Shown in pieces: positions 1 through 64,000 of a DNA stretch of 64,000 nucleotides. This stretch comes from Eledone cirrhosa. Taxonomy: Eukaryota. Within the stretch, counting starts at the first letter, position 1. Each line of letters opens with the position of its first letter. A program made the position numbers and the translations under genes. The notes under the pieces were generated by a model. That model ran no database searches. It saw only the letters and a list, made by a program, of their open reading frames with translations, and was not told the DNA's origin. Location of the stretch: NCBI GenBank assembly GCA_964016885.1, contig OZ024751.1, positions 14,880,001 through 14,944,000 of the forward strand, written 5' to 3'.

Positions 1-46
1 ACATTTTGGACAATCATTATACATACATGCGCACACACAGACACAC

Positions 47-82
<36 letters not shown>

Positions 83-329
83 ACACATATATATATATAT
101 AGGCAAACATGTTCACATGCGCGCACACAAACAGATACACACATAGACACACAAACATATACATAGAAGCAATCTTGTTTACACATACACATACGCACAC
201 GCACAAACCATCTGCCACACAGATATTTACAAGGATATATATGATATATAAATATAAATTCATAAGTGGAAGGAAACCAATAAGATCTATCTATCCCTCT
301 CAGTCTGTCTGTCTGTCTCTATATATACA

Positions 330-399
<70 letters not shown>

Positions 400-400
<1 letters not shown>

Positions 401-538
401 GTTATTCCGGGTTGAATCGGAGATAACCACAGTAACTAAGGTACTCAATACATAGCAGAGTATAAAAGTTTTAATATAGATGAGATTCTACAGGACTAGA
501 ACTGTTTCATTCTTTAGAAATCATCAGGAATCGGCTTT

Positions 539-540
<2 letters not shown>
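400..540 (-). mobile_element. Short Penelope-like (PLE) 3' fragment between microsatellites
   Basis: Hammerhead followed by an ~85 nt tail containing TATTGAGTAC (minus strand), ending in (TA)n. Confidence 0.65.
484..532 (-). ncRNA. Type I hammerhead ribozyme motif, intact
   Basis: Minus strand reads GATTC-CTGATGA-T TTC TAAA GAA T-GAAA-CAG TTCTAGTC CTG-TA-GAATC: 5-bp stem I, full core, stem III, GUA site. Confidence 0.85.
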
Positions 541-628
<88 letters not shown>

Positions 629-772
629 TATATATATATACATATATATATATATGTGTATATATGTATATATATGTATATATATATATATATGTGTGTA
701 TATATGTATATATATGTATATATATATATATATGTGTGTATATATGTATATATATATGTGTATATATGTATA

Positions 773-873
<101 letters not shown>

Positions 874-910
874 GAATATATATATATATATATGTTTATA
901 TAAATATGTA

Positions 911-982
<72 letters not shown>

Positions 983-990
983 AATATATA

Positions 991-1042
<52 letters not shown>

Positions 1043-1327
1043 AAAGTTCAATTTAAATTGTTGGGATACAACAAGCAAATATTTTTATAACTGATATAAA
1101 GCACTCAACAAATAAGATAAACACATAAATATATATATATAGAGAGAGAGAGAGAGACAAACATATGTATATATAATGTAGCTTTCTTTATGTGTTTGTG
1201 TGTATACGTGCGTTTGTGTATATGTGTGTGTATATGTGTGAACGTCATTATGCCCTAAGTATTGTGGTAAAACTCACAGAGACATGAAGAAATGGAGAAG
1301 GAATGGAAGGCTATAAATATTAGTATA

Positions 1328-2336
1328 TTACCACCACCACCACTACTGCCATTGCTACCACCACGACCACCACCACCACCACCATTATATTACCACCACC
1401 ACCACCACCACCACTTCTACTATTACCACTACTACCACCACCATCACTACTGCCACCACCACCACCACTACCATCACTACTGCCATTGCTACCACCACCA
1501 CCACCACCACCACTTCTACTATTACCACTACTACCACCACCATCACTACTGCCACAACCACCACCACCGTCACTACTATTACCATCATCACTACCACCAC
1601 CACCATCACTGCCTCTACTATTACCACCACCACTGCCACTACTACTACCACCACCACTACTGCCACTACTATTACCATCACCACCACCACCACCACCACC
1701 ACCACTGCCACTATATTACCATCACCATCACCATCACCAAAGCCTCTACTATTACCACCACCATCACCACTGCCACTACAACTACCACCACTATCACTAC
1801 TAACCCACCACCACCACCATCACCACTGCCACTACAACTACCACCACTATCACTACTAACCCACCACCACCACCATCACCACTGCCACTACAACTACCAC
1901 CACTATCACTACTAACCCACCACCATCACCATCACCACTGCAACTACCACCACTATCACTACTAACCCACCACCATCACCATCACCACTGCCACTACAAC
2001 TACCACCACTATCACTACTAACCCACCACCACCACCATCACCACTGCCACTACAACTACCACCACTATCACTACTAACCCACCACCACAACCATCACCAC
2101 TGCCACTACAACTACCACCACTATCACTACTAACCCACCACCACCACCATCACCACTGCCACTACAACTACCACCACTATCACTACTACCCCCCACCACC
2201 ACTGCTACCACTACTACCATCAGCTCCATTACCATCGATATCACTAACACAATCACTTCTACCACTAACGACACCACCACCACCACCACCACAACCATTA
2301 CCTCCACCAACACCATTACCACCACCACCACCCATC
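1328..2336. repeat. (CAC/ACT)n trinucleotide region with a ~50-bp recurring unit
   Basis: CACCACTGCCACTACAACTACCACCACTATCACTACTAACC recurs across 1765-2190. Confidence 0.9.
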
Positions 2337-2339
2337 ATA

Positions 2340-2565
2340 ACCCTCAATAACATCACGAGAGTTTCACATAGGTCGTTCGACCTGCTAGAAATAGCAGCTA
2401 AATTCCTTTCAACCACACTTCTACCGTGTCGAAAATAAGGAAAGACAAATTGAACAGCATTGTTCTAGTACCTCTACGTAGATGGGATGGTCAAGTTTGG
2501 AATGGCTTGGATCATAGATCGGTCTGTTCTAGCAAGGATGACATGCAGTTAAATAACAACAGCAG
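2340..2565 (+). mobile_element. Interspersed repeat (SINE-like 3' part) with AAC tail
   Basis: Shares GCTAGAAATA(G/A)CAGC, GGTCAA and GATCATAGATC blocks and an AAC tail with 43410-43650. Confidence 0.55.
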
Positions 2566-3316
2566 CGCCACCTTTATCACCACATTACCACTACCATCAG
2601 ATGCATCACCACCATTACTACCACCACCACCACCACCACCACAACTGCCATCAGCTCCATTACCAGCAATACCAGTAACACCAATACCACTACCACCATT
2701 ACCACTAACACCATCATAAACATAATCACCACCACCATTACTACCACTATAATTATCATCATCAGCATCATCATCTCGATCAACGACGACGTCTGTAATA
2801 ATGGCTTCCAAATACCTGCAACCAATCAGCAGTCGAAGTTTGCAAAAGCTGGCTTCTGATTGGTTGGTTGTTGATAGCACTCTTAAAGCCTTTCACGCTC
2901 ACACAATCTGCCACTTGGAATCAAAGAGAGAAGAGAGGAAAAAAGAAAGAGAGAGAAATAAAGACAAGGGAGGGGAGTGATAGAGCGAGTGTGACATAGA
3001 GAGAGAAGAGACAGCGCTGACAGTTTTACATTCATACACACGCACATAAAGACAGACACACACACACACACACACATATGTATACACATACACACGTTTA
3101 TCTTATGGACGTCAATTACAAATGCGAGCACAGGACCACACAAAAACACACACATACACACACACACATATATATATATATACACACACAAACATAGATT
3201 GACACACATGCAAGCACTGGAGCATTATCCATTATCTGAGAAACACTATCCGCCCTCTATTTACACATGGGAGCACAAACATACATACACATATATGTAT
3301 AAACACTCATTCAAAC

Positions 3317-3349
<33 letters not shown>

Positions 3350-3871
3350 GTCATAAATATATTGAGAGAAAAAGAGAGTGGGGTTCACACATTCACATTC
3401 ATGTATACAAACATACACAGAAAAAAAACGCACATATATATATATACGTGTGCGTGTGTTTCTGTGTTACATACATCTATATTCAGGAAAAGTAAGCACA
3501 TTTATACACACTAGTACTTGTAGACAGACATGTATGAACACATATGCACTCAAAGCATAAACAAGTACACATACATACACACAAACATATCTTTATCGAG
3601 AAAAAACTCTATGGCGCTCTCTTATACATTAAAATAGAGTCTCACACACACACATACATAATTACATACATACACACACAGGCAAAGCTATAGATACACA
3701 CACACAAGCGCATCCTTGTATGTATAACGAACATACACATACACTAAAAAACAACAGCTTGGCTATATCTATCTATACCCATAAATATATGCATGTATAT
3801 ATGTATGTGTGTGTGTGCATGTAGAATTTCGATTCCATCTTTCTATTTGCTTATGTGCATATATATATATG

Positions 3872-3988
<117 letters not shown>

Positions 3989-4086
3989 CGTGTATATAAA
4001 AACGTACATATAAGAAATACATGTTTGTATGTGTGTCTGTTTGTTCATACATATGTACATATGAAGAAATATCTAGTTTGCTTGTT

Positions 4087-4149
<63 letters not shown>

Positions 4150-4268
4150 TTGTGTGTGTTAACATGTCCATATATATATATATATATATATATGTAATTG
4201 TCTCTCTCTATATATGTGTGTGTTTAAATACACACACAGATGTCTGTTTAAATACACACACAGATAAG

Positions 4269-4308
<40 letters not shown>

Positions 4309-5330
4309 GATACATATTTTTGTATATTTACACACTCATCTATCACCGAGGCACGTAACTACACGCACACATACGTATACATTGACACAAACAGTTTATG
4401 ACATAAACACTCGAAAACAATTTACTACAGACACACAGACACTTGAACACATACATTCAAAAGCAAACACACACACACATATACATACACACACTTTAGG
4501 TATAGCAACCATCTACATATATATATATAAATATACATATATATATATATATTATGGAATACTGTTGGCTTTTTGCTACAATGTTTTCTATACCTTTCAT
4601 TTATATATATATATGTGTGTGTATGTTTTGTGTGTGTATGTATGTATGTATATATACAGGCATACATACATATTCATACATAAATAGAGACACATAAACG
4701 CACACACACACAAAATACAGCCAAGCTGTTGTTCTTATATCTTTCCCCGTCTTCACAACATACATACATACATACGCACATACACACACGCACATACACA
4801 CACGCACATACACACACACTCTCTCTCTCTCTACTCAAAGCCTTCTATATATTGCTGTTGTCGTATTGTCAGGCACACAGTTTAAGTACACACACAAACT
4901 TGGAACACACATGCAGTAAAAATACACATATACACACACACAACAAAGCACCTTTATACAGGAAATCTGCACACATAGTACACACACGCATACATAGAGT
5001 CACACACACACATACATTTTAAATACAATACAAAATTTGACTCTACACAAGCATACACACAATGAAACCTTACAGATTTTCAAATACATATATATACATA
5101 CATCTGTATATAAACAAATATTCACACACACACATATATATGTATAGGTGTGTGAGCAGTTTAAAATCTGTATGTATCGTTTAATGTATACATACACACA
5201 AACAGATAAATATGTATATATGTATACACACACATATAATATATATATATATTAAAAACAATGAAATTATATATATATATATACGTGTATATATATAATA
5301 TATATATATATATACGTAACGTTTAATTCC

Positions 5331-5374
<44 letters not shown>

Positions 5375-5777
5375 GGAATTAAACGTTACACATACATGTT
5401 ACAACTGTATATACATACGTTGTATATATATACACACATTTTATATACATTATAAACATGTGGTTGAAACAACGTTACACACACACATTTATATACATAC
5501 ATACATGGTTATATACACAGAGCTATGTCTACTCACACGTTACATACACCATACACTACACATGTGCGTGTATACACACACACATGTGTAGTGTATGTGT
5601 ATACATATACCCAGCCCTTATATATATATATATATATACGTACACACACACACATATATATAAATAAATAAATATATATATATATATTAAGGTTTGTACA
5701 TACATACAGATATGTGTGTATGTTCACACATACACACATGCAGACACAAACAGAACTATCTCTATATATATTTATTT

Positions 5778-5831
<54 letters not shown>

Positions 5832-5937
5832 ATATATATATAAACGTGTATACATACACATATATATATATGTATGTTCACACATACACACATTGACAAA
5901 TTTCAGACACAAACAGATCAATCTCTATCGCTTTATC

Positions 5938-5973
<36 letters not shown>

Positions 5974-5997
5974 TGTATGTATGTGTGTGTGCGCGTG

Positions 5998-6035
<38 letters not shown>

Positions 6036-6303
6036 GGGCTCACATCACCCTCTTTCCCAACGCCTATGATGACAGTATGAGGGGGGGGTGTTCTCTCACC
6101 ACCACCGCCGCCACTACCCTACACTCCCTTCTCACCTTCCTCTCTCTATCACCCCATTTCCTCTCTGTCACCTTCTCCCTCCTTTTCGTTACTTTTCTAC
6201 CAAACAACACTCTCTCTCTTTCTCTCTCCTCCCACTACCACACCCCACCATATCCAATGTTTTACACTCATCCAGCAGTCAGTCATTTGTCATGCACATT
6301 CAT

Positions 6304-6354
<51 letters not shown>

Positions 6355-6439
6355 CATACACGTACATATACATATATACATACATATATTATATACACGC
6401 ACATATACATACATAAATATACTCATATATCATACATAT

Positions 6440-6470
<31 letters not shown>

Positions 6471-7139
6471 AATATTCACATACATACATATGCACATATG
6501 TACATACATACACACGGGCATACATACATATAATCATATATACATACACACACATATATATATATATATACAGATACATACATTTATACACACGTACATA
6601 CAGACATAAATACACATATATATATATACATACATACATATATATATACATACACACACACATATATATATACAGATACATACATTTATACACACGTACA
6701 TACAGACATAAACACACATATATATATACATACATATATACACATATATATACATACATACATATATACATACATACATATATACATACACATGTACATA
6801 CATAAACACGCAACACAACATACACACTCATACAAAAATGTTCACATATATCCATATAAACATAGAATTTTGCACACATCATCCGCAGTACACAATCTCA
6901 CACACAGCTACTCTCACATTCACAGGCGCATACATAGAAATAGACAGTCACAGAGCCTCATACATACATACACAACAATACAGCGATACACACATTCACA
7001 GACACATACATAGACATATACACAAGCACATACACAGTCACTTATATACAGACGTATACATAGACATACACGGCTACACAGCCATTAATAAACTGTCACA
7101 CATACACAACTATTTATACACAGACACATAGACACAGGT

Positions 7140-8030
7140 ACAGTCACACACATATACATACACACCACTTTTACACAACCACACACATATACATACACAA
7201 CACTATACACATTCACACACATACATACAAACCACTTCTACACAACCACACACACATATACATACACAACACTACATATTCACTCACACACATGTACATA
7301 CACAACACTCTACAGATCCACACCCTCACATATACATACACAACACTATACAGATTCACACTCACATATACATACACAACACTCTACAGATTCACACACA
7401 CACACATATACATACACAACACGTCTACACAGCCACACACATACACACACACATTCACATACACAACACTATACACGTACACACCACTTCTATACAGCCA
7501 CACACATATACATACACAACACTACACACACACACACATATTGTACCTTTTATATAAACTACTCAACTCTTTCTTTCTCTCTTACTCTCTCTATTTACTT
7601 TACTCTCTTTCTCTCTCTTTTATTTCTCACTCCCTTACTCTCTCTATATTTCACTCTCTCTGTATTCTTTACTCTCTCTATATTTCACTCCCTCTCTCTC
7701 TTTTATTTCTCACTCCCTTACTCTCTCTATATTTCACTCCCTCTGTATTCTTTACTCTCTCTCTCTCTTTTATTTCTCACTCCCTTACTCTCTCTATATT
7801 TCACTCCCTGTTTTCTTTACTCTCTCTCTTTTATTTCTCACTCCCTTACTCACTCTATATTTCATTCCCTCTATATTCTTTACTCTCTCTATATTTCACT
7901 CCCTCTGTATTCTTTACTCTCTCTATATTTCACTCTCTTTGTATTCTTTACTCTCTCTCTCTTTTATTCACCCTTTTATTTCTCACCCCCTTACTCACTC
8001 TATATTTCACTCACTCTATATTCTTTATTC
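7140..8030. repeat. CA-rich degenerate minisatellite followed by CT-rich minisatellite
   Basis: CATATACATACACAACACT repeats at 7140-7540, then TATTTCACTCCCT..TTACTCTCTCT repeats at 7560-8030. Confidence 0.85.
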
Positions 8031-8355
8031 CCCCCCCCCTCTGACTCACATTCTGAAGCTTTTCTCTCTGATTTTTATCTCATCTCATTAATTTTTTTAT
8101 ATTATTTTCCATCTCTCTTTTTGTGTGTGTGTATATATATACTTGTGTGTGTTTGTGTATATATATTTGTGTGTTTGTGTATATATATTTGTGTGTTTGT
8201 GTATATATATGTGTGTGTGTATCTAAATCTGTGTGTATATATATATATATATATGTGTGTATATATCTATGTGTGTGTATGTATATATATATGTGTGTGT
8301 GTATATATATATCTGTGTGTGTATATATATATATATATATGTGTGTATATATATA

Positions 8356-8398
<43 letters not shown>

Positions 8399-8992
8399 AT
8401 GTATGTATGTGTGTGTGTGAATTCTGTTCTCTGATTCTATCTCTTGTCTTCTATTTATTACTTTTTGTACTACAAACACACAGCCTCACACATACATACA
8501 TACAAACACAAACTCACACATACACATACACACTCTCTCCCCCTCTCTCATACTGTAGTAATCTTTACTCCCCCTCTCTCTATCTCTATCCTATCTTTTC
8601 TCTCTACTCTCTCTCAGTCTTTCATTGTTTTTTGTCACTCAGACATGTTTTTACCTTTTACTCAGTTTTTATCTCCAATTTATAACCACGCACAGACTCA
8701 CACACGTACACACATACACACACACACACACAAACGCATTCACACACTACACAGGCACACATACACACATACAAACAAATTCACACACTCACACACATTA
8801 TAGAGGCGCACATATACAAACATAGAAATACATTTACACACACACACACTCACACAAGCATACACAAACGTACAGACACATTCACACACACACACACACA
8901 TATACACACGTACAGAGGCACGCATACAGAAACGTAGAAACATTCACACACACATACACACTCACACAAGCATACAAACACATTCACACGCT

Positions 8993-9035
<43 letters not shown>

Positions 9036-9361
9036 ATACACAAACGTACAAACGCATTCACACAGAGGCAAGCATACACAAACTTACAAACACATTTATA
9101 CACTTACAAACGCACGCACACACAAGCATACACAAACGTACAAACCCATTCACACACAGAGGCACGCATAAACAGACTCACAAACATATTCACTTACACA
9201 CACATGAACAAATATTCGCAAAACTGAGTAATAATATAAAGGGTAACCTCAACACTATGTGTGTGTGTGAATACACGTGCTTTTTCTCAAAAACTGTTTT
9301 TCCGTCCCTCCCTCTTCTCACACTCTTCTATCTTTCTATTTCATCTTTTATTTCTCATTCT

Positions 9362-9424
9362 CTCTTCTGATGAAGGATTAGTGTCCGAAACGTTGACTTT
9401 TCCTACTACAGGAAGCGTTAAACT
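9362..9424 (+). ncRNA. Degenerate hammerhead-like motif in a TA-terminated insert (~9230-9480)
   Basis: CTGATGA-A-GGA TTAGTG TCC-GAAACGTT; stem I pairing is poor. Confidence 0.5.
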
Positions 9425-9474
9425 AATATGCTTCTTCATTGTATTTTATCGTTTGCTTTGTTATTTCTCTTTAC

Positions 9475-9527
<53 letters not shown>

Positions 9528-9532
<5 letters not shown>

Positions 9533-9655
9533 ATTGTTTCTACTTTAGGCACAAGGCCAGCAATTACCCAGTGCATTACTGGTACTTTATTTTATCGACC
9601 CCATAAGGATGAAAGGTAAAGTCAACCTCGGCGGGATTTGAACTCAGATCGTAAA
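9528..9655 (-). mobile_element. SINE family A, 5'-truncated
   Basis: Reverse complement of GAGTTCAAATCCCGCCGAGGTTGACTTT..TTTCATCCTT..GGTCGATAAAATAAAGTACCAG..TAGAAACAATT. Confidence 0.85.
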
Positions 9656-9659
9656 ATAT

Positions 9660-9985
9660 ATAATAATAATAATAAATTTGAAGACTAAAATCCAAAGAGG
9701 GCTCGATAAGGATAAATATATATCAAATATATAAGAACCGTAGAGCAAATATTTATTAAAATAACAGATTAAAGTTTAAGCAAAGAATCGCTGCTTTCAC
9801 CCTTAACGGGATCTTCTGAAACTGACAAAGTCAATCTGTGAACGCAGAAGTGAATATATCAAAAAACGTTGCAACCGGAGGAAGACAGGAAGAAGATACT
9901 TTGGTTCGTGGAAACGTTCCCTATGCAAATAAGTAATGGTATAAACATAACATATACTTATATAAATGGTATAAACATAACATAT
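9660..9985 (-). mobile_element. PLE-like 3' fragment with hammerhead; second copy at 52477-52655
   Basis: 9660-9757 is nearly identical to 52478-52573, and 9750-9820 matches the reverse complement of 52584-52655. Confidence 0.7.
9773..9823 (-). ncRNA. Hammerhead motif, CAGAAGA core variant
   Basis: AGTTT-CAGAAGA-T CCC GTTAA GGG T-GAAA-GCA..TGC-TT-AAACT; all three stems pair. Confidence 0.65.
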
Positions 9986-9994
9986 ATATATATA

Positions 9995-10217
9995 TAACGG
10001 AGGAAATGTGGTAAGGAACCAGGTGGACCATAACGCACCAAAGTACTCAATACTTAGGGTAGTAGAGTGGGTAATAGGAACGAGTAGGACCCCGACGGCT
10101 GAGCTCAAGCCGTTTCGACGGCTAATTCTGGACGGAATTAGCCGTCCAGAATTAGCCGTCCAAAATTAGCCGTCGAAACGGCTTGAGCTCAGCCGTCGGG
10201 GTCCTACTCGTTCCTAT
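9995..10217 (-). mobile_element. Fold-back element family F, copy 1 (3' half-hammerhead plus tail)
   Basis: ~60-bp inverted arms containing GAAACGGC..GCCGTC, with a 3x AATTAGCCGTC stutter at the apex; flanked by (TA)n. Confidence 0.85.
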
Positions 10218-10681
10218 ATATATATATATATATATTGTTATGCTTTGGGAGGGTCATGTTGCCAATAAGTGCAAATTCAGAAACGAAATAAATATATAAA
10301 TATATATATTAGAAAGATCGAGTATCGAAAAATCGGCGCACGAGTTAACGAAAAACGAAATTCGATATGAGCGGCAGAGGGCTCAATAATTCAGATGAAT
10401 CAGAGCTATAACTATCGTTAAAATACCGTCACATATAGAACAAGTCCACAATCAACCATACGATTTAAAATCGATAAAGGAAGATTCGGGCCAAACAGAT
10501 AAAAAATATCAATAAAACAATACGTCAATAATTTAAATGAATGTAAATTTAAATGAATGTAAATTTAAATATATATATATATATATTCATACAAATGATA
10601 AAACAGTAGAGATTTCCAGAGGTTGATTGAAGGGGTTGGATTGTCCGTTTTCCCGTTATCTCTGACCTGTGCATCCCCTTT

Positions 10682-10797
<116 letters not shown>

Positions 10798-11259
10798 GGG
10801 GGGAGGAGAGATAGCAAGTTCATTTAGTACACGGATCTATACTTATAAACCAGTGTAGTGTCCTGCCATATTTGAGAAATAGTAATAAGACTGATCTTAT
10901 CAGTTTGATAATGGAATGTTGTCCTCTTGCAGGAATTCTGTAACAGAATCGGCTAAATTATTTAACAGGAAGGGGAAATGAACTTTACAACTCACATTTA
11001 TGCAGCTTTAGTTGGCTTTCCTCGAGGTTACATCTCATAACAAGTTTCTCGATCATTTTACTTTAATGATAGAAGCTCTACTCTTATCACGAACAGCAAG
11101 ACGAAATGAAACATCTTGCCCGTTTTAGTTAATGAACCCTTGCTCTTATGATAATATGTCCAACTTGCACCTTAACCACTAGGTCACGAGAAGAGACGAA
11201 GATGAATTTGAGGAAACATTCCACCGGTTCGTTTCCACTTATAAACATGGCAGTAGGTG

Positions 11260-11620
11260 TAGGTGCGTGGCTTAGTGGTTTGGGTGATCAGCTCATCATC
11301 GTAATGTTATGAGTTCGATTCCCGGACCGGGCAGTACGTTGTGCCCTTAAGCACGACGTTTTATTTCACGGTCCTCCAGTCCACGCAGCTGACAAAAATG
11401 AGTTGTACCAGTAATTCAAGGGGCAAGCCTTATCACACGTTGCGTCACACTGAATCTCCCGGAGAACTACGTTAAGGGTGTATGCGTCTGTGGGATGCTC
11501 GGCCACTTGCACGTTAATTTCAAGAGCAGGCAGGAAACAACAGGAGCACTCGTGGTCGGAAACGACGGATGTCCAGCGAACACAATCTGACAGTAATTGT
11601 CTTATTACTGGTATGGAGTT
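11260..11620 (+). mobile_element. tRNA-derived SINE family B
   Basis: A box GTGGCTTAGTGG and B box GAGTTCGATTCC; body similar to 41100-41380. Confidence 0.85.
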
Positions 11621-11915
11621 TATCGATCTGTGTTGAAATGAAAATACAAGGAAAGTACAGAGAAATATCGATCCCCGTTGATATGAAAGTACAGAGAAAT
11701 ATCAATCTCCGATGAAATGAAAGTACAGAGAAATATTGATCTCTGTTGAAATGAAAGTACAGAGAAATATCGATCCTGTTGAAATAAAAGTACAACGGAA
11801 ATATAGCGAAATATCGATCCTGTTGAAATGAAAGTACAACAAAAGTATTAAAAAATATCGATTTCTGTTGAAATGAAAGTACAACGGAAGTAGAGAGAAA
11901 TATTTGGTCCCGGCG
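11620..11915. repeat. ~33-39 bp minisatellite, ~8 copies
   Basis: ATCGATC..GTTGAAATGAAAGTACA..GAAAT repeated. Confidence 0.9.
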
Positions 11916-12061
11916 GACATTGATGCGAGAAATGTGAATGTCACGTGGTGAGTTATCTCTCGATGTCTTTGTTACATTACCATCTGTTCTAATGAACGAC
12001 GAAAAGTTAAATTTAATTATACTTTCAACTGTAAACATTAGTAAAAAAAGGATAAACAGAA

Positions 12062-12578
<517 letters not shown>

Positions 12579-13193
12579 TTTTTTTTTTTTTTTTTGTTAG
12601 TTTGAAAAACTTAATTGAATAAATGAATAATTGATTGAAGAAAACAATTTTAACAATGTCTTAATTAAATTTGTTCATGAATTTCCTTCTGATTCCAAGA
12701 AGACACAATTAGAATGTAGAGCGTCTCGGGTATTTTACGATGCCTTCTAGTATAGATTAAAGGTAATTTCACTTGCTCACGGCATACCAAATAGCAATTG
12801 TCAACTGGGTTGGCCGATATAATAAACAACACGATCATATTAACTTTTGCTTGTAATTTGATGTGAGTTAATAACTTTGAGTGAAAGAAGACAATATAAT
12901 TACTGTAATGTTTAATCAAGGGATTTATAATAAATTAGAGCTACATAACTATTATACAGAACACGAGATGTATTCCTTACTACGATAGAAGGAAGGTTTT
13001 ACTCTGAAAATGGCGGCTATGTTGTTGAGTTCCATTTTAATATATAGAATTTAGCACAACTCTCAAGAGAATTGAATTTTAAATAATAAATTACAGTATA
13101 ATACACACATACACACAGATATATATACACACAGTAATACGCTATCACATACACACACACAGACACAGACACACACACATATATGTATATACG

Positions 13194-13249
<56 letters not shown>

Positions 13250-13371
13250 CATACATTGAGTATAAACATATGTACATATATATACATATATATGTACATA
13301 TGTATGCACATTAATATATCTAAATTAAATAAAAATTAACTATAAACATACTGTATAATTAAATAAAAATG

Positions 13372-13402
<31 letters not shown>

Positions 13403-13579
13403 CGTGTGTAATATATATATACATACATATATGCGTGTGTATATATACATATATATGTGTGTGTATGTATGTATGTATGCATGAATGTGTGTATGCATGT
13501 ATGTATGTATGCATGTATGTATGCATGCTTGTATGTTTGTATGTATGTATGTATGTATGTATGCACGTATGTATGAATG

Positions 13580-14141
13580 TACAACCTGTCTCATGGTCGG
13601 GTCGTTGGCGACTAAACTGGCAACCCCACCAAGATTTCTTGGTGAGGAGGGTGACTTTGGACATCCTGCAGGACTAAAAACAAAACCTGTCAATGGGCAA
13701 AGGAGCTCATAAGAGCCAATGGCCATCCAAAATCACCGGCAGAGATGACCCCTTAGCCTTTGTCAAGGCAGAATTCTAGAAGGAAAACTCTGATATAACA
13801 CCTGCAACCTTGATGGTATCCAATGATGTTGACTTGTTCTTTTTGGTAAATATCATCTTGGTTAGGAGAGTGGGACTGGCTTTGTGCAGTGCCTTTGCTC
13901 ACTATAAAAGCTTCACGGCACAGGCATTGCTTTATATCTGGAGATCTCTCTGCACTTGTTGTTACATGGTACCATGGGCCCAGCACTGTGTCAATGATTG
14001 TCACAGGTGTAGTGTTTGTACCAGAGTTTTCAAGTCGCTGGCTGGACTAAAAAGTCACACTCGCTCAGCGTATCGGTAGGGGTTCTCCTACATGGATATA
14101 AAGTAGTGGCCGTACTCGAAAACGAGTTGGCAGCCACCATA
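13580..14141 (+). mobile_element. Internally deleted RTE-like non-LTR element (5' UTR plus 3' end)
   Basis: RTE-type 5' motif AGAAGGAAAACTCTGATATAACACC; 3' frame encodes C2H2-like CSVCTRVFKSLAGLKSHTR; terminal hairpin CTCG AAAA CGAG, then (TA)n. Confidence 0.65.
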
Positions 14142-14444
14142 TATATATATATGTATGTATATTCCTAACCGTTCGAGTTTGTTTACTTTTCTGTTTTATC
14201 AAGTTTCAAACCTAAGGGGCGAGGGAGGCATCAGATACCCCCCCCCCCCCACAATATATATATAGTGTATACACACATACACATACATGCACACATACAT
14301 ACACACCATACATATATACATACATATATATATATGCCTCTTCCTGCTATATCAAGTGTTAACCTAATATATCCCTTCCATATACTGTACCGATTGTGTT
14401 GTTATTTCTGTTTACCTTTTACATACCCCACCCCATATATATAT

Positions 14445-14635
14445 AAAACGAAGGAGTTGTGGTAAGGAACCAGATGGACCATAACGCACCAGAGTACTCA
14501 ATACTTAGGGTAGTAGAGTAGGTAATAGTAAAATGTATGACCCCGACGGCAGAGCTCAAGCCGTTTCGACGGCTATTTCTGAAATAGCCGTCGAAACGGC
14601 TTGAGCTCTGCCGTCGAGGTGATACATTTTCCTAT
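14445..14635 (-). mobile_element. Fold-back family F, copy 2
   Basis: Same tail as copy 1; apex GACGGCTATTTC-T-GAAATAGCCGTC. Confidence 0.85.
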
Positions 14636-14640
14636 ATATA

Positions 14641-14990
14641 TTTAAAAGTTAAACAAGGTTCAATGAATACATCAAAGAATGAGTTTTACAATAGATTGGA
14701 AGCACTCAACAGAGAGTTTTCCAGAGTTATTAATATTAATTCAAAATATTAACAAAATAGATATTCTTGTGATCAAGTACTGAGTTAAGTTCAACAGTAG
14801 TTAAGATTCAGGCATGACTACCATGACTGAATCTTAACCATCTACTATGTCAGGGTAGGTATGTCATGCATCATCTTATTTTATCTGATGAGGACGTACT
14901 GTTGAACTTAACTCAGTACCTCTGAAATATGTATAATAAAATATACTTGATCACAAGAATATCTATTTTGTTAATATTTTGAATTAATAT
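14641..14990. mobile_element. PLE-like insert: antisense tail plus inverted hammerhead segment
   Basis: 14733-14779 is the reverse complement of 14944-14990; 14777-14799 is the reverse complement of 14897-14919. Confidence 0.75.
14877..14943 (+). ncRNA. Type I hammerhead motif with palindromic stem III
   Basis: TATTTTAT-CTGATGA-GGA C GTACTG..CAGTAC C TCT-GAAA-TATGTA-TA-ATAAAATA; 8-bp stem I. Confidence 0.85.
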
Positions 14991-15099
14991 ATATATATAT
15001 ATGAGGAGGAACGATCGACTTTCGTCAAATACGACCGAGGGAACAATGTTTCCGTTGGTCTTTCCAATTGCTAATACTATCTATCGGTCGCAACTCCAG

Positions 15100-15218
15100 G
15101 TAGAAGGAGCAACGTGAAATAAAGTGTCTTGCTCAAGGACATAACGCATCACCTGGTCCAGGAATCGAACTCACAACCTTACGATTGCGGATCCAATTCC
15201 CTAACCACTCAGCCATAT
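15100..15218 (-). mobile_element. SINE family B head
   Basis: Reverse complement of TGGCTGAGTGGTTAGGG..GTGAGTTCGATTCC..GTCCTTGAGCAAGACAC. Confidence 0.85.
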
Positions 15219-15232
15219 GTGTATATATATAC

Positions 15233-15308
<76 letters not shown>

Positions 15309-15663
15309 GTGTGTGTGTGTGTGTGTATGGGGCGGGTGGTGGTCGTGGGGAGGGGCAGGTAATTATCAAAATAAATAACTTCATATGTAAATGTAATGCC
15401 CATGTGAAAATAATCTTTTTCATATAAAGTTTTCGTGCAATTCCTGCATTTGTCAATGAGTTGAACACTAGAGAGCGATAGAGATATAGCAAAGAGGATC
15501 TCTCTCTATATATACCCCTTTCTCTCTCTCTCACACTCTCTTTCACTCTCTCTCTCTTTCTTTACCTTTCTCCCCACACTCTCCGTCTGTTATTGTAATA
15601 TATGTAATATATGTTGTTTTTATTAGTGGTTAGGGTATTCGGCTCAAGATCGTATCGTATGTG

Positions 15664-15732
<69 letters not shown>

Positions 15733-15735
<3 letters not shown>

Positions 15736-16045
15736 AATGTTTTATTTAAATTGTTGGGATACAACAAGAAAATATTTTTATAACTGATATAAAGCACTCG
15801 ACAAATATTTGGAGTAGATATACGATATAAACAAATGGAAACTATATTTACAAAACTATCCTGATGTCTTCCAAAAGTAACGGTTGCTTTTTGAAAGGGT
15901 ACGTCAATGTTTATTTATAAAATTGGTATATATTGTATTTTGTCTGATGAAGGCATACCATAATTTAACATGGTATCCTTGAAATATGTATAATGAAATA
16001 AATATGGTTTTATAAATATAGTTTCCATTTGTTAATATCGTATAT
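15733..16045. mobile_element. PLE-like insert: antisense tail plus inverted hammerhead segment
   Basis: 15820-15857 is inverted at 16007-16043; tail 15743-15806 recurs at 1051-1114. Confidence 0.75.
15936..16000 (+). ncRNA. Type I hammerhead motif with palindromic stem III
   Basis: TATTTTGT-CTGATGA-AGG C ATACCAT..ATGGTAT C CTT-GAAA-TATGTA-TA-ATGAAATA. Confidence 0.85.
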
Positions 16046-16049
16046 ATAT

Positions 16050-16402
16050 CATCATCATCATCATCATCATCATTTCATTTTACGTCCACTTTTTCCTTGC
16101 TTGCAAGGGTGGGACGGGAACTGATTCTGGCTTGATTTCTACAGCTGGATGCCCTTCCTAACACCAACCTCATTTACAGTGAGTGCTGGGTGCTTTTTTG
16201 CCGTGGCACCTCCACGACCACTTTGCAGTGGAATGATAGGGACCCCAGTCCCTATCATCTCATTTCTACAGCTGTGTAAACTGGAGCAATGTGAAATAAA
16301 GTGTCTTGCTCAAGGAAACAACACATCACCCGGTCTGAGAATTAAACTCACAACCTTTCGATTGCAAGGCCAATGCTCTAACCACTAAGCCATGTGCCTC
16401 CA
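16050..16402 (-). mobile_element. tRNA-derived SINE with (TGA)n tail
   Basis: Head GGAGGCACATGGCTTAGTGGTTAGAGC (minus strand); RTE-like tail GGTTGGTGTTAGGAAGGGCATCC; (CAT)n at the left end. Confidence 0.8.
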
Positions 16403-16845
16403 TATATATATACACGTACGATATGATGGATAGTCCTGGCTTCTATTTCTAATTCTTTATTATATATATCATATTTGCAACAACACAGCTCGCCATTTTT
16501 CATTCATATATGCTTTCCCCTTGCTGTGACCTGTCTTTTTCTCTTCCCTTACTGCTATCCTCTTTCTCTCTTCCCCTTCTCTCTCTTACTTTCACTCACC
16601 CACTCTGCTAGTCACCCTCTCTCAGCTAGCCACTTCCTCACACTTTCACCCACTCACTCTCTGCTACTCACCCTCTCTCTCACTCACTCCATCGTCCCAC
16701 ACCTTACGAAATTCTTCCCTCGTTCACATCCGCACGGCCAAGATGTGTCTTTGCCTTCTCGTCAATATTCGCAACTTCTTATGTTCAAATGAATCATTGA
16801 CTTGATTTTCTCATTTTTTCCTCTCTTTACGTTGCCTCACCTTTC

Positions 16846-17490
16846 GTGTGTATATATCAGTGTATATATCAATTTGTATATATCAGTGTGTATATATCGG
16901 TGTATAGATCAGTGTATATATCAGTGTGTATATATCAGTGTGTATATATCAGTGTATATAACAGTGTGTATATATCACTGTGTATATATCACTGTGTATA
17001 TATCAGTGTATATATCAGTGTGTATATATCAGTGCGTGTATATCAGTATGTATATATCAGTGTGTATATATCAGAGTGGGTGTATATATCAGTGTGTGTA
17101 TATCAGTGTGTATATATCAGTGTATATATATCAGTGTGCATATATCAGTGTGTATATATCAGTGTGTATATATCAGTGTGTATATATCAGTGTGTGTATA
17201 TCAGTGTGTATATATCAGTGTGTATATATCAGTGTGTGTATATCAGTGTGTGTATATCAGTGTGTGTATATCAGTATGTATATATCAGTGTGTATATATC
17301 AGAGTGGGTGTATATATCAGTGTGTATATATCAGTGTGTGTATATCAGTGTGTGTATATCGGTGTATATATCAGTGTGTATATATCAGTGTGTATATATC
17401 AGTATGTATATATCAGTGCGTATATATCAGTGTGTATATATCAGTGTATATATCAGTGTGTGTATATCAGTGTGTATATATCAGTGTGTG
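16846..17490. repeat. ~12-16 bp minisatellite TATATCAG(TG)n
   Basis: Direct tandem repeat. Confidence 0.95.
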
Positions 17491-20400
17491 TGTGTCTCTA
17501 CCTATATCAGTGTGTGTGTGTGTCTCTACCTATATCAGTGTGTGTGTGTGTCTCTACCTATATCAGTGTGTGTGTGTCTCTACCTATATCAGTGTGTGTG
17601 TCTCTACCTATACCAGTGTGTGTCTCTACCTATATCAGTGTGTGTGTCTCTACCTATATTAGTGTGTGTCTCTACCTATATCAGTGTGTGTGTGTCTCTA
17701 CCTATATCAGTGTGTGTGTGTGTCTCTACCTATATCAGTGTGTGTGTCTCTACCTATACCAGTGTGTGTCTCTACCTATATCAGTGTGTGTGTCTCTACC
17801 TATATCAGTGTGTGTCTCTACCTATATCAGTGTGTGTGTGTCTCTACCTATATCAGTGTGTGTGTGTCTCTACCTATATCAGTGTGTGTGTCTCTACTTA
17901 TATCAGTGTGTGTGTCTCTACCTATATCAGTGTGTGTGTCTCTACCTATATCAGTGTGTGTGTGTGTCTCTACCTATATCAGTGTGTGTGTCTCTACCTA
18001 TATCAGTGTGTGTGTGTGTGTCTCTACCTATATCAGTGTGTGTGTCTCTACCTATATCAGTGTGTGTGTGTGTCTCTACCTATATCAGTGTGTGTGTGTC
18101 TCTACCTATATCAGTGTGTGTGTCTCTACCTATACCAGTGTGTGTCTCTACCTATATCAGTGTGTGTGTGTCTCTACCTATATCAGTGTGTGTGTGTCTC
18201 TACCTATATCAGTGTGTGTGTGTCTCTACCTATATCAGTGTGTGTCTCTACCTATATCAGTGTGTGTGTGTCTCTACCTATATCAGTGTGTGTGTGTCTC
18301 TACCTATATCAGTGTGTGTGTGTCTCTACCTATATCAGTGTGTGTGTGTCTCTACCTATATCAGTGTGTGTGTCTCTACTTATATCAGTGTGTGTGTCTC
18401 TACCTATATCAGTGTGTGTGTCTCTACCTATATCAGTGTGTGTGTGTGTCTCTACCTATATCAGTGTGTGTGTCTCTACCTATATCAGTGTGTGTGTGTG
18501 TCTCTACCTATATCAGTGTGTGTGTCTCTACCTATATCAGTGTGTGTGTGTGTCTCTACCTATATCAGTGTGTGTGTCTCTACCTATATCAGTGTGTGTG
18601 TGTGTCTCTACCTATATCAGTGTGTGTGTCTCTACCTATATCAGTGTATGTGTCTCTACCTATATCAGTGTGTGTGTCTCTACCTATATCAGTGTGTGTG
18701 TCTCTACCTATATCAGTGTGTGTGTGTGTCTCTACCTATATCAGTGTGTGTGTCTCTACCTATATCAGTGTGTGTGTGTCTCTACTTATATTAGTGTGTC
18801 TGTCTCTACCTATATCAGTGTGTGTGTGTGTCTCTACCTATATCAGTGTGTGTGTCTCTACCTATATCAGTGTGTGTGTGTGTCTCTACCTATATCAGTG
18901 TGTGTGTCTCTACCTATATCAGTGTGTGTGTGTGTCTCTACCTATATCAGTGTGTGTCTCTACCTATATCAGTGTCTGTGTCTCTACTTATATCCGTGTG
19001 TGTGTGTCTCTACCTATATCAGTGTGTGTGTCTCTACTTATATCAGTGTGTGTGTCTCTACCTATATCAGTGTGTGTGTGTCTCTACTTATATCAGTGTG
19101 TGTCTCTACCTATATCAGTGTGTGTGTGTCTCTACCTATATCAGTGTGTGTGTGTCTCTACCTATATCAGTGTGTGTGTGTCTCTACCTATATCAGTGTC
19201 TGTGTCTCTACTTATATCCGTGTGTGTGTGTCTCTACCTATATCAGTGTGTGTGTGTCTCTACCTATATCAGTGTGTGTGTGTCTCTACTTATATCAGTG
19301 TGTGTCTGTCTCTACCTATATCAGTGTATGTGTCTCTACCTATATCAGTGTGTGTGTCTCTACTTATATCAGTGTGTGTATGTCTCTACCTATATCAGTG
19401 TGTGTATGTCTCTACCTATATCAGTGTGTCTGTGTCTCTACCTATATCAGTGTGTGTGTGTCTCTACCTATATCAGTGTATGTGTGTCTCTACCTATATC
19501 AGTGTGTGTGTGTCTCTACCTATATCAGTGTGTGTATGTCTCTACCTATATCAGTGTGTGTGTGTCTCTACCTATACCAGTGTGTGTGTGTCTCTACCTA
19601 TATCAGTGTGTGTGTGTCTCTACCTATATCAGTGTGTGTGTGTCTCTACTTATATTAGTGTGTATGTCTCTACCTATATCAGTGTGTGTGTCTCTACCTA
19701 TATCAGTGTGTGTGTGTCTCTACTTATATCAGTGTGTGTGTCTCTACCTATATCAGTGTGTGTGTGTCTCTACCTATACCAGTGTGTGTGTGTCTCTACA
19801 TATATCAGTGTGTGTGTCTCTACCTATATCAGTGTGTGTGTGTCTCTACTTATATTAGTGTGTGTCTCTACCTATATCAGTGTGTGTGTGTGTCTCTACC
19901 TATATCAGTGTGTGTGTGTCTCTACTTATATTAGTGTGTGTGTCTCTACCTATATCAGTGTGTGTGTGTGTCTCTACCTATATCAGTGTGTGTGTGTCTC
20001 TACCTATATCAGTGTATGTGTCTCTACCTATATCAGTGTGTGTCTCTACCTATATCAGTGTGTGTCTCTACCTATATCAGTGTGTGTCTCTACCTATATC
20101 AGTGTGTGTGTGTCTCTACCTATATCAGTGTATGTGTCTCTACCTATATCAGTGTGTGTCTCTACCTATATCAGTGTGTGTCTCTACCTATACCAGTGTG
20201 TGTCTCTACCTATATCAGTGTGTGTGTGTCTCTACCTATATCAGTGTATGTGTCTCTACCTATATCAGTGTGTGTCTCTACCTATATCAGTGTATGTGTC
20301 TCTACCTATATCAGTGTGTGTCTCTACCTATATCAGTGTGTGTGTGTCTCTACCTATATCAGTGTATGTGTCTCTACCTATATCAGTGTGTGTCTCTACC

Positions 20401-23400
20401 TATATCAGTGTGTGTGTCTCTACCTATATCAGTGTGTGTGTCTCTACCTATATCAGTGTGTGTGTCTCTACCTATATCAGTGTGTGTGTCTCTACCTATA
20501 TCAGTGTGTGTGTCTCTACCTATATCAGTGTGTGTGTGTCTCTACCTATATCAGTGTATGTGTCTCTACCTATATCAGTGTGTGTCTCTACCTATATCAG
20601 TGTGTGTGTGTCTCTACCTATATCAGTGTATGTGTCTCTACCTATATCAGTGTGTGTGTCTCTACTTATATCAGTGTGTGTGTCTCTACCTATATCAGTG
20701 TGTGTGTCTCTACCTATATCAGTGTGTGTGTGTCTCTACTTATATCAGTGTGTGTGTCTCTACTTATATCAGTGTGTGTGTCTCTACCTATATCAGTGTG
20801 TGTCTCTACCTATATCAGTGTGTGTGTGTCTCTACCTATATCAGTGTGTGTCTCTACCTATATCAGTGTGTGTCTCTACCTATATCAGTGTGTGTGTGTC
20901 TCTACCTATATTAGTGTGTGTGTCTCTACTTATATCAGTGTGTGTGTCTCTACCTATATCAGTGTGTGTCTCTACCTATATCAGTGTGTGTGTCTCTACC
21001 TATATCAGTGTGTGTGTCTCTACCTATATCAGTGTGTGTCTCTACCTATATCAGTGTGTATGTCTCTACCTATATCAGTGTGTGTGTGTCTCTACCTATA
21101 TCAGTGTGTGTGTGTCTCTACCTATATCAGTGTGTGTGTCTCTACCTATATCAGTGTGTGTCTCTACCTATATCAGTGTGTGTGTCTCTACCTATATCAG
21201 TGTGTGTCTCTACCTATATCAGTGTGTGTCTCTACCTATATCAGTGTGTATGTCTCTACCTATATCAGTGTGTGTGTCTCTACCTATATCAGTGTGTGTG
21301 TCTCTACCTATATCAGTGTGTGTCTCTACCTATATCAGTGTGTATGTCTCTACCTATATCAGTGTGTGTGTCTCTACCTATATCAGTGTGTGTGTCTCTA
21401 CCTATATCAGTGTGTGTCTCTACCTATATCAGTGTGTGTGTCTCTACCTATATCAGTGTGTGTGTGTCTCTACCTATATCAGTGTGTGTCTCTACCTATA
21501 TCAGTGTGTGTGTCTCTACCTATATCAGTGTATGTGTCTCTACCTATATCAGTGTGTGTCTCTACCTATATCAGTGTGTGTGTCTCTACCTATATCAGTG
21601 TGTGTGTGTCTCTACCTATATCAGTGTGTGTCTCTACCTATATCAGTGTGTGTGTCTCTACCTATATCAGTGTGTGTGTGTCTCTACCTATATCAGTGTG
21701 TGTCTCTACCTATATCAGTGTGTGTGTGTCTCTACCTATATCAGTGTGTGTGTGTCTCTACCTATATCAGTGTGTGTCTCTACCTATATCAGTGTGTGTC
21801 TCTACCTATATCAGTGTATGTGTCTCTACCTATATCAGTGTGTGTCTCTACCTATATCAGTGTGTGTGTCTCTACCTATATCAGTGTGTGTGTGTCTCTA
21901 CCTATATCAGTGTGTGTCTCTACCTATATCAGTGTGTGTGTGTCTCTACCTATATCAGTGTGTGTGTGTCTCTACCTATATCAGTGTGTGTGTGTCTCTA
22001 CCTATATCAGTGTGTGTCTCTACCTATATCAGTGTGTGTGTGTCTCTACCTATATCAGTGTGTGTGTGTGTCTCTACCTATATCAGTGTGTGTCTCTACC
22101 TATATCAGTGTGTGTGTCTCTACCTATATCAGTGTGTCTGTGTCTCTACCTATATCAGTGTGTGTATGTCTCTACCTATATCAGTGTGTCTGTGTCTCTA
22201 CCTATATCAGTGTGTGTGTGTCTCTACCTATATCAGTGTGTGTGTCTCTACCTATATCAGTGTGTGTCTCTACCTATATCAGTGTGTATGTGTCTCTACC
22301 TATATCAGTGTGTGTCTCTACCTATATCAGTGTGTGTATGTCTCTACCTATATCAGTGTGTGTCTCTACCTATATCAGTGTGTGTATGTCTCTACCTATA
22401 TCAGTGTATGTGTCTCTACCTATATCAGTGTGTGTGTCTCTACCTATATCAGTGTGTGTCTCTACCTATATCAGTGTGTGTCTCTACCTATATCAGTGTG
22501 TGTGTGTCTCTACCTATATCAGTGTGTGTGTCTCTACCTATATCAGTGTGTGTGTGTCTCTACCTATATCAGTGTGTGTGTGTCTCTACCTATATCAGTG
22601 TGTGTGTCTCTACCTATATCAGTGTGTGTGTCTCTACCTATATCAGTGTGTGTGTGTCTCTACCTATATCAGTGTGTGTGTGTCTCTACCTATATCAGTG
22701 TGTGTGTGTGTCTCTACCTATATCAGTGTATGTGTCTCTACCTATATCAGTGTGTGTGTGTCTCTACCTATATCAGTGTGTGTGTGTCTCTACCTATATC
22801 AGTGTGTGTGTCTCTACCTATATCAGTGTGTGTGTGTCTCTACCTATATCAGTGTGTAGTGTCTCTACCTATATCAGTGTATGTGTCTCTACCTATATCA
22901 GTGTGTGTGTCTCTACCTATATCAGTGTGTGTCTCTACCTATATCAGTGTGTGTGTCTCTACCTATATCAGTGTGTGTGTGTCTCTACCTATATCAGTGT
23001 GTGTCTCTACCTATATCAGTGTGTGTGTCTCTACCTATATCAGTGTGTGTCTCTACCTATATCAGTGTGTGTGTCTCTACCTATATCAGTGTGTGTATGT
23101 GTCTCTACCTATATCAGTGTGTGTCTCTACCTATATCAGTGTGTGTGTGTTTCTACCTATATCAGTGTGTGTGTCTCTACCTATATCAGTGTGTGTGTCT
23201 CTACCTATATCAGTGTGTGTGTCTCTACCTATATCAGTGTGTGTCTCTACCTATATCAGTGTGTGTGTCTCTACTTATATTAGTGTGTGTGTGTCTCTAC
23301 CTATATCAGTGTGTGTGTCTCTACCTATATCAGTGTGTGTGTCTCTACCTATATCAGTGTGTGTGTCTCTACCTATATCAGTGTGTGTCTCTACCTATAT

Positions 23401-26400
23401 CAGTGTGTGTGTCTCTACCTATATCAGTCTGTGTGTGTCTCTACCTATATCAGTGTATGTGTCTCTACCTATATCAGTGTGTGTCTCTACCTATATCAGT
23501 GTGTGTGTCTCTACCTATATCAGTGTGTGTATGTGTCTCTACCTATATCAGTGTGTGTCTCTACCTATATCAGTGTGTGTGTGTTTCTACCTATATCAGT
23601 GTGTGTGTCTCTACCTATATCAGTGTGTGTGTGTCTCTACTTATATTAGTGTGTGTGTCTCTACCTATATCAGTGTATGTGTCTCTACCTATATCAGTGT
23701 GTGTCTCTACCTATATCAGTGTGTCTGTGTCTCTACTTATATTAGTGTGTGTGTCTCTACCTATATCAGTGTGTGTCTCTACCTATATCAGTGTGTCTGT
23801 GTCTCTACCTATATCAGTGTGTGTGTCTCTACCTATATCAGTGTGTGTCTCTACCTATATCAGTGTGTGTGTCTCTACCTATATCAGTGTGTGTGTGTCT
23901 CTACCTATATCAGTGTGTGTCTCTACCTATATCAGTGTGTGTATGTCTCTACCTATATCAGTGTATGTGTCTCTACCTATATCAGTGTGTGTGTCTCTAC
24001 CTATATCAGTGTGTGTCTCTACCTATATCAGTGTGTGTGTCTCTACCTATATCAGTGTGTGTGTGTCTCTACCTATATCAGTGTGTGTCTCTACCTATAT
24101 CAGTGTGTGTGTCTCTACCTATATCAGTGTGTGTGTGTCTCTACCTATATCAGTGTGTGTGTCTCTACCTATATCAGTGTGTGTATGTGTCTCTACCTAT
24201 ATCAGTGTGTGTCTCTACCTATATCAGTGTGTGTGTGTTTCTACCTATATCAGTGTGTGTGTCTCTACCTATATCAGTGTGTGTGTCTCTACCTATATCA
24301 GTGTGTGTGTCTCTACCTATATCAGTGTGTGTGTCTCTACCTATATCAGTGTGTGTCTCTACCTATATCAGTGTGTGTGTCTCTACCTATATCAGTGTGT
24401 GTGTCTCTACCTATATCAGTCTGTGTGTGTCTCTACCTATATCAGTGTATGTGTCTCTACCTATATCAGTGTGTGTCTCTACCTATATCAGTGTGTGTAT
24501 GTGTCTCTACCTATATCAGTGTGTGTCTCTACCTATATCAGTGTGTGTGTGTTTCTACCTATATCAGTGTGTGTGTCTCTACCTATATCAGTGTGTGTGT
24601 GTCTCTACTTATATTAGTGTGTGTGTCTCTACCTATATCAGTGTATGTGTCTCTACCTATATCAGTGTGTGTCTCTACCTATATCAGTGTGTCTGTGTCT
24701 CTACTTATATTAGTGTGTGTGTCTCTACCTATATCAGTGTATGTGTCTCTACCTATATCAGTGTGTGTCTCTACCTATATCAGTGTGTATGTGTCTCTAC
24801 CTATATCAGTGTGTGTGTCTCTACCTATATCAGTGTGTGTCTCTACCTATATCAGTGTGTGTGTCTCTACCTATATCAGTGTGTGTGTGTCTCTACCTAT
24901 ATCAGTGTGTGTCTCTACCTATATCAGTGTGTGTATGTCTCTACCTATATCAGTGTATGTGTCTCTACCTATATCAGTGTGTGTGTCTCTACCTATATCA
25001 GTGTGTGTGTGTCTCTACCTATATCAGTGTGTGTGTCTCTACCTATATCAGTGTGTGTGTGTCTCTACCTATATCAGTGTGTGTCTCTACCTATATCAGT
25101 GTGTGTGTCTCTACCTATATCAGTGTGTGTCTCTACCTATATCAGTGTGTGTGTCTCTACCTATATCAGTGTGTGTATGTGTCTCTACCTATATCAGTGT
25201 GTGTCTCTACCTATATCAGTGTGTGTGTGTTTCTACCTATATCAGTGTGTGTGTCTCTACCTATATCAGTGTGTGTGTCTCTACCTATATCAGTGTGTGT
25301 GTCTCTACCTATATCAGTGTGTGTGTCTCTACCTATATCAGTGTGTGTGTCTCTACCTATATCAGTGTGTGTCTCTACCTATATCAGTGTGTGTGTCTCT
25401 ACCTATATCAGTGTGTGTGTCTCTACCTATATCAGTCTGTGTGTGTCTCTACCTATATCAGTGTATGTGTCTCTACCTATATCAGTGTGTGTCTCTACCT
25501 ATATCAGTCTGTGTGTCTCTACCTATATCAGTGTGTGTATGTGTCTCTACCTATATCAGTGTGTGTCTCTACCTATATCAGTGTGTGTGTGTTTCTACCT
25601 ATATCAGTGTGTGTGTCTCTACCTATATCAGTGTGTGTGTGTGTCTCTACCTATATCAGTGTGTGTGTCTCTACCTATATCAGTGTGTGTGTGTCTCTAC
25701 CTATATCAGTGTGTGTGTGTCTCTACCTATATCAGTGTGTGTCTCTACCTATATCAGTGTGTGTCTCTACCTATATCAGTGTGTGTGTGTCTCTACCTAT
25801 ATCAGTGTGTGTGTGTCTCTACCTATATCAGTGTGTGTGTGTGTCTCTACCTATATCAGTGTATGTGTCTCTACCTATATCAGTGTGTGTGTGTCTCTAC
25901 CTATATCAGTGTGTGTGTGTCTCTACCTATATCAGTGTGTGTGTCTCTACCTATATCAGTATGTGTGTGTCTCTACCTATATCAGTGTGTGTGTGTCTCT
26001 ACCTATATCAGTGTGTGTGTGTCTCTACTTATATTAGTGTGTGTGTCTCTACCTATATCAGTGTGTGTGTGTCTCAACCTATATCAGTGTGTCTGTGTCT
26101 CTACTTATATCAGTGTGTCTGTGTCTCTACCTATATCAGTGTGTGTGTGTCTCTACCTATATCAGTGTGTGTGTCTCTACTTATATTAGTGTGTCTGTGT
26201 CTCTACCTATATCAGTGTGTGTGTGTCTCTACCTATATCAGTGTGTGTGTCTCTACTTATATTAGTGTGTCTGTGTCTCTACCTATATCAGTGTGTGTGT
26301 ATGTCTCTACCTATATCAGTGTGTCTGTATGTCTCAACCTATATCAGTGTGTGTGTGTCTCTACTTATATTAGTGTTTCTGTATGTCTCTACCTATATTA

Positions 26401-26462
26401 GTGTGTGTGTGTCTCTACCTATAGCAGTGTGTGTGTGTCTCTACTTATATTAGTGTGTCTGT
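17491..26462. repeat. ~9 kb satellite TCTCTACCTATATCAG(TG)3-7
   Basis: Constant 16-mer plus a variable TG run, several hundred copies. Confidence 0.98.
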
Positions 26463-26886
26463 GACTGTGTAACAACATTGAATCTATTCTAATCTTATTC
26501 CGTCTCCATATTGTTTCCTAATGAAAGGAACTGCTAACTTTTAATTAGTGTTTTCAGCCATTCAAGTAAAATAAGACAACAAACATTGTAACAATTTCAA
26601 ATAATTATATCTTCCTTTGTTTTTTCTTCTTAATATAGTATAATCATTTTTTTTTAAAATATATATATAATTATTTCTCTCTTGTTCACTACTTTAACTG
26701 TTTAAAAAAAAAATGTCTTCTTCTTGGTTGTTTCTGCTTTGCAAATAAAATCTGATGTGTTTTACATTTATTCCATGTGAGAGAATAATTTATTTCTTCT
26801 TTAAATTATATATTTTTTAAATATATTTTTTTTTCTAACTAATATCATTGGATTATATTATTCTTTATTATCTTATTAATGGAATG

Positions 26887-27925
26887 ATGGCGGTGGATTG
26901 GCAGTATCGGTAGAGGGTCGGATGCCATGCTTTGCAGCATTGAGTTACGGCCGGCCCTTTATGATCTGAGTTCAAATCCCGCTGAGGTTAACTTTGCCTT
27001 TCATCCTTACCGGGTCGATAAAATAAAGTACCAGTAATTGCGCTGGGGTCGATTTAATCGACTTTCCTTTTCCCCCCAAATTGTTGGCCTTGTGCCTAAA
27101 TGAGAAACCATTATCTTATAATGGAATCCCGTCGAGGTTAACTTTGCCTTTCATCCTTACCGGGTCGATAAAATAAAGTACCAGTAATTGCGCTGGGGTC
27201 GATTTAATCGACTTTCCTTTTCCCCCCAAATTGTTGGCCTTGTGCCTAAATGAGAAACCATTATCTTATAATGGAATCCCGTCGAGGTTTACTTTGCCTT
27301 TCATCCTTACGGGGTCGATAAAATGAAATACCAGTAATGAACTGGTAATTGCTGGCCTTGTGCCAAAAGTAGAAACAATTATAAGAGGGCGGTGGATTGG
27401 CAGTACCGGTAGAGGGTCGGACGCCATGCTTTCTATCATAGTTACGTCCTATTACGGTCCGAGTTCAAATCCCGCCGAGGTTAACTTTGCCTTTCATCCT
27501 TCCAGGGTCGATAAAATAAAGTACCAGTAATGTACTGGGATAATTGCTGGCCTTGTGCCAAAAGTAGAAACAGTTATTAATGGAATGGCAAGGAATGGCA
27601 AGTATCGGCAGAGCGTCAGATAAAGTTACTTGTGGTGTTGGGGATACGGCTCGGCTCCTTACCGCCTGAGTTCAAATCCCTCTGAGTAGTAGGCGTACAC
27701 GTAAGGGTAGGGGTAGGGGTAGGAGTAGGTGTAGGGGCAGAGGTGGGGTGGGTGACAGTCGATGAAATAAGTACCAGTTAACTATTGCGGGTTGACATAA
27801 TCGACTGGGGTGATAGTCGATGAAGTAAGTACCAGTTAACTGCTGGGGTGGGTGATATGCTGATATAATCAACAATATTCATCCATTAAATTTGAAGATT
27901 TGCGCCTATATTATAAATCATTTCA
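26887..27925 (+). mobile_element. Head-to-tail array of SINE family A (central domain recalled as Meta-like)
   Basis: Heads GGCGGTGGATTGGCAGTA.CGGTAGAG; B box GAGTTCAAATCCC; core AACTTTGCCTTTCATCCTT..GGTCGATAAAAT; 150-bp tandem duplication at 26984/27134/27284. Confidence 0.85.
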
Positions 27926-28019
27926 AGGCGAGAAATTGTGAGAGCCGTTAGAGCGTCGGGTGGAACACTTATGGATTATATTCTGGTTCTCAGCATCTCG
28001 AGAGTTCAAATCCCACCTA

Positions 28020-28158
28020 TCTCTAGACAAAGTCATATTTAGACCTTGTGGGGAATTTTCGTTGGAGAGTGGGCATGGCTGTTTTTAGAGGGGGCCCTTG
28101 TTTGACAAGGGGTGCCCAAGGCATTCGCTCCATGCTTCCACCAATAAATCCGGCCCTG
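28020..28158. mobile_element. hAT-like MITE fragment nested in a degenerate SINE A
   Basis: Ends in AATCCGGCCCTG (CAGGGCCGGATT-type TIR); SINE B box lies before it and SINE core resumes after it. Confidence 0.45.
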
Positions 28159-28262
28159 CCCCTAGAGCAACTTTACCTGTGGCCCTTTCGAGGTAGAAAA
28201 ATAATATTCTAGTCAAGTACTGAGCTCGATATAATCGCCTTCTCTGCTCCCAGCGTCCCCTA

Positions 28263-28955
28263 CCTAAATTTTAGGACGTACTTCCGGTCCGTTTGTTGAA
28301 AGGTGGATAGAAGTGGCAAGCATGGTCCCGAATGAATGGACCTGCTCTGAGTAAGTATCTTTAGATTGGAGGAGGGCAGCTTAGAGGTGACACATACCCT
28401 AGCGGTCAAGCTGGCCATGAGGACAGCTAGGAGGTGACACATACCCTAGCGGTCAATGTGGACATGAGGACAGCTAAGAGGTGACACATACCCTAGTGGT
28501 CAGGGTGGCTATTAGGACAGCTAAGAGGTGACACATGCCCTAGAGGTCAAGGTGACCATAAGGACAGTTAAGAGGTGGCACATGCCCTAGTGGTCAAGAT
28601 GGACATGAGGACAGCTAAGAGGTGACACATACCCTAGTGGTCAAGGTGGCTATTAGGACAGCTAAGAGGTGACATGCCCTAGAGGTCAAGGTGACCATAA
28701 GGACAGTTAAGAGGTGGCACATGCCCTAGTGGTCAAGATGGACATGAGGACAGCTAAGAGGTGGCACATGCCGTAGAGGTCAAGGTGGCTATGAGGACAG
28801 CTAAGAGGTGACATATGCCCTAGAGGTCAAGGTGACCATAAGGACAGCTAAGAGGTGACACATGCCCTAGTGGTCAAGATGGACATGACCGTGGCTTTTC
28901 TGTGAGTTTTCTCCACAAGTGACAGTGACCCTAGGAAGTGTCCCTAAAATTTGGG
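28263..28955. mobile_element. TIR-bounded element containing a 47-bp minisatellite
   Basis: Left end CCTAAATTTTAGGACGTACTTCC versus right-end reverse complement CCCAAATTTTAGGGACACTTCC; no clear TSD. Confidence 0.55.
28378..28888. repeat. 47-bp minisatellite, ~11 copies
   Basis: GAGGTGACACAT.CCCTAG.GGTCAAG..GGACAGCTAA at 28384, 28431, 28478 and onward. Confidence 0.95.
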
Positions 28956-29176
28956 AATTTTCTTTTGTTTGATTTGTTGTTTCTGTCATCACACATTTTC
29001 CATGAAATCCTCATTCCCCCACTCCCCTCCCCAACCCACCCTCACCCCACCCCACCCTCATCACACCCCACATTATGTAGTCTTGAATGTCTTCTTTATG
29101 TAAGCCCTTTATGGCTAAAAAAGAAACCATCATCATCGTCATCATTGTTGTTGTTATTGCTATTGTTATTTTACTG

Positions 29177-29365
29177 AGGGCCGTATATTGGCTGTATCGG
29201 TAGAGCGTCGGACACCATGCTTCGCGACATAAAGTTATGGCCCTTTACGTTCCGAGTTCAAATCCTGCCGAGGTTAACTTTGCCTTTCATCCTCACTGGT
29301 GTCGATTTCATCTACTTTCCCCTCCCCCCAAAATTAGTGGCCTTGTGCCTAAAACGGAAACCATT
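29177..29365 (+). mobile_element. SINE family A
   Basis: Head, B box, core and tail match the 26887 copy, with an internal deletion. Confidence 0.8.
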
Positions 29366-29465
29366 AATTTACTTAATTGATGAATTATGGCAGAATCCGG
29401 TTGAATCCCGGATTAAATATCCTCTAGGATCTAGTTATGCCCCTTTATTATTCCGCATTGCTTTA

Positions 29466-29718
29466 TATGATATCGGTGTATGACACTTAAATATGATATC
29501 AGTGTATGGTAATGGGTGTATGACACTTAAATATGATATCAGTGTATGGTAATGGGTGTATGACACTTAAATATGATATCAGTGTATGGTAATGGGTGTA
29601 TGACACTTAAATATGATATCAGTGTATGGTAATGGGTGTATGACACTTAAATATGATATCAGTGTATGGTAATGGGTGTATGACACTTAAATATGATATC
29701 AGTGTATGGTAATGGGTG
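29466..29718. repeat. 40-bp tandem repeat, ~6 copies
   Basis: TATGACACTTAAATATGATATCAGTGTATGGTAATGGGTG. Confidence 0.95.
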
Positions 29719-32700
29719 TGTGGTATCTGGGCATGGTAATGGGTGTATGGTATCTGGATATGGTAATGGGTGTATGGTATCTGGGTATGGTAATGGGTGT
29801 ATGGTATCTAGGTATGGTAATGGGTGTATGGTATCTGGGTATGGTAATGGGTGTATGGTATCTGGGTATGGTAATGGGTGTGTCGTATCTGGGTATGGTA
29901 ATGGGTGTGTGGTATCTGGATATGGTAATGGGTGTATGGTATCTGGGTATGGTAATGGGTGTATGGTATCTGGGTATGGTAATGGGTGTATGGTATCTGG
30001 GTATGGTAATGGGTGTGTGGTATCTGGGTATGGTAATGGGTGTGTGGTATCTGGGTATGGTAATGGGTGTGTGGTATCTGGGTATGGTAATTGGTGTATG
30101 GTATCTGGGTATGGTAATGGGTGTATGGTATCTAGGTATGGTAATGGGTGTATGGTATCTGGGTATGGTAATGGGTGTATGGTATCTAGGTATGGTAATG
30201 GGTGTATGGTATCTGGGTATGGTAATGGGTGTGTGGTATCTGGGCATGGTAATGGGTGTATGGTATCTGGGTATGGTAATGGGTGTATGGTATCTAGGTA
30301 TGGTAATGGGTGTATGATATCTGGGTATGGTAATGGGTGTGTGGTATCTGGGTATGGTAATGGGTGTGTGGTATCTGGGTATGGTAATGGGTGTATGGTA
30401 TCTAGGTATGGTAATGGGTGTATGGTATCTGGGTATGGTAATGGGTGTATGGTATCTGGGTATGGTAATGGGTGTATGGTATCTGGGTATGGTAATGGGT
30501 GTGTGGTATCTGGGTATGGTAATGGGTGTATGGTATCTGGGCATGGTAATGGGTGTATGGTATCTGGGTATGGTAATGGGTGTATGGTATCTAGCTATGG
30601 TAATGGGTGTATGGTATCTGGGTATGGTAATGGGTGTGTGATATCTGGGTATGGTAATGGGTGTATGGTATCTGGGTATGGTAATGGGTGTATGGTATCT
30701 AGGTATGGTAATGGGTGTATGGTATCTGGGTATGGTAATGGGTGTATGGTATCTGGGTATGGTAATGGGTGTATGGTATCTGGGTATGGTAATGGGTTAT
30801 GGTATCTGGGTATGGTAATGGGTGTGTGGTATCTGGGTATGGTAATGGGTGTATGGTATCTGGGTATGGTAATGGGTGTATGGTATCTAGCTATGGTAAT
30901 GGGTGTATGGTATCTGGGTATGGTAATGGGTGTGTGGTATGTGGGTATGGTAATGGGTGTGTGGTATCTGGGTATGGTAATGGCTGTATGGTATCTGGGT
31001 ATGGTAATGGGTGTATGGTATCTAGGTATGGTAATGGGTGTATGGTATCTGGGTATGGTAATGGGTGTATGGTATCTGGGTATGGTAATGGGTGTATGGT
31101 ATCTGGGTATGGTAATGGGTTATGGTATCTGGGTATGGTAATGGGTGTGTGGTATCTGGGTATGGTAATGGGTGTATGGTATCTGGGTATGGTAATGGGT
31201 GTATGGTATCTGGGTATGGTAATGGGTGTGTGGTATCTGGGTATGGTAATGGGTGTGTGGTATCTGGGTATGGTAATGGGTGTATGGTATCTGGGTATGG
31301 TAATGGGTGTATGGTATCTGGGCATGGTAATGGGTGTATGGTATCTGGGTATGGTAATGGGTGTATGGTATCTGGGCATGGTAATGGGTGTATGGTATCT
31401 GGGTATGGTAATGGGTGTATGGTATCTGGGTATGGTAATGGGTGTATGGTATCTGGGTATGGTAATGGGTGTATGGTATCTGGGTATGGTAATGGGTGTA
31501 TGGTATCTGGGTATGGTAATGGGTGTATGGTATCTGGGTATGGTAATGGGTGTATGGTATCTGGGTATGGTAATGGGTGTATGGTATCTGGGTATGGTAT
31601 CTAGGTATGGTAATGGGTGTGTGGTATCTGGGTATGGTAATGGGTGTATGGTATCTGGGTATGGTATCTAGGTATGGTAATGGGTGTATGGTATCTGGGT
31701 ATGGTAATGGGTGTATGGTATCTGGGTATGGTATCTAGGTATGGTAATGGGTGTGTGGTATCTGGGTATGGTAATGGGTGTATGGTATCTGGGTATGGTA
31801 TCTAGGTATGGTAATGGGTGTATGGTATCTGGGTATGGTAATGGGTGTGTGGTATCTGGGTATGGTAATGGGTGTGTGGTATCTGGGTATGGTAATGGGT
31901 GTGTGGTATCTGGGTATGGTAATGGGTGTATGGTATCTGGGTATGGTAATGGGTGTATGGTATCTGGGTATGGTAATGGGTGTATGGTATCTGGGTATGG
32001 TAATGGGTGTATGGTATCTGGGTATGGTAATGTGTGTATGGTATCTGGGTATGGTAATGGGTGTATGGTATCTGGGTATGGTAATGGGTGTATGGTATCT
32101 GGGTATGGTAATGGGTGTATGGTATCTGGGTATGGTATCTAGGTATGGTAATGGGTGTATGGTATCTGGGTATGGTAATGGGTGTATGGTATCTGGGTAT
32201 GGTATCTAGGTATGGTAATGGGTGTATGGTATCTGGGTATGGTAATGGGTGTGTGGTATCTGGGTATGGTAATGGGTGTATGGTATCTGGGTATGGTAAT
32301 GGGTGTGTGGTATCTGGGTATGGTAATGGGTGTATGGTATCTGGGTATGGTATCTAGGTATGGTAATGGGTGTATGGTATCAGGGTATGGTAATGGGTGT
32401 GTGGTATCTGGGTATGGTAATGGGTGTGTGGTATCTGGGTATGGTAATGGGTGTGTGGTATCTGGGTATGGTAATGGGTGTATGGTATCTGGGTATGGTA
32501 ATGGGTGTGTGGTATCTGGGTATGGTAATGGGTGTGTGGTATCTGGGCATGGTAATGGGTGTATGGTATCTGGGTATGGTAATGGGTGTATGGTATCTGG
32601 GTATGGTAATGGGTGTATGGTATCTGGGTATGGTAATGGATGTATGGTATCTGGGTATGGTAATGGGTGTATGGTATCTGGGTATGGTAATGGGTGTGTG

Positions 32701-34990
32701 GTATCTGGGTATGGTAATGGGTGTGTGGTATCTGGGTATGGTAATGGGTGTATGGTATCTGGGTATGGTAATGGATGTATGGTATCTGGGTATGGTAATG
32801 GGTGTATGGTATCTGGGTATGGTAATGGGTGTGTGGTATCTGGGTATGGTAATGGGTGTGTGGTATCTGGGTATGGTAATGGGTGTATGGTATCTAGGTA
32901 TGGTAATGGGTGTATGGTATCTGGGTATGGTAATGGGTGTATGGTATCTGGGTATGGTAATGGGTGTATGGTATCTGGGTATGGTAATGGGTGTATGGTA
33001 TCTAGGTATGGTAATGGGTGTGTGGTATCTGGGTATGGTAATGGGTGTATGGTATCTGGGTATGGTAATGGGTGTATGGTATCTAGGTATGGTAATGGGT
33101 GTATGGTATCTGGGTATGGTAATGGGTGTATGGTATCTGAGTATGGTAATGGGTGTGTGGTATCTGGGTATGGTAATGGGTGTATGGTATCTGAGTATGG
33201 TAATGGGTGTGTGGTATCTGAGTATGGTAATGGGTGTGTGGTATCTAGGTATGGTAATGGGTGTGTGGTATCTGGGTATGGTAATGGGTGTATGGTATCT
33301 GGGTATGGTAATGGGTGTATGGTATCTGGGTATGGTAATGGGTGTATGGTATCTGAGTATGGTAATGGGTGTGTGGTATCTGGGTATGGTAATGGGTGTA
33401 TCGTATCTGGGTATGGTAATGGGTGTATGGTATCTGGGTATGGTAATGGGTGTATGGTATCTGGGTATGGTAATGGGTGTATGGTATCTGGGTATGGTAA
33501 TGGGTGTATGGTATCTGGGTATGGTAATGGGTGTATGTTATCTGGGTATGGTAATGGGTGTGTGGTATCTGAGTATGGTAATGGGTGTGTGGTATCTAGG
33601 TATGGTAATGGGTGTATGGTATCTGGGTATGGTAATGGGTGTATGGTATCTGGGTATGGTAATGGGTGTATGGTATCTGAGTATGGTAATGGGTGTGTGG
33701 TATCTAGGTATGGTAATGGGTGTATGGTATCTGGGTATGGTAATGGGTGTGTGATATCTGGGTATGGTAATGGGTGTATGGTATCTGGGTATGGTAATGG
33801 GTGTATGATATCTGGGTATGGTAATGGGTGTATGGTATCTGGGTATGGTAATGGGTGTGTGGTATCTGGGTATGGTAATGGGTGTATGGTATCTGGGTAT
33901 GGTAATGGGTGTATGGTATCTGGGTATGGTAATGGGTGTATGGTATCTGGGTATGGTAATGGGTGTATGGTATCTGGGTATGGTAATGGGTGTGTGGTAT
34001 CTGGGTATGGTAATGGGTGTATGGTATCTGGGTATGGTAATGGGTGTATGGTAATGGGTGTATGGTATCTGGGTATGGTAATGGGTGTATGTTATCTGGG
34101 TATGGTAATGGGTGTGTGGTATCTGGGTATGGTAATGGGTGTGTGGTATCTGGGTATGGTAATGGGTGTGTGGTATCTGGGTATGGTAATGGGTGTGTGG
34201 TATCTGGGTATGGTAATGGGTGTGTGGTATCTGGGTAGGGTAATGGGTGTGTGGTATCTGGGTATGGTAATGGGTGTATGGTATCTGGGTATGGTAATGG
34301 GTGTATGGTATCTGGGTATGGTAATGGGTGTATGGTATCTGGGTATGGTAATGGGTGTGTGGTATCTGGGTATGGTAATGGGTGTGTGGTACCTGGGTAT
34401 GGTAATGGGTGTGTGGTATCTGGGTATGGTAATGGGTGTGTGGTATCTGGGTATGGTAATGGGTGTATGGTATCTGGGTATGGTAATGGGTGTGTGGTAT
34501 CTAGGTATGGTAATGGGTGTGTGGTATCTGGGCATGGTAATGGGTGTATGGTATCTGGGTATAGTAATGGGTGTATAGTAATGGGTGTATGGTAATGGGT
34601 GTGTGGTATCTGGGTATGGTAATGGGTGTGTGGTATCTGGGTATGGTAATGGGTGTGTGGTATCTGGGTATGGTAATGGGCGTGTGGTATCTGGGTAGGG
34701 TAATGGGTGTGTGGTATCTGGGTATGGTAATGGGTGTATGGTATCTGGGTATGGTAATGGGTGTATGGTATCTGGGTATGGTAATGGGTGTGTGGTATCT
34801 AGGTATGGTAATGGGTGTGTGGTATCTGGGCATGGTAATGGGTGTATGGTATCTGGGTATAGTAATGGGTGTATAGTAATGGGTGTATGGTAATGGGTGT
34901 ATGGTATCTGGGTATGGTAATGGGTGTATGGTATCTGGGTATGGTAATGGGTGTATAGTAATGGGTGTATAGTAATGGGTGTATGGTATT
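29704..34990. repeat. ~5.3 kb 27-bp G/T-rich satellite
   Basis: GTATGGTATCTGG+GTATGGTAATGGGT (13+14 bp dimer), ~195 copies. Confidence 0.98.
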
Positions 34991-35312
34991 ACTGTATAAT
35001 GTGTTGTAATATTGTGAGAGCCAGAAGATAGCCGAAGTATAAAAAGATATCAATAGTGAAAGGGAAGAGTGTGAGAGATAGCAGGGTGGGGAGGGGGGGG
35101 GTGAAAGAATTAAAGAAGAAGCAAGTGTGAACGGAGAGCTGGGTGAGGATGGGTGAGTGGGAGAGAGAGGGGATAAGAGGGGGAGAAAGGGAGAAAGGAA
35201 GAAAGACGGATAGAGAAAGAGAGAGAGAGGAGGGTAAGAGAGAGAGAGAGAAAGAGAGAGGATAAGAGAGAGAGAGAAAGAGAAAGAGAGAGAGAGAGAG
35301 AGAGTAAGAGAG

Positions 35313-35366
<54 letters not shown>

Positions 35367-35579
35367 AAGCAGTGAAATAGATATCAAAATGGTGTGGAAA
35401 AGGGAACATTTAACATATGTTTGTGTATCTATTTAAATGATGTGTGTCTATTTAATACACACACACAAACACACAGGCAAACACACACACAGAGACAGAC
35501 AGACAGAGGCAAGCATACACACATACGTATGCTGAGAGAAAGACGGGGAGCGTGTATATGGTGGCTATGTACGTGTATG

Positions 35580-35613
<34 letters not shown>

Positions 35614-35675
35614 TGTATGTATGTATGTGTATATGTATGTATGTATATACGTATGTATTTATATATGTATGTCTG

Positions 35676-35706
<31 letters not shown>

Positions 35707-37131
35707 CTATGTATATATGTATGTATATAATATGTATGTATGTATGTATGTATATATGTATGTATATATGAATGTATGTATTATCTATGTATATGTGAAT
35801 CTATGTATGTATGTATGCATAAATGTATGTATGTATATATGTATGTATGTATGTATATATGTAAGTATGTATATATGTATGTATGTATGCATATATATAA
35901 TAGAAGAGTAATAAAACGATGTAGAGAATTTAGAAACACACAAAGATAGAATCAGAGAAAATAAGGAAAGAAGGAAAGAAAGGAAGCAAGGAAGTAAGAA
36001 GTATAAAACAAAAGACAAAAAGAAAACCAAGTGAAAATCTGTTACGATTGAAGTTTCTTCCGATTCCCTGAGGAGGATTTCCTCATTAGTTTCCAAACAA
36101 TCCGAGACTGTCGTCTGGCCTAAGGAGACATTTTAATCACGTGACAAAACAGAAGACGATCGTCGCCATTATTGCAAATGGCGGCGATCATTTTTAGTTT
36201 TTTCATTCTATTCTTTTGTTACACACACACAGACATATGCACTCACTCCACTCACACACACACACACACAGTGACACAGACACACATACACACACACACA
36301 CATTCTTTCTGAACCGTCCATCTGTTTTGGGGGTGCTATTTGTTTACGATCAAAATGTTCAGAATTAGTAACACTGTTATAAATATATTGATGAAAACCA
36401 ATCAAACCATTTAGCTAACTCTGCCATTAATAGTCTTTGTTTTCTATCGATCAATATCGATATAATTATTAGCACTAGCCCCTCACCCATTACCACTACC
36501 ATCGCCATCACTACCACCACCACTACTACTACTACTACCTTAACAAAAGCATTAACCACTATTTCTACGACCACCATCACAATTTATCACTTCTACAAGC
36601 ACCACCACCACCACCATATATACGCGTACGTGTGTATGTATGTGTGCATACATGTAAATATGTATGTGTGTAAATATGTATGTGCATGTATGTGTTTTTA
36701 TTTGAATGCATGTATGTGTGTTTGTACGTACCTACGTATGTATGTATGTATTTATGAAGACACACCTATATATGCATGTATGTAAATATGTATGTATATG
36801 TATGTAAGTGTTTATGTTTGTATGTATGTATGTATTTATGAATACACACCTATGTATGTATGTAAATATGTATGTATATGTATGTAAATGTTTATGCTTG
36901 TATGTATGTATGTAAATATGTGTGTGTGTACACAATATGGCAGCTCTTAAGCTGGTTAGCAAAACCGATTGGAGGAGAAAATTAGTTGACTTGAGAAAGA
37001 GACGGAGAGAAGGGTGGTGAGGGGGGGGGGGAGTTAACGAGAAATAAAGAGAGAAAAAAACGAAAGAGAGAGAAATCAGTTCCTCTAACAACAACAACAA
37101 CGATAACAACTACTACACCACCACCACCACC

Positions 37132-37162
<31 letters not shown>

Positions 37163-37309
37163 GCAGCAACCATTGTTTCACTGTCAGATAGCAACTGTTC
37201 ACTAATTAGTATTTGATGACACAAAGTTATGCTAAGTTTACCCAAGTATTTCTTCTGTGCTGGAATCATCATATTTTTCTCTTTGTCTGTCTAACAGTTG
37301 ATGCGTGAA

Positions 37310-37645
37310 GTTCCATCATCACCACCACCACCACCACCCTACCAATACCGCCACCACCACCACCACCACCACCACAACCACCACCACCAGCAGCATCACC
37401 AACCTATCACCACTACCCTACCACCACCACAAGTACCACCACCACTACCTTACCACCATTACCCCCCATCATCACTACCTCCACCATCACCACTACTACC
37501 ACCACCACTAACCCCATCACCACCACCACCATCACCACCACCACCAAACAACAACAAAGACACAAAAGAACAAAGAGAAGAAAAACAACAGAGATAAAGA
37601 GCAAAGAGAAACAATATCCACCACCACCACCACCACCACCACCAA
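37310..37645. repeat. (CAC)n low-complexity tract
   Basis: Direct. Confidence 0.9.
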
Positions 37646-37715
37646 AAAAACAACTATAACAAAAAGACCAAAAAAACAAAGAAAAAAATTGCTTTTGTTT
37701 ATTTATTATTATTAT

Positions 37716-37890
37716 TGCCGAGGTTGACTTTGCCTTTCATCCTTACGGGGTCGATAAAATAAAGTACCAGTAATGCACTGGGTAATTGCTGGCCTTGTGC
37801 CTAAAGTAGAAACAATTATTATTGTTAAAGTACCAGTAATGCACTGAGTGATTGCTGGCCTTGACCCAATAGTAGAAACAATTATTATTA
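37716..37890 (+). mobile_element. SINE family A 3' half with duplicated tail
   Basis: Core followed by two AAAGTACCAGTAATGCACTG..GTAGAAACAATT tails. Confidence 0.85.
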
Positions 37891-38299
37891 TTACTATTAT
37901 TATCATTGTTGTTATTGTAGATGTTGAAGTCGTCGTTGTAGTGGTAGTAGTAGTAGTAGTAGTAGTAAAACAATCCCTAATATTATTAGCAGTGTCATAA
38001 ACGGTGTTGACAGGGAGATATAAACACGTTTGATTCTCTGTTCTGGGTTACTAATTCTCATTTTTTTGCTGTTTTATTGTTTTTATATTAGCTACTCTAT
38101 ATAGTTTCTATTTTTGTTATTTTATTTTATTTTATCTTAATCTTATTGTTTGTTTGTGTTGGTTTGTTCGTGTGTTTGTTATTTAAGAAGTTGTTTAGTT
38201 GTTTATTCTAGATGTTCGTGTTCTTATTTATGATGTTAGCTTATTATTTATGATGTTTGTCTTCCATATTGTTAGTTCGTTAATTATGAGGTTTACCTT

Positions 38300-39030
38300 T
38301 GGTGTTAGTTTGTTATTTGTGATATTAGTTTGTTGTTTATAACGTTAGTTTGTTATTTATAACGTTGGTTTGTTATTTATAACGTTGGTTTGTTGTTTAT
38401 AACATTGGTTTGTTGTTTATAACGTTGGTTTGTTCTTTATAACATTGGTTTGTTGTTTATAACGTTGGTTTGATATTTATAACGTTAGTTTGTTGTTTAT
38501 AACGGTGATTTGTTATTTATAACGTTGGTTTGGTATTTATAACGTTGGTTTGTTGTTTATAACGTTGGTTTGTTGTTTATAACGTTAATTCGTTGTTTAT
38601 AACGGTAGTTTGGTATTTATAACGTTGGTTTGGTATTTATAACGTTGGTTTCTTGTTTATAATGATACTTTGTTGTTTATAACGGTGGTTTGGTATTTAT
38701 AACATTAGTTTGCAGTTTATAACATTAGTTTGTTGTTTATAACGTTGGTTTGTTATTTATAACGTTGGCTAGGTATTTATTATGTTGGTTTGTTATTTAT
38801 AACGGTTGTTTGGCACTTATAACGCTAGTTTGTTATTTATAACGTTAGTTTGTTGCTTATAACGTTAAGTTTCTGTTTATAACGTTACTTCGGTATTTAT
38901 AATGTTGGTTTGTTATTTATAGTGATGGTCTGTTATTTATAATGATACTTTGTTATCTATAACATTAGTTTTTATTTATAACGTTTAATTTGCTATTTAT
39001 AACGGCGTTGGTTTGTTAATTATAACTTAA
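38300..39030. repeat. 20-bp minisatellite
   Basis: TTTATAACGTTGGTTTGTT(A/G), ~35 copies, degenerate at the edges. Confidence 0.95.
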
Positions 39031-39487
39031 ACTCCCTGTTACAATAGAAGCCATTCGTCTAAGATGACGCACAATAGGATTTAACCCAAAACCACGCAGT
39101 AGCGAAGCGAACTCCTACGATGTTAGCTTTTTTTGTACGGTGTTAGTTTAATATACATTCAGCCATTTACTGTTTACAGGCTTTAGAACACGGCCATGCT
39201 GGGGCATATCAATATATTATTATTTGCGACGTTAGGTTGTTGATGTTATTTTTATGATGTTTTGTTATGCATGGTATTTTTTTGTTTATTTATCTATTTA
39301 ATTATTTATATGTTCATGTCATGTTGCTGTTGTTGAATTATTTATTACAGAGAATCTTTACGAAAATAGTAACATCATCTTAGCCAGCTGTGACAACAGT
39401 TATTTCTCTCTCTCTCTCTACGTGCACACACACACACCATATGTTTATGCGTGTGTGTCTATATATATATATATATATATTTAAATA

Positions 39488-39683
39488 TAACGAAGGAGGT
39501 GTGGTAAGGAACCAGATGGACCATAGCGCACCAGAGTACTCAATACTTAGGATAGTAGAGTGGGTAATAGGAAAATGTTTGACCCCGACGGCAGAGCTCA
39601 AGCCGTTTCGGCGGCTATTTCTGGTTCAGAAATAGCCATCGAAACGGCTTGAGCTCTGCCGTCGGGGTCAAACATTTTCCTAT
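39488..39683 (-). mobile_element. Fold-back family F, copy 3
   Basis: Apex GGCTATTTCTG-GTT-CAGAAATAGCC; TA flanks. Confidence 0.85.
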
Positions 39684-39853
39684 ATATATAAAATATAATA
39701 TACGTGTATGTATATATATATACATATATATAATATACATGTGTGTATACATACACACACGCATATATATAATATACATATACATAAATATATATATACA
39801 TAAACATAAATACACATATAAATATATATATATATATATAAATATACATATAA

Positions 39854-39940
<87 letters not shown>

Positions 39941-40249
39941 ATATATATATATGTAATTAAGGAAGGGGATACCACAATGAAACAATGTACAGGTTTCTCA
40001 CAAAACAACCTCCTCATCTGAGACACCCTGCTGGGTGTCAGCATGTTGTAGCTTCAGCTAAAGTTAATACACTATTAAAGTTTCTTTCCACATGCTAACA
40101 ACATTCCGTTTTATCAGTTATACTTATTATTGAGGGCAAAGAAATTGACAGGATTGCTAGAGTCGCTGACGAAATCTATAGAGGGATTTACATTGCGTCT
40201 GTGAGTTTCTGAGTTCAAATCCCACCAGAAAGTCTGTCTTAAGCCATTT

Positions 40250-40432
40250 AAGTACAAGACTTGACCCTGGACAGGACGCCAGTCCATCACAGAGTTAAAC
40301 TCCCAGCTATGGAGCTCACTGGAGCAATGTGAAACGAAGTGTTTTGCTCTACAACACAACACGCAACCCAGCCCAGGAATCAGACCAACGACATTATGAT
40401 CGTAAGTCCAACACCATTACCACTAGGCTATG
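40250..40432 (-). mobile_element. SINE family B inserted in a SINE A-like head
   Basis: Reverse complement matches 41100-41290 (GCCTAGTGGTAA..GACT..GATCATAATGTCG..ATGGACT.GCGTCCTGTCCAG). Confidence 0.75.
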
Positions 40433-40434
40433 CG

Positions 40435-40850
40435 TTTGTAACTTTCTGAGTTCAAATCCCACCAGAGCTGCTGGGAAATTGAGAGAATTACTTGAGTCGA
40501 TGACGAAATGTATTGTGGGATTTATTTGTGTCTGGGACTTTCTGAGTTCAAATCCCACCAGAGCTGCTGGGAAATTGAGAGAATTACTTGAATCGATGAC
40601 AAAATGTATTGTGGGATTTATTTGTGTCTGGGACTTTCTGAGTTCAAATCCCACCAGAGCTGCTGGGAAATTGAGAGAATTACTTGAGTCGATGACAAAA
40701 TGTATTGTGGGATTAATTTGCGTCTGGGACTTTCTGAGTTCAAATCCCACCAGAGCTGCTGGGAAATTGAGAGAATTACTTGAGTCGATGACAAAATGTA
40801 TTGTGGGATTAATTTGCGTCTGGGACTTTCTGTGTTCAAATCCCACCAAC
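40435..40850. repeat. 96-bp tandem repeat (~4.3 copies) derived from a SINE A-like head
   Basis: TTCTGAGTTCAAATCCCACCA recurs every 96 bp; related to 40135-40230. Confidence 0.9.
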
Positions 40851-41097
40851 TGTTAACCTTTCTATGTCATTCAGAACATAAACTACAAGTCAAAACACTG
40901 ACGCTGAATTTAATTGTCTGGGGGGCCACCATACTGCGCACACTCATCTTACTCTATTGCTAAAATTCAAATTCTATTTCTATCTGCTCTCATTCTCATA
41001 TGTATCGTTGTCACGCACACTCATCATATATTGTTGCAGGGCTAATTCATTTTGAAGCCCTTATCACTTAAAATATTTTAGTACCCATATATAAAAG

Positions 41098-41382
41098 TGG
41101 AGGCGCGTGGCCTAGTGGTAAGGGCGTTGGATTTAGGATCATAATGTCGTAGGTTCGATTCCTAGACTGGGTTGTGTGTTGTGTTTTTGAGCAAAAACAC
41201 TTCATATCAAGTTGCTCCAGTGTACTCAGTTGAAAATGAGTGCCGACAATAGCTGGGTGTTTAACTCTGCTATGGACTAGCGTCCTGTCCAGTGGGGGAA
41301 GGGAGTCTTGTACTCTCAGTCGCTTAACGCCATGGAAACCGGGATAAACACCAACCTGATGAACCTCCAGGCTTTAGACACC
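41098..41382 (+). mobile_element. tRNA-derived SINE family B, near full length
   Basis: GGAGGCGCGTGGCCTAGTGG A box and GGTTCGATTCC B box; CATATATAAA on both flanks (41086, 41382) is a candidate TSD. Confidence 0.85.
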
Positions 41383-41789
41383 ATATATAAAGTCTGCGAA
41401 AAAATGTTTTTCTTAATATAAAGAATGCTGTGGTCATGCGCAGATATACTATAAAATGGTCATGCGCAGACATACTTAAAATGGCTTATAAATAGGGCAA
41501 AGATTCTTAAAGACGGGAAAAGAAGTTGCCATTGGCCGCTATGAGTTGATAAATACAATTAATTTGAATAAAATGGTGCCCTTCTTTCCTTGAAGCTCTA
41601 ATCCTGTGTTTATTGTGTTAATGGTTAACATGACTTACCCAGCTCTGGTTCACTATCATCCTATATTTCTACCCACACTCAAACTTCTTATACCCACACT
41701 CACGTTTCTTGTACCCAGACTCACATTATTCTGCTAAACGATACTCATCCTACATTTCTAACCACATTACCTACACTCAACGCTACACC

Positions 41790-43410
41790 ATTGGCCCCAC
41801 TCACCTCACACCATTACCTACACTCACCTCTACACCATAGCCCACACTCACCTCACATCATTAGCTACACTCACCTCATACCACTACCCACACTAACACC
41901 ATTACCCACACTCACCTCACACCAATACCAACGCCACCACCACTACCACACCATTACCAACGCCACCACAACCGCCAACGCCAGCACAACTACGACACTA
42001 CCACCACTACCACACCATTACCAACGCCACCACTACCCACACCATTACCAACGCCACCACTACCACCAACGCCACCACCACTACCACACCAATACCAACG
42101 CCACTACTACCACCACTACCACACCAATACCACACCAATACCAACGCCACTACTACCACCAACGCCACCACCACTACCACACCAACACCAACGCCACTAC
42201 TACCACCAATACCAACGCCACTACTACCACCACTACCACACCAATACCAACGCCACTACTACCACCAACGCCACCACCACTACCACACCAATACCAACGC
42301 CACTACTACCACCAACGCCACCACCACTACCACACCAATACCAACGCCACTACTACCACCACTACCACACCAATACCAACGCCACTACTACCACCACTAC
42401 CACACCAATACCAACGCCACCACCACTACCACACCAATACCAACGCCACTACTACCACCACTACCACACCAATACCAACGCCACTACTACCACCAACGCC
42501 ACCACCACTACCACACCAATACCAACGCCACTACTACCACCACTACCACACCAATACCAACGCCACTACTACCACCAACGCCACCACCACTACCACACCA
42601 ATACCAACGCCACTACTACCACCACTACCACACCAATACCAACGCCACTACTACCACCAACGCCACCACCACTACCACACCAATACCAACGCCACTACTA
42701 CCACCACTACCACACCAATACCACACCAATACCAACGCCACTACTACCACCAACGCCACCACCACTACCACACCAACACCAACGCCACTACTACCACCAA
42801 TACCAACGCCACTACTACCACCACTACCACACCAATACCAACGCCACTACTACCACCAACGCCACCACCACTACCACACCAATACCAACGCCACTACTAC
42901 CACCAACGCCACCACCACTACCACACCAATACCAACGCCACTACTACCACCACTACCACACCAATACCAACGCCACTACTACCACCACTACCACACCAAT
43001 ACCAACGCCACCACCACTACCACACCAATACCAACGCCACTACTACCACCACTACCACACCAATACCAACGCCACTACTACCACCAACGCCACCACCACT
43101 ACCACACCAATACCAACGCCACTACTACCACCACTACCACACCAATACCAACGCCACTACTACCACCAACGCCACCACCACTACCACACCAATACCAACG
43201 CCACTACTACCACCACTACCACACCAATACCAACGCCACTACTACCACCAACGCCACCACCACTACCACACCAATACCAACGCCACTACTACCACCACTA
43301 CCACACCAACACCAACGCCACTACTACCACCAACGCCACCACCACTACCACACCAACACCAACGCCACTACCGCCACCACTACCAACACCAAGAACAACA
43401 ACACCACAAC
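41790..43410. repeat. C/A-rich trinucleotide-derived satellite with ~590-bp higher-order duplication
   Basis: CACACCAATACCAACGCCACTACTAC modules; marker ACACCAATACCACACCAATACC at 42121 and 42712. Confidence 0.9.
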
Positions 43411-43650
43411 ATGGAGCCCAGCCACCAAACTATTGCCCGAGTCAACGAGTGTGCCCTCTACACGACACGCTAGAAATAACAGCCAGATTCCCTTGAATCA
43501 CCTTTCAGTCACTATCGTCTTGAATATAAAGATAACAGATAATAGAGACCTTAGATAACCGCCCCCGGTCTATGAACGGTCAACGTTGAAATAGATTTGA
43601 TCATAGATCTGTGATCGATCGGGCTTGACCAGGCGCGATCTAACCAACAA
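43410..43650 (+). mobile_element. Interspersed repeat related to 2340-2565; its AAC tail runs into an expanded tract
   Basis: Shared sequence blocks and AAC tail. Confidence 0.55.
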
Positions 43651-43718
43651 CAACAACAACAGCGACAGCAACAACAACAACAACAACAACAACAACAGCG
43701 ACAACAACAACAACAGCG

Positions 43719-43770
<52 letters not shown>

Positions 43771-44833
43771 CGATAACGCCAACAACAACAACAGCAGCAA
43801 CAACGATAACGCCAACAACAACAACAACAGCAGCAACAACGATAACACCAACAACAACAACAGCAGCAACAACGATAACGCCAACAACAACAACAACAAC
43901 AGCAGCAACAACGATAACACCAACAACAACAACAACAACAGCAGCAACAACGATAATACCAACAACAACAACAACAACAGCAGCGACAACGATAACGCCA
44001 ACAACAACAACAACAACAACAACAGCAGCAACAACGATAACGCCAACAACAACAACAACAGCAGCAACAACGATAACGCCAACAACGATAACGCCAACAA
44101 CAACAACTACGACTATAATGATAACACCAATAACAATAATAACAACAACAAAGACAACCCCAATAATAACAGCGATAACATCAATAACAACAACAACAAC
44201 AACACCAATTACAACAACAATGACGATAACGATAACGCCAATAAGAACAACAACGCCAACAACAACACCACCACCACCAACAACACCAATAACACCACCA
44301 CTACCACCACCAACACATCACCACGATCACCACACCACCACCACCACCAACAACACACCACCACCACCACCAACACCAACATACCACCACACCAACACCA
44401 CACCACCACCACACCAACACACCACCACCACCACCACCACCACACCAACACACCACCACCACCACCACACACCACCACCACCACCAACAACACACCACCA
44501 CCAACATACCACCACACCAACACACCACCACCACCAACATACCACCACACCAACACACCACCACCACACCAACACACCACCACCACCAACACACCACCAA
44601 CACACCACCACCAACACACCACCACCAACATACCACCACACCAACACACCACCACCACCACCACACCAACACACCACCACACCACCACCACCAACACACC
44701 ACCACCACCACACCAACACACCACCACCACCACCAACACACCACCACGACCACACCAACACACCACCACGACCACCACACCAACACACCACCACCACCAC
44801 CACCGCCGCCGCACCACCACACCACCACCACCC
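43645..44833. repeat. (AAC)n grading into (CAC)n low complexity
   Basis: Direct. Confidence 0.95.
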
Positions 44834-45114
44834 TAAATCAATGCTATTATCGCCATATCTATCATGGACAGCTGTCATATCTCTATAAACTATTACTGTC
44901 CTAATTAATGGCCGACTATCTGATTATTGTCTTCGATTAAGTATTCATTATGTCCGCTATTTAGAAGACGATCGATAAAGGCGATAAACAGATAAATCGA
45001 TAGCTGCAAGTGTCACTTCTTGTTCTGCAGCGAACTCTGCATTACACGTGACTACCATGTGACTGATTCGGCACTGCTGATGTGACATGTGACCGAGTGG
45101 ATCACCTCCGTCGT

Positions 45115-46290
45115 CATTATCAACACCACCACCATTACCACAACCACCAACACCACCACCACCATTACCACCAACACCACCACCACCATTACCACCAACA
45201 CCACCATTACCACCACCACCATTATCAACACCGCCAACACCACCACCACCATTACCACAACCACCAACACCACCACCACCATTACCACAACCACCAACAC
45301 CACCACCACCATTATCAACACCGCCAACACCACCACCACCATTACAACAACCACCAACACCACCACCACCATTATCAGCACCGCCAACACCAACACCACC
45401 ATTATCATCACCGCCAACACCACCACCACCATTACCACAACCACCAACACCACCACCACCATTACAACAACCACCAACGCCACCACCACCATCATCAACA
45501 CTGCCAACACCACCACCACCATTACAACAACCACCAACACCACCACCACCATTATCAGCACCGCCAACACCAACACCACCATTATCATCACCGCCAACAC
45601 CACCACCACCATTACCACAACCACCAACACCACCACCACCATTACAACAACCACCAACGCCACCACCACCATCATCAACACCGCCAACACCAACACCACC
45701 ATTAACAATACCGCCAACACCACCACCACCATTACCACAACCACCACTACTACTACTACCACCACCACCAACACCGCAGCCACGAACACCACCACTACTA
45801 CCACTACCAACACAACCACTACAATCACCACCACCAACACCACCACTACCATTAACACTACCACCAACGCAAATACTACCAACACTTCCACCATTACCAC
45901 CACCACCACCACCTCTACAACCATCACCATCACCACCACCACTACAAACACCAACAACAACTCTCTCCCCACTACCACCACCACCACCTCCACCGCCACT
46001 AACACCACCAACACTACTACCTCCACCGCCACTAACACCACCAACACTACTACCTCCACCGCCACTAACACCACCAACACTACTACCTCCACCGCCACTA
46101 ACGCTACCAACACTACTACCACCACTACTATCACCATCACCACCACTACCACCACCGTCACTACCCCACTACCACCACCGCCACTACCACCACTACCACT
46201 ACCACCAACACCACTACAACCACCACCACCACCAACACCACTACAACCACCACCACCACCACCAACACCACAACAACAACAACAATGAAG
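45115..46290. repeat. 30-bp (CAC/AAC/ATT) minisatellite and trinucleotide tract
   Basis: CACCACCACCATTACCACAACCACCAACAC; 180-bp higher-order repeat (45331-45510 vs 45511-45690). Confidence 0.9.
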
Positions 46291-46857
46291 ACGAAAACGA
46301 AGACGAGGCAACAAAAACTCACGAGGTTTACAAACAGGAAGCAATTAAGTTGGCTTTTCTCTACAAGTTGCTTTATTCTCCGAAATAATTAATTAGTTCA
46401 ATAAATGATTATTCACACACATAAACAAACAGACAGACACACATGCACAGTCTCACACACAGACAGACACACACACACACACAGACACACACACACACAG
46501 ACACACACACAGACACACGCACACACATATTAGCTTCAAATCATTTTTGTATTTATTTATGACTGAGAGGATTGAAGAAATTTTAACACAATCACACATA
46601 CACACACACACATACATACATACATAAATACATACGCACATACATACACACGCATACATATACACATACATAAACACATACATACATACACATATATATA
46701 TATACACATAAACATACACACAGAATGTAGTGCAGCGAATGGGCTGAGTCGTTAGGACGTCAGATAGAAGGCTTTGCCGTATTCATTCCAACTGTCGCAA
46801 CTATCTAAGTTCAAACACCGCCGAAGTCAACATTGTCTTTCATCCTTAGATAGACAT

Positions 46858-46895
<38 letters not shown>

Positions 46896-47302
46896 GACAT
46901 CGGATGTTCATTATAATAATAAATTTCTGGTTATAAAATCTCACTCATAAAGCTTGTGTCGAATCAAAGCTAAAGTAAAGATACTTGCCCAAGATGTCAC
47001 GCAGTGGGACTACCCCCCCCCCCCCCGGAACCTCCAGAGTTGAGATTCTGGTTTTAATTGGTTAACATGTCCAATGAGCAGATTGGGACTGGGTTCGGGT
47101 CTATAACACAAATATTGATCTTGAGCCACCCATCTGTGAAGCGTTCGTAAACTGAGGTTAGTCAATAAAAACCTCCACGCGAAACCTCGTTTTGTTCTTC
47201 TTAATATATACACTCTGCTAGAGAATACTGTGTTAATATTGGTACCTTTCTCAGTAAACCACAAATTTATTGAATCACTTAATATATATATATATATATA
47301 TA

Positions 47303-47712
47303 TGCGGGGTAACAAATAATAGTTATATGCAGTCCACTTAGGTGTAGTCCAATTATGGTATTCCGGGTAGTGGATGATATCAACGCTTGGCTAAGTTTGA
47401 CCCAACAAGGCGTTTTCATAGTGATGCTGCGAGTACGCTGTAATTCCTATGTTGTAAGCACTTGGAGTAATAATAAATCAGGAAAGAAGATAGAATATAG
47501 TAGCCTGTATATTCCTTTCATGCCTGTATATTCTCTTCATTCTCGCAAGCTCCGATGAACTGACTGGTTATAATTTTGTATTGGCGATCGAGTAACGCGA
47601 AAACAAGCGGATAGCGATCTCTAGACCTACCAGTTCAGAGAAACAATTGTCAGCAATGAGATTAAAAACCTGTTTTGTATAGCAAACCGTGTCAATCTTC
47701 TTTCCTGATTTA
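47303..47712. mobile_element. PLE-like insert: antisense tail plus inverted hammerhead segment
   Basis: TAAATCAGGAAAGAAGAT (47474) is the reverse complement of 47695-47712; TA flanks. Confidence 0.65.
47541..47661 (+). ncRNA. Hammerhead motif, CCGATGA variant with long loop II
   Basis: TCTC gcaa GCT-CCGATGA-A CTGA CTGGT..ACCAG t TCAG A-GAAA-CAATTG-TC-AGC aat GAGA; GUC site. Confidence 0.75.
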
Positions 47713-47796
47713 TATATATATATATATATATATATAAATCAGGAAAGATTGACACGGTTTGCTATACAAAACATATATATATATATATATATATAT

Positions 47797-48311
47797 GTAG
47801 ATAAATCTACCAAAAGTTTACGGTTGTGTCCAATCCGTATGAAGAACTCAATGTAATCCGGATATCATGAAAAGAGAAGATGCATTCAAAAACTACTTTC
47901 GGTGAAAAATAAACGGAAAACAGAGTCAAGATAAATTAATAAAATTAATAAAATAATGAATAAACAAAGAAACAGTTCCTTATATTAAAAAAAATTCATC
48001 ATTTTACGATCGTTTCTAGGATATATATGTGTTAGAATTGGTATGCATATTCTATAGATCTATGTACAATATTTATACAAACTATCAGAGGGAATATACA
48101 TACCTACACATATATATGCTGTCTTCAGAAACAGCATATATATGTGTAGGAATGTATATTCCCTCTGATAGTTTGTATAAATATTGTACATAGATCTATA
48201 GAATATGCATACCAACTCTAACACATATATATCCTAGAAACGATCGTAAAATGATGAATTTTTTTTAATATAAGGAACTGTTTCTTTGTTTATTCATTAT
48301 TTTATTAATTT
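47797..48311 (-). mobile_element. PLE-like fold-back insert with ~180-bp arms
   Basis: 47942-48122 is a near-perfect inverted copy of 48131-48311; unpaired tail 47797-47940 abuts (TA)n. Confidence 0.85.
48002..48131 (-). ncRNA. Hammerhead motif with extended stem II
   Basis: TTT-CTGAAGA-CAG C ATATATATGTGT..ACACATATATAT C CTA-GAAA-CGATCG-TA-AAA. Confidence 0.75.
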
Positions 48312-48358
48312 ATATATATATAAATCAGGAAAGAAGATTGACATGGTTTGCTATATAA

Positions 48359-48451
<93 letters not shown>

Positions 48452-48463
48452 ATATATATTGCC

Positions 48464-48535
48464 TTGTCCGATGAACGAATGAGGACGTTTTTCGTATTCG
48501 TCTTATTCGGGAAACTTCTGGTAATGAGGTAATTA
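48464..48535 (+). ncRNA. Hammerhead motif, CCGATGA variant, weak stem I
   Basis: CCGATGA-A CGAATGAGGACG..CGTCTTATTCG G-GAAA-CTTC TGGTAAT GAGG-TA. Confidence 0.65.
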
Positions 48536-49153
48536 TATTGTATTGTTTATTATACATTATATATATATATATATATAAATATATATAATCGTTAAAACAG
48601 AAAACAAAAACAAAGCAAAGAGTGCAATACAAAGTGTTAGTATTAGGCTCACGCTTTTCCCCGTAGGGGCGTCCAATAGGCCGGAAAATACGGTATATCT
48701 TAACTGCGTCCAGAACATATCTTTTTACCCCGTTTGTAAAATAAATTAGATTACTTTGAATAAACAATGAATAAATATTACATAATTTATGTACTAAATT
48801 TCGTAACTCTTGATTAAATATATTTTATTGCTTATTTAAAGATTCACTTCTTTAAAATTTTCAAATGTCAACACTTCCGATTATATAATAACACTTATAA
48901 AAACATCGCATATATTTCCATCGCTAATTTTCCCCTAATGCAGTTTATATATAATATCGTCTTTTTTAAATGAATCATAGATTACTTTGCAGAAGTGAGT
49001 GTAACATAGACTTCGTTCAATTTCTGTGTATATTGTCAATTACGATTTTATTTGATGTATCATATCTACATGCATATATATTTGCGTATAATATCAATAT
49101 ACACACTACACATGCTAGAGGAAAACCACACGAAGGGTGGGTTTTCTGCTAGT

Positions 49154-49356
49154 TGTTATTAATAATTTAGTATTAAAAATATATATATATATTGCCACGA
49201 AAAAAGCCATTAAAAAAATCGCGGAAGATATTTAAGATTCTGCGAATATGAGGTGGTTTCTACGAACAATTATTAGTTAGGGTCTAAGGAAAATTCCGCG
49301 AATAACCGGAACCACAAATGCGGTGGGTGGGGTGGGGGTGGGGGCGTTTACACTGT
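49154..49356 (-). mobile_element. pogo/Tigger-like MITE end, inverted copy of 49575-49745
   Basis: ~160 bp diverged inverted match; ends CACTG-TA. Confidence 0.6.
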
Positions 49357-49574
49357 ATATATTATTAGGTATGAATCGACGTTGTAGCCGCCATATAGCA
49401 GGTACTAATCTAGTTGTTTGAGGCACTCAATGAAGCGAGAAGCTAATCATTAAATCCAGAGTAAAACAACAGTTATAAAGTGTGACACCAAGAAAAATGA
49501 CCAAAGACAGCGACCACAATTACACTACAACAAAGATAAACACAAAAGGGTTGAAGACTAACCCGTGACATATA

Positions 49575-49986
49575 CAGTATATCATTCGCGGTCCCGGTTA
49601 TTCGCAGAATTCTCCCTAGAACCTAACTAATAATTGTTCGTGGAAACCATGGCATTATTCGCGGAATCGTAAATATCATCCGCGATTTTTTATGGATTTT
49701 TTCGTGGCAATATGTATTTTTTTTAATGCTAAATTATCAATAACAATACATCGCATTTGCCGGCCTATTGGACGCCTCTTCGCATAAGATTTTACGTTAT
49801 ATTTTGACGTTTATAGGCATTTTTATTTACGTTATATTTTACGTTATATTTTGACGTTTATAGGCATTTTTATTTACGTTATATTTTACGTTATATTTTG
49901 ACGTTTATAGGCATTTTTATGGACCACGTCCCATATTCGCGGGTCCTCTAGGAACGTTAACCCCCGCGAATACCGGGGGACAACTG
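49575..49986 (+). mobile_element. pogo/Tigger-like MITE with an internal 3x ~47-bp repeat
   Basis: Starts TA-CAGT, has TATTCGCG subterminal motifs, ends CCCCGCGAATACCGGGGGACAACTG. Confidence 0.6.
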
Positions 49987-50371
49987 CATATTTATACATA
50001 TAACAATATATGAGGTTATAGAGTAATATTTCACTATTTTCATTGGTAATATGAGATGATGCACTTTGCCATAATTTAGCATGTCTGAAAATCTACGCAA
50101 TCTTTTTTGGCACTTGAAATTTTAATTGCCTGCCTAAATGCACCTTGCTTTGAATCCTCTATTGTTCTTGATACTTGTTATTTTATTATATATATATTTC
50201 CTGAAGAGATACGATCTGAATAAAGCGCCCATAATGGAGTAAATAATTAACTGGTTATATCCAATTCTCTCCACAGATGGATGTGACATTCTAGCCGCGT
50301 TGAAAGTCCATAAAGATATATAAATAAATAACAATATACTATCCTGGGCTTTCTTAAAATTTGAATTACCG

Positions 50372-51867
<1,496 letters not shown>

Positions 51868-51870
<3 letters not shown>

Positions 51871-52059
51871 GGAACAAGTAGGACCCCGACGGCTGAGCTC
51901 AAGCCGTTTCGACGGCTAATTCTGGACAGAATTAGCCGTCGAAACGGCTTGAGCTCAGCCGTCGGGGTCCTACTCGTTCCTATTACCCACTCTACTACCC
52001 TAAGTATTGAGTACTTTGGTGCGTTATGGTCCACCTGGTTCCTTACCACATTTCCTTCG

Positions 52060-52062
<3 letters not shown>
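51868..52062 (+). mobile_element. Fold-back family F, copy 4
   Basis: Apex GACGGCTAATTCTG-GA-CAGAATTAGCCGTC; nearly identical to copy 1. Confidence 0.85.
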
Positions 52063-52095
<33 letters not shown>

Positions 52096-52101
<6 letters not shown>

Positions 52102-52179
52102 CACAAACTCGTGTTCGGGCATTGCCATCGCCTGATAAAATGCTCAAAAATGCGAGGCATGAATGTGGCAACAGTGAGC

Positions 52180-52185
<6 letters not shown>
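52096..52185 (-). mobile_element. RTE-like 3' end in (TA)n
   Basis: Minus strand TGGCAATGCCCGAACACGAGTTTGTGGCCATCATA resembles the 14107-14142 terminus. Confidence 0.5.
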
Positions 52186-52214
<29 letters not shown>

Positions 52215-52221
<7 letters not shown>

Positions 52222-52414
52222 AGATCCAGGACCCCAATGGCTGAGTTGCGGCCGTTTCGACAGCTAGATCCGAACTGTTCGGATCTAGATGTCGAAACGG
52301 CCGGAGCTCAGTCGTCGGGGTGCTGAATCTTTTCATATTACCCACTCTACTACCCTTAGTATTGAGTACTTTGGTGCGTTATGTTCCACCTGGTATCTTA
52401 CCACACCCTCTTTG

Positions 52415-52417
<3 letters not shown>
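52215..52417 (+). mobile_element. Fold-back family F, copy 5 (diverged subfamily)
   Basis: Apex CTAGATCCGAAC-T-GTTCGGATCTAG, then GAAACGGC and the family tail. Confidence 0.85.
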
Positions 52418-52476
<59 letters not shown>

Positions 52477-52480
<4 letters not shown>

Positions 52481-52647
52481 ATAATAATAAATTTGAAGAC
52501 TAAAATCCAAAGAGGGCTCGATAAGGATAAATATATATCAGATATATAAGAACCGTAGAGTAAATATTTATTATATATTATTATTCAGAAGATCCCGATA
52601 AGGGTGAAAGCACCGATTCTTTGCTTAAACTTTAATCTGTTATTTTA

Positions 52648-52655
<8 letters not shown>
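52477..52655. mobile_element. Inverted-junction copy of the 9660 element, with hammerhead motif at 52584-52630 (+)
   Basis: Tail is antisense; CAGAAGA-TCCCGATAAGGGT-GAAAGCA..TGCTT-AAAC is on the sense strand. Confidence 0.75.
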
Positions 52656-52722
<67 letters not shown>

Positions 52723-53038
52723 ACATATATATATATATATGTTAATATATATATGTTAAGTATTTCCGAAGAAAAAGCAAAGGAAAAAAGAGTTCTCTAT
52801 GTATAATATAATATAAATATAGATCAGAGCAAACATCACGGACGCTCTATCTCAAAATTATTTTTGAAAAGCATTAGAAATGCGCAACCGGTAAAACTTA
52901 AAACCAAAACTGAATACTAACCAATACAATTACTAATTCTCACTTATTCCTAATTAAACTATTTTTCACTGTGAACAATTTGTCAGCATTTTCTATTCCG
53001 TTTACCAATATATATATGTATATATATATATATATATA

Positions 53039-53244
53039 TAGAAGTGGTTACACAACAGTTAGTTCACCATACCGAGAATAATTGTTTCACCTTAGCGGAT
53101 CCTCATTACGAGCTGAGGATCCGCTAAGGTGAAACAATTGTTCTCGGTATGGTGAACTAACTGTTGTGTAACCACTTCTACCTGACTCGTCCCATGGACT
53201 GAGTGCTCTACCACTACGGATATTACCTTCCAGTGTTCCACCAC

Positions 53245-53250
<6 letters not shown>
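53039..53250 (+). mobile_element. PLE-like fold-back insert, ~67-bp arms
   Basis: 53039-53105 is inverted at 53114-53180, followed by an unpaired tail and (TA)n. Confidence 0.85.
53109..53146 (+). ncRNA. Minimal type I hammerhead motif
   Basis: CGAG-CTGAGGA-T CC GCTAA GG T-GAAA-CAATTG-TT-CTCG. Confidence 0.8.
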
Positions 53251-53287
<37 letters not shown>

Positions 53288-53374
53288 CGAACAAAATACA
53301 GGAGACAATTGTACACAGTTATATTAGGTTCACGCTTGGTAAACATATATATATATATATATACAGACACACAG

Positions 53375-53453
<79 letters not shown>

Positions 53454-53903
53454 CAGACACACACACACATACACACACATATATATATACATGACATATT
53501 CATACTATATCTGATGCAATGTTTGGAGAAATTCTTGTCAGATAAATAGAATGGTCACTTAAGTGCAGAATTAACTTTTGAATAAGAATATTCCCGAATC
53601 GTTCCAATACTTATTATCATTATCCGGAGAATGGTAATGTTGGACATTTATAGTAGAGTTAGATACAAATTAGCTTTGGAAGATCTTTTTAATTCTGTAA
53701 TTAAGTCATTAGCGAACGAATTTAAATGGAATAAAGAACGGTTGATTAAAGGTGTCTTTGTGTGGAATTAATGTGGTTTACTTATAGTAGAAAGAGATAG
53801 GGGAAGACAGTGAGAGACAGATAACAGATGCAGAGAAATAGATAGACCAGCTGTTAATCAATGAAGCTATATACATACATACATACGCATGCACACATAT
53901 ATA

Positions 53904-53988
53904 CAGTGTGTTTCAAAGAAATATATATATATATATACATGTTTATTAGAATGGTGTTGAAGTGTGTATACATTTTTGGGACACCTTG
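53904..53988. mobile_element. Degenerate Tc1/mariner-type MITE
   Basis: CAGTGTGTTTCAAAGA ... TTTTTGGGACACCTTG imperfect TIRs; TA on the left. Confidence 0.4.
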
Positions 53989-54439
53989 CATATATATATA
54001 TATATATATATATAGTTCAAGAATGGACAAGACAAACAGAGAGATGCAAATCTTGTTAGTTTCACGCTTAGGAAGAAGTAAATGCGTCTTTCGACGTGTC
54101 AGACATAAGACCTTCTTGAAGACATGGAGAGAGAGAGAGAGAGAGAGAGAGTTTGGATAGATAGATAGATAGATAGATAGATATGCAGTTAAGTTTTGTT
54201 TTGTATTTGAGATAAATAGTGATTGGTTTAAGTTGTCGGGGAAAAGTGTACTTCACATCTGATGGATAGCCAACAAGCTGTGAAATATGTACAGATAATC
54301 TCTTATGTTTTACTGTATACGACGAGAATATAGCAAAATGTGTGTATTGGTCTTCCGTCAGTTACGACGAGTGTTTCAGAGGTTTCGATCAAGGGAATAG
54401 CCTGCTCGTGAAATTAACGTGAAAGTTGCCTGCTATTTA

Positions 54440-55870
54440 CAACTACTTTATATGTAGTATAGTTCTACTGTTATACTTACTACTCTATATAGTGTAGCTG
54501 TACTGTAGTCATGACTACTACTCTATATATTGTAGTGTACTGTAGTACTGACTACTAATCTATATAGTGTAGCTGTACTGTAGTAATGGCTATCTGCAGT
54601 GTTGTACAGTAATACTGACTACTACTCTATATCGTAGTGTAACTGTACTATAGTACTGTTTACTACATGTAATGTAGCTCTACTGTAGTACTTACTACTA
54701 CTCTATATATACACTATACAGACCTACCAACTTCTAAAAACCCAGGGGAGTACTATGAAAAATAGTGCCCCAAACGGGGAGAAATTAGGCACAATAGAGA
54801 GATTTTACATAATGAAAGCTATACCCATTTTAACAAGAGAAGACATTTTTCACTCCCCCCTCCTAAAGAGGGTGGGAGATGTCCTCGTCAGACGGGGAGA
54901 GTTGACATGTCTGACGATAGCTGTAATGAGATACTTACTACTACTCTATATATACTGTAGCTCTACTGTAATACTAACTGCTACTCTATATATACTGTAG
55001 CTCTACTGTAATACTTACTACTACTCTATATATAACTGTAGCTCTACTGTAATACTTACTACTACTCTATATATAACTGTAGCTCTACTGTAATACTACT
55101 ACTCTATATATAACTGTAGCTCTACTGTAATATTAACTGCTACTCTATATATAGTGTAGCTGTAATGTAATATTGCTACTCTATATATACTGTAGCTCTA
55201 CTCTAATTCTTACTACTACTCTATATATAACTGTAGCTCTACTGTAATACTAACTGCTACTCTATATATACTGTAGCTCTACTGTAATACTAACTACTAC
55301 TCTATATATACTGTAGCTCTACTGTAATACTAACTACTACTCTATATATACTGTAGCTCTACTGTAATACTAACTGATTCTCTATATATAGTGTTGCTGT
55401 AATGTAATATTGCTACTCTATATATACTGTAATACTTACTACTACTCTATATATAACTGTAGCTCTACTGTAATACTTACTACTACTCTATATATAACTA
55501 TAGTTCTACTGTAATACTTACTACTACTCTATATATACTGTAGTTCTATATGTAATGTAGCTGTACTGTAATCATTACTATTATTCTCTATATAGAGTAG
55601 CTCTACAATAATGCAGACTACTACTCTATATATAGAATAGTAGTACTTACTACTACGCTATATATACTGTAATACTTACAACTATTCTATATAGTATTGC
55701 AGTTTTACTGTAGTACTTACTATTCTATATAGAGTAGCTCTACTGTAATACAGACTACTACTCTATATATAGAATAGTAGTACTAACTACTACTCCATAT
55801 ATACTGTAATACTTACTACTCTATACGGTAATGTAGTTTTACTGTAGTACTTACTACTCTATATATTGTG
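54440..55870. repeat. ~40-bp degenerate minisatellite
   Basis: CTCTACTGTAATACTAACTACTACTCTATATATACTGTAG. Confidence 0.92.
54719..54913. mobile_element. hAT-like MITE inserted in the minisatellite
   Basis: TIRs CAGACCTACCAACT / AGTTGACATGTCTG; TSD not clear. Confidence 0.55.
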
Positions 55871-56232
55871 GTAGCTGTATTGGTTCTATTACGACAGACT
55901 CTAGTGAAATACTTCAACACACCACTGCTTTGCACTTAACGTTGAGAAAGCAACCATTTTTTTCTAGTGAAATACTTGTCTCTATCATATTTGACAGCCA
56001 TCTTTCACAGTTCATGTCTCCACTTCCATTTTGGCCGCCGCAGACGATCTATTGTTGAAAACTGATGGATCGTTTTCCTCTTTCTTCTCCAACATTACTT
56101 AACATACAAACTATAATGAAGTCGAGCTGTCACTTCGAATTATTGTGAAATGTATATACATTTTACATGCCTGTGTGTTTATGTATATATATATATATGT
56201 GTGTGTATGTGTGTGTGTGTGTGTGTGTGTGC

Positions 56233-56278
<46 letters not shown>

Positions 56279-56363
56279 TTAAATCTTAGACAGGAACAAA
56301 AACAGAGAGCCAGTACAAATAGTGGTTTATATATATATATATGTATGTTTATGTATATATATG

Positions 56364-56396
<33 letters not shown>

Positions 56397-56538
56397 GTAT
56401 GTTTATGTATATATATGTATATATATATATATATGTATATATATATGTATGTTTATGTATATATATGTATGTGTATGTATATATATATATACATGTATGT
56501 GTATGTATATATATAAGTATGCATGTATGTGCGCGCGC

Positions 56539-56569
<31 letters not shown>

Positions 56570-56582
56570 TGTGCGTGTGCGT

Positions 56583-56615
<33 letters not shown>

Positions 56616-56729
56616 CCCTATACACTTTGCTTTTATCTTTTACTTTCGGTTTGGAAAATTTCAAATATTTGCTGAGTATTTTGCCAGATATAAACATTTT
56701 AACAAATGGTTTATTCCACCTTCATATAT

Positions 56730-56776
<47 letters not shown>

Positions 56777-56886
56777 TATATATACATATATATATATATA
56801 TCTACATATATATATATATGTGTAAGTATGAATATATATATATATGTATGTATATAGATAGGTTAATATATGTATATATGTATATA

Positions 56887-56918
<32 letters not shown>

Positions 56919-56984
56919 GATAGGTAACTATGTATATATATATATATGTAAATATATATATATAGATAGGTAACTATGTATATA

Positions 56985-57028
<44 letters not shown>

Positions 57029-57916
57029 TATATATATATACATACACACAAATATATACAAACATACCCCCCCCCCTCTACATATATATACATACAAACA
57101 TACCTATCTATAGACATATATGATGTTTTTTTTCTATTTACTATTATTTTATATATTTATTATTATATTTCTGGCAGCAAAGTGTTTCCTTTCCACGTCT
57201 TTGTCGAGGCACACTAGCCCAGCTATTTGGGAGATGTTTACATATGTATGTATGTATGTATGTATGTATGTGTATGTATGTGTATGTATGTATGTATGTA
57301 TGTATGTATGTATGTATGTGTGTGTGTGTGTGTGTGTGTATGTGTGTATGTATGTATGTGTGTGTGTGTGTATGCATGTATGTATGTATGTGTGTGTATG
57401 TATGCATGTATGTGTGTATGTATGTGTGTATGTATGTGTGTGTATGTATGCATGTATGTATGTATGTATGTGTGTGTGTGTATGTTTGTGTGTATGTATG
57501 CATGTATGTATGTATGTATGTGTGTGTGTGTGTATGTTTGTGTGTATGTATGCATGTATGTATGTATGTATGTATGTGTGTGTGTATGTGTATATGTATG
57601 TATATATGTATGTATGCATGTATGTATGTATGTGTGTGTGTATGTATGTGTATATGTATGTATATATGTATGTATGTATGCATGTATGTATGTATGTATG
57701 TATGTGTGTGTGTATGTTTGTGGGTATGTATGTATGTGTGTATGTAGGTATGTATGTATGTATGTGTGTGTGTGTGTGTGTATGTATGTATATATGTATG
57801 TATGTATGCATGTATGTATGTACGTATGTGTGTGTGTGTATGTATGTATGCATGTACGTATGTGTGTGTGTATGTATGTATGTATGTATGTATGTATGTA
57901 TGTATGTATGTATGTA

Positions 57917-57975
<59 letters not shown>

Positions 57976-58178
57976 GTATGTATATATGTATGTATGCATG
58001 TATGTATGTATGCATGTATGTATATATGAATGTATGTATGTATGTATGTATGTTTCTCCTTCTCTTAATTTCGAGTACATTTTTGACTGGCCACCTGCCT
58101 GGTGGCAAGATTGTAAAAGAAAAGTAATTATCATCCCTTGAATCGCAAGAATGTTTTACAAATTTGTGTATGTGTATA

Positions 58179-58350
58179 CAGTGAAATTTCGTTATAACGA
58201 AATTCACGGGGTATTAAAATTTCGTTGTAACGAAAAATTCTTTATAACGAGATCGACTTAACACATCGAACGTGTGGCCGGGGATTGAACAAATTTCGTT
58301 ATACTGAAAAATTTGTTATAATGGTATTCGTTATAACGGAATTTTACCTG
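58179..58350. mobile_element. pogo/Tigger-like MITE
   Basis: TA-CAGTGAAATTTCGTTATAACGAA ... TTCGTTATAACGGAATTTTACCTG-TA; internal palindromic CGTTATAACG motifs. Confidence 0.8.
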
Positions 58351-58411
58351 TATAGAAATCTATATACATTCTGCTTATACCTGGTTAAATCCATAGGATT
58401 CTATACACATT

Positions 58412-58461
<50 letters not shown>

Positions 58462-58669
58462 AATGTGTGTGTGTGTGCGTGTATGTATATGTATGTATGT
58501 ATGTGTGTATGTATGTATGTATGTATGTGTGTATGTATATATGTGTATGTATAAGTGTGTATGTATGTGTGTGTGTGTGTGTTAGCTTTATACCAGACAA
58601 CGGAGGTGGTTTCTATGGAGTCACTATTGGAAGAGGGGCTGGGAATGTAGAGTGAAGCTGAAGACAGGC

Positions 58670-59022
58670 TGTGAGTGTGAGTGCACCAGAGAGAGAAAGG
58701 GAGAGGGGGGTGGTGAGTGTGAGTCCAACCGGGAAGAGAATCTGAATGCGAGTGCAACTGGAGAGAGAGAGAGAGAGAGTATGTAAATGTGAGTACAGCT
58801 TGATATGTTTATATACAGGTATTATAAAGATATTGTCTTGTCAAACTGACTTATCTATGTTAGTTCACGTTGAGTGGCGACTGGATGAGTGAGTATGTGA
58901 GTATAAGTGTGAGTTGCAGCGCAGCTGGAGAAAGAAAATGCAAATGTGAGTGTTTGTGAAGCTGGTAAGAAAATGTGAATTTGAGTGCAGTGAGAGAGAA
59001 AGGATGTAAGTGCGAGTGCTCC

Positions 59023-59063
<41 letters not shown>

Positions 59064-59415
59064 TGTGTGTGTGTGTGTGTGTGACAGAGAGAGAGGGGGC
59101 GTGAGTACAAGTGTGGGTACATTTGGAGAGAGAGGATGTGAGTGTGAATACGAATGCTGGTAAAGTTGGCGAGAGAGGATGTGAGTGTGAAAACGAGTGT
59201 GAGTGCAGCTCGAGAGAGAGAGGATGCAAGTGTGAGTAAATTGTGAGTGCAGAGTGCAGCTGGAGAGAGATTATGTGAGTGTGAGTACAGCTTGAAATGT
59301 TTATATACAGGTATTATAAAGATATTGTCTCGTGAAACTGATTTCTCCATTCTAGTTCAAGTTGAGTGGCGACTGGATGAGTGTAAGTGTGAGTGCAGTT
59401 TGAAATGTTAACATG
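58670..59415. repeat. GT/GA-rich region with a ~100-bp block duplicated ~493 bp apart
   Basis: 58790-58890 matches 59283-59382. Confidence 0.75.
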
Positions 59416-60344
59416 CAGACAGTATTAAGACATTTCTAGTAAGGAAACAATCTAAATAAACCGATTTATGTGTTCTGGTTTAGTAAGTATATTTTTGCAG
59501 ACAGTGAAAGAAATATATCGATCATTTATGACAGCTCTAATGCACACGTCTGTCCATTGTTGAAAGTGAACGGTATTAATGTGTCTTCTAGTATATTCAC
59601 TCCGACGTTGTCATGTCTCCTACACTATCGATCGATCTTACATCTCCGCCAAGTCTGTTTGATAAGGTTTAATGCGTTAGATGGACGCTATCCAATAAGC
59701 AGACGACAATGAATGCAGCGGCTCCAGGCAGTGTCGAAATTTCCGTTAATTCAGTGTCAAAGCCAACTAGTGAATAGACTCACAATATTACAGAATTTGA
59801 CATTTGTTTTAGTTTTTCTATTAATCTTCATCCATTTTGATATTAAGGACAAAATGAAAACTATTTTCAGCGCTACATGGAGTCTCCAGTTTTGTTTAAC
59901 AATTTAATTTATAGTGGACAGCTCTTGACTCTTAATGGCTGGTGTGCAGTATGTCGATCTATTATATTCCCAGTTATTGTTGTTCGTCCGACTCATACGA
60001 CGATGTTCATAACCTCAAGCCACAGCTAATGAGTAAGCTCAACTCGTAAATAATTGTTGACGCCTAGCGAGGAAACCATTAGAGATAAATAACTAAAATA
60101 CTTTGGGTAGTTGGTAGTTCTTTCTTTAAGGATTTCACTTCACTTATTCTAACGTGTGTATTTACAGAACACTCCTTAAAAGTGTTAACATTGAAATTAT
60201 CTAAAGTCCGACCATTCTGATAATAGAATATATGACATAATATAGGGTGCCACCATTGAAGCCAAACATACTGAAATCAAAGAAACATGAACACATTCAA
60301 GGCTGTAATCGGTCTATAGAATTGTGTCCATTATTACAGTTGTT

Positions 60345-61492
60345 AAGGGCAGTGGATTGGCAGTATCAGTAGAGAGTCGGACGCCATGCTTTCTAGCATA
60401 GAGTTACGTCCCTTTACGGACTGGGTTCAAATCCCTCCAAGGTTAACTTTGCCTTTCATCCTTACGGGGTCGATAAAATAAAGTACCAGTAATGTACTGG
60501 GTAATTGCTGGCCTTGTGCCAAAAGTAGAAACAATTATTACAGTTGTTAAAAGGACGGTGGATTGGCAGAATCGGTAGAGCGTCGAACAAAATGTCATTG
60601 TGGTATTTGTTCTGGCTCTTTACTTACTGAGTTCAAACCCCGGCGTGGTTAACTTTGCCTTTCATCCTTACGAGGTCGATAAAATACCAGTAATGCACTG
60701 GGACTGATTTAATCGACTTTACCCATCTCCCAAAATTGCTGGCCTTGTGCTTAAATCAGAAGCCATTTATTATAGTTCTTATAAGGGTAGTAGATTACTA
60801 GAATTAGTAGAGTGTCGGACAAAATACTCTTGAGGTATTTCTTATGGCTCTTTATATTCTGAGTTCAAATCCCGCCGAGGTCAACTTTTGGCGAGATTTT
60901 ATTTTTAGAGAGTATTATTACTTTATCGAAGGGCGGTGGATTGGCAGTATCGGTAGAGGATCGGACGCCATGCTTTGACGCATAGAGTTACGGCCCTTGC
61001 CATTCTGAGTTCAAATCCCGCCGAGGTCAACTTTGCCTTTTCATCCTTACGGGGTCGATAAAATAAAGTACCAGTAATGCACTGGGTAATTGCTGGCCTT
61101 GTGCCAAAAGTAGAAACAATTATTACTTTATCGAACAATTTAGTTTGTGGCATATAGTTACGTCCCTTTACGTTTTGAGTTCAAATCACGCTGAGGACAA
61201 CTTTGCCTTTCATCCTTACGGGTCGATAAAATAAAGTACCAGTAATGCACTGGGGTAATTGCTGGCCTTGTGCCAAAAGTAGAAACAATTATTACTTTAT
61301 CGAACAATTTGGTTTGTGGCATATGGTTACGTCCCTTTACGTTTTAGCTCAAATCCCGCCGAGGTCAACTTTGCCTTTCATCCTTACGGGTCGAAAAAAT
61401 AAAGTACCAGTGAGGTACTGGGGAGTTGAGTTAATCAACTTTGCCCTTATCCTAAATTGCTAGCCTTGTTCCATTGTTAGAAATAATTATTA
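60345..61492 (+). mobile_element. Head-to-tail array of ~6 SINE family A copies
   Basis: Heads at ~60346, 60553, 60784 and 60930; 5'-truncated units at ~61150 and 61320. Confidence 0.88.
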
Positions 61493-61885
61493 TATTTACG
61501 TGTAAATAGTGATTTCTCACAAACTAAACGCAATTAACCGGATGTCACACAGGTATCTGATGTTTCAGCCGACATCTAAAGTTATTTCTCTTCCTCTTAT
61601 CGTTCTTGGAAGTCTAGTTTATCTGAAGTGTATTTCATTAATGTCTGGTTCATTAGTGTATCATGAGCTTGGTTTTCGTTAGTGTTTAATTAGTGTTGTT
61701 ATTGGTATTACCATTAGCATTCTCATTAATGTTGGCTTCATTAAAGCATCATTAGAGTTGTTAGTCAAGTTTTCATTAGTGCTGTCTTCGTTAGTACTAT
61801 CTGTTAATTTGTCCAAGATACCATGCAGTGGATCGAACCGGTGCCATTGTGATTGCGGAGCGAGATTCTTAACCATTTGGCCATA

Positions 61886-62627
61886 CGAGAGTCGACTGAG
61901 AAGTTCATAGGTTGACTTGAAGGAGTGATGCTAGAGTTGTGAAATCTTGCATGCATTAATTTAAACCCTTCTTATTAATAATATCATTGTTTCTGTCTAT
62001 GTTGAAATATATACCTCATTTGGTCATTCCATGAGAGAATCTTGGTCATAGGTTGACTATGAAGGAGTGAAGCTAGAGTTGTGAAATCTTGCATGCATTA
62101 ATTTCAACCCTTCTTATTAATGATATCATTGTTTCTGTCTATGTTGAAATATATACCTCATTTGGTCATAGGTTGACTTGAAGGAGTGAAGCTAGAGTTG
62201 TGAAATCTTGCATGCATTAATTTCAACCCTTCTTATTAATGATATCATTGTTTCTGTCTATGTTGAAATATATACCTCATTTGGTCATTCCATGAGAGAA
62301 TCTTGGTCATAGGTTGACTATGAAGGAGTGAAGCTAGAGTTGTGAAATCTTGCATGCATTAATTTCAACCCTTCTTATTAATGATATCATTGTTTCTGTC
62401 TATGTTGAAATATATACCTCATTTGGTCATTCCATGAGAGAATCTTGGTCATAGGTTGACTATGAAGGAGTGAAGCTAGAGTTGTGAAATCTTGCATGCA
62501 TTAATTTCAACCCTTCTTATTAATAACTGTATTGTTTCTGTCCAGGGACTATGTTGAAAAATATACCTCATTTAGACATTCCACGAGAGTATCTTGGTCA
62601 GCTTATGAACTTTTCAGACGACCCTCG
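61886..62627. mobile_element. Mariner-type MITE with ~5 internal 120-142 bp tandem units
   Basis: TA-CGAGAGTCGACTGAGAAGTTCATAGGTTGAC ... GTCAGCTTATGAACTTTTCAGACGACCCTCG-TA. Confidence 0.85.
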
Positions 62628-62649
62628 TACATACTATGTTCACACATTT

Positions 62650-64000
62650 TACTGATGGTTATGTAAAGATATTTTTAGACATCAACTATAATGGGGTTTA
62701 TATTATAAACTTTTAGACATCTCTACTGATGGTTTATGTAAATATATTTCTAGTCAGAAACATATAAACATATTTCTAGTCTATATAAATATATAAATAT
62801 ATTTCTAGTTTAAATATATAGTCATAAATATATAAATATATTTCTAGTTATATAAATATATTTCTAGTTTATATAAATATATTTCTAGATGGTTATGTAA
62901 ATGGATTCCATGACACTGAATATAAATGGTTATGTAAACAAACTTCTAGTGATGGTTATATAAATATACATATAGACGCTATGTGTAGTGATCGTTTATG
63001 TAAATATATTTTTAGGCACCATCCATATTGATAGTTCTTTAAATAATTTTCTAGATACAATGATTGTTTATATAGAAACCATCTATAATAATGGCTATAA
63101 TGTAAATAGACCTCTATACAATATGTGTAGTGAGAGTCATATAATTATACTTATAGACATCATGTGTAGTGATGGTTATATAGAAACACTTCTAGACATC
63201 ATGTGTGGTGATGGTTATACAGAAACACTTCTAGACATCATGTGCAGTGATGGTTATCTAAAAACACTCCTGACATCATGTGTAGTGATGGTTATATAGA
63301 AACACTTCTAGACATCATGTGTAGTGATGGTTATATAGAAACATTTCTAGACATCATCTGTAGTGATGGTTATACAGAAACATTTCTAGACATCATCTGT
63401 AGTGATGGTTATACAGGAACACTTCTAGACATCATGTGTAGTGATGGTTATACAGGAACACTTCTAGACATCATGTGTAGTGATGGTTATACAGGAACAC
63501 TTCTAGACATCATGTGTAGTGATGGTTATACAGGAACACTTCTAGACATCAACTATAGTGATGGTTATATAGAAACACTTCTAGACATCAACTATAGTGA
63601 TGGTTATACAGAAACACTTCTAGACATCAACTATAGTGATGGTTATACAGAAACACTTCTAGACATCAACTATAGTGATGGTTATATAGAAACACTTCTA
63701 GACATCAACTATAGTGATGGTTATACAGAAACACTTCTAGACATCAACTATAGTGATGGTTATACAGAAACACTTCTAGACATCAACTATAGTGATGGTT
63801 ATACAGAAACATTTCTAGACATCAACTATAGTGATGGTTATACAGAAACACTTCTAGACATCATGTGTAGTGATGGTTATACAGAAACACTTCTAGACAT
63901 CATGTGTAGTGATGGTTATACAGAAACACTTCTAGACATCAACTATAGTGATGGTTATACAGAAACACTTCTAGACATCAACTATAGTGATGGTTATACA
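62650..64000. repeat. 39-bp minisatellite, degenerate at the left and running off the window
   Basis: TAGTGATGGTTATACAGAAACACTTCTAGACATCA(ACTA/TGTG). Confidence 0.95.

Follow-up and report, generated by a model that had tools for sequence, protein, structure and literature searches.

A 206-base mirror-image repeat with a minimal hammerhead ribozyme motif inside a (TA)n run of Eledone cirrhosa

Introduction

In Penelope-like retroelements (PLEs), an inverted, 5′-truncated copy can lie adjacent to the 5′ end of the element, a tail of 30–40 bp is present at one end, and insertion is biased toward (TA)n (Craig 2021, PMC8557442). Such inverted 5′-truncated copies and one-sided tails are described as typical of PLEs (Craig 2021, PMC8557442; Goubert 2022, PMC8969392), and palindromic head-to-head junctions have been interpreted as the outcome of self-priming with an antisense template (Arkhipova 2013, PMC3846280). 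The pLTRs contain minimal hammerhead ribozymes with a palindromic helix III, variants of which were found by custom descriptors; in the same account the G10.1–C11.1 pair is called highly conserved, and pairs of hammerheads on opposite strands, 100–700 bp apart, are traced to truncated PLEs (Cervera 2014, PMC4209133). A PLE protein has been reported to cut AT-rich DNA on both strands and to copy uncut RNA from two internal start sites that bound the tail (Frangieh 2024, PMC11167929). The origin of PLE tails and of the inverted ends is stated as an open question in both Craig 2021 (PMC8557442) and Frangieh 2024 (PMC11167929).

Here we describe an insertion near 53 kb of a 64,000-nucleotide stretch of genomic DNA (the window), which is AT-rich, microsatellite-rich and eukaryotic in character. 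The layout of this insertion is mostly known from the systems above; the predicted hairpin at the start of its tail is the one testable new detail.

Results and Discussion

Layout of the palindrome

The 53 kb stretch is a head-to-head pair of 5′-cut hammerhead-bearing repeats, one tailed and one tailless, which together form a 206-base mirror-image repeat inside a (TA)n run (Table 1). The original prediction of arms of about 67 bp with a single mismatch was borne out: the arms measure 67 bp and differ only at 53079 (T) versus 53140 (G), and the best arm obtained in 200 base shuffles of the element was 13 bp with one mismatch (mean 7.9). The 8-nt loop TTACGAGC contains, as had been claimed, C3 of the ribozyme core and most of the 5′ strand of stem I, and the short left arm does stop at an internal TA, its end CACTTCTA merging into (TA)n. 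The end of the element, initially placed at 53250, had to be moved to 53244. Counted from C3 as position 0, the tailed copy starts at −7 and the tailless copy at +1, and the loop is closed by a 2-nt CA/TG microhomology, as judged by eye against the native upstream letters in the loose ends of reads. Neither a second copy of this family nor a direct repeat of it was found within the window.

Table 1. Positions of the 53 kb insertion and of related elements in the window.
Feature	Position	Strand	Basis
(TA)n target run on the left, interrupted by one GT	53008..53038	.	sequence
Inverted tailless copy (short arm), from core U4 to internal TA	53039..53105	-	
Minimal hammerhead motif (type I) with dimer-type palindromic stem III; cleavage predicted after 53142	53104..53152	+	
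8-nt loop TTACGAGC of the tailed copy, with C3 and 7 nt of the stem I 5′ strand	53106..53113	+	
Right arm of palindrome, part of tailed copy, ends at internal TA	53114..53180	+	
Tail of 64 nt, AC-rich at its end, on a single arm	53181..53244	+	
Predicted tail hairpin ACTC-GTCC-loop-GGAC-bulge-GAGT-GCT, 4 nt past arm end	53185..53207	+	
Right (TA)n target run	53245..53284	.	sequence
48 kb element: tail about 47796–47941, hammerhead with 105-nt stem II region	47796..48311	-	
Sister family, five copies	51868..52062; 52214..52418; 9995..10217; 14447..14635; 39487..39683	+; +; -; -; -	
Asymmetric pair: tailless copy (+) from 85 nt before C3; tailed copy (-) from +11, 27-nt gap	14640..14990		
Asymmetric pair: tailless copy (+) from 84 nt before C3; tailed copy (-) from +60	15745..16048		

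The hammerhead motif

The tailed copy shows the core CUGANGA/GAAA/NUH together with helices I and III: CTGAGGA occupies 53113–53119, GAAA 53131–53134, and the cleavage triplet is GUU. Stem I is formed by CGAG (53109–53112) and CTCG (53143–53146), so that helix I comprises 4 bp in this copy; the letters CCATTC, which stand upstream in the loose ends of reads, would extend it by eye to nine pairs in ten. Stem III is the self-complementary, 8-nt palindrome ACAATTGT (53134–53141; −6.4 kcal/mol as a duplex). The pair G10.1–C11.1 is absent: T53120 faces T53130 (U·U), and the loop is closed by only two C–G pairs. Because the inverted arm is without C3 and stem I, only one arm holds the whole motif.

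A hammerhead descriptor returned five motifs in the window compared to a mean of 0.25 (maximum 2) in 60 block shuffles, and four of these five have a palindromic stem III, for which the shuffles gave a mean of 0.05. Rfam yielded no hammerhead match to the 53 kb element, neither at the gathering score nor at E ≤ 10; the matches that did appear at E ≤ 10 were rejected, being microRNA-type models that would fit any long hairpin, each below its gathering score. The free fold of 53105–53160 is no better than that of shuffled sequences (z −0.95), and free folding of a two-copy RNA did not produce the dimer ribozyme shape. Among the best-supported 40 of 156 variant rows from family reads, N7 (53117) is affected, and none of the rows touches 53113–53116, 53118–53119 or 53131–53134. 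A peak of 5′ ends at the predicted cut (53143) was sought in the reads and is not present among the loose-end rows listed. We class the ribozyme as a hammerhead-like motif, activity unproven. Hammerhead-core-like motifs that fail the full descriptor lie at 9367, 41356 (+), 54891 (−) and 50204 (+).

Comparison with the closest described systems

The published descriptions of EN+ PLEs (Penelope/Poseidon, Neptune, Naiad) share with the 53 kb locus the head-to-head inverted copy, the palindromic junction, the tail at one end, the 5′ truncation and the (TA)n target; the locus differs in that it contains no ORF and in its tail of 64 nt, which is longer than the published 30–40. Moreover, Naiads are described as being without canonical hammerheads, whereas the 53 kb element has one. 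With the minimal type I hammerheads of metazoan PLEs (PMC4209133) the motif has in common the core, a short helix I, a palindromic helix III, high copy number and opposite-strand neighbours, but it departs from them, as they are presented there, in the U·U at 10.1–11.1, the short helix II, the GUU site, the lack, as we read it, of an extra base between 9 and 10.1, and in that only one arm is whole. The Anolis Poseidon element PAc, studied in vitro (PMC11167929), corresponds to the locus in having two end points that bound a tail downstream of the hammerhead, an AC-rich tail end, an AT-rich target and an uncut RNA template; its reported start sites, unlike at 53 kb, are located inside the ORF, where they form part of an AC-rich stem-loop. 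Non-LTR retrozymes (bioRxiv 10.64898/2026.07.22.740005) are likewise ORF-less, carry a type I hammerhead and derive from PLE pLTRs, but their definition there calls for direct units in tandem that carry at least two hammerheads, while the 53 kb element is one inverted pair.

The element combines the features of an ORF-less, PLE-type (pLTR-derived) insertion: a hammerhead motif, a head-to-head inverted 5′-truncated copy, a tail at one end and a microsatellite target. An inverted 5′ segment also arises during target-primed reverse transcription in the twin-priming 5′ inversions of L1; these copy different parts of one RNA and are not known to form a palindrome, whereas both arms at 53 kb copy the same part. 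None of the 88 stop-to-stop frames of at least 70 aa in the window that passed the complexity filter has a Pfam match to a PLE reverse transcriptase (RT) or GIY-YIG domain. Therefore, an autonomous PLE was rejected as the class of the 53 kb element, and the link to PLEs rests on layout and ribozyme. On these grounds we consider a PLE origin of the insertion very probable. A non-LTR retrozyme was rejected as well, since the element is present as a single copy in the window without tandem direct units.

A long inverted repeat that adjoins TA could also come from a TA-targeting DNA transposon (MITE) or from an assembly or chimera artefact, and the palindrome itself was unseen in placed reads. However, only one end of the element is an inverted-repeat end: the right end is the unique 64-nt tail and there is no second terminal inverted repeat, for which reason the class of MITEs and DNA transposons was rejected. 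The presence of the hammerhead motif, the one-base difference between the arms, the recurrence of the arm-to-(TA)n junction across sequencing runs and nine further head-to-head pairs in the window also speak against a transposon or artefact, which we regard as highly improbable.

Elsewhere in the window, a repeat near 9.6 kb looks like an octopus SINE, and 40239–40434 and 41104–41327 form an inverted pair of a SINE-like repeat with 74% identity. One weak C2H2 zinc-finger match, under the Pfam cut-off, lies at 13780–14076 (+), and strand-skewed tandem and simple-repeat tracts at 16800–26400, 29600–35400 and 41600–46400 give rise to spurious long open frames.

The arm end in sequencing reads

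Four of 23 listed sequencing runs were placed on 53106–53244 only (139 bp, comprising the loop, right arm and tail): RAD reads carrying the same species label (X21), contigs X1, and contigs of two other organisms (X5 and X6). The family is abundant, with 11,297 X21 reads and 4,144 X1 contigs, and is represented by 14 and 15 contigs in the two other organisms. Exact-pattern scans detected no copies of it in viral and metagenome contigs and no sister-family copies in metagenome contigs.

The sequence changes into (TA)n after 53180 in 1,319 of the 11,297 X21 reads, in 67 X1 contigs and in one X5 contig, and into (CT)n after 53179 in 17 X1 contigs. The junction of arm and (TA)n is located at 53180 in three of the four runs and at 53178–53179 in the fourth, and the X21 depth drops from 6,812 to 4,766 at 53180. 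The arm end at 53180 is a family-wide rule; the reads that pass into (TA)n at this position may stem from inverted arms or from lone tailless copies. Some copies of the family run into (TC)n instead (ends at 53179, 53236, 53238 and 53242), and the tail has at least three end positions. The end point seems to be set by position with local pairing and not by TA alone.

Other head-to-head pairs in the window

In total, the window contains ten head-to-head pairs in six families. The 48 kb element is a palindrome with arms of 181 bp (47942–48122 and 48131–48311) and an 8-nt loop; its ribozyme is on the minus strand, and its copies start at −2 and +6 relative to C3. The five copies of the sister family are all palindromic and lack the hammerhead 5′ core; what they retain is GAAA, a 6-bp stem III with a GUC site and the 3′ strand of stem I. 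Their apices are found 12.5, 15, 15.5, 17.5 and 29 nt before GAAA, all in the stem II region, and subfamily-specific letters occur in both arms while the loops vary copy by copy. At the apex of the 10 kb sister copy (10120–10175, minus), a 14-nt piece of the arm occurs three times in tandem; these nested repeats resemble repeated snap-back or slippage.

Two pairs, at 14.8 and 15.9 kb, have a tailless copy that is longer than the tailed one (Table 1). The related hammerhead elements at 14800 and 15860 start 85 and 84 nt before C3, which is possibly the true RNA 5′ end; the start of the copy at 14800 coincides with the foot of a 12-bp hairpin free of mismatches. In the 47.5 kb pair, a 22-nt inverted piece is joined about 57 nt before the core, and the two arms end at one point with no tail hairpin. 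A long-stem-II hammerhead family occupies 47473–47775 (core CCGATGA at 47552) and 48323–48363: its stem III palindrome is identical to that at 53 kb, and it shows three short inverted 3′-end pieces, two of them flanked by (TA)n on both sides, and no tail hairpin. Loops of 0–8 nt are present in six of the ten head-to-head junctions, and nested repeats occupy the apex of one more. Two further motifs, at 527 and 9367, stand without an inverted partner.

The predicted tail hairpin and its distance to the arm end

The tails of otherwise unrelated families open in the same manner: ACTC is followed by a variable stem of 3–4 bp with its loop, a bulge of 1–2 nt and GAGTRCY. This pattern, written after the tails had been viewed, matches 13 times (11 sites) in the window compared to 1.4 times in 50 shuffles. 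The inner stem, which is outside the pattern, was evaluated separately at seven sites (one of the five sister copies was included, both doubtful matches were kept, and 41224 has no inner stem): 23 pairs were counted, compared to a shuffle mean of 10.1, and this value was reached by 0 of 20,000 shuffles. The inner stems differ in sequence (GTCC/GGAC, TACT/AGTA, TGC/GTA and CAA/TTG). A MAFFT alignment did not register the tail hairpins, so the pairs were counted by script. In the fold of the 48 kb tail, matching hairpin ends enclose a long insert. Within the 53 kb family, hairpin residue C53188 differs in 680 of 2,686 plus-oriented X21 reads.

The tailless arm stops 2–5 nt ahead of ACTC in eight of nine pairs, as read by eye because internal mismatches misled the script counter. 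The offset is 2 nt at 15.9 kb, 4 nt at 53 kb, and 5 nt both at 14.8 kb and in all five copies of the sister family; at 48 kb it is 4 or 15 nt, according to how a 9-nt duplication is registered. Scoring of arm ends over family copies, which had been suggested as a check on a common mechanism, came out in favor of the original prediction, both through the recurrence of the (TA)n junction at 53180 in reads and through the consistency of the offset across families. The predicted tail hairpin, just ahead of which the short arms of the 53 kb element and of four unrelated families stop, is likely to be a signal for the element's enzyme and is a candidate binding or start site. A further tail-type hairpin, for which no hammerhead was found, lies at 49422–49462 (minus) between 49153–49320 and 49583–49746, which are inverted repeats of about 165 bp with 80% identity.

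In the literature searched, which covered few subscription papers, neither the tail hairpin nor an apex linked to ribozyme helices was found, and no cross-family ACTC/GAGT hairpin was met in the account of Anolis Poseidon PAc in Frangieh 2024. The shared tail hairpin with its offset and a preference of the apex for ribozyme helices may be new.

Position of the apex

The 53 kb locus was initially thought to repeat the geometry of the 48 kb palindrome in an unrelated sequence. This applies to the 8-nt loop and to the unrelatedness of the two sequences, but the apices differ by 5 nt and the ribozymes are on opposite strands: relative to C3, the loop spans −2 to +5 at 48 kb and −7 to 0 at 53 kb, and the 48 kb loop keeps only 2–3 nt of the stem I 5′ strand. 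The strong form of the claim, according to which the apex is set by the ribozyme 5′ strand at 53 kb and in other families, can nevertheless point to two unrelated elements whose apices, both with 8-nt loops at stem I and the core, are no more than 5 nt apart, and to a third, uninverted copy at 527 that is cut about 12 nt before C3. However, only two of the six families in the window (two of the ten copies) fold at stem I or the core while the other four join elsewhere, and for a zone of 12 nt out of 150 the post hoc chance of this outcome is about 0.08 if families are counted and 0.19 if copies are.

The reads bear on this claim in two ways. Upstream sequence continues without a fold before 53109 in 1,339 reads (27 contigs) and before 53125 in a further 905 reads (58 contigs); these 2,244 reads fall into two subfamilies. 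Because longer upstream sequence exists in the reads, the 53 kb copy is 5′-truncated. Among the joints listed, six of seven change strand: 53106/53141, 53106/53149, 53106/53161, 53107/53211, 53109/53126 and 53135/53185. The joint of the 53 kb locus itself (53106/53114) is absent among them. One side falls at 53106–53109 in five of these six inverted joints, as the claim would have it, but 53106 is the edge of the reference and the cluster may be an edge effect; the 7,473 X21 reads that cross a reference end were counted together only. The read data are biased against palindromes, which would favor the claim: the RAD library was cut at AATT, a site inside stem III where 1,699 reads end (53136), and symmetric palindromes are collapsed or hidden in Logan contigs. 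With reads unfolded upstream and joints that vary on one side, the apex did not score as a fixed position over family copies, and we consider it unlikely that the ribozyme 5′ strand sets it. In the reading that we favor, the apex is a stop point whose position varies, perhaps with a preference for ribozyme helices; a hot spot at stem I is possible.

Origin of the inverted pair

The proposal that both palindromes share an integration mechanism is supported, and the fixed arm end holds both family-wide and across families; the mechanism, however, is the known one of PLEs, with an inverted 5′-truncated copy, a tail on one arm and a (TA)n target. Following the PLE literature, a reverse transcriptase–GIY-YIG protein encoded elsewhere would bind the RNA near its tail, nick (TA)n or (TC)n DNA and prime cDNA synthesis at the tail end. 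The cDNA would halt about 9 nt upstream of the core, and its 3′ end would pair with its own sequence via the 2-nt CA/TG microhomology, after which synthesis would run back over the cDNA. This second strand would stop 4 nt before the ACTC/GAGT hairpin, owing to a bound protein or to a second start site, and its TA end would pair with the other end of the target. Because cDNA is antisense, its fold-back would give the geometry of the 53 kb locus. Such a route, with cDNA primed at the tail end, folded back near the ribozyme and copied on itself to the foot of the tail hairpin, has in our estimation an even chance of being correct. Ribozyme cleavage is likely not needed for it, since the RNA that was copied was uncut.

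Fold-back is favored because the loops at 53 kb and 48 kb are short and belong to the tailed copy; it also agrees with the folding of all five sister copies in the stem II region and with the joint 53106/53149, which matches the register of stem I to one base. On the other hand, a 2-nt CA/TG microhomology is a weak primer, and the tailless copies at 14.8 and 15.9 kb are longer than their tailed partners, so that one fold-back of the tailed cDNA could yield these pairs only if a deletion followed; the joints 53107/53211 and 53135/53185 look like them. The pairs with the longer tailless copy, whose 5′ ends at −85 and −84 are 1 nt apart, are better explained by two-strand priming: A PLE dimer would nick both strands and start one cDNA at the tail end and another at the foot of the hairpin, and the two, each halted early, would be joined head to head by microhomology. 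This is in line with the anole PLE protein, which is reported to cut and extend both strands, is a predicted dimer and uses two starts that bound the tail (Frangieh 2024, PMC11167929), and with the inverted joints, which vary on one side (53126, 53141, 53149, 53161, 53185 and 53211). Short loops would result if both polymerases stalled nearly together on one RNA, in which case the 8-nt loops would be their footprint; yet this is an extra assumption that the 0–8 nt loops in six of the ten junctions and the fixed apex of the sister family demand. For the 53 kb locus, we see two-strand priming as a real but lesser possibility, and whether fold-back took place there in its stead is close to a coin toss. 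Both routes may operate.

The five sister copies are the best case for helix-primed fold-back or for a palindromic master. In the latter event, a master that is already palindromic would be transcribed and re-inserted, so that the apex becomes a family trait; the sister copies would conform to this, as they fold in one region and all lack the 5′ core. Against such inheritance stand the many reads of the 53 kb family that are unfolded upstream as well as the sister family itself, which has subfamily letters in both arms and loops that differ per copy, and we hold an inherited palindrome to be very unlikely.

Conclusion

We tentatively propose, as a reading that we would sooner doubt than accept, that an ACTC/GAGT bulged hairpin common to many unrelated PLE families of this animal fixes the end of the tailless arm, while ribozyme helices or their edges serve as self-priming points for the second strand. 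The cross-family tail hairpin, 2–5 nt from the arm end, is a concrete cis-element open to mutation in the in vitro assay already available for PLEs. Short head-to-head insertions are so common in this genome that simply counting them could tell fold-back from two-strand priming. If the proposal is true, the hammerhead influences integration through its structure and not through cutting, which would account for the tails of PLEs, for inverted pLTRs and for the retention of dead-looking hammerheads.
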